From the NCBI RefSeq assembly GCF_006345805.1, contig NC_043020.1, positions 22,630,001-22,694,000 on the forward strand: a stretch of DNA of 64,000 bases, given 5' to 3'. This DNA is from Octopus sinensis (Eukaryota). Made by a program: the position numbers and the translations under genes. Shown here in pieces: positions 1 to 64,000 of this stretch. The notes beneath the pieces were generated by a model. The model saw nothing but the letters and a program-made list of their open reading frames with translations. It ran no database searches and was not told where the DNA came from. How positions within the stretch are numbered: position 1 is the stretch's first letter; each line of letters starts with the position of its first letter.

Positions 1-29
1 TTTACCCTTTTATTATTGACTATATATAT

Positions 30-79
<50 letters not shown>

Positions 80-151
80 TATATATTTATTTATTTACGG
101 AGATGCACTTGCATAGCGAGTGAATTGATCTGAGATCGTGTGCTGAAACGA

Positions 152-369
152 AAACAATTGCAGCGTGGAAGATGTTTATAAGCCATTTAAGAAACACCCA
201 AAAACCGTTAGATTCACTTCAACATTTAAATTTAAGAGATGGAGCACGGAGTTTTGTCAGTGAACAGGTCGCGGTCTCAAAGCGACGAAAGTATTTTGAC
301 AAATTAAATTTAAATGTTGAAGTGTGTTTCTTAAATGGCTCATAAACACCTTCCACGCTGCAATTGTTT
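152..369. repeat. Long imperfect inverted repeat (MITE-like fold-back) between (TA)n tracts
   Basis: aaacaattgcagcgtggaagatgtttataagccatttaagaaacac (152-197) pairs with gtgtttcttaaatggctcataaacaccttccacgctgcaattgttt (to 369); inner arms cacttcaacatttaaattta / taaatttaaatgttgaagtg. Confidence 0.75.
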
Positions 370-576
370 ATATATATATATATATACACAATATACATTT
401 ATACATGTGTGTATGGATGCATCAAGGCAAGAAATGAGTGTAATACTCTAAAACAGTGGTGGCGATTAAACTTTTGTTGGTGAACATGTTCTTTCACCTA
501 AAATTTGCACCCAAATTAGTCCAAAAAAATCGGAAGGAGCAGGGAAAGACATGAGTTCATTCACGAAAGAGAAGCT

Positions 577-918
577 AGGTTTGCTCAGTGGTTTATCATC
601 GGAATTTGCGTCTGTTAATACCACCACGTCCTATTCATATTTTAGAGATTAAAATAATTTATTGAAAATGTTTGATACTTCTTGAAATATTCAACGTCCC
701 CTTGTGACCTTATGACATATGCAAGGGAACGTTATCGTTGAGTTTGTTCTATTCGAGATCGAAAGTGCGGCTGTAGACATTGAGCCAGCTTCACTCTAGA
801 TTCTATTGTTGAGCTTGTTTGGAGCTTTGCGTCGCCGAGAAAGGAATCCTTGGACAATTCTCTCGTTTCCAGCAATCAGAATATTTACTGGCGGAGTTCG
901 ATGACAACGCAGAACACA
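577..918 (+). promoter_or_regulatory. Putative promoter / non-coding exon 1 region of Z1 (splice donor deleted)
   Basis: Near-identical to 17623-17963 upstream of Z3; contains gagatcgaaagtgcggctg (755-773). It joins directly to the equivalent of 18691, skipping the donor seen in Z2 and Z3. Confidence 0.55.
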
Positions 919-1504
919 TCGATTATGATTACAAAGAAATTTGTGGCGAAAATTTTTTTCTGGTGGGGAGGGAGAGGAGTATCGGAATTCCTCCGTTCTG
1001 ACGGGGGGAATTTCCAAATTCCAATGCTTATTTCACCAGCTTTCGAAATGATCTTTTTTTTCACCCCTTTTCCACTCCAGCAATTTTAGCTTTTTTTTTT
1101 TTTTTTTCCGCTAGGCACTTAAAAACATGAAGCCTTTTTGGTAAAAAAAAAAAGTTGTAACTATTTACAGAGAAAATGTGTGAATTAAATGAGGATTTGG
1201 CTGTTGTTTCTAGCACATCCCAAGACTACCCTCCATGTTTTTTTCTATATTTTTCTCCTCATTAACACATGTTATAAAAAAATTTCTTAAATTTATTTTT
1301 TGGAACCCCACTTCCTGTGCCCCGATTGTTTCTGTTAATAATTTCAACTTTAAAATATTAGAGAATCGCCTTTTGGGGTCGATAAATTTATGCGTACTTA
1401 AATTTACTGGATGCTTTTAACATGGCAGCAGCCTTGTATATCGATACAAAATTGCTAAGTTTTAATGTTGAATGTTTACTCTTTAAATATCCTTAATATC
1501 TTAT

Positions 1505-1525
1505 ACTATTTCTATCTCATTTCAG
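1505..1525 (+). promoter_or_regulatory. Splice acceptor of Z1 coding exon (tttctatctcatttcag|aatatt)
   Basis: Polypyrimidine tract + CAG. Homologous sites lie upstream of Z2 (15640-15641, -), Z3 (19674-19675), Z4 (35104-35105) and Z5 (48218-48219, -). Confidence 0.7.
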
Positions 1526-1766
1526 AATATTGGATGGCATTGGCATTTAAGGGATATACCATCAATATTTATCACTTCTAGATAAAAGGAAGATTTTATA
1601 CAGACGTGAAATATTTCTAGAGTGAGACATTGCTCTTCTACATTGTCTGGAATTTGTAGATTCCTTTTTATTCTAATAAAATTTGGACAGATTTTCAAAG
1701 GAGTTTGCCACCGTTTCAATCAATCCAGGAATATATAAAAAGCAGTAAAAATATCCTTACAGAAGT

Positions 1767-4211
1767 ATGGATTTTTCTGAAGAATTGCCTAAGGAGGCAG
1801 AAGAATCTTCATTCTCTTTAGAATGTACCCTTGCTACTCAAAAGGATATGGATACAGAAGAGAAATTATATGAATGTGATATTTGTGGTAAATCATACTC
1901 TAAAAAACATATTTTAACTAATCACAGACGCATTCATTCCAGGAAAAAGTCACTTGAATGTAATATCTGTGGTAAATTATTCTATTACAAAAGTTATTTA
2001 GTTGATCACTTGCGTATTCATACAGGTGAAAAACCACATCACTGTGATATCTGTGGTAAATCATTCGCGCGTGCTAATGGCTTAACTCGCCATGTACGTA
2101 TTCATACAGGTGAGAAACCATATCAGTGTAATATTTGTGGGGAATCATTCTCTGACAGAGGTAACTTAGATAAACACAGAAATATTCATACTGGCGAGAA
2201 ATCATATCACTGCGATATCTGTGGAAAATCATTCTTTCAAAAGGTTCATTTAATTTCTCACAGACGTATTCATACTGGAGAGAGACCATATCGCTGTGAT
2301 GTTTGCGGTAGGTCGTTCTGTAATGGAAGTGCAGTAGCTCTTCACAAAGGTATTCATAGAGACGAAAAACCATATCATTGTGATATCTGTGGTAAATCGT
2401 TTCGTCGTAGGAATACATTAAATGTCCACAATCTTGTTCACACAGGGGAAAAACCTTATTGCTGTGATATCTGTGGTAAATCATTCTCTCGGACAAGCCA
2501 ATTAAAAATACACAAGAGACACATTCATACAAAAGAGAGACCGTTTGACTGTAATATCTGCGGTAAATCACTTACTCGTAGAAGTGCATTAACTGTTCAC
2601 AAACGTATTCATACCGGGGAAAAACCATATCACTGTGATATCTGTAGTAAATCATTCTCTCACGCAAATGCTTTAACTGTACACAAACGTATTCATACAG
2701 GGGAAAAACCTTATTGCTGTGATATCTGTGGTAAATCATTCCCTGTAAGTAATGCTTTAACTGTCCACAAACATACTCATTCGGGAGGAAAAGGATATGA
2801 ATGTGATATCTGTGGTAAAATATTCTCTTTTAGAAGTACATTAATTATTCATAAGCGTGTTCATTCAGGGGAAAAACCATATCGTTGTGTCATCTGTGGT
2901 AAGACTTTCAGCCAAACAAGTCAGTTAACAGTTCACAGACGTACTCATACAGGGGAAAGACCATATCGCTGTAATATCTGTAATAAATCATTCACCTATG
3001 GAAGTACACTGAAGTTTCACAAACGTATTCATACAGAGGAAAAACCATGTCACTCTAATATTTGTGATAAATCATTCTCTGGAACTAGTGACTTAGCGAT
3101 ACACAGCAGACGTATTCACACAAAAGAGAAAACCTATACCTGTAATATCTGTGGAAAATCATTCTCTACTGGAAGTGCATTAACTACTCACAAACGTATT
3201 CATATAGGGGAAAGGCCATATCATTGTAGTGTCTGTGGTAAATCCTTCTCTCGAAATTCTGGCTTAATTAAACACATGTGTTTTCATACAGGTGATAAGC
3301 CATTTCACTGCGATATCTGTGGTAAATCATACACTCGTAGAAATGCATTAACTGTTCATAAACGTGTTCATACAGGAGAAAAACCTTACCACTGTAATAT
3401 CTGTGGTAAATCATTCTCAAAAAAATATCTCTTAACTGTACATAAAAACACTCATACAGTAGAGAAATCATATGATTGTAAGATCTTTGGTAAATCCTTA
3501 TCTCAGACAAGTCAATTAACTGTCCATAGTCGTACTCATACAGGAGAGAAACCATTCCATTGTGATATCTGTGGGAAATCTTTCTCTTACAGTAAGGCTC
3601 TAACAAAGCATGTGCATCTTCATACTGGTGAGAAGGGATATCACTGCGATATCTGTGGTAAATCATACGCTAGTATATATACACTAACTACTCATAAACG
3701 TGTTCATACAGGAGAAAAACCTTACCACTGTGATATCTGTGGAAAATCGTTCACCAAAAAAAACCTCTTAACTGTACATAAAAACACTCATACAGGAGAG
3801 AAATCATATGATTGTAAGATCTGTGGCAAATCTTTGTCTCAGCCATATCATTTAACTGTTCATCGTCGTATTCATACAGGCGAGAAACCATTTCACTGTG
3901 AGATATGTGATAAATCATTCGCTCAAACAGCTCATTTAACAATTCACAGACGTAGTCATACAGGAGATAAACCCTATAAGTGTGATATCTGTGGTAAATG
4001 TTTCTCTCAAAAGAATGATTTAACCAAGCACAAGCGTGTTCATACAGGAGAAAAGCCGTATCAGTGTAATATATGTGGTCAATCATTCTCTGTAAATAAT
4101 GCTTTAACTGGCCACAAACGTATTCATACAGGAGAGAAACCTTATCGCTGTGAGATCTGTGGTAAATCATTTCCTCGCAGTTCTGACTTAACTGCACACA
4201 AATGTGTTTGA
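1767..4211 (+). CDS. Z1: tandem C2H2 zinc-finger protein, 814 aa, 28 finger units (F15 and F20 degenerate, F28 truncated)
   Basis: Intact ORF of C-x2-C-x12-H-x3/4-H repeats with TGEKP-type linkers; short acidic leader [10 protein letters not shown]. Confidence 0.95.
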   Translation: MDFSEELPKEAEESSFSLECTLATQKDMDTEEKLYECDICGKSYSKKHILTNHRRIHSRKKSLECNICGKLFYYKSYLVDHLRIHTGEKPHHCDICGKSFARANGLTRHVRIHTGEKPYQCNICGESFSDRGNLDKHRNIHTGEKSYHCDICGKSFFQKVHLISHRRIHTGERPYRCDVCGRSFCNGSAVALHKGIHRDEKPYHCDICGKSFRRRNTLNVHNLVHTGEKPYCCDICGKSFSRTSQLKIHKRHIHTKERPFDCNICGKSLTRRSALTVHKRIHTGEKPYHCDICSKSFSHANALTVHKRIHTGEKPYCCDICGKSFPVSNALTVHKHTHSGGKGYECDICGKIFSFRSTLIIHKRVHSGEKPYRCVICGKTFSQTSQLTVHRRTHTGERPYRCNICNKSFTYGSTLKFHKRIHTEEKPCHSNICDKSFSGTSDLAIHSRRIHTKEKTYTCNICGKSFSTGSALTTHKRIHIGERPYHCSVCGKSFSRNSGLIKHMCFHTGDKPFHCDICGKSYTRRNALTVHKRVHTGEKPYHCNICGKSFSKKYLLTVHKNTHTVEKSYDCKIFGKSLSQTSQLTVHSRTHTGEKPFHCDICGKSFSYSKALTKHVHLHTGEKGYHCDICGKSYASIYTLTTHKRVHTGEKPYHCDICGKSFTKKNLLTVHKNTHTGEKSYDCKICGKSLSQPYHLTVHRRIHTGEKPFHCEICDKSFAQTAHLTIHRRSHTGDKPYKCDICGKCFSQKNDLTKHKRVHTGEKPYQCNICGQSFSVNNALTGHKRIHTGEKPYRCEICGKSFPRSSDLTAHKCV

Positions 4212-4386
4212 TCTAATGAAGAACTTTATCACAGTGATATTTGTAATAAATAACTCATTTACTCAAAAACTTCCTTTGTGAAGTGAGTGAGAAATGGACA
4301 GACACATCAGCACTGTAATGTTGTCAGCAACACGACAGCCTCTCTAGTGTTGGCTCCAAAGTAAAATACATCCTGTACACTGTGAA

Positions 4387-4965
4387 ATTGATGGTGATAT
4401 GTAGGGCAGCCAGCCACAAAAACCATATTCCCTGAAGCAAACCATACATATGACTTTGTTTAAAACATGAAGTAGAAGTTTTTTTCTTTTTGTTTTCACT
4501 TCGATAGTAACAAACTTATTCACACAAATGTTGAAAGGATTTTACTATGATGTCTGGTAAATCATTCCCTCATGGAAACACCTTAACTACTCACAGGTAT
4601 GATTGTACAGGTGAGAAACCATTTCACTCCAATATCAGTGGTAAGTCATTCACTTCAAAATACACATTAGTAAACATTGATGGTGATATGTAGGGCAGCC
4701 AGCCACAAAAACCATATTCCCTGAAGCAAACCATACATATGACTTTGTTTAAAACATGAAGTAGAAGTTTTTTTCTTTTTGTTTTCACTTCGATAGTAAC
4801 AAACTTATTCACACAAATGTTGAAAGGATTTTACTATGATGTCTGATAAATCATTCCCTCATGGAAACACCTTAACTACTCACAGGTATGATTGTACAGG
4901 TGAGAAACCATTTCACTCCAATATCAGTGGTAAGTCATTCACTTCAAAATACACATTAGTAAACA
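4387..4965 (+). repeat. 289-bp direct tandem duplication in the Z1 3' flank, containing decayed finger sequence
   Basis: attgatggtgatatgtagggc starts at 4387 and again at 4676. The unit includes the remnant KSFPHGNTLTTHRYDCTGEKPFHSNISGKSF. Z2 and Z4 have a single copy. Confidence 0.9.
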
Positions 4966-5400
4966 AGACAAGAATGAGCTCTGAGGTGTTTTCACGCATG
5001 CATTTGGACATTTGGACTATTGGAATGTAAGCATTACACAATACTAATAAAGGAGCAACCAAAATCCCCAAAATGAATGAAAACTAACTAAATACTTCTA
5101 TGTAGACAATGTACTCAATATAACAGGTAGCAGACTCTTGCAGTGGGACTGAACCTAAAACAATGTTTTTGGGATGCAGATATCTTACCACAGCCACATC
5201 TATGCCTAAAAATGCAATTTTAGTTTGGGACTTCAATTCTAAAATGATTTTTTTGTAATTTATCTTTGGCTTGCAATTATCATAACCACATCCTAGTAAC
5301 CAATGTATTGTGAGTTAATTTTTTTATTTTCATTTATTAATGTTTATATATTTTTTTCTAAACAGTCACTTATATTATCCAACATATTCCATTACTTTTG

Positions 5401-5938
5401 ATTGACTCCTTGTTCAATCAGCTTCAAATCTTTATCTGATTCTTTACCAAATAATGGTCATCACTGCACCATTTATAGAACATTGTGCTTTTCCAGAAGT
5501 TTTCTTTACTCTGTGATGATTGGTTACATGAAACTTGGAGTAAAATTTTTTCAGCTTCAATAAAACACTCTATTATATTCTATCTTTGGTCTTTGAGTTC
5601 TGTTTTCTCCAGCTTCTTTTGCACCTGAATACATTCACACATCTCTCACTCTCCGCTGGTTTGTCTGTCTGTCTGTCTATTTATTTGCAGTTTCACTCAT
5701 ATTTCAGTAGCAAATACGCAGTGTGTACTTGACCAAAAAATGGTGGTGACACCCACCCACCCCTAAAATAGTTACATAAAGACAACATACACATCTGCCT
5801 AACTTAACAAGAGCCATTCCAATGTCTGTGCAATTTGTGGGCATGGGGGAAAGTCCTTGCATCCTCTACAAAACCAGACTTGGAGAATTTTCAGTGATCT
5901 GAATATGTAAATGCTTGACCCATTAGCATTTATCTCTG
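5401..5938 (+). repeat. Segmental homology with the Z4 3' flank (38845-39402)
   Basis: Near-identical run from attgactccttgttcaatcagc to cattagcatttatctctg at both loci. Confidence 0.9.
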
Positions 5939-6045
5939 ATGCATTTTGAAATCAAGTCAGTACCTGTCAGCTAATTGGAAGCAAACAAGCAGGTTTGTGA
6001 GGCTTTTACACCTTTCTTCTATTGCCAAGTCTCACACAATCTAGA

Positions 6046-6317
6046 TGTTCACGCTGAGAGTTGCTGAAGTATGGAACAAACTGCCCGCATCAGTTGTTAG
6101 TTGTCGGAGCACTGCATCCTTCAAAACTTCCATACTTCCTGAGATTCGCCAACACTACACCTGATTTTCTCCCTTCCATACACACACAAGCATGTATCTG
6201 ACTCATACATTGTTCGCTTTCCAGACATTTGTACATTACTGCATACACTTTATACGCACTTTCTGACAAGTTGTGGTGCACCTGAGCACTATACAATAAT
6301 TTCATTATTATTATTAT
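6046..6317 (+). mobile_element. 3' end of a CR1/L2-group LINE with (TTA)n tail
   Basis: Encodes ..RVAEVWNKLPASVVSCRSTASFKTS.., matching the C-terminus of the RT ORF at 28293-29201; ends in attattattattat. Confidence 0.8.
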
Positions 6318-6550
6318 GTGCATGCAAAGTGCCATTGCAATCACCCACTAGCAACCAGGTGAGTTAGACTTTCACCTGTAATCCGTTTCTTCATCCTTTC
6401 ACAGGTATTGCTGTGGCTCTTGTGGTTTTTGCACTGATTCAAATAGATTTTGCCAGGTGTAGAATGAAGTATGATTTGGGTTTTCAACTCTTGTAGTATC
6501 AAAGTGAAGCATACTGCAACAATATATACATCATCTACTTTCTTAAACCT

Positions 6551-6759
6551 ATTTCTTTACTACCCACAAGGGGCTAAACACAGAGGAGACAAACGGATTA
6601 AGTCGATTACATCGACCCTAGTGCGTAACTGGTACTTAATTTATGGACCCCGAAATGATGAAAGGCAAAGTCGACTTCGGTGGAATTTGAACTCAGAACG
6701 TAACGGCAGATGAAACACTGCTAAGCATTTCTCCCGGCGCGCTAACGTTTCTGCCAGCT
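6551..6759 (-). mobile_element. tRNA-derived SINE family C, flanked by 11-bp TSD ttcttaaacct
   Basis: TSD at 6540-6550 and 6760-6770. The same family occurs at 6904-7110, 51775-52140, 60180-60412, 61295-61526 and 62016-62431. Confidence 0.75.
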
Positions 6760-6903
6760 TTCTTAAACCTGAGAGAGAGAGAGAGAGAGTTAAAGAACGT
6801 ATCAAGCCACCTGAGACAACACTTAGTTTTGTGATACAAATTCACTGTCTTAGATCTAAATTGAAACCTGACATCAGAATTTGTTAATTTATGTTCCAGA
6901 AAA

Positions 6904-7110
6904 GGTGGTGAGCTGGCAGAAACGTTAGCATGCCAGGCAAAATGCTTAGCGGATCGTTCTGAGTTCAAATTCCGCTGAGGTCGACTTTGCCTTTCATCCT
7001 TTCAGGGTCATTAAATAAAGTACCAGTTACGCACTGGGGTCGATGTAAACGACTTAATGTCTTTGTTTGTCCCCTCTATGTTTAGCCCCTTGTGGGCAAT
7101 ACAGAAATAA
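6904..7110 (+). mobile_element. SINE family C copy
   Basis: Head ggtggtgagctggcagaaacgttagc, B-box-like gagttcaaattcc, tail tttagccccttgtggg..aaagaaata. Confidence 0.75.
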
Positions 7111-7735
7111 GAATTGCTAGCACAGTGAGCAAAATTTTTTGCAGTATTTCGTCCATCTGTATTTTTTGAGTTCAAATTTCACCAAGGTCAACTTTGCTTT
7201 CCATCGTTTTGGGTTGATAAAATAAGTATCAGTTGAACACTGGGATTCATGTAATTGACTTTAACCTTTCCCCAAAACCTGCAGGCCTTGTGCCAGAACT
7301 TGAAACCAATTTAGGTTTCAAATACCAGCTTAACCCTTTCATTACTGTATTTATTTTGAGATGCTGTGTTTCTTTCAATTAAGTTTAAATATAACAAAGA
7401 ATTTAGTAAAATAACTTGGTTATCATTCAGCTTAGTGTTAGGAACATAAATTGTGACTAAGGTTTGGTGGAAGATTTTACTTCAAAACTTATGAAAACAA
7501 GACATTTGTACTCAGAGCCAGAGCCAGTTTCAGCTGGGTTGGTAATGAAAGGGTTACTAATGACAAGATTATTTTAACATTTAAATCGGCCATATCCAGC
7601 CCAAATGGTCTACCTGTTTTATGTCCAAACTGACCAGATCCAGTCTCTCCCACCTGCTCTACAATGTCATTCTAAAATTAAATGATTACATCTTCAAAAT
7701 CAAGATAATACGTGATTAATTTTTTAAAATATGGA

Positions 7736-10211
<2,476 letters not shown>

Positions 10212-10670
10212 ACATGAACATTACATTTGATTAATTAATCTGAATGCTAAAAGGTTAATAAAGCCTTCGTTATTAAAGAAATAAATTAAAATAAAAGTAG
10301 AAAATTTCACAATTTACAAAAGAATGTTTAGCAGGGAGACCAAACTGATGGATTGGTAACCTGCTAAAATAAACATTGAAAATCGAAAGGAGAAAGTAAA
10401 GAGCTTTGCAAGTTTAACTCAGTGTTTATTGAACAAGAGAGGTGAAAAATTGAAGTGACTTGTTAGAATATACATGTCTGTAAGAATAGCAAAAGTCTAC
10501 AATACCAAAAGAATTGGGAATACATTACAAGTGTTCTACGAAGTGAACATATGATTGCTGTATAATTCAACATGAATGTGAAATAACATTAAACATCGTA
10601 TAAGGTAAATGAAGGTTTCTGTGGGAAAGCTAAAATTCGTATTCACTTGGTGAGTTTACATACGCGAGGA

Positions 10671-10862
10671 TCATCATCATCATTTAACATCCGTTTTCCA
10701 TGCTAGCATGGGTTGGACGGTATAACCGGGGTGTGGTAAGCCATGGAGGCTGCACTAGGCTTTAGTCTGATTTGGCAGTGTTTCTACAGCTGGATGCCCT
10801 TCCTAACGCCAACCACTCCGTGAGTGTAGTGGGTGCTTTTACGTGTCACCGACATGGACGCC
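10671..10862 (-). mobile_element. SINE family B with (GAT)n tail
   Basis: (cat)n + ttaacatccgttttccatgctagcatgggttggacgg..ggatgcccttcctaacgccaaccactcc. Other copies at 23656, 25169, 30345, 35137, 49015, 56272 and 63500. Confidence 0.7.
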
Positions 10863-13101
10863 AGTCAAACAGCTAAATTAATAATTATATATATTTGTAT
10901 ATAATCATATACAGTGGTTAGAGCGTCGAGCTTACGATCATGAGGTTGTGATCTTGACTCCCGGACCGGACCGCGTGCTGCGTTCCCCAGCAAGACACTC
11001 TACTGGTGTCAGAGCAGGTAGCGATGATATCTATGGTGATGAATTTCATTGTATAGTAATGCAGAGAAAGCAAGCAATAGCTCCCTGTTGCATAAGCAAA
11101 TTAGACTCCCGAAGCAGAGGAAAATTAATCTATTTAAGGAAATTGTTGGGCTCCACAGAGATCTGAAATGCTTTTCTGCTAAGAGAACATGTGATCCATT
11201 TGAATGCGTCTGATTGGTTGTCTGGGTGATTTAGCTTGATTGTTTAGGGGACAAATTGCACCTGAAAAACTAATTAAGAGCAAATGGCTAAAACACAAGC
11301 TTTATAGCTAAGTGTTTTCTGCCATATCCAAACAACAACTATAAATAAAAGGGAGAGAGAATGGTCAGTCATTTATGCTTTTGTCAATCCATTCTGCTAC
11401 AGGCTTAGATAGTCATATCCAGCCCAAATATTCTACATCTTTTAGGTTCAAATCAACCATCTAAAAAAAAAAAAGAAAGTCACATCTTTGAAATTTTGAA
11501 GTTTGAGATAATGCATGAATAATTAAAAATGGGCATGGCAGTGTGGTTAGGGAGCTTGCTTCCTAACTGCATGGTTTCGGGTTCAGTCCCACTGCTTGGC
11601 ACTTTGGGTAGGTGTCTTCCGCTATAGCCCCGAGCCGACCGGAGCTTTCTGATTGAATTCGGTAGGCGGGAGTTACTGCCGTGTGTGTATGTGTGCGTAT
11701 AGCTGCTCAGTGCCTCTCCGAAAGAGAGAGAGAGGATGTGAATAAATAAGTATTACATTTGGAAGAGGAATTTGAATACTAAAGGGTCAAAAGTCGTTCT
11801 CTTTCGATTGATGAATAGCCTATTGTTTTGAAGTTATTCATTTCTTTGCTACCCACAAGGGGCTAAACATAGAGGGCAATTGTTTTGAAGTTATTATGCT
11901 AGCATCAGGGAAAGGAAAGCATTTCTTTTAATGTATATATGCATGTGTATACACACCCAAACCCGTGCACACACACACACACAGTGTGGTAAGTAGTTTG
12001 CTCCACGACCACATGGTCCTGGGTTCAGTCCCACTGCATGGCCAAGTGTCTTCTGCTTTAGCCTTGGGAGAGGATTTGGTAAATGGAAACTGAAAGAAGC
12101 CTGTCCTGTGTATACATCTCTGCGTCTCCTTGTTTGATATCTTGTTGTAGTGGTGAATGATTGTCACTGCCTCAAAAACTCTGTTTGACCCATGGAAAAA
12201 TGGGGGTTAAAACGATGATTATATACCAATGTCTAACAACTTATTGTAGGCACAGGCATCGCATACAGACTATTGTGTAAGTCAGCATCTGAGAACTGAG
12301 AACAAACCTGGTGTCCACCCAGATAACATATCCCTGCAAACTCACTGACACACACACATATATATATATATATAGTATAATTCATATAAAAATCTTGTAA
12401 TGTACATTTAAGGGCTCGTATGTTTCATGCGATGAAGCACCTGTACATAAACTCAGTAACTTGAAGCTAGTGTGCTGTAGAGAAATAAAAGGTCATGATC
12501 TACTATGAAAGCCTGATATCCTCCATCGTCATGTTATATTATTCTTGTAGAATATATGCTGGTCACCCATGGGCGTTCCGAAATAGAGTCTGTACGCCAT
12601 CTCCTTGCGTGAAGACACCTCAGAGCTCATTCTTTTCTCGTTTGCTAATTTGTATTTTGAAGTGAATGACTTACCACTGATATTGGAGAGAAATGGTTTC
12701 TCACCTGTACAATCATACCTGTGATTATTTAAGGTGTTTCCATGAGGGAATGATTTACCAGATATCATAGTAAAATCCTTTCAACATTTGTGTGAATAAG
12801 TTTGTTACTATCAAAGTGAAAACAAAAAGAAAAAAACCTCTACTTCATGTTTTAAACAAAGTCATATGTATGGTTTGCTTCAGGGAATATGGTTTTTGTG
12901 GCTGGCTGCCCTACATATCACCATCAATTTCACAGTGTACAGGATGTATTTTACTTTGGAGCCAGCACTAGAGAGGCTGTCGTGTTGCTGACAACATTAG
13001 TGCTGATGTGTCTGTCCATTTCTCACTCACTCCACAAAGGAAGTTTTTTACTAAATGAGTTATTTATTACAAATATCACTGTTAGAAAGTTCTTCATTAG
13101 A

Positions 13102-15378
13102 TCAAACACATTTGTGTCTCGTTAAAGCAGAACTGTGAGAAAATGATTTACCACAGATCTCACAGTGATAAGGTTTCTCTCCTGTATGAATACGTTTGTG
13201 GCCAGTTAAAGCATTATTTACAGGGAATGATTTGCCACAGATATTACACTGATACGGCTTTTCTCCTGTATGAACACGCTTGTGCTTGGTTAAATCATTC
13301 TTTTGAGAGAAACATTTACCACAGATATCACACTTATAGGGTTTATCTCCTGTATGACTACGTCTGTGAATTGTTAAATGAGCTGTTTGAGCGAATGATT
13401 TATCACATATCTCACAGTGAAATGGTTTCTCGCCTGTATGAATACGACGATGAACAGTTAAATGATATGGCTGAGACAAAGATTTGCCACAGATCTTACA
13501 ATCATATGATTTCTCTCCCGTATGAGTGTTTCTATGTACAGTTAAGAGATATTGTTTTGAGAACGATTTACCACAGATATTACAGTGGTAAGGTTTTTCT
13601 CCTGTATGAACACGTTTATGTGCAGTTAATGTATATCTACTAGCATATGATTTACCACAGATATCGCAGTGATATGGCTTCTCACCACTATGAAGATGCA
13701 TATGTTTTGTTAGAGCTTGACTACGAGAGAAAGATTTCCCACAGATATCACAATGGTATGGTTTCTCTCCTGTATGAGTACGACTATGAACAGTTAATTG
13801 ATAATTTCTTGAGAAAGATTTATCACAGATATTACAGTGATATCCCTTCTCACCAGTATGAAGATGCACATGCTTTGTTAGAGCCTTACTGTAAGAGAAA
13901 GATTTACCACAGATATCACAGTGATATGGCTTATCACCTGTATGAAAACACAGGTGTCTAATTAAGCCAGAATTTCGAGAGAAGGATTTACCACAGACAC
14001 TACAATGGTATGGCCTTTCCCCTGTATGAATACGTTTGTGAGTAGTTAATGCACTTCCAGTAGAGAATGATTTTCCACAGATATTACAGGTATAGGTTTT
14101 CTCTTTTGTGTGAATACGTCTGCTGTGTATCGCTAAGTCACTAGTTCCAGAGAATGATTTATCGCAAATATCAGAGTGACATGGTTTTCCCTCTGTATGA
14201 ATACGTTTGTGAAACTTCAGTGTACTTCCATAGGTGAATGATTTATCACAGATATTACAGCGATATGGTCTTTCCCCTGTATGAGTACGTCTGTGAACTG
14301 TTAACTGACTTGTTTGGCTGAACGTCTTACCACAGATGACACAACGATACGGTTTTTCCCCTGAATGAACACGCTTATGAACAGTTAATGTACTTCCAGA
14401 AGCGAATACTTTACCACAGATATCACAGTCATATCCTTTTCCTCCCGAATGAATACGTTTGTGGACAGTTAAAGCACTTGCATAAGAGAATGATTTACCG
14501 CAGGTATCACATGGATATGCATTTTTCCCTGTATGAATACGTTTGTGAACAGTTAATGTACTTCTACCAGCAAATGATTTACCACAGATATTACAGTGAA
14601 ACGGTCTCTCTTTTGTATGAATGTATCTCTTGTGTATTTTTAATTGGCTTGTCTGGGTGAATGATTTACCACAGATATCACAGCAATAAGGTTTTTCCCC
14701 TGTGTGAATACGTTTGTGGACAGTTAATGTATTCCTACGACGAAATGATTTACCACAGATATCACAATGATATGGTTTGTCGTCTCTATGAATACGTTTG
14801 TGAAGAGTTACTGCACTTCCATTACTGAACGACCTACCGCAAACATCACAGTCATATGGTTTCTCTCCAGTATGAATACGTTTGTGAGAAATTAAATGAA
14901 CCTTTTGAAAGAATGATTTTCCACAGATATCGCAGTGATATGATTTCTCGCCAGTATGAATATTTCTGTGTTTATCTAAGTTACCTCTTTCAGAGAAAGA
15001 TTCCCCACAAATATTACACTGATATGGTTTCTCACCTGTATGCATACGTACATGGCGAGTTAAGCCATTAGCACGAGAGAATGATTTACCACAGATATCA
15101 CAGTGATGTGGTTTTTCACCTGTATGAGTACGTAAGTGATCAACTAAATAACTTTTGTAATAGAATAATCGACCACAGATATTACATTCCTGTGACTTTT
15201 TCCTGGAATGAATGCGTTTGTGAGTAGTTAAAGTACGTTTTTCAGAGAATGATTTACCACAAATATCACATTCATATAATTTCTCTTCTGTATCCATATC
15301 CTTTTGAGTAGCAAGGGTACATTCTAAAGAAAACGGTGATTCTTCTGTCTCCTTTGGTAATTCTTCAGAAAAATCCAT
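13102..15378 (-). CDS. Z2: tandem C2H2 zinc-finger protein, 758 aa, 26 finger units; close paralog of Z1 and Z3
   Basis: Intact ORF; same leader as Z3; last five fingers nearly identical to Z1. Confidence 0.95.
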   Translation of the reverse strand: MDFSEELPKETEESPFSLECTLATQKDMDTEEKLYECDICGKSFSEKRTLTTHKRIHSRKKSQECNICGRLFYYKSYLVDHLRTHTGEKPHHCDICGKSFSRANGLTRHVRMHTGEKPYQCNICGESFSERGNLDKHRNIHTGEKSYHCDICGKSFFQKVHLISHKRIHTGEKPYDCDVCGRSFSNGSAVTLHKRIHRDDKPYHCDICGKSFRRRNTLTVHKRIHTGEKPYCCDICGKSFTQTSQLKIHKRYIHTKERPFHCNICGKSFAGRSTLTVHKRIHTGKNAYPCDTCGKSFSYASALTVHKRIHSGGKGYDCDICGKVFASGSTLTVHKRVHSGEKPYRCVICGKTFSQTSQLTVHRRTHTGERPYRCNICDKSFTYGSTLKFHKRIHTEGKPCHSDICDKSFSGTSDLAIHSRRIHTKEKTYTCNICGKSFSTGSALTTHKRIHTGERPYHCSVCGKSFSRNSGLIRHLCFHTGDKPYHCDICGKSFSYSKALTKHVHLHTGEKGYHCNICDKSFSRNYQLTVHSRTHTGEKPYHCDICGKSFSRSQALTKHMHLHSGEKPYHCDICGKSYASRYTLTAHKRVHTGEKPYHCNICGKSFSKQYLLTVHRNTHTGEKSYDCKICGKSLSQPYHLTVHRRIHTGEKPFHCEICDKSFAQTAHLTIHRRSHTGDKPYKCDICGKCFSQKNDLTKHKRVHTGEKPYQCNICGKSFPVNNALTGHKRIHTGEKPYHCEICGKSFSHSSALTRHKCV

Positions 15379-15406
15379 ACTTCTGTAAGGATATTTTTAC
15401 CGCTTT

Positions 15407-15469
15407 TTATATATTCCTGGATTGATCAAAACATTTATACTGCAATGTTTCCATGGTGGCAAACTCCAT
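15407..15469 (-). other. uORF MEFATMETLQYKCFDQSRNI* in the Z2 5' UTR (second ATG in GCCACCATGG context)
   Basis: Reverse complement reads acaATGgagtttgccaccATGgaaacattgcag..aatataTAA; identical to Z3 19846-19908. Confidence 0.6.
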
Positions 15470-16537
15470 TGTAAATCTGTCCAAATTTTATTAGAATAAA
15501 AAGGAATCTACAAATTCCAGACAATGTAGAAGAGCAATGTCTCACTAGAAATATTTCACTTCTGGATAAAATCTTCCTTTTATCTAGAAGTGATCAATAT
15601 TGATGGTATATCCCTTAAATGCCAATGCCATCCAATATTCTGAAATGAGATAGAAAATAGTATAAGATATTAAAGATATTTAAAGAGTAGACATTCAATA
15701 TTGAAACTTAACAATTTTGTATTGATATACATGGCTGCTGCCATGTTAAAAGCATCCAGTCCACACTGTAATGTGGTTGGTATTTGGAAGGGCATCCAGC
15801 TGTAAAAACCATGCCAAAACTACCCTCACCAGTGCTAGTGTCACATAACAAGCACAGAGCCCACTCTGTGGAGTGATTGAGGTTAGCAAGAGCATCCAGC
15901 CATAAAATCCTTGCTAAAATACCCACTCGCAAAACATTTTCCCCACATATTTCTTTATAATCATAATCTGTGCCATTCGAAAGGTATTTGTATAGATTTT
16001 CATCAAAAGAAATCCATTTTCCTGAAAGTTATGAGGGAAACAAGTCAGATCGTGTGAATTTTCCGAAACTCCGCTCCCCAACCCTTTGGGAAATTCTATC
16101 CAATAAATCTCTATATACTCTGAATCTACAGTAGCTAAGTAGGATTTGTTCAAACATTTGTGAAAAAGTATCAATTTTTCTGGGAGTTACGAGGCAACAA
16201 AGTCGTGAGGGTGGGGTACATATCTGTAGTTATGGCGAAAGTTTTATCATCTATAGAAAAGAATATGGAAATATTTCCCCCCAAATTGTTATTATTTTAA
16301 TAATAAATCTCTGAACGAGGTATAGACAATAACTGCACGACAAATATACTTCACATTATTAATATTTTCAGTTCAGTATAATTCCTGTATTCTTGAAGAA
16401 AACATCTTTTACCAATGCCGTTTATATATTTTGTCCCCATTCATACAATTACCATGATTACCTTATCAGACAAGTGGGACACAATTCTATTATTTAAATG
16501 ATATTACTACAGCATTAAAACAAACATTTATCAACTT

Positions 16538-16731
16538 ACCGTTGGCAGATGTAAACAACGAATGAATGGTGTTCTGCGTTGTCATCGAACTCCGCCAGTA
16601 AATATTCTGATTGCTGGAAACGAGAGAAATGTCCAAGGATTCCTTTCTCGGCGACGCAAAGCTCCAAACAAGCTCAACATTAGAATCTAGAGTGAAGCTG
16701 GCTCAATGTCTACAGCCGCACTTTCGATCTC
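16538..16731 (-). promoter_or_regulatory. Putative non-coding exon 1 of Z2 with donor ACG|GTAAGT
   Basis: Mirror image of 17801-17997. Donor GT at 16539-16538; the shared motif at 16713-16731 abuts the L1 3' end. Confidence 0.6.
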
Positions 16732-16734
16732 AAA

Positions 16735-17622
16735 TAAATCTTTATTATAATCATGCGATCTTACATAGATAGGGACATAACAAGACATACAAATACAAAG
16801 AATGTTATATAAGTTCGAATGAGACTTAAAAATTTAGTTGTAATATGACATGAACGAAAACTTGGCTTACTTTTGCCTTTACAATGAGAACTTTTGTGCG
16901 TTTTTTGTTTTAATAAAAATAGAAAACAACATATGTTAAAACGAAAAAGGGGGAAATGCAGGTTCCAAATTTTGAACCCGGCAGCCTATAAGGCCCAGCA
17001 ACTAATTTTTTCCTTTCTTTTATGATTAAGCTGGGTTACTAACACCCACCTTTCTCATCACATCCTTCCAACGTTTCACATACTCTTTCTGTGACAGGTT
17101 CCTCTTCTCCAACCCCATCTGAAGAAGTTTAACAAACCTGGGCCAGAGACAAGAGACTGTCACAAAACCTTCCATTCTGGTTCTCCACACACACACTTTC
17201 AGTACTGCCATCGTACAGAAAAACAAGCTTCACCTTCCTTTGAGAGTCCAGTTGGCGGTATCATCTTAATCATGGATCCAACCGACAGCTGTACTCGTCC
17301 CAGATGCGACAACCCATGTTCGACGTAACTTATAAAAGCTTGACAGCTCCTTGACAATGTACAAAAGCGTGTTGAACGGTTTCATCGTCCAACCCACATC
17401 TTGGACACGTCGGTGGCACTGACATTCCGTGCCTAAATAACTTATCGCGAACAGCTAATGCATTCCTATAGCACTGCCAAGCCAGGGATTTTTGGTAATT
17501 GTCTAAATACCCCGGCCTGAAGGTTTTCTTAAACAGGTTGGAGAGTTGATTCTCGTCGAACCCCTGAGCCCTTCCTAGAACGTCGTCATTTTTTGCCTCG
17601 ACCAGCTCTCTATAGAACACCG
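16735..17622 (-). mobile_element. 5'-truncated L1/Tx1-clade LINE 3' end (zf-RVT-like Cys motif + 3' UTR)
   Basis: ORF 17330-17620 ..WQCYRNALAVRDKLFRHGMSVPPTCPRCGLDDETVQHAFVHC resembles the L1/Tx1 ORF2 C-terminal zinc knuckle; T-rich 3' UTR ends in aataaagatt. Confidence 0.75.
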
Positions 17623-17997
17623 AGGTTTGCTCAGTGGTTTATCATCGGAATTTGCGTCTGTTAATACCACCACGTCCTATTCATATTTTAGAGATTAAAA
17701 TAATTTATTGAAAGTGTTTGATACTTCTTGAAATATTCAACGTCCCCTTGTGACCTTATGACATATGCAAGGGAACGTTACCGTTGAGTTTGTTCTATTC
17801 GAGATCGAAAGTGCGGCTGAGACACTGAGCCAGCTTCACTCTAGATTCTATTGTTGAGCTTGTTTGGAGCTTTGCGTCGCCGAGAAAGGAATCCTTGGAC
17901 AATTCTCTCGTTTCCAGCAATCAGAATATTTACTGGCGGAGTTCGACGACAACGCAGAACACAATTCATTCGTTGTTTACATCTGCCAACGGTAAGT
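17623..17997 (+). promoter_or_regulatory. Putative promoter / non-coding exon 1 of Z3 with donor ACG|GTAAGT (GT 17992-17993)
   Basis: Consensus donor; homologous to the Z1, Z2 and Z4 upstream regions; motif at 17801-17819. Confidence 0.6.
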
Positions 17998-18212
17998 TGA
18001 TAAATGTTTGTTTTAATGCTGTAGTAATATCATTTAAATAATAGAATTGTGTCCCACTTGTCTGATAAGGTAATCATGGTAATTGTATGAATGGGAACAA
18101 AATATATAAACGGCATTGGTAAAAGATATTTTCTTCAAGAATACAGGAATTATACTGAACTGAAACTAATAACAATTTTGGGGAAAATATTACCATATTC
18201 TTTTCTATAAAT

Positions 18213-18402
18213 TAGTGGTTTTCAACCAGAGTTCCGCCAGTACAGTCCAGGGTTTCCGCAAGAAGTTACAAAACTGCTAAAATCGCCAGTAATTTTTAAT
18301 TCTCCTGTGCAGATATGTGTGCATAAGACTATTAAATTATTCATCGTGCCAGTGTAATGTTTCCTTGGGGTTCCGCCCCAGCAAAAAGTTTGAAAAGCAC
18401 TG
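18213..18402. mobile_element. hAT-type MITE (190 bp) with 8-bp TSD
   Basis: TIRs tagtggttttcaa / ttgaaaagcactg; TSD ctataaat (18205-18212) / ctatagat (18403-18410). Empty site in the Z2 arm at 16249-16256. Confidence 0.8.
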
Positions 18403-19845
18403 CTATAGATGATAAAACTTCCGCCATAACTACAGATATGTACCCCACCCTCACGAATTTGTTGCCTCGTAACTTCCAGAAAAATGGATACTTTTTCACA
18501 AATGTTTGAACAAATCCTACTTAGATACTGTAGATTCAGAGTATATAGAGATTTATTGGATAGAATTTCCCAAAGGGTTGGGGAGCGGAGTTTCGGAAAA
18601 TTCACACGATCTGACTTGTTTCCCTCATAACTTTCAGGAAAATGGATTTCTTTTGATGAAAATCTATACAAATACCTTTCGAATGGCACAGATTATGATT
18701 ATAAAGAAATATGTGGGGAAAATGTTTTTCGAGTGGGTTGGAAGAGGAGTATCGGAAAAATGGAGTTTCGGATGAATATGACCACATAAGTTGGAATTCC
18801 TCCGTTCTGACGGGGGATTTTTTTCAAATTTTAATGTTTTTTTTTCACTAGCATTCGAAATGATCTTTTTTTTTTCACCCCTCTTCCACCCCTTGCCCAC
18901 CTCACCTGCACTATTCTCATACATGCACACACAAACACTGATTGAAGTGTAACAAACTAGTGGCATCACAAGAAGTAGAATAAATAATTAGAACATCCCT
19001 GGTGTGGATAATGGAATGAAAACAATGTACACTTGCAGATTTAATAAAAGGTTCAGTTCCAAATTCTGAGAACATTATTGAATATGAGAAGCAGCTGAAG
19101 AGGTCTTGAAGATACAACTGAAGGCATTAGTCCAGATATAACGTATACTCACTGATTTTTGGGGGTTTTTTTGTGAATAGGTAATGTTACACAATCTGAA
19201 GGTGTAAATATGTAAACTTCACACAACTTTGTTTGATGTAATTTAAATAGCAAATTAAAATGTAAAGTTTGGTGGGTAAGGTAAGTGTTTATTGTTTCAT
19301 CATCATCATTTAATGTCCATCTTACCTGCATGCATGGGTAGGACAGTTGACCAGAGCTGATCTAGTATAAAAACTACCCTAGGTTACTGTGGCTATTTTA
19401 GCAAGGATTTTATGGCTGGATGCTCTTCCTAACCTCAATCACACGACAGAGTGGGCTCTGTGCTTGTTACGTGACACTAGCACTGGTGAGGGTAGTTTTG
19501 GCATGGTTTTTACAGCTGGATGCCCTTCCAAATACCAACCACATTACAGTGTGGACTGGATGCTTTCAACATGGCAGCAGCCATGTATATCAATACAAAA
19601 TTGTTAAGTTTCAATATTGAATGTCTACTCTTTAAATATCTTTAATATCTTATACTATTTTCTATCTCATTTCAGAATATTGGATGGCATTGGCATTTAA
19701 GGGATATACCATCAATATTGATCACTTCTAGATAAAAGGAAGATTTTATCCAGAAGTGAAATATTTCTAGTGAGACATTGCTCTTCTACATTGTCTGGAA
19801 TTTGTAGATTCCTTTTTATTCTAATAAAATTTGGACAGATTTACA

Positions 19846-19908
19846 ATGGAGTTTGCCACCATGGAAACATTGCAGTATAAATGTTTTGATCAATCCAGGA
19901 ATATATAA
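19846..19908 (+). other. uORF MEFATMETLQYKCFDQSRNI* in the Z3 5' UTR
   Basis: ATG at 19846 and an in-frame Kozak-consensus ATG at 19861; stop 28 nt before the main ATG, out of frame with it. Confidence 0.6.
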
Positions 19909-19936
19909 AAAGCGGTAAAAATATCCTTACAGAAGT

Positions 19937-21313
19937 ATGGATTTTTCTGAAGAATTGCCAAAGGAGACAGAAGAATCACCGTTTTCTTTAGAATGTACCC
20001 TTGCTACTCAAAAGGATATGGATACAGAAGAGAAATTATATGAATGTGATATTTGTGGTAAATCATTCTCTGAAAAACATACTTTAACTGCTCACAAACG
20101 CATTCATTCCAGGAAAAAGTCACAGGAATGTAATATCTGTGGTAGATTATTCTATTACAAAAGTTATTTAGTTGATCACTTACGTACTCATACAGGTGAA
20201 AAACCTCATCACTGTGATATCTGTGGTAAATCATTCTCTCGTGCTAATGGTTTAACTCGCCATGTACGTATTCATACAGGTGAGAAACCATATCAGTGTA
20301 ATATTTGTGGGGAATCTTTCTCTGAAAGAGGTAACTTAGCTAAACACAAATACATTCATACAGGAGAGAAATCATATCACTGCGATATCTGTGGAAAATC
20401 ATTCTTTCAAAAAGTTCATTTAATTTCTCACAAACGTATTCATACTGGAGAGAAACCATATGACTGTGATGTTTGCGGTAGGTCATTCACTAATGGAAGT
20501 GCAGTAACTTCTCATAAACGTATTCATGCAAGAGAGAAGCCATATCATTGTAATATTTGTAGTAAATCATTCACTGATAGAAGTAATTTGACTGTTCACA
20601 AACGTATTCATGGAGACGAAAAACCATATCATTGTGATATCTGTGGTAAATCATTTCTTCATAGGAGTAAATTAACTATCCACAAACGTATTCACACAGG
20701 GGAAAAACCGTATTGCTGTGATATCTGTGGTAAATCATTCTCTCGGACAAGCCAGTTAACAATACACAATAGATACATTCATACAAAAGAGAAACCATAT
20801 CATTGTAATATCTGCGGTAAATCTTTTGCTGATGGAAGTGCATTGACTGTTCATAAACGTATTCACACAGGGGAAAAACCATATCACTGTGATATCTGTG
20901 GTAAATCATTCTCTTATGCAAGTGCTTTGACTGTTCACAAACGTACTCATTCGGGAGGAAAACCATACGACTGTGATACCTGTGGTAAATTATTCTCCTC
21001 TGGAAGTACGTTAACTGTTCATAAACGTGTTCATTCAGGGGAAAAGCCACATTGTTGTGTCATCTGTGGTAAGACGTTCAGCCAAACAAGTCAGTTAACG
21101 ATACACACGCGACGCAGTCATACAAGAGAGAAACCATATCGCTGCGATACCTGTGGTAAATCATTCCCTGTTGGAAGTCAATTAACAGTTCACAGACGTA
21201 CTCATACAGGGGAAAGACCATATCACTGTAATATCTGTGGAAAATCCTTCACCTATGGAAGCACATTAAAGTTTCACAAACGTATTCATACAGAGGAAAA
21301 ACCATATCTCTGA
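19937..21313 (+). CDS. Z3: tandem C2H2 zinc-finger protein, 458 aa, 15 intact fingers, truncated by a TGA in finger 16
   Basis: Intact ORF ending KPYL* where paralogs have KPYHC / KPCHS; decayed fingers follow. Confidence 0.88.
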
Positions 21314-22090
21314 GATATCTGTGTGTATTTCATTCAAAATAAAAACCATATCACTGGTATCTTTGGTAAACCATTCTCTTGAACAAGTTATTTAACAATA
21401 CATAAGAGACGTATTAATACAGAGAGTTTGTATCACTGGGATAACTGTATTAAACCATTCACTGATGCAAGTACATTAACTCCTCACAAATGTATTCATA
21501 CAAAAAAAAACCCATATAACAAAGGATCTGTGGTGTATTTTTCTCTCTGAGTTCTGGCCTAATTAGCCACATATATTTTCATGCAAGAGATAAGCCCTAT
21601 CATTGTAATATTTGTGTTAAATCTATCTTAATGCACTCAGAACAGAAGAGATGCTATATTACTGGTGATATTTGTGGTCCCCAAAGTCTATCTCCTCCTC
21701 ACCGTGGTGGGGACGCTGGCAATGGGTAGTGTCAGAGCTATGTCATTGGGAACTTCGGTTCTTGGTAGGGCCACCCAAGGCAGATTGGTCTGACACCAAG
21801 TGGTATTAGGGCCACAACCCGGAAGACGGGGCTCTGGTGAAAATCCTTGGAGTGTCTGTTTCGGCAACCAGTGGCTCTTCGGTCGTTCTGTCCCTGTGTC
21901 TGCGGACAATCTGCGGCAAACAGGATGTCTCCACATTCGGGATTGTTGGGGACCGCTTGTGAAATCCACATATTCCCACGAAACTTCTTCCATGAGTAGA
22001 AGCCGACTCAACCCGCCCAGGGTGAATGTCGCCACAAGTACAAGATATTTGTGGTAAATCTTTTTGTCAATCATTTCATTTGACTGTTCT
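21314..22090 (+). pseudogene. Decayed continuation of the Z3 finger array
   Basis: Frameshifted finger remnants (aaaccatatcactgg, gatatttgtggtaaatc, cacaaatgtattcatac), interrupted by an insertion at 21679-22043. Confidence 0.75.
21679..22043 (+). mobile_element. Short retroposon with (CAAGTA)n-like end and 12-bp TSD gatatttgtggt
   Basis: TSD at 21667-21678 and 22044-22055, inside a finger remnant; second copy at 26017-26336. Confidence 0.75.
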
Positions 22091-22499
22091 ATCATATTCC
22101 TACAGTCAAGAAGCTTTATGCTGGAAATTATTTCATCAAGTCGAACCAAATTTTGTATTAGTAGTATTTCCAACTACTAACAACAATGTTGTATTCATAT
22201 TAAATAGATTTTCTTGTTGGAAGTGAGGCATATTCTTAGATATATGATGGCAGTGTTGTGACTGGAATGTGTTTGATCATAGGTCTGCTTAATAAGAAAT
22301 GGCCATGGCTTATGTAACAGGGATAAAAGATGTTTCTAAGGAGAGAAGAATGTTATTGTATACTATTCCGAAGCATAGATTAAGTGTCAAATGTTAAATG
22401 TAATAGTTTATGTTGTGATAGTAACTTCAATTCCTGAGTAAGTCAGCATATATAGGTTGTTTTTTTTCGGTGATTTAGATAAGGGTTTTAACTGTTGGC

Positions 22500-23175
22500 C
22501 CTGGGTTCAGTCCTACTGTGTGGCACCTTGGGCAAGTGTCTTCTACTATAAGCTTTGGATCAACCAAAGCCTTGGGAGTGGATTTGGTAGACGGAAACTG
22601 GAAGAAGCCTGACGTATATGTGTGTATATATATATATCATCATCATCATCATCATCATATATATATGTATGTGTGTCTGTGTTTGTCCCCCAAATATCGC
22701 TTGACAAGTGATGCTGTTTTGTCTCAGAGGGGAACTTTCTCTGTGCAGTCCCATGGTCATTCAAGACCAAAGGGGTCTTTACTCTTTACCCTTTTATACC
22801 CATGGCTGTGTAGTAAGTAGCTTGCTTACCAACCACATGGTTCTAGGTTCAGTCACACTGCATGGCACCTTGGGCAAGTGTCTTCTACTATAGCCTCGGG
22901 CTGACCAAAGCCTTGTGAGTGGATTTGGTAGACAGAAACTGAAAGAAGTCCGTCGTATATATGTGTGTGTATATGTTTGTGTGTCTGTGTTTGTCCCCCA
23001 AACATCGCTTGACAACTAATGCTGTTTGTTTATGTCCCTGTAACTTAGCAGTTCAGCAAAAGAGACCGATAGAATAAGTACTAGGCTTACAAAGAATAAG
23101 CTCTGGGGTCGATTTGCTTGACTAAAGGTGGTGCTCCAGCATGGCCGCAGTCAAATGACGGAAACAAGTAAAAGA
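22500..23175 (+). mobile_element. Two SINE family A copies (partial + full)
   Basis: Heads at about 22500 and 22800; tail ..gaaacaagtaaaagag at about 23175. Confidence 0.7.
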
Positions 23176-23239
23176 GTATATGCTTTCCACACACACACAC
23201 ACTCACATATACTGTCTGATTTCACTCACCTCTCATATC

Positions 23240-25030
23240 ATTAAAGTATTTGAGAGGGTAGCGAGATTGCGAATAACTCACTGCCTCGAATCAACAGTCT
23301 GCTGAAGCCCAACCAGGTAAGTTTCCGTGATGGCAAGGACTGCCTGTCACAGCTTCTGCAACATTTTGATGACATCTTAAGTGTTGGGAGTAGGCTCCAA
23401 CACTGACTTCATATACCTTGATTTCAGCAAGGCATTTGACAGAGTGGACCACGAAATCCTGCTGAAGAAATTGTCCAACATTAGAGTCCATAGCTGCTTC
23501 AGTGGCTAAAGTGTTTCCTGACGAACAGAACCCAACATGTGTTTGAGGGAATACGATCCAGTTCAGCCGAAGTCAGTAGTGGTGTCCTACAGGGTACTGT
23601 GTTGGGCCCTCTCTTCTTCATTATCTACATCTATGACGTAGATGTCATCAAACATTCATCATCATCATTGTTTAGCGTCCACTTTCCATGCTAGCGTGAG
23701 TTAGACAGTTCAACTGGGGTCTGGGAAGCCAGAAGGCTGCACCAAGCCCAGTCTGATCTGGCAATGTTTCTACGGCTGGATGCCCTTCCTAACGCCAACC
23801 ACTCCATGAGTGTAGTGGGTGCTTTTTACGTCCCACCGGCACAGGTGCCAGACGAGGCTGGCAAATGGCCACGGTCGGATGGTGCTTTTTACGTGCCACC
23901 GGCACGGAGGCCAAGCGAGGCTGCACACTGAAAATTTTTGCAGATGATTCCAAACTCCAGAAAGCCATAAACTGTATGGGAGACTAACATGCCTTCAGTC
24001 GGATCTGTTTGCTGTTGTCCAATGGGCACAGGGCAACAGTATGCTTCTAAATGAAGTTAAGTTTGATTTGATCCACTTTGGGAAAGAGGATACTCTGAAA
24101 TTACCACACGCTCTTCCCTCGGTTGACTCCCTAGTGTCATCCAACAACACCAGAGACCTTAGAATAATTGTTGATAGTTCTAAGTTGGAGTTTCCGCATA
24201 AACAGCAAGGTTGACTTGGCCCACAAGATGTGCTCCTTGATTCTGAGAACTTTCTAGAGATGCCCACACCATCATCCTTCTCTACTCTGCTTTTGCCCGA
24301 CCCCACCTTGAATACTGTTTTCCTCTGTGGTCTCCCCATACGAAGCAACTCATTATGAAAGTGGAAGCACTCCAGAGGTCAATAACAAGAAAGATAGACG
24401 GCATGAGAGGCATTGACTGTTGGGGTCGACTAAAAAACCCTCAATCTCTACTCTGCAAAACCACTGGGAGTGCTACATCATTTGTGTGATGTGGAAAATA
24501 TTCCATCAATATTGCACAAATGATAATAAAATAAATGCACCTTTTTAGAGCCTAGCGAGGCTCATGGGCCCGGTTTCACTGGTGTATGTGTTCCCCAGCT
24601 GGACAGGATGCCAGTCCATTATAGCGTTACTCATTTTTGTCAGCTGAGTGGACTGGAGCAATGTGAAATGGAAGTGTCTTGCTCAAGAACACAACGCGAA
24701 ACCACAATCTTACGATCATGATGCTGACACCCTAACCACTAAGCCATGTGCCTCCACATTGCACAAATGATGTTGGCACCAATTTAAAATCCATCCAAGA
24801 TTTAGCCCCTGTGCTATCCGACCACTAAGAAAATCGAACTCAGCACATATAACAACTTAACATCACAACTACTTTACCTCAAGCGGTCCAGCTCTCTTTA
24901 ATACCATACCAAAATACATCAAAATGGAAACAGATCCCATAAAATTCTAAAGTTCACTGGACCAAAAAAATCCCTGACAGACCAACCTCTTACACCCAGA
25001 TATGTCTCCAACAATAATAACTCTTTGCTA
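23240..25030 (+). mobile_element. Decayed CR1/Jockey-group LINE RT fragment interrupted by SINEs
   Basis: Reads through frameshifts as IKVFERV..LLQHFDDIL..YLDFSKAFDRVDHEILLKK..GTVLGPLFFII..KIFADDSK; SINEs at 23656-23922 and 24560-24765. Confidence 0.75.
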
Positions 25031-25168
25031 GAGTAGGCCATTGTGTCCCATTTATCACTAAAAGACTTCACCAGGTGGTGCTATTAAGTTAGACAGGGCC
25101 TGGGCCTATAATGGCCAAAACCTATCAAAGCTATATATATATATATACGCATACATACACACACACAT

Positions 25169-25450
25169 ATCATCATTGTCGTTTAGTGTCCGCTTTCCAT
25201 GCTAGCATGGGTTGGACGGTTCAACTGGGGTCTGGGAAGCCAGAAGGCTGCACCAGGCCCAGTCTGATTTGGCAATGCTTCTATGGCTGGATGCCCTTCC
25301 TAACGCCAACCACTCCGAGAGTATAGTGGGTGCTTTTTACGTGCCACCGACACAGGTGCCAGACGAGGCTGGCAAACGGCCATGATTGGATGGTGCTTTT
25401 TACGTGCCACTGGCACGGAGGTCAGTCGGGGCAGTGCTGGCAACGGCCAC
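25169..25450 (-). mobile_element. SINE family B copy
   Basis: Same sequence as the copy at 10671, with internal ggtgctttttacgtgccac repeats. Confidence 0.7.
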
Positions 25451-25814
25451 GTATATATATATATATATGTATATACACACACGCACACATGTCCAGATGT
25501 TTTGTTGCCTGTTACGTTCTTATTCCATATTTGTTTTCTTTTTTTATATATACATATAGCGGCGTACATACACTTTTGGTCTCCTGTATGTAAGTATATG
25601 CATATATCTAAATTCTGTACGACTCTTACTCTTTCTTTCAGCTTCTTTCACACTTCCTTCCTTCTTTCCACTTTTCTTTTTCTCACTCGCATTTCTTGGC
25701 CTTCCCTTCATTCTCATCACTTACCCTCCTGTTTTAACTCCCTTGTACCTCACTCTGTCCCTTTCCTTTCTTTTTCTCTCTTTCTTGTCCCTCCCTAATT
25801 CTTCAGTCCCTCTG

Positions 25815-26510
25815 CCCCAGAGAAAGTTCAAATCACTAATATTTGTGGTACATCATTCTCTGTAATGCCTTACCTACTCACAAATGCATTATTACAGCAG
25901 AAAGACCCGATGGTTTTGTTATGTGGTACATTCTTTTCTCAAAATAGGGATTTAACTAAACACAGATTCATTCATTCTAAAGAAAAAACTGTATTACAAT
26001 GATATTCACAGTAAGTGTCAGAGCTATACCGTCGGGAACTTTGGTTCCTGGTAGAGCCACCCAAGGAGGATTGGTCTGACACCAAGTGGTATTAGGGCCA
26101 CAACCCGGCAGACGGGGCTCAGGTGAAAATCCTTGGAGTGTCTGCTTTGGCAACCGGCGGTTCCTCAGTCATTCTGTCCCTGCGTCTGTGGACAAACTGC
26201 GGCAAACAGGACGTCTCTACATGCGGGATTGTTGGGGACCGCTTGTGAAATCCACATATTCCCACAAAACTTCTTCCATGAGTAGAAGAAGCCAACTCAA
26301 CCCGTCCAGGGTGAATGTCACCGCAAGTACAAGTAAAGTAAGTATAAAGAACAGGACATCAGCATACAAATCCTGCCAACAACATAACAGCCTCTCCAAT
26401 GCTGACTCCATGATGAAATACATCCAGTACACTGTCAAAGTGACAGTGATAGGTTGGCCGCCAACCATAAAAAGCATTCCCCCTGAAATGGAGCATAGAA
26501 GTGAAGTGTT
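25815..26510 (+). pseudogene. Displaced decayed terminal fingers and 3' flank of Z3
   Basis: Finger remnants (atatttgtggtacatcattctctg, tctcaaaatagggatttaactaaacacag). 26345-26500 resembles the Z1/Z2/Z4 3' flank (acatcagca..acagcctctc..aaatacatcc.gtacactgt). Confidence 0.6.
26017..26336 (+). mobile_element. Second copy of the (CAAGTA)n retroposon, with a shorter left end
   Basis: Aligns to 21728-22043; candidate TSD agtaagt (26010-26016 / 26337-26343). Confidence 0.7.
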
Positions 26511-26707
26511 GCCCCTGATTCATCTAAGACATGAAACAACCGAATTTTAACATTTTTCCCCACTCTTTTCTGGTAGTAATAATAATTTATTATATGTATT
26601 GTATTGGTTACTGATTGATTTCGGTTTATGAAAATAAATTGTTTTAGAATGATCAAGTTGTTCGTTTTTGTTTGTCTGTTTCATGGCATTTGTTAAAGCT
26701 GTACATA

Positions 26708-26880
26708 AGGCGCAGGAGTGGCTGTGTGGTAAGTAGCTTGTTTACCAACCACATGGTTCCGGGTTCAGTCCCACTGTGTGGCATCTTGGGCAAGTGTCTT
26801 CTACTATAGCCTCGGGCTGACCAAAGCCTTGTGAGTGGATTTGGGAGATGGAAACTGAAAAGAAGCCTGTCGTATATATC

Positions 26881-26925
<45 letters not shown>

Positions 26926-27132
26926 AGAAAATGGAGAAATACACCTTAATCAATAATCAACTACCAGATAATACCCAGGTAAAACATTTTACCTTTGCCC
27001 ATATAATTCAATAAATGAATTAATTGCATCACAGTTCTTAGCATTTATGTATTAACTTTGTTGGGTGCTTTACTGGCAGTATATTGGATATATGTTATCC
27101 CATGGTGGGTTGCTCTCACAACCCCTATCTCA

Positions 27133-27173
<41 letters not shown>

Positions 27174-27385
27174 TGTGGGTGTTTGTGTGCCTGTGTTTGT
27201 CCCCCTAGCATTGCTTGACAACTGATGCTGGTGTGTTTATGTCCCCGTTACTTAGCGGTTCGGCAAAAGAGACTGATAGAATAAGTACTGGGCTTGCAAA
27301 AGAATATGTCCCGGGGTCGAGTTGCTCGATTAAAGGCAGTGCTCCAGCATGGCCGCAGTCAAATGACTGAAACAAGTAAAAGAGT
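26708..27385 (+). mobile_element. SINE family A with a nested AT-rich repeat (26921-27125) inside its (TA)n
   Basis: Head at 26708, tail to 27385. The nested piece aaataagaaaatggagaaatacacc matches 40723-40780. Confidence 0.7.
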
Positions 27386-27593
27386 ATAATATAATTTGGT
27401 TATTCTTTTACTTTGCGAAATTGATTCATTCCAGGTTTTGCCTAAAATATGCTTAATTCAACATAAACAGAGCTAAGATATTTAGCTGCAGGTCAGCTGC
27501 CATCATCATCTAATGTCCATTTTCCATGCTGGTATGAGTTGGATGGTTTGACAGGAGCTGCCAAGTCAGAAAACTGCATCAAGCTCTACTATT

Positions 27594-29509
27594 AGATCTT
27601 TTCCTTTTGAATGGCAGATGGCAACACAATTTCTAGTTAACTAAACACTTTTAAACTTCGTATACTGGTAGAATGTGTTTATAAAACATCATTTTTTCTT
27701 GACTTTATTGAGAAAATTCTATAGTTTGTAAGATATTTCGTCTGAAAATCTGAGCATTTTGGCAATTTAAACCAATCGATTACCTCCATTCAACTAAAAT
27801 CATTTGCTGCATCTAAAACTGAGACAACATCCTGTAACTAACCGTAACTCTAATTTTTTTTTTCTTAATTGTTAAATTAATTTAATTGTTACACGTGTAA
27901 AAAAACCCGAAAGCAATGGAAAATGATTTAAACAATTAACAAACAAAATAATTTTATAATTTTATATACACACTTTCCGTACGTATACGGAGTGTGTATG
28001 ATGTCTTAGTTTTAGACACAGCAAATGATTTTAGCTCAAAAGAGAGCATAGGATTGGTTAAAATTCGAAAAATTAAACTACGTTAAACAAATTACAATTT
28101 TCTCAAGAAAGCCAAGTGAAAAAAATGTTTTATTTTGACACATTAATATAATAATAATATAATGAAATTATTGTATACAGTGCTCAGGTGCACCACAACT
28201 TGTCAGAAAGTGCATATAAAGTACATGCAGCAGTGTAGAAATGTCTGGAAAGTGAACATGCTTGTGTGTGTATGGAGGGGAGAAAATCAAGTTTAGTGTT
28301 GCCGAATCTCAGGAAACATGGAAGTTTTGAAGGATGCAGTGCTCCGACAACTAACAACCAATGCCGGCAGTTTGTTCCACGCTTCAGCAACTCTCAGCAT
28401 GAAAAAATGTTTCCTGAAGTCATGGAAGCTGTGCTGTTTTCTTACTTTGTAAATATGTCCACGGGTGTTAGATGGGTGGATTTTGAAGAGGTGCTCAGAG
28501 TTATTGTTTGTGCGATGGTTGATAATTTTATGGGTGTCTGCCAAGTCAGCTGCCAGACATCGGAGTTTCAATGTGTCCATGCCCAGGGAAGTAAGGCGTT
28601 CAGGATATGGCAAATGCCTGATGGAGGATATTCTTTTGGTTGCACGTCGCTGAACAGCTTCCAGACGATTGATGTCCTGGGCAAGATAGGGGTTCCAGAC
28701 CGGTGATGCAAATTCCAGGTGAGGTCTTACCATAGCTATATAAAGCCGCAGATAGATAGCCGGAGAGCGGCTCACAAAGGATTTGGTGAGTGATGCCAAG
28801 ACACCCTCAGCCTTCTTGACAATTTTAGCAATGTGTTTTGTCCAACACAAATCACTGTCGACAATAACACCCGGGTCACGTTCACTTGAAGACTTTTTGA
28901 GACTAGTGTTGTGGAGAGAGTAGGTGGACGCTGGGTTTCTCCTCCCAAAATGCATGGTGGTACATTTGTCCACAGCCAGCTTGAGTTGCCAGTCCATGAT
29001 CCACTGCTGCATTGTGTCCAGGTCTGCTTGCAATAGAGATCCATAGTGTACAGGATTTGACCTCTTTATTTCGAGGTACAGCTTGATGTCATCTGCATAT
29101 TTCAGCACTGTGGCATTCTTTAAGTTGGCATCTATGTCATTAACATATGCAACAAATAAAAGGGGGCCAAGAACAGATCCCTGCGGCACACCAGTTGTCA
29201 TCTCATAGGGCGAAGAGTGCTGTCCTAGAACTGTGACAACCTCTTGCGAAGGGGACGAACAGGAGAGTGGGGTCTCTGCTTTGAGTGCACATACTTCCAG
29301 AACCCTTTGCTGTCAGGGTTAGCTGCAATGCGTTGTTCAAATTCAAGCACTGCCTTTTTTGTCACCTGCTTGAGGTGGTTGGCTGACCTATTGCGCTTTT
29401 TCCTGTTGCTCTCTGATTTGTGCAATTTGTATTCCCATTCTACCAGTATACAAAGTTTTAAAGTGTTTAGTTAACTAGAAATTGTCTGCCGTTCAAAAGG
29501 AAAAGATCC
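27594..29509. mobile_element. GGATC-terminated DNA element with long (about 230-bp) inverted arms and 8-bp TSD, carrying a nested LINE
   Basis: Ends agatcttttccttttgaa / ttcaaaaggaaaagatcc; TSD ctactatt / ctactatc. 27680-27820 mirrors 28000-28135. Confidence 0.75.
28148..29436 (-). mobile_element. 5'-truncated CR1/L2-group LINE (RT ORF 28293-29201) with (TTA)n tail
   Basis: GVPQGSVLGPLLF..YADD..PHLEFASPVWNPY..EAVQRRATK..RVAEAWNKLP; frameshifted upstream piece 29225-29425. Confidence 0.9.
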
Positions 29510-29689
29510 CTACTATCAGAGAAAAAAAAAGGAAGCTCAAAAGCATTTCAGCTATTTCCAGACTTGGCCTAGAAAATATGAATAGGCGCAGGAGTGGCTG
29601 TGTGGTAAGTAGCCTAGTACTTATTCTGTCGGTCTCTTTTGCCGAACTGCTAAGTTACGGGGACGTAAACACACCAGCATCGGTTGTCA

Positions 29690-30588
29690 TAAAAGGCACC
29701 ATTCGAGCGTGATCGCTACCAGTGTTGCCTTACTGGCACTTGTGCCCCGTGCTAGTAGGGTGCCAAGAACACCATCCGAGTGTGATTGTTGCCAGAGCGG
29801 CTAACTGGCTTCCGTGCCGGTGGCACGTAAACGACACCATTCGAGCGTGATCATTACCAGCGTCACCTTACTGGCACCTGTGCCGGTGGCATGTGTAAAA
29901 AGATTCGAGCGAGGTCGTTGCCAGTGCCACCTGACTAGCCCCTGTGCCAGTGACACGTAAAAAGCACCCACTACACTCTCTCTCTATATATATATATGTG
30001 TGTGTGTGTGGTTCAAATGTACAGAAAACAAAAGACAAGGGAACAACAAGTAGGCCCATTAGTTTGACGCTCGGGAAGAATGGAAAAGTTTTCATACACT
30101 CTTCGACAGAAAAGGATGAGGTGGGAAAATGGTGAGAGAGAGAAAAGTGTGTCGGGATTAACGATTTATACATAAGCATATGTACGCGTGTGTCAAAAGA
30201 AGGAATGATTATAATACGCTAAAGCGGTGATTATCAAATTTTTGTTGATAAGCATCTTCTTTCACCAAAATATGGCATCCACCCTAGGTTTGGCAATCAT
30301 ATTTGAGGGGAGAGACGGATAAACAGTAGTGGCACATAAAAAAAAAAACACCATCCGAGCGTGGTCGTTCGCCAGCCTCGTCTGGCACCTGTGTCGGTGG
30401 CACATAAAATCACCCACTACACTCTCGGAGTGGTTGGCGTTAGGAAGGGCATCCAGCTGTAGAAACACTGCCAGATCTGACTGGCCTGGTGCAGCCTTCG
30501 GGCTCCCCAGACACCAGTTGAACCGTCCAACCCATGCTAGCATGGAAAGCGGACGTTAAATGATGATGATGATGATGATGATGATGAT
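29690..30588 (+). mobile_element. Cluster of SINE family B pieces with internal tandem subrepeats
   Basis: Repeated caccattcgagcgtgatc / gtgccggtggcacgtaaa units; (gat)n tail at 30560-30588. Confidence 0.65.
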
Positions 30589-30684
30589 TAAATCATATTT
30601 GATGAAATAATTACCGTGTTTTCCAACTCGCAATATACTGTCAAATTCTAAAAATTCTAAAAATTAAATTTTCTTTAAAATGTT

Positions 30685-31099
30685 GGATCTTTTCAGTTTG
30701 ACCGGCAGTTTTTTCTAGTGGTGTCATATGCAATTGTCACCCATAATTATGACCCTAGTATCGATCTATTGCATTTCAATCTGTATTAGGGTTAGAAGTG
30801 GGGAGAAGGGTATCTTTTTTTTCTTCACAAATGTAAATAAACCCAATCTGTTTCTTAAACAAGGGACATATTCATACGGCACAGAATGTTTTTTTTTACC
30901 TCAATAGACGTCATTGATTGGTTGAAATTGCAGAAATTGAAGAAAAAAACAACAAATATCTTACAAACTATAGAATTTTCTCAATAAAGCCAAGAGAAAA
31001 AGATGTTTTATAAACACATTCTACCAGTATACGAAATTTAAAATTTTTTAGTTACCTAGAAATTATGTTAAAAAACTGCCGTTCAAACCGAAAAGATCC
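30685..31099. mobile_element. GGATC MITE (about 415 bp)
   Basis: TIR ggatcttttcagtttgaccggcagtttt / aaaactgccgttcaaaccgaaaagatcc; decayed TSD aaaatgtt / caaatgat. Confidence 0.85.
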
Positions 31100-31230
31100 C
31101 AAATGATTTTAAAACCTAAGTATCGCATGAGATCTAAATATTTTATCGCTATGAAAAAATTACATTTCACCAGAAACACTCAGCACCAACTTCTGCAATT
31201 CTCTAAGGAGACGTTACCGTTATAATATTT

Positions 31231-31249
31231 GACATCGAAACTGCGGCTG
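31231..31249 (+). promoter_or_regulatory. Z4 copy of the conserved upstream motif (gacatcgaaactgcggctg)
   Basis: Preceded by acgttaccgtt, as at Z3 (17776-17819). Confidence 0.5.
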
Positions 31250-31374
31250 GTGACATAAAGTCAACTCCACTTGTTCATTTCAGTTAAATTTAAATTTTAT
31301 GGTTGAAGAAACGAAGAGCAATTTGAATGTTGGCCGAGAATGAAGTCGACAAATCATTGGTGAACCTCATTTTA

Positions 31375-32091
31375 ATCAGATTTACAGCTGTCAGCTGAAT
31401 CTATAATAAAGAAGATACCGCCAACTTGACTCACAAAGGAAGGTAAGGCATGTTTTTAACTGTACAGGTGGAATTACTGAAAGAGTGTGTGTGGAGGACG
31501 AGAACGGAAGGTTCGGTGAAAGGGTCCTTCACCTCTGGCCCCGGGAGAGTTTCTACCTACGCCTCTACTACAGATTGAGCAGGGCCATCTACCTGAAGGG
31601 ATTTGTGGTTTGCCTGCCTTCTACTTATTAGGACTTTGGTTTTAGCTAGGTTGACTCTAAGGCCCTTCGTTTCTAATCCTTGTTTCCACAACTGAAACTT
31701 CTCCAGTTCTGATAGTGACTCAGCAATTAGAGCAAGACGGGGTTGGAGAGGAGGACCCTGCCACCGAGAGAATACGAGAAACGATGGAAGGATGTGATGA
31801 GAAAGGTGGGTGTTAGTAACCCAGCTTTAATCATTGACGAAAGGAAAAGATCGTTGCTGGGCCTTTTAGGCTGCCGGGTTCGATCTTTTAATCTTTTTAT
31901 TCGTTTTCTTGCTTTGTTTTCTTATGTATTAAAAAAAAAAACTTCTATTCTAAGGTTAAATTAATGAATTATATAAAATATATTTTGGTAAATTTTTAAA
32001 TGATATACGAACTCATATAACATTTTTGTTTTTTGTTTGTCCCGCGTTGTCCCATTCTGTACAAGATCGTTTTTCGATCATAATAAAGATT
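31375..32091 (+). mobile_element. Second L1/Tx1 3' fragment, same family as 16735-17622, within the putative Z4 exon 1
   Basis: Shares ..RWKDVMRKVGVSNPA, gttgctgggcct..aggctgccgggttc and the terminal aataaagatt; interrupted at 31546-31736. Confidence 0.8.
31546..31736 (-). repeat. 191-bp near-identical copy of RTE sequence 33031-33221, inserted in the L1 fragment
   Basis: agagtttctacc..gcaattagagcaag at both loci, equal length. Confidence 0.9.
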
Positions 32092-32171
32092 CCATTTTAA
32101 CAATTCAGATATTTAGTTTGGTGATAACATATAACACGTTGATCCACTGTTTACATCTGAAAATGGTAAGC
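32092..32171 (+). promoter_or_regulatory. 3' part of putative Z4 exon 1 with donor ATG|GTAAGC (GT 32166-32167)
   Basis: tgtttacatctgaaaatg|gtaagctgataaacgtttgttttaatgctgta matches Z3 tgtttacatctgccaacg|gtaagttgataaatgtttgttttaatgctgta. Confidence 0.6.
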
Positions 32172-32494
32172 TGATAAACGTTTGTTTTAATGCTGTAAAT
32201 AATGTATATGAATAATAGAATTTCTTCACTTGGAGGATAAGGTAATTATATTGGAGCGAGAATATATAACAATAGGAACAGGTATAGCTTTCAGATGTAG
32301 TAATTACATAAATGTGGAAACAAATGTTTCCATATCTACACAAATGTACCCCTCCCCTCATAAAAACGGTTTCCCCACAACTTTCTGAAAAATGTGTTTT
32401 TTAATGAAATTTTCTGCAAATGTCTTTGATATGTGATTAAGTTACGTGTAGCTTACGATTGATTATATCGGAAATTAATGTTGCAAAACAATGT

Positions 32495-32769
32495 TGGCAT
32501 TCCTTCGATATAACTCGACAAAATCAAAACATTTCATTTCGGGTATTTCCGTGGAAGCAAATGACAGTCCGATTCTGTTTTCTGCTTGCAAATTGGCGGA
32601 TTTTACATACACACATGAAACAGTTAAGAACAAATATGCAAGGCTCTTTTTCTTCGAGTTTAAAAGGAGACATTTGTGGCATAATTTCGTTATATCTATA
32701 CTTCACAACCCACGGAAATATCCGAAGTGAAATGTTTTGATTTTGTCGAGTTATATCGAAGGAATGCTA
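32495..32769. mobile_element. MITE with about 60-bp TIRs
   Basis: gcattccttcgatataactcgacaaaatcaaaacatttca.. and its reverse complement; flanking direct repeat caatgt. Confidence 0.8.
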
Positions 32770-33009
32770 CAATGTGAATGTTGTATATTTTATGCACCTT
32801 AACTTTCTCTCCTCATGTTTTTATCCAAATTATATCTATGTCGAAAAAAAAAATCACTTTTGAGGACCATCCTTTACCTTCAGGAATTTGTTAAATGAAA
32901 TTTTTCAGAGTTACAGGCATAATTTCAAAAAAAAAAAAATGGTAGGGTGGAATCTAGAGGCGAATTTGTTCGTATGGTTGTTTATTATGCAATGTGCCCT
33001 GAAAATTTC

Positions 33010-33915
33010 ATTACACTGGGTACATCTTATAGAGTTTCTACCTATGCCTTTTCTACAGATTGAGCAAGGCCATCTACCTGAAGGGATTTGTGGTTTGCCT
33101 GCCTTCTACTTATTAGGACTTTGGTTTTAGCTAGGTTGACTCTAAGGCCTTTCGATTCTAATCCTTGTTTCCACAACTGAAACTTCTCTAGTTCTGATAG
33201 TGACTCAGCAATTAGAGCAAGGTCATCAGCATAGAGGAGCTCCTAGGGGCATCCTGTCTTGAATTCCTCCGTTATTGCCTGGAGGACTATGATAAATAGG
33301 AGGGGGCTGAGGACTGAACCTTGGTGGACCCCTACCTCTACCCTGAATTCTTCAGTGTACTCGTTGCCAACCCTTACCTTACTTACAGCGTACCTGTGCA
33401 TGGCTTGCACAGCTCTCACTAACCACTCATCTATCCCTAGTTTCCTCATTGACCACCAGATAAGGGATCGGGGGACCCTGTCAAAGGCTTTCTCCATGTC
33501 AACGAAAGCCAGGTACAGGGGCTTATCTTTGGCTAGATATTTCTCCTGCAGCTGTCTTACCAGAAATATGGCATCAGTGGTGCTTTTCCCTGGCATGAAA
33601 CCAAACTGCATCTCATCCAATCTGACTCTTTCCCTAATAAGTTGGGCTATGACCCTCTCCGTAACCTTCATTACCTGATCCAACAGCTTTATACCTCTGT
33701 AATTATTTGTAATTAGAGCGTCACCTTTACCTTTGTAGCAGTTGACAATTATGCTGCTACACCAGTCATTGGGTATAACTCCTTCGTGTATCACCTGGTT
33801 AACTATATGGGTGACTAGGCTATAGCCGACACTGCCAGATATTTTGAGCATCTCTGCAGTAATTCCTGATGAGCCTGGGGCTTTCCCTGTCTTCATACTT
33901 CTAATTGCCTTATCT
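33010..33915 (-). mobile_element. RTE-clade LINE RT fragment
   Basis: KAIRSMKTGKAPGSSGI..FVDMEKAFDRVPR..GVHQGSVLSPLLF; after the stop it continues LLYADDLALIAES..GLRVNLAKTKV..CSICRKG. Confidence 0.9.
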
Positions 33916-33944
33916 ATATATATCATATATATATATATATATAT

Positions 33945-34445
33945 AGGTGCAGGAGTGGCTGTGTGGTAAGTAGCTTGTTTACCAATCACATGGCTCCGGG
34001 TTCAGTCCCACTGCGTGGCACCTTAGGCAAGTGTCTTCTACTATAGCCTCGGGCCAACCAAAGCCTTGTGAGTGGATTTGGTAGACAGAAACTGAAAGAA
34101 GCTTGTTGTATATATATATATGTATGTGTGTGTGTGTGTTTGTGTGTCTGAGACCGATAGAATAAGTACTGGGCTTACAAAAGAATAAGTCCCGGGGTCG
34201 AGTTGCTCGATTAAAGGTGGTGCTCCAGCATGGCCGCAGTCAAATAACTGAAACAAGTAAAAGAGTATATATATATATATATATATATGACAGACTTCTT
34301 TCAGTTTCCATCTACCAAATCCACTCACAAAGCTTTGGTTAGCCCAAGGCTATAGTAGAAGACACTTGCCCAAGGTGCCATGCAGTGGGACTGAACCCTG
34401 AACCACGTGGTTGGTAAGCAAGCTACTTACATACAGCCACTCCTC
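33945..34445. mobile_element. Two SINE family A copies in opposite orientation
   Basis: + copy 33945-34265; - head 34290-34445. Confidence 0.7.
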
Positions 34446-34482
34446 TACCTAGAATAACTAATGAGTTAAATAATGGAATTGT

Positions 34483-34800
34483 GGAGACGCAATGGCCCAG
34501 TGGTTAGAGCAGCAGACTCGCGGTTGGAAGATCGCAGTTTCGATTCCCAGACCGGGCGTTGTGTGTGTTTATTGAACAAAAAAACCTAAATCTTCAAGAG
34601 GCTCCGGAAGGGGGTGGTGACGACCCCTGTTATACTCTTTCGACCCAACTTTCTTTCACTCTTTCTTCCTGTTTCTGGAGTAATGCTACAATGGACTGAC
34701 GTCCTGTCCAGCTAGGGGGACACACATATGCCATAGAAACCGGGAAACTGGGCCCATGAGCCTGGTTAGGCTTGAAAAGGGTACATAAAAAAAAAAAATA
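34483..34800 (+). mobile_element. tRNA-derived SINE family D with A-tail
   Basis: Head ggagacgcaatggcccagtggttagagcagc..gtttcgattcccagacc, ending in a poly(A) run. Related copies at 54545-54725 and 24560-24765. Confidence 0.65.
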
Positions 34801-35579
34801 ATGGAATTCCAAGAGCTGGGAACATTACTAAATATGTGACTGAGAAAGGCCTAAAGGTACAGCAACCAAAGACACTGGTCCAGGTATAATACATAATCAC
34901 TATTCTGAAGATGTAGATGTAGTCTAAATGAGCAAACTTCACACAACTTTGTATAATGTAATTTAAATAGTAAAGCAAAATGTAAAGTTTCTTTGTTGGG
35001 GTAAAAGTTTATAGTTTATCAATATAGATTTGTAAATTTTCACTGTTGAATCTCTGCTTTTTAATTGTCTTTTAATTATCTTAAACTACTTCTCTGTCAT
35101 TTCAGGATATCAGAGACATTGACTTTGAAGATATATCATCATCATCATCATCGTTTAATGTCTGCTTTCCATGCTAGCATGAGTTGGACGATTTTGACTG
35201 AGGGCTGACGAACCAGATAGCAGCACCAGGCCCCAATCTTGATCTGGCAGAGTTTCTACAGCTGGATGCCCTTCCTAATGCCAATATTTATAATCCTTAA
35301 AGAATTACAGAAAAAGGTTACACAGAAAACAGAAACATTTCCTCTGTGTGTAACATTTCTCTCTATCATTGCCCGGAATATATACAAGGTGATACTGATT
35401 TCAAATTAAATTTGCTAAAATTATAAAAGGACATTGCAATCCTGTTCTGATAATAACAGAAATAAAAGTTGGTGGAAATATTGCAGTTCATGGAAAGGCT
35501 TTGAATAACTCAGGAAGAAAGAAAAAAATTTTTTAAATATACTTATATTGTTGTGGGGGAATTAAAGAATTATAGCAGT

Positions 35580-38192
35580 ATGGATTTGCCTGAAGAATTG
35601 CCAAAAGAGACGGGGGAATCCTCATATTCCTGTGATATCTGTAAAAAGTCGTTCTCTCTGGAAGGTAAGCTTGCTACCCATAAATGTATTGACAAAAAAG
35701 AGAAAGCAGAAAAACGATATCATTGTGATATCTGTAGTAAATCTTTCTCTGTAAAATTTAACTTAACAGAACATAGACATATTCATACAGGGGAGAAACC
35801 ATACAACTGTGAGACCTGTGGAAAATCGTTCTCACGAATACATACCTTAACTATGCACAAACGCATTCATACAGGAGAAAAACCATATGAATGTGATATC
35901 TGCGGTAAATCTTTCTCTCGAATACACACTTTAATTACTCACAAGCGCTTCCACACTGGAGAAAAACCATTTAAATGTGATACCTGTGGTAAATCATTCT
36001 CTCTAAAAGGTCATTTAGTTGATCACTTACGTATTCATACAGGTGAAAAACCACATCACTGTGATACCTGTGGTAAATCATTCTCTCTAAGAAGTCATTT
36101 AGTTGGTCACATACGTATTCATACAGGTGAAAAACCATATCATTGTGATATCTGTGGTAAATCATTCTCTCAAACTAATAGCCTAACTAACCATATACGT
36201 ATTCATACAGGAGAGAAGCCATATCAGTGTAACATTTGTGGGGAATCATTCTCTGAAACAGGAAATTTAACTAAACACAAATACATTCATACAGGTGAGA
36301 AGTCATATCACTGTGATATCTGTGGAAAATCATTCTTTCAAAAAGTTCATTTGCATTCTCACAAACGTGTTCATACCGGAGAGAGACCTTATTGCTGTGA
36401 TGTCTGTAGTAAGTCATTCATTGACAAAAATACCTTAAATATTCACAAACACATTCATTCAGGAGAGAAACCTTATCAGTGTGACATCTGCAGTAAATCG
36501 TTCACAGATCGAAGTACATTAACAGTTCATACACGTATTCATACAGGAAATAAACCATATCACTGTGACATCTGTGGTAAATCATTCTCTCAAACAAGTC
36601 AATTAACACTACACACGAGACGGGTTCATACAGGAGAGAGACCATATCGCTGCGATATCTGTGGTAAAACATTCATTGTTGGAAGTGCATTAACTGTTCA
36701 CAAGCGTGTTCACACAGGAGAAAAACCATATCAGTGTGATATCTGTGATAAATCATTTGCTTATGCAACAGTATTAACTGGCCACAAACGTATTCATACA
36801 GGGGAAAAACCATATCACTGTGTTATTTGTGGTCAATCATTCACTAGAACTAGTGACTTAGCGATACACAGCAGACGTATTCACACAAAAGAGAAACCCT
36901 ATACCTGTGATATCTGCAGTAAAGCATTCGCTTATGGAAGTGCATTAAATGTTCACAAACGTATTCATACAGGGGAAAGGCCATATCATTGTAGTGTCTG
37001 TGGTAAATCCTTCTCTCGAAATTCTGACTTAATTAGACACATGTGTTTTCATACAGGGGATAAGCCATATCCCTGTGATATCTGTGGTAAATCATACACT
37101 AGTAGAAATGCATTAACTTATCATAAACGTATTCACACAGGAGAAAAGCCATACCAATGTGATATCTGTGGGAGATCATTCTCTCGAAAGAATCATGTAA
37201 GTAATCATAGACTAACTCATACTGGAGAGAAACCATTCCATTGTGATATCTGTGGGAAATCTTTCTCTTACGGTAAGGCTCTAACAAAGCATATGCATCT
37301 TCATAGTGGTGATAAGGGATATCACTGCGATATCTGTGGTAAATTATTCACTGATGAAAGTGCATTAACTGCACACAAACGTATTCATACAGGAGAGAAG
37401 CCTTATCACTGTAATACCTGTGGTAAATCGTTTTCTCGAAACTTTGGCCTAGCAAGGCACATGCTTTTTCATACAGGTGATAAGCCATATCACTGTGATA
37501 TCTGTGGTAAATCATTCTATAAAATAGGTAATTTGACTAAACATAAATTCACTCATACTGTAGAGAAGCTGTATTCCTGCAATATCTGTGGTGAATCATA
37601 TGCTACTAGAAATGCATTGACTGCTCATAAACGTGTTCATACAGGAGAAAAACCTTACCACTGTGATATCTGTGGTAAATCGTTCTCAGAAAAATATCAC
37701 TTAACTAAACATAGATACACTCATACAGGAGAGAAACCATATGATTGTAAGATCTGTGGTAAATCTTTCTCTCAGGCAGCTCATTTAACTGTTCACAGTC
37801 GTACTCATACAGGTGAGAAACCATTTCACTGTGAGTTTTGTGATAAATCATTCTCTCAAACAGCTCATTTAACAATCCATAGACGTATTCATACAGGAGA
37901 TAGACCCTATAAGTGTGATATTTGTGGCAAATCTTTCTCTCAAAATAGTGATTTGACTAAGCACAACCGCATTCATTCAGGAGAAAAGCCGTATCAGTGT
38001 AATATATGTGGTAAATCATTCTCTGTAAGTACTGCATTAACTAGTCACAAATACATTCATACAGGAGAAAGACCATATCACTGTGAGATCTGTGGTAAAT
38101 CATTTTCTCACAGTTCTGCTTTAACTACACACAAATGTGTTTGTTCCAATGAAAACCTTTATACTCAAAAATTTCCTTTGTGGAGTGAGTGA
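35580..38192 (+). CDS. Z4: tandem C2H2 zinc-finger protein, 870 aa from the ATG, 30 finger units
   Basis: Intact ORF. The ATG at 35580 ([10 protein letters not shown]) is homologous to the Z1-Z3 starts; the ORF track's GTG at 35553 is unlikely to be used. Confidence 0.95.
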
Positions 38193-38530
38193 GAAATAGA
38201 CAGACACATCAGCACTGTAATGTTGTCAGCAACACGACAGCCTCTCTAGTGCTGGCTCCAAAGTAAAATACATCCTGTACACTGTGAAATTGATGGTGAT
38301 ATGTAGGGCAGCCAGCCACAAAAACCATATTCCCTGAAGCAAACCATACGTATGACTTTGTTTAAAACATGAAGTAGAGGTTTTTTTCTTTTTGTTTTCA
38401 CTTTGATAGTAACAAACATTCACACAAGTGTTGAAACGATTTTACTATGATATCTGGTAAATCATTCCCTCATGGAAATACCTTAACTACTCACAGGTAT
38501 GATTGTACAGGTGAGAAACCATTTCATTCT
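38193..38530 (+). repeat. Z4 3' flank homologous to Z1 (about 4290-4625) and Z2 (about 12700-13030)
   Basis: gagaaatagacagacacatcagcactgtaatg..catggaaataccttaactactcacagg shared. Confidence 0.85.
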
Positions 38531-39668
38531 TGCATGGACAGAAATAACTTCACTGCTCTGAAACATTCATACAAAATGAAAACCATAATGCTGTTATATT
38601 GTTGTTGTTTGTTTCTTCTTGAGCCATGCGTGGTTTCATTGGCGTATAGGTTCCCCACCTAGACGGAATGCCAGTCTGTCGCAGGAGGAAAGAGTGAGAG
38701 AAAGTTGTGGTGAGTCAGCAGAAGTTTGCCCCTACCATCTGTTAGAGCCACGTGGAGCTTAAGTGTTTTGCTCATAAACGTACACATTGCCTGGTCTGAG
38801 ATTTGAACCTGCAATCCCTTGATCATGAGTTCGCTGCTCTAACCATTGACTCCTTGTTCAATCAGCTTCAAATCTTTATCTGATTATTTACCAAATAATG
38901 GTCATCACTGCACCATTTATAGAACATTGTGCTTTTTCCAGAAGTTTTCTTTACTCTGTGATGATTGGTTACATGAAACTTGGAGTAAAATTTTTTCAGC
39001 TTCAATAAAACACTCTATTATATTCTATCTTTGGTCTTTGAGTTCTGTTTTCTCCAGCTTCTTTTGCACCTGAATACATTCACACATCTCTCACTCTCAG
39101 CTGGTTTGTCTGTCTGTCTGTCTATTTATTTATTTGCAGTTTCACTCATATTTCAGTAGCAAATACGCAGTGTGTACTTGACCAAAAAATGGTGGTGACA
39201 CAGAAAACCCCCCCAAAAAACCATAAAACAGCTGCATGAAGACAACATACACATCTGCCTAACTTAACAAGAACCATACCAATGTCTGTCTGTGCAATGT
39301 TTGGGCATGGGGGTAAGTCCTTGCATCCTCTACAAAACCAGGCTTGGAGAATTTTCAGTGATCTGAATATGTAAATGCTTGACCCATTAGCATTTATCTC
39401 TGCATTCCATATCTCAAAAGTAACTTATTCCCAGGGTTCAGAGTGTTTTGGAGCAAACACCTGGAAGAGGCAGACCCAGGAGGATGTAGGACAAGACGGT
39501 ACAATATGATCTTCAGATGTCAAGTCTCACAGAGGCAATGACAAGTGACAGACTTTTTGGTGATTTGCTGTACTTGAGAAGACATGTGAAATTGTAGTTT
39601 TTCAAGTGCCAGTAAGGCAACACTGGTAATGATCACGCTCAAATGGTGCTTTTTATGTGCCCCAGCAT

Positions 39669-40701
39669 CAAAAAGCAAATTCGCACAATTTTCTTATTCC
39701 AGTTCAAGCTAGGCTGAAAAGCTGCTGAAACAGCTCACGATATCAACGAAGCATTTGGTCCAGGAACCACTAATGAATGTACAACTCAATGATGGTTGAA
39801 GAAATTTTGTAGTGGTGATGAGAGTCTTGAAGATGATAAGCATAGTGGTCGGCCGTCGGATATTGACAACGATCAACTAAGAACCTTAGTAGAAGCCAAT
39901 CCATGCACAACTGTTCAAGAGCTTGCTTCTGAATTAGACATAATGTATATGACAATTTCCAACCACAAAAATACATGAGAAATGGGTGTTGCGTGAATTG
40001 AACGAGAACCCCCAAAAAACGCCATGTTGAAGTGTTGTCTTCCTTTCTTTTACGCAACAAGAACGACTCGTTTCTTGACCGGATTGTGACTTGCGATGAA
40101 AAGTGGATTCTTTATGACAACTGGCAACGCTCAGCTCAGTGGTTGGACACCGACAAAGCTCCATGGCACTTCCTGAAGCCAAAGTTGCACCAAAAGAAGG
40201 TCATGGTGACTGTTTGGTGGTCTGCAGCCAGTCTCATCCAGGCGAAGTACTGTCAGCAAATGGATGAAATGCATAAGAAACTCCGACAACAGCCAGCATT
40301 GGTTAATAGAAAAAGACCAATTCTTCTCCACGACAACGCTCGGCCATACGTCACACAACAGACCCTGCAGAAGTTGAATGAATTGGGCTAAGAAACTCTG
40401 CCTCATCTGCCATACTCACGAGACCTCTCGCCTACCGACTACCACTTCTTCAAGCATCTCGACAACTTCCTGCGTGAGAAATGCTTCAAAACCAAGACGA
40501 TGCCAAATACGCATTCAACGACTTCATCACCACCAGAATGCAGGATATTTACGGTATTGGCATAAATAAACTTGTTTCACGTTGGCAAAAGTGTGTTGAT
40601 TCTGATGGTGTTTATTTCAATTAATAAAGTTTTGCTTGAGCCGAGATATGTGCATCTGAATTTAAAGGTTAAAAATCACAAGAACTTTCTTGACAGCCTA
40701 A
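39669..40701 (+). mobile_element. Dead mariner transposon (Hsmar1/cecropia-like), left TIR missing
   Basis: KKQIRTIFLFQFKLG*KAAETA..SGRPSDIDNDQLR; TCDEKW, HDNARP and DLSPTDYH catalytic motifs with stops and frameshifts; right TIR ..gaactttcttgacagcctaa followed by TA. Confidence 0.9.
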
Positions 40702-40870
40702 TATATATATATATATATATACAAAATGAGAAAATGGAGAAACATACCTAAATCAATCATCAACCATCAGATAATACCCACTCAATACTTTATTAAACCA
40801 TTACACAACAGCAATGACATTATACATAATAAATTACAAATATAACTAGACATAGAAATAGAAAATACAA

Positions 40871-41002
40871 TTACATTGTAGCTGACAGCTGTTTCGGCCA
40901 TGAAGACAGGTATGTCCCATTTAACCTATTAGCCATATAAAGCAGGTATAAATGAGACATTAACAAGAATGTTTCACAGCCTCTTCAGAGAATTTAATGT
41001 AA
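40871..41002 (-). ncRNA. Candidate type I hammerhead ribozyme
   Basis: CUGAAGA core, 9-bp stem II, GAAAC-AGCU-GUC minimal stem III, interrupted stem I; lies in a (TA)n-associated repeat shared with 26921. Folded by eye only. Confidence 0.55.
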
Positions 41003-41814
41003 GTATGAAAAAAATTTACATATAAATAAATATATAAATATAAAAATGTGTGCATAGACACTCATAATTCTACACATATATATATACACAATAATACAAT
41101 ATAAACAATATATATCAATATACATTAACAAACACAATAATGTTCCATGTTGAACTCTCAGTTCTATATCCAACATCAAGGAAATACATGTACACTCATA
41201 TTTAAATTTAAAGCAGACATATATATTTAACAGTCCAGTCTATTAAAATGTATAACCACACAAAAAGTCAATAAAATTAATATTAATAATAATAATAACA
41301 ACCATGATTGTACCATGTAAAGCAAGCAGACATCCACATATATACTCAATAAGTCGAATTCATCTGTCCACTTGGTATTGATTTTCATAGATAGATTCGA
41401 TTGGCTTATAGTTTTAAATTTGAATCACAATGGAAATTTTACGGTTAGTTAGCCAAGAAACACACATACGCACACGCACATCCACAGATCATGCGCACAT
41501 ACATACATAGTTATATGTATACACACACACACACACATACACAGCCAAATCATAAATAAATAAATAAATAATATAAGAAGTAGAATCGCAACTATACACA
41601 TGCAAAACAGAGGAACCCAACCGATTGCACATACATGCATGCAGACATCAAGCCACCCCAAACTACACCATGGCTGTGGTATTAACTAAGTAGATCCACT
41701 CACATATTTCCATAAAACAGTAAATGCAAACATACATACAATTATATCCAGATAGAGAATGTAATTTTTTATAAGGTACATAATTCATATTACACCGTAT
41801 TTTTCGTAAACATA

Positions 41815-42188
41815 GCGCAGGAGTGGCTGTGTGGTAAGTAGCTTGTCTACCAACCACATGGTTCCGGGTTCAGTCCCACTGCGTGGCACCTCGGGCAAGT
41901 GTCTTCTACTATAGCTTCGGGCCGACCAAAGCCTTGTGAGTGGATTTGGTAGACGGAAACTGAAAGAAGCCCATCGTATATATATGCGTGTGTGTGTTTG
42001 TCCCCTAGCATTGCTTGACAACCGATGCTGGTGTGTTTATGTCCCCGTTACTTAGCGGTTCGGCAAAAGAGACCGATAGAATAAGTACTGGGCTTACAAA
42101 AAGAATAAGTCCCGGGGTCGAGTTGCTCGATTAAAGGCGGTGCTCCAGCATGGCCGCAGTCAAATGACTGAAACAAGTAAAAGAGTAT
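41815..42188 (+). mobile_element. Full-length SINE family A
   Basis: Head, short (TA)/(TG) core, and tail ..gaaacaagtaaaagagta. Confidence 0.8.
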
Positions 42189-42313
42189 AGTATTTTATAA
42201 CTAAAAAGTCCGCAAACTTAACCGCTATGCTTTATTCAAACAATCGCTAAATTATAAAGTATAGAATACCCAATATCTGTTTGACTATCAAGAGACATAA
42301 AAATATATATATA

Positions 42314-44771
42314 CTAAGTTGCTCCGATGTATACCCTACTGCTAAATTGTGTATCCACAGTGCATTGATAAACTACCTCTTTCTTGAGGCATTGATTACC
42401 AAACTCACATTTATTTCTGTTTCTGTAATTACAGTTATCAACAGGTTGGGGTAATCTAACATTGGCCAAAATTTCTGTAACACTATTCCCATTAATAGTG
42501 TTACAATTATTTTTACTATCCAATCCCAAATTCAACGAATGATTTGATTTATCATTATTGGCGATATTCCTATCAATAGTAATAGTATTGGTGGTAGTGG
42601 TATCATCTATTACATTAATATTTTTCCTTACAGGTACGGTACCATCATAATTTGCAAGAGGGTTGTTCGCGTTAGCTCCAAAAGATATATTGTCCCTACA
42701 ATTATAGAGAGGCAAATTACTATTATCTAAATTCAACTTTCTATCATTATAGAAGCAATCCAGTTTCCTGTTATTAAATGAGATGATGGTGGCTAGATTG
42801 TGTGTAATGCTATATCCTATTCTAACAGTTCCATTGTTAATTAATTGACCAAATTTATTCTTACCCTTACCAAAGTGCCTAAATATTACATTGTGCAAAG
42901 CTCTATGTCTGTTTTTATCTGCAATGCATATGAGATTATCAGCCATAGTGTATCCTTATCAGTATTAGGGTTGCCTATCAAATTGTTATTTTTAGTAAAA
43001 ACCTTGTTCCTCCTTCATCCCATATATTTACTATCCTTAACAATGTCATTGTTATGCCTATCATTATCAATATTACCATAATTATTGCGTAAATAAACTT
43101 TACTATTATCATACCTACCATTAGTTTTGATATGCATATTATTAATATTACTACCATCACTTATGTGCGCTAATTTATTTAAACTAACGTCAACAGCTCG
43201 GAGATTAACAACACCTCTATAATTATCATATGCGTTTTTATATATCCTATTTTTCCTTATCCTAGTTATTATTGTTTGTCCTAAATTTATTGGTGTTGTT
43301 CTTAATAGTTCCACCTGTATTTGAAGGATTATCCTTGGGTATATACCATATTTTACTTTTGTAGCCTGCTTTCAGCAATGCTGTATTATATCTATCACAA
43401 TGCTTATTAAAAATGTCCCCGTTTGAGGATAGATAAGAGATTCTCTGACTAATGCTATGCACTAGTGATCTTTTAATTTGAGGAGGGTGATTGCTAGAAC
43501 GGTTTATATATACTAAGTTAGAATTGGGTTTAATATAAGGTTCATGTATCCCATTAGTAAAGTTGCAATTGACAGAATAGTTTTCATTTTCAATAATTAT
43601 GGATAGGCCAAAACTTTTTAAAAATTTATTTAGTCTTTTTTTCAGTAGATCCAGTCTCCTATTTGATGTATTATTTACCAAAAATAAAGCGTCATCCCTA
43701 TATAGTCCTCCTTTTAATTCAGGGAATTCCCTACTAAGGTTATCGAGTAAATACATCCCAACCAGATCAGTCACTTCCGCTGAATCTGGCGATCCCATGG
43801 TGATGTCGAACAAGTTGGGTGTGTCTTTTCTAGCCCAAAGTTTGTTATCAAACTCTATTAATGTTTTTCTAGCTATTAAGATAACCTTAATCTCCCCCAT
43901 ACTTAATTTAGTGTGTCTCCTAGCAAAAATTAAAGCCTTATTTAATATAATAGGGTTTATGGATGTGTAGTAATTTTGTATATCAAATTGGATGAATTTA
44001 CTTCTATTATTATCACTGACCTTAATGGCAGAAAACCAATCTAGTGCACCTTGAGTATTCTTCCAAAGGCTAAGTTTAATTTTGTTACGTATAGTTGGTA
44101 AATATTTATCCAGAATAAGTTTACTCAGTCTGCCTAAGTCAGATTTGGTAGGGCAAATCAATCTGACCTGCGTGTTACCAAGAAAGTTTTCCTTATGGTC
44201 CTTGAGTGTGATTCTCGGTATAGTGGGGGTATAAGGTTCAGTTTTTTCTTCCAGGTAATAATCCAACATTATTTCTCTAACCTCAACGTTTAGTTTCCTA
44301 AGTGTGTTAAAAGGTACAATTTTATATTTTTTAGTAATTTCTTTGTGTAGTAATTCATGGTATGTAAGGATGTCAATATTATAAATGTTACTGGTTTTGT
44401 CAGAACGGGTTAGAATGCCGTTCTTACTCTTAAGAGTTCTTATTAGTTCTTTTAATTTTCTTTGGTACGGGTTATACCTCAATGGGGGATTTTTAAATTT
44501 GATGTTTTTGATAGTCTCCCATAATTCCTGTTCAAAGTTATCCAGATGTTTATTTGGTGGAGGAGATTTCCTAGATTTAAATGTGGTTCCGGTTAGTTTT
44601 ATGATTTCCTCATAGGTACTTCCTGTTCCATTACGGTTAGTTTCTCCAGTATGTTGTTGGTTCATTTCGTTGTTATTGTTTTCATGGTGGAAAATCCTCC
44701 ATCTTATCCTGTGGATGAACTCATTAATTCTATAGATTAGCTCTTTAGTGTAATGGTCTTTAGTAGGAATG

Positions 44772-44813
<42 letters not shown>

Positions 44814-44851
44814 TACATATAAAAAATTAGAAAAAAATCACCTTTTATCAA
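42314..44851 (-). mobile_element. Penelope-like retroelement, frameshifted, truncated inside GIY-YIG
   Basis: RT: KDHKENF..RLICPTKSDLG..FDIQNYYTSI..MGSPDSAEVTDLVG..GLYRDD..YINRSSNHPP. Then Cys motif NCNYRNRNKCEFGNQC and VVYQCTV..YIGAT* at 42314-42420. Confidence 0.88.
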
Positions 44852-45021
44852 TTCAAAATTACACCACCTAGAAAATTACATATAATAGAAATATTAACAT
44901 TAAAATTTATATATATATATATATATATAAATTAGAAAACACCCCACCTTTTATCAATTCAATGAAAAATTAAATTATACCATTTAGAAAAATTACATAT
45001 TATAGAAAGATTAACATAAAA

Positions 45022-45057
<36 letters not shown>

Positions 45058-45145
45058 TAGAAAAAAACCCACCTTTTATCAATTCAATAATGAAAAATTT
45101 AATCATACCATTTAGAAAAATTACATATTATAGAAAGATTAAAAA
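44820..45145. repeat. Three tandem copies of an AT-rich unit of about 90 bp, separated by (TA)n, at the PLE 5' end (pseudo-LTR-like)
   Basis: aaattagaaaa..accttttatcaattcaa..agaaaa(a)ttacatat at about 44822, 44929 and 45054. Confidence 0.75.
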
Positions 45146-45501
45146 TAAGATAAAACATATAACAATGATTAAGTATTGTGCAAAATATATATATATATGA
45201 GCAGGACTCTATTATTTCATGTTGCTCCTGCTCCCTTAGCTGTAAAAATGAGCTGCAATATCACTGGTGCCAAGCTGAATCAGTCTTTGCTTTTTTCCTT
45301 TGGATACTTGAGAAATTGGTGATGTGGAGTATGGACGCTGGTATGCATGGGCGACTACTGGTCTTCCATAAACAAACTTGCCCAGATTTGTGCCTTGAGG
45401 GGAATGCTCTAGGTGCAATCCCATGGTCAGTCATGACTGAAGGAGGTCTTTATCCTTTACCATATATATATATGTGTGTGTGTGTGTGTATACATCATGT
45501 T

Positions 45502-45669
45502 CGGAATGGTCAGTGGCAAGAGAGGAAGGGGCTGACCAAGAACCCGCTGGCTTGACACCATCAGAAGTGATACTGGAATGGACATAGCCAATCTGAAGGA
45601 AGCGGCCCAGGATAGAACTGACTGGAGGACACTGATCCAACGAGTCACCGAGAGTCGACTTCGACTGAG

Positions 45670-45730
<61 letters not shown>

Positions 45731-45904
45731 CGGAATGGTCAGTGGCAAGAGAGGAAGAGGCCGACCAAGAACCCGCTGGCTTGACACCATCAGGAGTGAT
45801 ACCGGAATGGACATGGCTAATCTGAAGGAAGCGGCCCAGGATAGAACTGACTGGAGGACACTGATCCAACGAGTAACCGAGAGTCGACTTTGACTGAGCA
45901 GATA
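45502..45904 (+). mobile_element. Two tandem RTE (BovB-like) 3' ends, 45502-45673 and 45731-45904
   Basis: RTRWLDTI..LKEAAQDRTDWRTLIQRVTESRLRLSG matches the RTE/BovB ORF C-terminus; each copy is followed by a microsatellite. Confidence 0.75.
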
Positions 45905-46031
45905 GAGAGAGTGTGTGTTTGTATACAGACAGACATACACACACATGCTTGAATGGAAAGACAAAAGAAAAAGGCCCTTAACACAGTAGGAACTACACAT
46001 AGTATTTATAACTGTTTGATTCGGTCCCATG

Positions 46032-47627
46032 CTAAGGGACCTCAACTACTTCAGGCTTCGGGAATGCCGAATGGAGTAATTCAGGAAATGTATCTTTATA
46101 CAGATATGAGTCATTCGCTGCAGAGAATGATTTGCCATACATATTAATGTGATATGGTTTGTCTCTGGAGTGAATACGCTTGTGCTTAGACAAAGCACCA
46201 CTTTGAGAAAATGATTTTCCACAGACCATGCAGTGATATGGTTTCTCTCCGGAATGAACATATTTGTGTTTAGTCAAAACACTGTTTTGAGAAAATGATT
46301 TACCACAGATATCACACTGATAAGGTCTCTCTCCTGTATGACTGTATTTGTGAGTAGTCAAGGTGCTATATCTAGTGAATGATTCACCACAGATATCACA
46401 CTGATATGGTTTTTCTCCTGTGTGAATGTATTTGTGCTTGGTTACATCACTATTTTGGGAGAATGATTTACCACAGATATCACACTGGTAAGGTTTATCA
46501 CCGGAATGCATACGTTTATGGATAGTTAAATGCGATGTTTGCGAAAATGATTTACCACAGATATCACAGCGATATGGTTTCTCTCCTGTGTGTGTGTGTT
46601 TGTGAGTGGTCAAGTGACCTGATTGAGAGAATGATTTACCACAGATATCACATTGGTATGGTTTCTCCCCTGTATGGATATGGATATGTTCGTTCAACTT
46701 ACACTTGTCAGAGAATGATTTACCACAGGTATCGCAATGATATCGTCTCTCTCCTGTATGCGCGTGTCTGTGTCTCGTTAACTGACCTGCTTGAGAGAAA
46801 AATTTACCACAGATATCACACTGGTAAGGTTTCTCCCCTGTATGAATGCGTTTGTGAGCGGTTAAGTTACTTTTCATAGAGAAAGATTTACCGCAGACAT
46901 TACAGCAATATGCCTGCTCTTCTTCATGACTACATCTGTTGTGTGTCCTTAACTGAATAGTTTGAGAGAATGATTTACCGCAGATATCACAGTGGTATGG
47001 TTTTTCCCCAGTATGAATACGTTTGTGCTTAGTTAAGGTACCCACTTCCTTGAATGATTTACCACAGATCTGACATTGGTATGGTTTCTCCCCAGTATGA
47101 ACACGTTTGTGAGTAGTTAAGTGAACTTTCTGAAAGAATGATTTTCCACAGATATCACAGTGATAGGGTTTCTCTCCTGTATGAATATATTTGTGCTTGG
47201 TCAAATTACCCCTTTCAGAGAACGATTTACTGCAGATATCACAGTGATAAGGCTTCTCTCCTGTATGAATACGTTTGTGTTTATTTAAATTACATCCTTC
47301 AGAAAATGATTTACCACAGATATCACAGTGATAAGGCTTCTCTCCTGTATGAATATACCTGTGTTTATTTAATGAACTTTTTTTAGAGTATGATTTATCA
47401 CATATATTACAATGATATGGCTTATCATCTGTCTGGGTACCTTTGTGATTAGTCAAACGATCAGTTTGAGAGAATGTTTCATCAGGGACATCAGAGTGAT
47501 ATAGTGTCTTGCTTACATTAATATCTTTGTGAGCAGTGAAGTTAACTTTTTGGGAAAACGATTTATCACCACAGTGCTGTAATAATTCCCCTATGGCTTT
47601 ATGTGTCATCTTATCAGCAAAATCCAT
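46032..47627 (-). CDS. Z5: tandem C2H2 zinc-finger protein, 531 aa, 15 intact fingers plus degenerate flanking units
   Basis: Intact ORF; leader MDFADK with two decayed fingers; acceptor gtttctttatttatttcag|aatatt at 48218-48236. Confidence 0.93.
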
Positions 47628-48357
47628 AGTTTTAGACTGTCATATATTTAATCTGCTTCTTAGAATTTTTCTTAATAATTCTTCTCTTCCACATAATTTT
47701 GTTTTTTTATTTTTTGTCTTAATATTCTGTTCTTAATAATTACATCTCCTTCAATATTTCCAGCCACAGTGATCTTTGTCGATATTTAAAGATGCAGCAA
47801 ATACCTTTATAAAATTGTCCAAATCCCCTTAGAGTTCAGATTATTCTATCAAACACAATGCCTATTGATTCCCATTGATTTGAATTAATCGTGCATTGTC
47901 TCATATCTTCAAGATCTTGATGGTGTAACTACTTAATGTAGAATAACATTGTAGGGTAGGTGTGAGAGCCTGGATCTGGTCAGTTTGAACGTAAAACAGA
48001 TTAACTATTTTGGCCAGATATGGCCGGTTTAAATACTAAAGGGTCAAAGGCACAAATCTATTCCATTCAAACTTCAGACTCCAGACAGCAATTCAATGAA
48101 GATTTATATAAGCAAGCTTTTTATCAGTTCTCTATGACATCTTCCTTCAGTCTTCAAAAGTTCTCAAATGTTCTTGATGCAGTTTAAGTTCCATTATGCC
48201 AATGTTATCAGAATATTCTGAAATAAATAAAGAAACAATATAAGATAAAGAACAATATTTACAAAGCAGATATTCAACAACGGATATTTTATATATATAT
48301 TTTTTAAAAATATATTATTATTATTATATTATTATTATTAATATAAGGAAATTAATA

Positions 48358-48519
48358 GGCGCAGGAGTGGTTGTGTGGTGGGTGGCTTGCTAACCAACCA
48401 CATGGTTCCGGGTTCAGTCCCACTGCGTGGCATCTTGGGCAAGTGTCTTCTGCTATAGCCCTGGGCCGACCAATGCCTTGTGAGTGGATTTGGTAGACGG
48501 AAACTGAAAGAAGCCTGTC

Positions 48520-48579
<60 letters not shown>

Positions 48580-48775
48580 TTGTCCCCCCTAACATTGCTT
48601 GACAACCGATGCTAGTGTGTTTACGTCCCCGTCATTTAGCGGTTCGGCAAAAGAGACCGATAGAATAAGTACTGGGCTTACAAAAGAATAAGTCCCGGGG
48701 TCGATTTGCTCGACTAAAGGCGGTGCTCCAGCATGGCCGCAGTCAAATGACTGAAACAAGTAAAAGAGAGTAAAG
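48358..48775 (+). mobile_element. SINE family A
   Basis: Full head-(TA)n-tail structure. Confidence 0.8.
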
Positions 48776-49014
48776 AGTAAATTAATATCCAAACTTCTCA
48801 AAAAGATATACCCGTGTGAAAATACTTATTGTATTAAAAATATATTTTATTGCATTATTTAGCAGAACCAATTAAACCTTTAACTCAACAATTGAACTTT
48901 ACTCTTTAATTTATCATTATTAAATCACAGAACCTTGTGCGACATTTACATATTTGCAAACTACATCAAAATCTTCAGAGTATGTAACATTACATTATAC
49001 TAATTGTAGTTAAG

Positions 49015-49460
49015 ATACCCGTGCTGGTGACACGTAAAAAGCACCGTCCGAACGTGGAAGATGCCAGCGCCGCCTGACTGGCGTCTGTGTCGTTCACACG
49101 TAAAAGTACCAGCCGATTGTGGCCACTTGCCAGCCTCCTCTGGCCCCTGTGCTGGTGGCATGTAAAAAGTACCATCCGAATGTGGCTGATACCAGCGCAG
49201 CCTGACTGGCGTCCGTGTCGGTGGCACGTAATAGCACCAACCGATCGTGGCCATTTGCCAGCCTCCTCTGGCCCCTGTGCCGGTGGCATGTAAAAGACAC
49301 CCACTACACTCACAGAGTGGTTGGTGTCAGGAAGGGCATCCAGCTGTAGAAACACTGCCAGATCAGACTGGAGCCTGGCGCAGCCTCCTGGGTTCCCAGA
49401 CCCCGGTCGAACTGTCCAACCCATGCTAGCATGAAAAACGGACATTAAACGATGATGATA
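49015..49460 (+). mobile_element. SINE family B with internal tandem subrepeats
   Basis: Alternating gtggcacgtaa / gtggccatttgccagcctcctctggcc units; (gat)n tail. Confidence 0.7.
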
Positions 49461-50412
49461 CTACACAATAGTGGATGATTCAATTCTTATCTCACTAGAA
49501 ACAACATTTGTCCCTGATAGTTTGTGCTTGTCACACCCAAAGTCAGTTTATTACCAAAAGTATGCCAGCTGCAACTAAAACATTTTTTTTTAAAAGTTAT
49601 GATGATAAAATGTGATTAGGAGGAAATTTTGTTGCTATTTCTAGCAGGTCATAGTGGCTCCTTCAGTGGATTTTTATTATTGATTTTAACCACTATGTCA
49701 GCTCTGACTAAGCAGACCTGTGATCAAAGGCCAGTTATTTTCAAGGGTGTTATGGATTTTGTGACATCAAACTAAAAGAAATATCATATTGATAAATGAA
49801 GATGATCAATTGAGAAAGAAAAAAAAAAAAAAAAAAGCTAACAAAAATTAATTAAAAATTTTTGGAGTACTGGTTCCTCTTAGAGCAGATATTTCATTAA
49901 TTCCACCGCCTATGAAGTTGACCAAAAATAATACACCATTATCGTTTTAATGTCCACTCTTCCATGCTCGCATGGAACAGATGGATTTTGTTGAGGAAGG
50001 TTTCTGCAGTCAGATGCTTTTCCACTGTTCCCAAGTGGTACCGATAAAAATTTGTAATTTAGTACTACAAGAAATAATGGTTAATATAAAGCGTTACGCA
50101 TATCAGAAAATCAAAAAAAAATGTGTGTAATAGGTGTAAAACAACTTCCTATGAACGAATATGAAAAAAAAAATTCGCGCACGCGAAAGGGGGGTGGGGG
50201 AGAGGCCTCGGAAAATTCACATCGGGAAGTTCCGAAAGCGTCTGAGGGGCTGACCCGGGCACCAAAACAAAAAAAAAAAAAATAGTGTAATATGTGTAAA
50301 ACAACTTGCTCTAAACGAATATGACAAAAAAAAATGCGCTCTCGCGAAAGAGGGGTGGGGGAGAGGCCTCGGAAATTTCACATCTTCAGTCCACGGCCTT
50401 TAAACTAAGAAA

Positions 50413-50522
50413 AAATAGTGTAATTGGTGTAAAATTACTTGTTCTAAACGAGTATCAAGAACAATTATAACTGTTCTTGATACTCGTTTAGAACAAGTAA
50501 TTTTACACCAATTACACTATTT
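50413..50522. repeat. 110-bp near-perfect palindrome (one mismatch), terminating a three-unit direct repeat (50119-50460)
   Basis: aaatagtgtaattggtgtaaaattacttgttctaaacgagtatcaagaaca-a-ttataa-c-tgttcttgatactcg..cactattt. Confidence 0.92.
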
Positions 50523-51583
50523 GAGCCTCAAATCTTCGCCGGCTTGTACCTCTCTTTCCTCAACACTTCAAAATGTCTCGAAGCTTCAAAATAATGAGAA
50601 TAGACCTGAATGTCTCATCAATAATGTATTTCGGTTTCCTCCTGAATGCAGAAAAACTTGAAAACTTGTAAGTGTCCACACATCAAAATATCATTCGAAG
50701 AGACAGGTTTGAAACTAAAGTACATATAACAAGCCATCGTTTTAATCAATTCACGTAATTAATTTCATAGCAGCTGTAAATTCATTTCATTAAACTAGAA
50801 ATATAATTCTAAAATATGGGCGCAGGCATGCCTGTATTAGTTCGCTTTCCAATCCCGTGGTTTCGAGTTCAGTCCCAGTGTGCAGCATCTTGCGAATGTC
50901 TTCAACTATGGCCCTGGGTCAATCGATCAAAGCCTTGTGATAACGTTTGGTAGACGAATACTTAATACGATAAAAAAAAAAAAACCTACCCCCCACACAC
51001 ACACACAAAGATTGTAGTTTACACCATTGAGAACGTTTCTCTAGAAAATATAATTAAAAAAAGGCATTTAACAAACTCGGGCTACGGGGAGGGCGTAAAT
51101 TTTAAATACTTTATTTCTCCAAATAATCGCGATCTACATCCTCTAACTGTGCAAAATTTGATTTAGAAAAATATATTTAAAGAAATTTATAAACGAAGTC
51201 AAGGTGGGGCATACTAAAGAGAAAATTTAATTAAAGTATAAACAGTTTTTAGAAAGTTATAATGTAACAAACTCAGCGCGTGGCAACTTCTGTAAAGCCC
51301 TACACTTTCTTTTCCCAAGAATTCTATAAAAATGAACTTTCCTTGATAGATTTCCGCAGGCGTAGAATTACAGTTAGGTCTCTTTTTCTCAAATTTCATC
51401 AAGATAATCGAACTCTATACCCTCAAAAACATCGCACAAAAGAAATTTCATAAAAAAATATACATTTTAAACTAAGTTACGGGAAACAAACTCGGGGCGG
51501 AGGAGTCGCATATTCTGTATTAAACCCATAATTCTTTTATATATATACATTATTATAGCCTTAAAGTAAACTTTGGCCAACTT

Positions 51584-51740
51584 ACCGCTTCCAAATGCAG
51601 CCAGTGACTACTGTGTTTTCCTCTAAACTGTTAAAATAAATATCTCAGTGTCAGAATGAAGTTTAAAAAATGTTTCTTCAACTTTATTCTGCACCCAATG
51701 TTCATGAAGATACCAACTTCTTCAGCCGTAGATTCGTATC
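51584..51740 (-). promoter_or_regulatory. Candidate non-coding exon 1 of Z5 with donor GCG|GTAAGT
   Basis: Consensus donor at 51585-51584; gatacgaatctacggctg (51723-51740) resembles the shared upstream motif. Confidence 0.35.
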
Positions 51741-51774
51741 TTGTCACAACGAGGCAATGACCTTATAACTTGCA

Positions 51775-52140
51775 GTTTTGGTCCGTTACGTTGTGAGTTC
51801 AAATTCCGCCGAGGTCGACTTTGCCTTTCATCCTTTAGGGGTCGATAAATTAAGTACCAGCTACGCACTGGGGTCAATGTACTCGACTTAATACCTATGT
51901 CTGTCCTTGTTTGTCCCCTCTATGTTTAGCCCCTTGTGGGTAATAAAGAAATAGGTATTTCGTCTGCCGTTACGTTGTGAATTCAAATTCCGCCGAGGTC
52001 GACTTTGCCTTTCATCCTTTAGGGATCGATAAATTAAGTACCAGTTACGCACTGGGGTCGATGTAATCAACTTAATACCTATGTCTGTCCTTGTTTCTCC
52101 CCTCTATGTTTAGCCCCTTGTGGGTAATAAAGAAATAGGT
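51775..52140 (+). mobile_element. Tandem pair of SINE family C bodies
   Basis: ccgttacgttgtga.ttcaaattccgccgaggtcgac..taataaagaaataggta repeated twice. Confidence 0.75.
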
Positions 52141-52313
52141 ATGAAATATGTTTCTGTATATTAATATAGTGTTTCTTGAGGAGAGCGGATGGTAAAGATT
52201 ACAAAGTTGGTAGATAACGTGCTAATACTTAATAAAATTACGATTGTTTTAAATTTTAAGCTAATCCAACGCCATGACGAAGAGAAATGAATTAAATGGA
52301 TGTAAAGTTTGTT

Positions 52314-52545
52314 TATAGTGGTTGTATACTGTCAACTCAACGTGAGTCCCGTAAGGGAATCACACCACCGCCATTTAGCCCTAGGAAACATCGACGTTTT
52401 CTGTCGGCTTTGACACATTTTCTGTGTCCTTATATTTGCAAATGTGTCAAAGCCGACAGGAAACGTCGATGTTTCCTAGGGCTAAATGGCGGTGGTGTAC
52501 CCTTACGGGACTGTCACGTTGAGTTGACAGTATACAACCACTATA
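52314..52545. mobile_element. Fold-back MITE (about 105-bp arms, 19-nt loop), TA-flanked
   Basis: tatagtggttgtatactgtcaactcaacgtga..ctttgacacattt / aaatgtgtcaaag..tcacgttgagttgacagtatacaaccactata. Confidence 0.85.
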
Positions 52546-53539
52546 TCGCTCCACCACCGCTCACGTCTCTCTGAGACACTTAGAAATTCATTATTTCTAA
52601 AGTTTGTTTAGTTAGCTAATTAATAAAGAAGGCGGGGGCCAAATATTTTAGAGTGTGGCGAGATGGGACTGGTATTTGTAAGTTTGAGGACCACTATTAA
52701 AATATGACAAACATCACCGTCCATCATCTCTACGAACATTTCGTTTTGTGCATGTGTAGCTGGCTGGATGTGCTGTGCCATATCAGGTCAATATGATGTA
52801 GCCCACTACTGAATGTAGCGTATAGATGTAACGCTTCAAAGTTCTCACGTCGGAGTAACGAGTAAACATCGAAGAATTAACACCAAGAAGGAAGAAATAT
52901 TATTTACGTATGTTTATTCGTTGGTCTGACCGGTAGTTAAAGAGACAGTAGCAATTCTAGTGATAGTGACAAGGTTGGCTTGCTGATTAGTAGTTGATAG
53001 TGTAGAAAACGCTTGTCTCTCAGAAGAGAGTGAAAGAGTAAGGAATGCACGGTGCTGACTAGAAAGGAAGAAAGGATAAAGGTGCCATCGTCTTTCTTGC
53101 GGCTGAAAGGGAAGTGCTGCTCTTGGTCATGGCTGACTCAAAAGAACATGTAGCTCATTGGTCTGGCGGACACCAAAGAGGGAGAGAGAGAGAGAGAGAG
53201 AGAAGGGGGAAAGAGAGAGAGAGAGACGAGCTCTTATCAACATTTGGTGTGGAGAGGATTTCCTGCTCGTTTTGACAAGCAACAAGCGAGTGGATTTGGT
53301 TTCAAATCTCAGGCAGGGTCAAGCCAGATCCCTACACATGCCCAACCCAATGTTGACTACAAGCTCCCATCAACAAACCTTAAAAACTTTATTCACCACT
53401 GATATAACCCCATTTATATCAAGTTATGGTATAAATAATTACAGCATTTCTCTTCTCTATTGTAGTAAATATAAAGAAGCCAATTTTGCATTCTAATTAA
53501 ACTTGGATAAATTTGTAAAGGAGTTGGCAACCGTTATCA

Positions 53540-55020
53540 GATATCAACATAGGCGTAGGAAGCAGGTGTGGCCAGGTATGGTCAAAATCAGACGTAGTAA
53601 TTTTTTTTACTTCGGCCAGGACTTGATCTAGTTCAAGTTCCTGTATTATAAATGCGACTTCTTGGACGCTTGACACTTGCTTTGCAAAATCTGTAGCACA
53701 AACTTATTTCAGCTCACATTTCAATCCAACTATAAATCTAATATGCTTTTATGGACAGCCGAAGATTAAAATGCTTCCATCGAAAAATTTTTTCATGGAT
53801 GTGAAAAAGTTTTGAATTCAAGAATTCAACAAATCTGAACTCAAAGATTTTAAACAATGGGGTCTTAAATCTTTGCTCAATGTGAACTTCATGCAAAATG
53901 ATGTTTAACAAAGTTCTTAAAATCGCTTCTGGTTCTTCATGCCGATCACACTTGTCTGGTGGTTCAGCAGCGCCATCCAAAATCCAGCAGTAAAATTCTT
54001 CAAACTTGTTATTTTTCATATTGTAGTGAGCCTTAGTATTTGAACTCTTTACACTAAATTATCAGTTCACAAACACAAGTGAGCCGCAGTTGGGACATTC
54101 GATCTTAACATGAACACCAATTTTTTTTTTCAACTAATCTGTTTGCAAGAGATCAGGCTACCAAACAGAACTTCATCTCAAGTGTCCTTGAGATTCGTAC
54201 TTTTTTCTTTAGTTCAGCACTAGAAATCAACCAGAATTCTCATGGCATTCGAACAGAACACAACTTGGCTCCTGCCAAGCAAATCAAGGACAAAGCTTCA
54301 ACAAGATCCGACATTCTTGCATCTTGAAGATAACTAATGGCCGAGCAATCACAGTTAAGTGGATCCTTAATATCCTAATCTCTTTACGAAATTAGGATGT
54401 GAGGATTTTTGCATGTGTTCATGTTCAGCCAGCCCTTAAATAAATCTGACGTTAAATATCTAAAAGTTTTGCTTCTGTTTGTAATATACACAGCCAGCTA
54501 AATCTCACACCACGATTAATACAATAATTACACCTACCGCAAGTGGAGGCGCAATGGTTAGGGCAGCAGACTCGCAGTTTCGATTCCCAGACCGGGCGTT
54601 GTGCGTGTTTATTGAACAAAAGCACCTAAAGCTCCCTGTTGTACTCTTTCGCTCCAACTTTCTCTCATTCTTTCTTCCTGTTTCTTGTTCCCTGACTTCC
54701 TACACAACCGCTGAGCCTGGATGCGCATTCATCCATCCGTTGATGCTCTCGGTGTCGGGGGTTGACCTGCTTTCTTTTCTGCGGGTCTCACGAATAGCAA
54801 AGGCCCATGTTTCGAACTTCTCCCATCTTGCGAGCTCTGGGACGAAGACCGTCCGCTCAACAGCAACACCAACACCTAACATGATAATATCAACCAATTG
54901 TTTTCTGAAGTTCTCAATCTCATGAATATACCTCGAAATATCAAGTGAACTTTTTTGAAGAATCGAAAACAGAATCTCTGAGCTACTCAATATGGTTTCA
55001 AAAACCACAAAAAACATCTC
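53540..55020 (-). mobile_element. Decayed hAT transposase remnants interrupted by a SINE
   Basis: FETILSSSEILFSILQKSSLDI (54850-55017); ILHEVHIEQRF..EFLNSKLF (53738-53950); LDQVLAEVKKLLRLILTIP (about 53550-53640), resembling the hAT C-terminal dimerisation region. Confidence 0.5.
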
Positions 55021-56271
55021 TCTTCACTCTCTTTTACTTGTTTCAGTCATTTGACTGCAGCCATGCTGGAGTACCGCCTTTAGTCGGGGTCGATTAAATA
55101 AGTACCAGTTATGCACTGGAGTCGATGTAATCGACTTAATCTGTTTGTCTCCTCCGTGTTTAGCCCCTTTTGGGCAGTAAAGAAATAAGAATAATTCGAG
55201 AATAAATCAGATTTATTAAACTTCAGTTTATTAATAATATTTACAAAGTAATGGGGGTACAAACGAAGGATTTTGGGCCTCAAAGTTGAGAATGAGAAAA
55301 GATTGAAAATCTATGATGACATCTTGTATGGAAAACATATTCAATGCAAATTAATATGCAAAGTAGTTATTGAGCCCCTTTTAACACTGAAACTGGCCAT
55401 ATCCAGCCTCTCATGTATACCCTACAATGTTCTAAGAATAAACAATCACATCATTGAAATTTTGAAATGATGAGATCATGCATGATTAAGTCTTTCGTTA
55501 CCAACCCGGCTGAAACTGGTTCTGGCTCTGAGTACAAATCTCTTGTTTTCACAAGTTTTGAATTAAAATCTTCCACCAAACCTTAGTCACAATTTATGTT
55601 CCTAATACTAGCTGAATGATTACTAAGTTATTTTGCTAAATTCTTTGTTACATTTAAAGTACAGAGCATCTTAAAATAAATACAGTAACGAAAGGGTTAA
55701 TCCAAGGCAATGTGAATAAATAAGAATTATATTTGACAGACTAATGTGAATGTAAAAAGATGTTTCACATATTACATCAACTACTTTACACTTATATCAA
55801 GTGGCAGGTCAACCTAATTATCAATTCATGCTATCAAAAAAGGAAGTGATGAAATTATATAGATCTAAACCAGCGGCCATGTGGCTTTTGTGGGGTTCAT
55901 ACAAGATTTTGTTGTTAAAATTTATCTGCAATAAATTGGTTATACTTCTGCTGTACTCAAGAAGATCTGCCCATCACAACAGAATTGAGATCCTAAAATC
56001 AAGGCACCACATAAAAGCTTTGGTGTGGGTGTTGGTACCACATAAAAACACCCAATACGCTCTGTAAAATGGTTGGCATTAGGAAGGGCATTCAGCCATA
56101 GAAACCAAGCCAAAACAGATTATGAAACCTGGTGTGACCCCTGGCCATGCCAGTTCCTGTGAAGCCATTCAACCCATGCCAGCTTGGAAAAACCGTCCAA
56201 GAATTTGGACCTGGAGATTTCCATTTCCAGCGACTTTGAGGCCTACACTGACATTGTTGAGATAACTTACA

Positions 56272-56662
56272 TCATCATCATCGTTTAACGTCTGCTTTCC
56301 ATGCTAGCATGTGTTGGACGATTTGATTGAGGACTGGCGAACCAGATGGCAGCACCAGGCTCCAATCTTGATCTGGCAGAGTTTCTACAGCTGGGTGTCC
56401 TTCCTAACACTAACCACTCTGAGAGTGTAGTGGGTGCTTTTATGTGCCACTGGCATTAGGGCCAGTCAGGCAGTACTGGCAACGGTCAAGCTCAAATGGT
56501 GTTTTTTACGTGCCACCTGCACAGGAGCCAGTCCAGCGGCACTGGCAATGACCTCGCTCGAATGTTTTTTCACATGCTACCAGCACAAGTGCCAGTAAGG
56601 TGATGCTGGTAACGATCATGCTTGAATGGTGCTTTTTATGTTCCACCAGCACGGAAGCCAGT
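56272..56662 (-). mobile_element. SINE family B immediately downstream of the Z6 stop
   Basis: (cat)n-cgtttaacgtctgctttccatgctagc.. with internal subrepeats. Confidence 0.7.
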
Positions 56663-56748
56663 TGACAATTAGTAGCTGTACTAATGAGAAAAAAAAAACA
56701 ACTTAATTTAATGAGTCGTGTAGCTGTGCTAATTAGACATCAATACCA

Positions 56749-58197
56749 TCACTCTTCGGTATGAATAGCTACATGTCGAGTTAAGTGACCTTTATGAGAG
56801 AAAGATTTTCCACAGACATCACAATGGTACGGTTTCTCACCTGTATGAATACGCTTATGTATAGTTAGGTTGTTTCTTACAGAAAATGATTTACCACAGA
56901 TATCACAGTGATATGGCTTCTCACCCGTATGAATACGTTTGTGAGTAGCTAAACTGCTACTTCCAGAGAATGATTTACCACAAATATCACAGCGATGTGG
57001 TCTTGCTCCACTATGAACACTTCTGTGTCTTGTTAATTCGCTATTTTGAGAGAACGATATATCACACACAGCACAGTGATATGGTTTCTCTCCTGAATGA
57101 ATCCGCTTGTGTATAGTTAAGGTATTTCTATCAGAGAATGATTTACCACAGACGTCACAGCGATATGGCTTTTCACCTGTATGAATACGTTTGTGTCTAG
57201 TCAAAACACCATTTAGAGAGAATGATTTACTGCAGATATCACAGTGATACGGTTTCTCTCCTGTGTGAACGCTTTTGTGTCGAGTTAAGTCGCAAGTTCC
57301 AGAGAATGACTTACCACAAATATCACAGTGATATGGTTTCACACCTGTATGAAGACTCCTATGTCTGGTTAATTCACGATTTAAAGAAAATGATAACCCA
57401 CAGATATCACAATTAAATGGTTTCTCACCTGTATGAATGCGTTTGTGGTAAGTTAAGTCACTACTTGTAGAGAACGATTTATCACAGGTATCACAGTGAT
57501 ATGGCTTTCCACCTGTATGAATATATTTGTGTCTCGTTAAGGTATTACCATGAGAAAATGATTTACCACAGACATCACAATGATATGGTTTCTCACCTGT
57601 ATGAATACGTTTGTGTTTAGATAAGTCACTACTTGCTGAGAATAAATTACCACAGATGTCGCAATGATAAGGTTTCTCACCTGTATGTACACGTTTGTGG
57701 TTAGTTAAATAACTACATACAGAGAAGGATTTACCACAAATATCACAATTAAATGGTTTCTCACCTGTATGAATGTGTTTGTGTTTAGTCAAGGTACTTC
57801 CATGTGAAAATGATTTACTACAGATATCACAATGATATGGTTTCTCTCCTGAGTGAACATGTGTGTGGCGAATTAAGTGGCCTCTTTGAGAAAAAGATTT
57901 ACCACAGACATCACAGTGATATGGCTTCTCTCCTGTATGAGTACGTTTGTGTATAGTTAAGGTATTTCCTCTAGAGAAAGATTCCCCACAGATATCACAC
58001 TGATATGGTTTCTCTCCTGTATGAATGTGTTTATGAGTAGTTAAGTTACCAAGTGCAGAGAATGATTTCTCACAGATATCACAGCGATATGGTTTTTCTC
58101 CTGTATGTGTATATTTGTGTATGATAAGGTTTCCCTTTTCGGAGAATGACTTTTTACAGATATCACAATGGTATGATTTCACTATCTCTTTTGGCAT
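56749..58197 (-). CDS. Z6: tandem C2H2 zinc-finger protein, about 482 aa from the first ATG (MPKEIVKS), 17 fingers
   Basis: Intact ORF. The ORF track's start at 58236 is a GTG. Acceptor tctgtttctctttcatttcag at 58619-58639. Confidence 0.92.
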
Positions 58198-58336
58198 GTC
58201 TTTAGGGAATAAAAAAAAAAGTTTGTCACAGAACACCTTATGTAAAATTGTTCCCTCATCAAAATATGTTTTTCTTGTTTCCTCTTCTATATATTCCCAT
58301 AGTGATGGAAGTTGTTCTACTGATATATTTCCATTG

Positions 58337-58375
<39 letters not shown>

Positions 58376-58822
58376 TTGTAAACACCTTTACAAAATTATC
58401 CAAGTTTAATCAGTTTTACAAAATCGTCATCTACATATTCCGGAAGAAAAAAGTTTTTGTTAATCTCAGTTTGAAAGAAATATTTTCTCTAATTCACCAC
58501 AGATTAATAAAATCTGGGTTACATCTGTTCTGTGTAACATCTTTTAGTCTTTAGCAGATGATAAACATTGGTGAAGCATCTGATGCGAAAGAATTTTACA
58601 CAAGTGTCATTTGATAGGCTGAAATGAAAGAGAAACAGAATAAGATAAGGAGGATACTTAAAGAGGAATATATTTCTTTTTTACTTGTTACGTCTGGAAG
58701 TGCCAGAATTCATGGATTTTGCAAAGGTCATGAAACTGGTGAACCTGATGGGATTAATGTTCTACTTGAACTGTGGTAAGTCAAGACCTGCAGGAGAGAC
58801 ATAAGCAGAGAGGAGAGAGGCG

Positions 58823-59231
58823 GGATCTTTTCGGTTTGAACAGCAGTTTTTTAAAAATAATTTCCACGTAACTAAACACTTTTAAACTTCGTATACTGGT
58901 AGAATGTGTTTATAAAACATCTTTTTCTCTTGGCTTTATTGAGAAAATTCTATAGTTTATAAGATATTTGTTGTTTTTTTTTTTCTTCAATTTCTGCAAT
59001 TTCAACTAATCAATGACGTCTATTGAGGTGAAAACATTCTGTGCCGTATGAATATGTCCCTCGTTTAAGAAACAGATTGGGTTTATTTACATTTGTGAAG
59101 AAAAAAAGATACCCTTCCCCCTAACCCTAAAACAGATTGAAATGCAATAGATCGATACTAGGGTCATAATTATGGGTGACAATTTCATATGACACCACTA
59201 GAAAAAACCGCCGTTCAAACCGAAAAGATCC
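58823..59231. mobile_element. GGATC MITE with perfect 8-bp TSD gagaggcg
   Basis: TSD at 58815-58822 and 59232-59239; TIRs of about 28 bp. Confidence 0.9.
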
Positions 59232-59513
59232 GAGAGGCGATAATTTGGGTTGGAAGGATAGAAATAGTGGTCACAGCCGATCCGGGCGGGTTTGAGCATA
59301 AAGAAGACGAGAGATAGAGAGACAAGTGGATTGAGTGTGTCTCAATAATGGAGGTACTGAAACAACCAGCTTCAAGGAATGGCAGCTACTGCAGTAGCTG
59401 AAGGAAAGAAAGAGACTACGTCTGTGGGTCAGAGGCTGGAGTCGAGCATATAAATGTAACTTCGGATATCTGTCTACGTGACAGTAGCCTTCTCAGAAGC
59501 AGGAACAAAATTC

Positions 59514-59958
59514 GGATCTTTTCGGTTTGACCGGCAGTTTTTTCTAGCGGTGTCATATGAAATTGTCACCCATAATTATGACCCTAGTATCGATCTATTG
59601 CATTTCAATCTGTTTTAGGGTTAGGGGTGGGGAGAAGGGTATCTCTTTTTTTCTTCACAAATGTAAATAAACCCAATCTGTTTCTTAAACGAGGGACATA
59701 TTCATACGGCACAGAATGCTTTTTACCTCAATAGACGTCAGTGATTGGTTGAAATTGCAGAAATTGAAGAAAAAAGACAACAAATATCTTGTTTTTTTTC
59801 TTCAATTTCTGCAATTTCTTCCAAACTATAGAATTTTCTCAATAAAGCCAAGAGAAAAAGATGTTTTATAAACACATTCTACCAGTATACGAAGTTTAAA
59901 ATTTTTTAGTTGCGTGGAAACCGCTAGAAAAAAACTGCCGTTCAAACCGAAAAGATCC
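59514..59958. mobile_element. GGATC MITE, opposite orientation, with a small internal duplication
   Basis: TSD caaaattc / ccaaattc. Confidence 0.88.
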
Positions 59959-60179
59959 CCAAATTCTATTGTGGGCCTCACATGAACTTTGTAGAGGACC
60001 AGCAATTGTTGTTGGGAGGTGGGGGTGAAATATTTTCTGGCTTTAAGTACCTGTTTTGGGATATGCTTTCGTCAGAGAAGCATTCCTCCCTAACTAAATG
60101 CTGGGCTTGCTATCGCTAAGGAGTATCTTCTATGATAGCGAGGCCCAACATTTGGTTTGGGAGGGGTGAAGGATTATAT

Positions 60180-60412
60180 CTGTTTCTTTATTGCCCACAA
60201 GGGGCTAAACATAGAGGGGAAAAACAAGGACAGAGAAACGGATTAAGTCGATCACATCAACCCCAGTGCGTAACTGGTACTTAATTTATCGACCCCGAAA
60301 GGATGAAAGGCAAAGTAGACCTCGGCGGAATTTGAACTCAGAACGTAGCGGCAGACGAAATACGGCTACGCATTTCGCCTGGCGTGCTAATGATTCTGCC
60401 AGCTCGCCGCCT
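60180..60412 (-). mobile_element. SINE family C
   Basis: Reverse complement of the ggcggcgagctggcag.. head. Confidence 0.75.
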
Positions 60413-60655
60413 TTACCTCAAAGAAGGCGTTATTGGACATCGCAAACAAAAACTGATGTACAGAAGAAAAGAAGTGGTGGGGACCAAACGAAACCATGGG
60501 GTCATACCAAAATTGATTAAGTGTGGAACAGGAAGGGCCCAGTCAACACATGCTGCAGTTGTGTAATTTGATAGGAAAGTAGCGATCTCTTGGATCGGTA
60601 GTTTAAAAGTTGAGATTTATCAGTGGAAGCTTTATGGCTTTGTAACTATATTTCT

Positions 60656-61277
60656 GTACTACTAGCGAACAGTGGTCCTGGTGCGCGCCCTCGCGTACTC
60701 GCGCCAGCTAGTCATGACTAGTCGATCCTTACTTTGTGTTTTTGTGTTATTTACTTTGTTAAAAAAATTATTTACTTTACTCTTTTACTTGTTTCAGTCA
60801 TTTGACTGCGGCCATGCTGGAGCACCGCCTTTAGTCGAGGAGATCGACACGGGACTTATTCTTTGTAAGCCCAGTACTTATTCTACAGGTCTCTTTTGCC
60901 GAACCGCTAGGTGATGGGGACGTAAACACACCAGCATCGGCTATCAAGCAATGCTAGGGGGACAAACACACAAACACGACAGGCTTCTTTCAGTTTCCAT
61001 CTACCAAATCCACTCACAAGGCATTGGTCGGCCCGGGGCTATAGCAGAAGACACTTGCCCAAGGTGCCACGCAGTGGGACTGAACCAGGAACCATGTGGT
61101 TGGTAAACAAGCCACTCCTGCGCCTCTTACTTTGTTTAACAAAAATTATTTACTTTGTGTAAAAAAATTATTTATTTTGTGTTTTATTTACTTTGCTAGG
61201 TAGTCGTTGTAGGATCGACTACTTACGACTAGCTAGCGCCGATGCGCGCACCGGGACCACTGTTCGCTAGTAGTACC
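60656..61277. mobile_element. Mutator-like MITE with 10-bp TSD ctatatttct, interrupted by SINE A (60775-61125)
   Basis: TIRs gtactactagcgaacagtggtcc / ggaccactgttcgctagtagtac; TSD at 60646-60655 and 61278-61287; related copy at 61815-62015. Confidence 0.7.
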
Positions 61278-61294
61278 CTATATTTCTATAATCT

Positions 61295-61526
61295 TATTTC
61301 TTTATTACCCACAAGGGGCTAAACACAGAGAGGACAAACAAGGACAGACAGACGGATTAAGTCGATTACATCGACCCCAGTGCGTAACTGGTACTTAATT
61401 TATCGACACCGAAAGGATGAAAGGCAAAGTCGACCTCGGCGGAATTTGAACTCACAACGTAACGGCAGACGAAATACCGCTAAGCATTTCGCCCGGCGTG
61501 CTAACGTTTCTGCCAGCTCGCCGCCT
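61295..61526 (-). mobile_element. SINE family C with 16-bp TSD tatatttctataatct
   Basis: TSD at 61279-61294 and 61527-61542. Confidence 0.8.
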
Positions 61527-62015
61527 TATATTTCTATAATCTATTGATTAATTGTAAATATAAACTTTTACCTGAATCGTTCGCCTCTAAAGCTTCTTCC
61601 AGGATAGAATCGAAAATATACAAATGAACTGATGGATGAATATATCAAGGTGTATTTATATATATGATAATCTCGTAGATAACAATCTTTTTACCTGACT
61701 TTATATAATTCTTGTTAAATTGTTTTGGTGATGCTTAATCTATGTTGGCATGTGCCCAATATCCGGTTGAGCATGCGCAAAACATGAGAAAACTATTCAA
61801 TAAGTAAACAGAAGCGAACAGTGGCCCCGGTGCGCGCACTCGCATATCCGAGCTAGCTAGTCGTGACTAGTCGATCCTACAACGACTACTTAGCAAAGTA
61901 AATAAAAGACAAAATAATCTTTTTTAAATAAAGTAAATAAAACACAAAGTAAGGATCGACAAGTCACGACTAGCTATCGCGGATGCGCACCGGGACCGCT
62001 TTTCTTAAGTAGTAC

Positions 62016-62431
62016 CTATTTCTTTACTACCCACAAGGGGCTAAACACAGAGGGGACAAACAAGGACAGACAGACGGATTAAGTCGATTATATCGACCCC
62101 AGTGCGTAACTGGTACTTAATTTATCGACCCCAAAAGGATGAAAGGCAAAGTCGACCTCGGCGGAATTTGAACTCAGAACGTAGCGGCAGACGAAATACC
62201 TATTTCTTTACTACCCACAAGGGGCTAAACACAGAGAGGACAAACAAGGACAGAAAAACGGATTAAGTCGATTACATCGACCCCAGTGCGTAACTGGTAC
62301 TTAATTTATCGACACCGAAAGGATGAAAGGCAAAGTCGACCACGGCGGAATTTGAACTCAGAACGTAGCGTCAGACGAAATACTGCTTTGCATTTCGCCC
62401 GGCATGCTAACGTTTCTGCCAGTTCGCCGCC
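62016..62431 (-). mobile_element. Tandem SINE family C pair with flanking repeat ttttcttaagtagtacc
   Basis: Body repeated twice; the flanking repeat occurs near 62000 and 62435. Confidence 0.75.
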
Positions 62432-62604
62432 TTTTCTTAAGTAGTACCAACAGAAGGACACGTGGCGAGAGGTATGTTGATAACCGAGGGAAAGTGTGAC
62501 AGATTTGTAGATGGATTTCATAGAAATATGATAATGTTCCGATGGGTTCTGTTGAGTGAGGTGCCAGCTTCTGTGGTTGTGTACGACGTATTGAGAGAAA
62601 TAGA

Positions 62605-62716
62605 GGATATTTTTGGTTTGAACGGCAGTTTTTTAAAATAATTTCCACGTAACTAAACACTTTTAAACTTCGTATACTGGTACAATGTGTTTATTAAACA
62701 TCTTTTTCTCTTGGCT

Positions 62717-62763
<47 letters not shown>

Positions 62764-63371
62764 CATTGTGTACAGTGCTCAGGTGCACTACAACTCATCG
62801 AAAGTGTATATATAATCAGGTGTAGTTTCGACGGATTTCGGAAAGCATGAGGGCCTTAAAGGATGCAGTGTCATGGCAGTCAGCAACTGACGCAGGCAGT
62901 TTATTCCATGCTTCAGCAACTCTGAGTGTGAAGAAATGTTTCCGAAAGTCATGGGAGCTGTGTTGTTTTCTGACTTTGTAGGCATGTCCACATGTGTTAG
63001 ACACATGGAGATCAAAAAGGTGTTCAGTGTTGTTATTGGTGAGGTGGTTGACAACTTTGTGGGTGTTTACCAAGTCCGTCGCCAGAGAACATTCTGTAGT
63101 TTGTAAGATATTTGTTGTTTTTTTCTTCAATTTCTGTAATTTCAACCAATCACTGACGTCTATTGGGGTAAAAAAAATAATTTTGTGCCGTATGAATATG
63201 TCCCTCGTTTAAGAAACAGATTGGGTTTATTTACATTTGTGAAGAAAAAAGATACCCTTCCCCCACCCCTAAAACAGATTGAAATGCAATAGATCGATAC
63301 TAGGGTCATAATTATGGGTGACAATTTCATATGACACCGCTAGAAAAAACTCGTTCAAACTGAAAAGATCC
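62605..63371. mobile_element. GGATC MITE with a nested CR1/L2-group LINE 3' end (62719-63088, -)
   Basis: MITE sequence breaks at ggcttta| and resumes at gagaacattctgtag. The insert encodes ..RVAEAWNKLPASV and has a (TTA)n tail. Confidence 0.85.
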
Positions 63372-63499
63372 AAGAAATGTTAAGTCTGCCCACCCAGGGG
63401 CCTGTGTATTGAGTCCCAAAGATTGTTTTTGTGGTCTTGGATAGCAGGAACATGTCTGGTCACAGTGATGTTATCATATTGATCAACATCAATGGAAAT

Positions 63500-63826
63500 T
63501 GTACTTGTGATACCAGTGCCGGTGGCACGTAAGAGAACCATCCAAACGTGGCCGTTGCCAGCGCCGCCCCGACTGGCCTCCGTGACAGTGGCACGTGAAA
63601 AGCATCAACTGACCGTGGCCGTTGCCAGCCTCCCCTGGCCCCTGTGCCAGTGGCACGTAAAAAGCACCCACTACACTCAGGGAGTGGTTGGCGTTAGGAA
63701 GGGCATCCAGCTGTAGAAACACTGCCAGATCAGACTGGGCCTGGAGCAACCTTCTGACTTCCCAGACCCCAGTTGAACCATCCAACCCATGCTAGCATGG
63801 AAAGTGGACGTTAAATGATGATGATG
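63500..63826 (+). mobile_element. SINE family B
   Basis: Ends in gacgttaaatgatgatgatg. Confidence 0.7.
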
Positions 63827-64000
63827 ACAGCTTGAAATTCCAAGAACATCGTAACACATGAGAATTCTATGCAACTTTGCCCGTGTATTAATCTGAAATT
63901 TCGCCCGTTTTAAAAACATGGTTATCTCCCTTGTATTGATAACCAGACAGTCTTATTTTCTCAAGAGATAATTCGAAGTATTTCTACATATTTTTGTAGT

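What the first reader, a model, noticed from the sequence alone, without database searches (positions are those of the whole stretch)
15379..19936. Head-to-head Z2/Z3 duplication whose symmetry axis is a truncated L1/Tx1 (possible retrotransposon-bridged fold-back duplication)
Seen: 16731 running left mirrors 17801 running right, through exon 1, intron, 5' UTR and the first fingers. The spacer is a 5'-truncated L1/Tx1 3' end (16735-17622). Its 3' terminus abuts the Z2 motif, while its truncated 5' end joins promoter sequence in the opposite orientation (17623, equivalent to Z1 position 577), and there is no TSD. A plain insertion would leave collinear flanks. Established: L1-bridged fold-back inversions are known from human somatic genomes. 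Inference: a TPRT event may have created this gene copy, which would be a route to ZNF cluster expansion, and Z2 now has L1 3' UTR in place of its upstream promoter.
Basis: partly seen in the sequence, partly recalled or inferred. Interest (0 to 1): 0.8.

Follow-up and report, generated by a model that had tools for sequence, protein, structure and literature searches.

The report
Retrotransposon scar between two mirrored genes
Two neighbouring octopus zinc-finger genes lie head to head with a broken LINE-type retrotransposon between them, but the right-hand gene is an old resident whose front half was recently overwritten, so the element did not create a new gene.

Summary
The window is Octopus sinensis chromosome CM016882.1. 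Z2 (minus strand, inner end 16736) mirrors Z3 (plus strand, inner end 17796) at about 98% identity through exon 1, the intron and the first fingers. The 1,059-bp spacer has two parts. The first is a 5'-truncated APE-type (L1-like) non-LTR fragment at 16737-17622. The second is 173 bp (17623-17795) shared only with Z1 577-749. The flanks are not collinear and there is no target-site duplication (TSD). A second copy of the same element, in exon 1 of paralogue Z4, is an ordinary insertion with a TSD.

Z3 is not a new gene copy. Identity to Z2 falls from 99% to 88%. Beyond a premature stop, a collinear finger array continues at about 78% identity. Tree topology switches from (Z2,Z3) to (Z1,Z2) within the ORF. 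So an old plus-strand ZNF already sat there, and its first 2.7-2.9 kb was recently overwritten from Z2.

The most likely history is gene conversion between inverted paralogues. It was followed by a retrotransposon insertion at Z2's exon 1 that removed the centre of the pair. A single event primed by the retrotransposon is not excluded. Orthologous loci could not be reached.

The parts
13102..15378 (-). Z2 ORF: a C2H2 zinc-finger protein of 758 aa with about 24 fingers.
   Evidence: The exact product is on record on GCA_006345805.1 CM016882.1. The 5' part is closest to Z3 and the 3' half is closest to Z1.
15383..16539 (-). Putative Z2 intron. It lacks the 650-bp block that Z3 keeps and carries a 70-bp segment (16299-16368) that Z3 lacks.
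   Evidence: A GTAAGT donor and a CAG acceptor are conserved in Z2 and Z3. The assignment is inferred and has no transcript support.
16540..16736 (-). Putative non-coding exon 1 of Z2. This is the inner end of the left arm.
   Evidence: It is about 97-98% identical to Z3 17796-17993 and to Z1 750-918.
16737..17025 (-). 3' UTR of the non-LTR element. Its 3' terminus (...ATAATAAAGAT, no poly(A) run) lies against Z2 exon 1. Six further bases (TTATTT, 16737-16742) are of ambiguous origin.
   Evidence: Searches show the same terminal bases as the Z4 copy. One search places the natural ORF2 stop at 17026-17028.
17026..17622 (-). C-terminal remnant of ORF2 (CCHC / zf-RVT region), 5'-truncated. It has two 1-bp frameshifts in T runs and no nonsense substitution in about 190 codons.
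   Evidence: P0150 is a relative that reads in a single frame across both frameshift sites.
17623..17795 (+). A 173-bp segment upstream of Z3 exon 1 (putative core promoter). It occurs once at the axis, is absent from Z2, and matches Z1 577-749.
   Evidence: There are 2 substitutions in 173 bp. A possible 2-4-nt microhomology (AGGT) at the junction with the element is inferred from homologue codons.
17796..17993 (+). Putative exon 1 of Z3. This is the inner end of the right arm.
17994..19932 (+). Putative Z3 intron. It contains a 193-bp MITE-like insertion (18210-18402, flanked by CTATA) and a 650-bp block (18739-19388) that is deleted in Z2 but partly shared with Z1 and Z4.
19937..21313 (+). 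Z3 ORF of 458 aa. It ends at a premature stop inside a finger linker (PYL* where Z2 has PCHS). It carries two extra fingers relative to Z2.
21314..21680 (+). Decayed, collinear continuation of the Z3 finger array. This is the old part of Z3.
   Evidence: Searches give 78% identity to Z2 ORF nt 1090-1483, in register. One search counts 74 Z3-odd sites against 14 others.
577..918 (+). Upstream segment plus exon 1 of Z1. It serves as a paralogous 'empty-site' reference that is contiguous across both junction positions (576/577 and 749/750).
   Evidence: Z1 397-521 is homologous to Z4 upstream 30164-30289, so the Z1 arrangement is ancestral.
31385..32091 (+). Second, older copy of the same non-LTR family. 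It is an ordinary 5'-truncated insertion into exon 1 of Z4, with an imperfect TSD of about 17-23 bp (31368-31384 and 32093-32115) and a later SINE-like insertion (31546-31736).
2117..4998 (+). Z1 ORF 3' half plus 3' flank. This is one arm of a second, tail-to-tail inverted pair whose partner is Z2 15028-12606, with no copy of this element family at its axis.
   Evidence: The 3' flanks differ by 3.5-3.7% and some 100-nt windows are 100% identical.

Best explanation
This is a structural scar in a C2H2 zinc-finger cluster whose inverted neighbours exchange sequence. It is not a functional module.

An old plus-strand paralogue (Z3) already lay head to head with Z2. Recently, at about 1.8% non-coding divergence, the first 2.7-2.9 kb of Z3 was overwritten with Z2 sequence. 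The overwritten stretch runs from at least -173 through exon 1, the intron and the first 4-7 fingers. The outer end of the overwrite was resolved by homology inside the finger array. This is gene conversion in the direction Z2 to Z3.

An APE-type, L1-like non-LTR retrotransposon then inserted by target-primed reverse transcription at the start of Z2 exon 1. Its 5' junction lies not on Z2's own upstream DNA but at -173 of Z3. Z2's upstream segment, the intergenic centre and Z3's DNA beyond -173 were therefore lost. The loss happened either while the insertion was resolved or in a later deletion. Loss during resolution could be degradation of the reciprocal end followed by microhomology joining, or an endonuclease-independent patch of a break at the palindrome centre.

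Shown: the anatomy, the age layers, the direction of copying, and the absent TSD. Inferred: the order of events and the deletion.
For: - Z3 is old beyond about 20500. Per-finger identity to Z2 runs 0.99, 0.98, 0.99, 0.96, 0.95, 0.96, 0.94, then 0.92-0.87. Beyond the stop, a collinear tail follows at 78%.
- Synonymous divergence rises from 0.03 to at least 0.23 along the ORF.
- In the tail, 74 sites have Z3 as the odd one out, against 9 for Z1 and 5 for Z2. In the intron 3' part plus ORF nt 1-354, 33 sites are Z1-odd against 4 and 4.
- Direction of copying. Z1 is 4-5% from both Z2 and Z3 in the 5' part, the same as the Z1-Z2 distance elsewhere. Z3 therefore received Z2 sequence.
- Exchange is recurrent here. 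The Z1/Z2 tail-to-tail arms reach 96-100% identity with no copy of this element family at the axis. Z1 577-918 is a separate young patch ending in a non-homologous junction.
- The element family normally makes TSDs and collinear flanks, as the Z4 copy shows. The Z2 copy has neither.
- Relative to the Z1 reference, exactly 577-749 is missing on the Z2 side.
- Literature. 5'-truncated L1 insertions are prone to target-site deletions and to processing of the reciprocal end, with microhomology (PMC11702581). TSD-less germline L1 insertions with target deletions are documented in the human genome (PMC1920257).
Against: - It needs two events at the same spot within about 2% divergence: an overwrite reaching at least -173, then an insertion with deletion.
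- The inner end of the overwrite must have been resolved in DNA that, judging from Z4, was only about 70% alike between old paralogues. That is awkward for classical two-ended conversion.
- No pre-insertion allele, orthologue or remnant of Z2's upstream segment was found in the window. The deletion is therefore inferred, not seen.
Confidence: 0.55

Rival explanations
1. A single event primed by the retrotransposon. This is the closest surviving form of the reader's idea.

TPRT nicked Z2 at the start of exon 1. The end of the truncated cDNA was not joined to the reciprocal end. Instead it annealed by microhomology at -173 of Z2 on the sister chromatid, or folded back. DNA synthesis then copied Z2 in inverted orientation for about 2.7-2.9 kb. 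The nascent strand re-annealed in register in the finger array of the old neighbour Z3.

The result would replace Z3's 5' half and delete Z2's upstream segment and the intergenic DNA in one step. This is an overwrite of an existing gene, not the creation of a new one.
For: - One event explains several features together. These are the element at the axis, the absent TSD, a young tract starting exactly at the element's 5' junction, a donor with an intact upstream segment, and the loss of that segment from Z2.
- The outer junction is homologous and in register, as expected for synthesis-dependent annealing.
- The element's 3' terminus is intact to the same base as the classical Z4 copy. This fits initiation by TPRT.
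- L1-bridged foldbacks and local inverted duplications at insertion sites are documented in tumours and in L1-induced cells (PMC7058536; PMC11702581).
- A possible AGGT microhomology lies at the 5' junction (inferred).
Against: - It requires several kb of resection or flap removal on the reciprocal end, to reach the Z3 ORF.
- Neutral divergence is not uniform along the supposed single tract. Intron divergence is 1.1-1.8%. Synonymous divergence in ORF nt 1-588 is about 7% (9 of 133 sites). The first 381 bp beside the axis diverge by 2.9%.
- Z1 577-918 shows the same young age without any element.
- Inverted arms at 96-100% exist next door with no copy of this element family at the axis.
- No fixed germline example is known to me.
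Confidence: 0.25
2. Assembly artefact. The junction at 17622/17623, or the whole inverted arrangement, is a misjoin, a chimeric long read or an uncollapsed haplotype in GCA_006345805.1.
For: - Only one assembly carries the locus. No independent reads or contigs could be retrieved.
- ZNF clusters rich in repeats are prone to misassembly.
- Arm divergence of about 1.8% is in the range of allelic divergence.
Against: - The window has no Ns.
- The arms differ by three large indels and diverge to 78% distally, so they are neither alleles nor a read palindrome.
- Both junctions are single-copy sequence joined to well-defined element ends.
Confidence: 0.05
3. The element next to exon 1 is ancestral. 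It would have been inherited by Z2 and Z4 from a common ancestor gene, so it has nothing to do with the Z2/Z3 arrangement.
For: A second copy lies in the same orientation next to Z4 exon 1. Its divergence (73-80%) is similar to that of the flanking gene sequence.
Against: - The two copies have different insertion points, about 110 bp apart in exon-1 coordinates, and different 5' truncation points.
- The Z4 copy has its own TSD, with exon 1 and upstream sequence continuing on its 5' side.
- Z1 and Z3 are uninterrupted at both sites.
Confidence: 0.02

Closest known systems
L1-mediated fold-back inversions and local inverted duplications in human tumours and in L1-induced cell clones (Rodriguez-Martin et al. 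2020, PMC7058536; Mendez-Dorantes et al. 2024, PMC11702581)
   Same: A 5'-truncated LINE insert lies exactly at the junction of two head-to-head copies. The 3' end is at the priming site and the 5' end joins DNA of the opposite orientation. There is no TSD.
   Different: - The known cases are somatic or experimental, usually span an arm or megabases, and create copy-number gain.
- Here the right arm existed beforehand: it has an old collinear tail and an identity gradient.
- The young tract is under 3 kb and ends in a homologous junction.
- The host is an octopus germline.
- The element has no poly(A) tail and no recognisable TTTT/AA site.
L1 insertion-mediated deletions and non-classical (TSD-less, endonuclease-independent) L1 insertions in the human germline (Sen et al. 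2007, PMC1920257)
   Same: There is no TSD. Target DNA is lost relative to an empty-site reference. Microhomology at the 5' junction is possible. The insert sits at a place prone to breakage, the centre of an inverted repeat.
   Different: - The element's 3' terminus is complete, whereas many endonuclease-independent inserts are 3'-truncated.
- The empty-site reference here is a paralogue (Z1), not a true pre-insertion allele. The deletion is therefore inferred.
Arm-to-arm gene conversion in palindromes and concerted evolution in tandem or inverted ZNF clusters
   Same: Inner arms are near-identical, identity decays outward, and phylogeny is mosaic among neighbours. The parts of inverted neighbours that lie physically closest are the most alike: Z2 5' with Z3 5', and Z2 3' with Z1 3'.
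   Different: The partners were old, strongly diverged paralogues rather than a palindrome kept uniform since birth. The inner end of the tract abuts a retrotransposon.
APE-type L1-superfamily non-LTR retrotransposons (L1/Tx1 group)
   Same: There is a CCHC zinc-knuckle region (zf-RVT) after the RT. Homologues have APE + RT + zf-RVT. Copies are 5'-truncated, and the classical copy has a TSD of about 20 bp.
   Different: Neither copy has a poly(A) tail; both end ...AATAAAGAT. Clade placement (L1 versus Tx1) was not tested.

Membership tests
APE-type L1-superfamily non-LTR retrotransposon (fragment) | An ORF2 C-terminal CCHC / zf-RVT region, homologous to ORF2 proteins that carry an APE endonuclease and RT. 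| tested here: met
   PF13966 at E = 2e-10. There are 307 homologues. P0243 has Exo_endo_phos + RVT_1 + zf-RVT and P0139 has RVT_1 + zf-RVT.
APE-type L1-superfamily non-LTR retrotransposon (fragment) | Insertion by TPRT leaves a target-site duplication and collinear flanks. | tested here: not met
   This is met for the Z4 copy: TSD at 31368-31384 and 32093-32115, with flanks that rejoin on Z1 860-886. It is not met for the Z2 copy, which has no TSD and an inverted 5' flank.
APE-type L1-superfamily non-LTR retrotransposon (fragment) | A poly(A) or simple-repeat 3' tail. | tested here: not met
   Both copies end ...ATAATAAAGAT and are followed directly by flank.
Tx1 clade specifically | Phylogenetic placement of the RT with Tx1-group elements, together with site-specific insertion. 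| not tested
   The RT domain is absent from the fragment. No reference Tx1 or L1 sequences were compared. The two insertion sites share no clear motif.
L1-bridged fold-back / inverted duplication | A LINE insert lies at the junction of two head-to-head copies, with its 3' end at one breakpoint and its truncated 5' end joined to the inverted copy. | tested here: met
L1-bridged fold-back / inverted duplication | The inverted copy was generated by the event. The arms should be of one age up to an abrupt outer breakpoint, and copy number should rise. | tested here: not met
   There are three identity layers (about 98%, about 90%, 78%), a collinear old tail and a topology switch. A gene already occupied the position.
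L1-bridged fold-back / inverted duplication | The element and the arm divergence have the same age. | not testable with these tools
   No family consensus was available. The only other copy is 73-80% identical, and related loci L002-L004 are at most 69% identical.
LINE insertion-mediated deletion / TSD-less non-classical insertion | No TSD, with target DNA missing relative to the pre-insertion state. | tested here: inconclusive
   The absence of a TSD is shown. The segment 577-749 is missing on the Z2 side relative to paralogue Z1. No true pre-insertion allele was obtainable.
Gene conversion between inverted paralogues | Mosaic phylogeny along the gene, with a high-identity tract bounded by older sequence. 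| tested here: met
   The direction Z2 to Z3 is inferred from Z1 distances.

The most novel reading that the evidence does not exclude
A germline TPRT intermediate of an L1-like element at Z2's exon 1 primed, in a single event, an inverted copy of about 2.7-2.9 kb of Z2. The copy re-annealed inside the finger array of the old neighbouring paralogue. This would be gene conversion primed by a retrotransposon, which rejuvenated the 5' half of a decaying ZNF gene and stripped Z2 of its upstream segment. It would be a fixed evolutionary counterpart of the L1 foldbacks so far seen only in tumours and cell models.
Probability: 0.25. Interest if true: 0.65.

Novelty: new member of a known kind. Interest (0 to 1): 0.35.

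Why it matters
As it stands, this is a well-resolved example of how an octopus ZNF cluster is remodelled. Inverted neighbours exchange kilobase tracts. A retrotransposon insertion with a non-canonical 5' junction removed the shared centre of a head-to-head pair. One gene (Z2) was left without its usual upstream 173 bp.

It does not show a new route to gene birth. If comparative data showed that the element and the young tract arose together, it would be the first germline-fixed case of LINE-primed fold-back copying. That would link retrotransposition mechanistically to concerted evolution of ZNF genes.

Tried and rejected
1. A whole-protein search with Z2 returned only generic vertebrate ZNFs. 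A search with the N-terminal 85 aa found no candidates. The element fragment found nothing through the word index.
2. Exact look-ups of Z1, Z3, the element ORF and a junction-spanning ORF found no second assembly or read contig. Only Z2 is on record, and only in GCA_006345805.1.
3. The PDB sequence search with the element fragment gave no significant hit.
4. Loci for related proteins (L002-L004, from a metagenome and from Logan runs) are at most 69% identical in DNA, so they are useless for a family consensus or for dating.
5. I rejected the idea that the element is ancestral and shared by Z2 and Z4. The Z4 copy is an independent insertion with its own TSD.
6. I first saw a coincidence in Z1-Z3 homology ending exactly at the element junction. 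This is trivial: Z3 simply has no more native sequence beyond that point.
7. I considered flipping of the spacer by recombination between the arms. The flipped isomer has the same non-collinear topology, so this explains nothing.
8. The shared 1-bp frameshift (a run of T5 where T6 is needed) in both element copies cannot be used for dating. Recurrent slippage in a homopolymer is plausible.


Full report
**Source and setting.** The exact Z2 product (window 13102-15378, minus strand) is on record on chromosome CM016882.1 of GCA_006345805.1, at about 22.63-22.66 Mb. Papers held in the library list that accession together with Octopus sinensis. The window holds six C2H2 zinc-finger ORFs:
- Z1, plus strand, 1767-4211
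- Z2, minus strand, 13102-15378
- Z3, plus strand, 19937-21313
- Z4, plus strand, 35553-38192
- two more on the minus strand, at 46032-47627 and 56749-58236

The left arm runs leftward from 16736 and mirrors the right arm running rightward from 17796. The aligned blocks are 96.9%, 98.2% and 98.9% identical and continue into the ORFs. Non-coding divergence is 23 substitutions in 1,265 aligned bases, or 1.8%.

The arms also differ by three large indels:
- a 193-bp MITE-like insertion in Z3 (18210-18402, flanked by CTATA)
- a 70-bp indel (Z2 16299-16368)
- a 650-bp block (18739-19388) that Z3 shares in part with Z1 and Z4 but Z2 has lost

With no Ns in the window, this argues against a read-palindrome or haplotig artefact.

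**The spacer (16737-17795) has two parts.**

The first part, 16737-17622, read on the minus strand, is the C-terminal end of a non-LTR ORF2 followed by a 3' UTR of about 289 bp.
- Pfam zf-RVT hits at E = 2e-10.
- An exhaustive HMMER search found 307 relatives, the best at 62% identity.
- One relative, P0243, has Exo_endo_phos + RVT_1 + zf-RVT. The element is therefore APE-type and L1-like. The 'Tx1' label was not tested.
- Against homologues, the remnant reads in three frames joined by two 1-bp deletions in T runs, with no nonsense substitution over about 190 codons. It is not heavily decayed.

The second part, 17623-17795, is found elsewhere only at Z1 577-749, with 2 differences in 173 bp. 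It is oriented with Z3.

**A control copy of the element in the same window.** A second copy lies at 31385-32091, on the plus strand and 73-80% identical. I first suspected that element-next-to-exon-1 was an inherited arrangement. It is not.

The 5' flank of this copy (31128-31385) aligns to the upstream segment and the first part of exon 1 of Z1 and Z3. Its 3' flank continues exon 1. Both flanks overlap on the same stretch, Z1 860-886. That gives an imperfect TSD at 31368-31384 and 32093-32115.

So this family makes ordinary TSD-flanked, collinear, 5'-truncated insertions. Its 3' terminus is ...ATAATAAAGAT, without poly(A), in both copies. Against this control the Z2 copy is truly anomalous. 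Its 3' terminus is complete and abuts Z2 exon 1 at the Z1-equivalent position 749/750. Its 5' end abuts position 577 in the opposite orientation. There is no TSD.

Z1 serves as an empty-site reference. It is uninterrupted at both positions, and its further upstream DNA (397-521) is homologous to Z4's far upstream (30164-30289).

**Z3 is not a new copy.** Several lines agree.
- Per-finger identity of Z3 to Z2 runs 0.99, 0.98, 0.99, 0.96, 0.95, 0.96, 0.94, then 0.92-0.87. Z3 has two extra fingers.
- The ORF ends at a stop inside a linker. The finger array then continues in register as a decayed tail.
- That tail aligns collinearly to the next fingers of Z2 and Z1 at only 78% and 76%.
- Synonymous divergence between Z2 and Z3 rises from 0.03 at the 5' end to at least 0.23 distally.

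Three-way site patterns switch along the gene:

| Region | Z1 odd | Z2 odd | Z3 odd |
|---|---|---|---|
| Intron 3' part + ORF nt 1-354 | 33 | 4 | 4 |
| Tail beyond the stop | 9 | 5 | 74 |

Introns show that neutral divergence since the arms became alike is below 2%. The tail cannot therefore have decayed since then. An old plus-strand ZNF stood there already.

Z1 is 4-5% from both Z2 and Z3 in the 5' part, the same as the Z1-Z2 distance elsewhere. Copying therefore ran from Z2 into Z3.

**Exchange between inverted neighbours is general here.**
- Z1 and Z2 form a tail-to-tail inverted pair. Their arms are mostly 90-100% identical over the ORF 3' half and differ by 3.5-3.7% in the 3' flank.
- The axis of that pair holds a 2.1-kb (TA)n tract and no copy of this element family.
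- Z2 is thus a mosaic. Its 5' part matches Z3, which lies next to its 5' end. Its 3' part matches Z1, which lies next to its 3' end.
- Z1 577-918 is a further young patch. It has no private differences in exon 1, against 3 each in Z2 and Z3. It ends at a non-homologous junction that removes 727 bp, including the exon 1 donor site.

**Mechanism.** Any history must join the element's truncated 5' end to -173 of an inverted promoter-exon 1 unit whose donor had no element at 749/750.

- *Two steps (preferred, 0.55).* Z2 overwrote the 5' part of Z3 back to at least -173. The element then inserted at Z2 exon 1, and the centre of the pair was lost. The loss came during resolution of the 5' end, as a patch of a centre break, or later. 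5'-truncated L1 insertions are known to carry target deletions and processing of the reciprocal end, with microhomology (PMC11702581). TSD-less germline insertions with deletions are documented in the human genome (PMC1920257).
- *One step (0.25).* The cDNA end switched to Z2 on the sister chromatid at -173 and copied about 2.7-2.9 kb in inverted orientation. It then re-annealed in the old Z3 array. This is related to the L1 foldbacks of PMC7058536 and PMC11702581.

The one-step model is economical. It needs long resection, however, and does not fit the uneven neutral divergence along the tract. Neither version creates a gene. Both leave Z2 without the 173 bp.

**What could not be done.** The choice between one and two steps therefore stays open.

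Noticed in passing
window 16737-17622 and 31385-32091: The only two copies of this non-LTR family in 64 kb both sit in sense orientation within about 110-135 bp of the same homologous position in the first exon of paralogous ZNF genes. The insertions are independent. A rough post-hoc chance estimate is about 1-3%. This may reflect a target or open-chromatin preference.
   Followed up: partly
window 577-4998 versus 16736-12606: Z1 and Z2 form a second, tail-to-tail inverted pair. Its arms are mostly 90-100% identical over the ORF 3' half and 3' flank. Z2 is a mosaic: Z3-like at its 5' end and Z1-like at its 3' end.
   Followed up: yes
window 7899-10015: A 2.1-kb imperfect (TA)n tract (about 1,080 copies, 82% matches) lies near the axis between Z1 and Z2. 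Long TA tracts can form cruciforms and are fragile.
   Followed up: no
window 918-921: Z1 lacks 727 bp relative to Z3 (17964-18690), including the exon 1 splice donor. Identity to Z3 drops from 98.5% to about 85% exactly at this junction. Z1's 5' end is therefore a young patch joined non-homologously, and Z1 may not splice like Z2 and Z3.
   Followed up: partly
window 18210-18402: A 193-bp MITE-like insertion sits in the Z3 intron. Its terminal inverted ends are AGTGGTTTTCAA / TTGAAAAGCACT and it is flanked by CTATA. It is absent from Z2, so it post-dates the homogenisation.
   Followed up: partly
window 152-369: A MITE-like element with 68-nt inverted arms (84% complementary) lies between TA-rich flanks upstream of Z1.
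   Followed up: no
window 21680-22040 and 26014-26333: A GC-rich repeat (89.7% identity between the two copies) interrupts the decayed Z3 finger tail. Finger-like sequence resumes at about 22040-22080.
   Followed up: no
window 4387-4965: A perfect-looking tandem duplication lies in Z1's 3' flank (289-bp unit, 2 copies, 99% identical). The single-copy version is present behind Z2 and Z4.
   Followed up: no
L001 (window 3102-25378, reversed): The gene calls on record merge Z3's start (19937) into an 831-residue product that runs past 25378. They also merge Z1's end into a 1,694-residue product. The public gene models here probably read across the premature stop or fuse neighbouring genes.
   Followed up: no
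window 28293-29201 and 33243-33989 (minus strand): Two further reverse-transcriptase fragments (RVT_1, E = 1e-16 and 3e-21) flank Z4's upstream region. They are unrelated to the element at the axis. Several SINE-like families occur at 5-10 copies each across the window.
   Followed up: no
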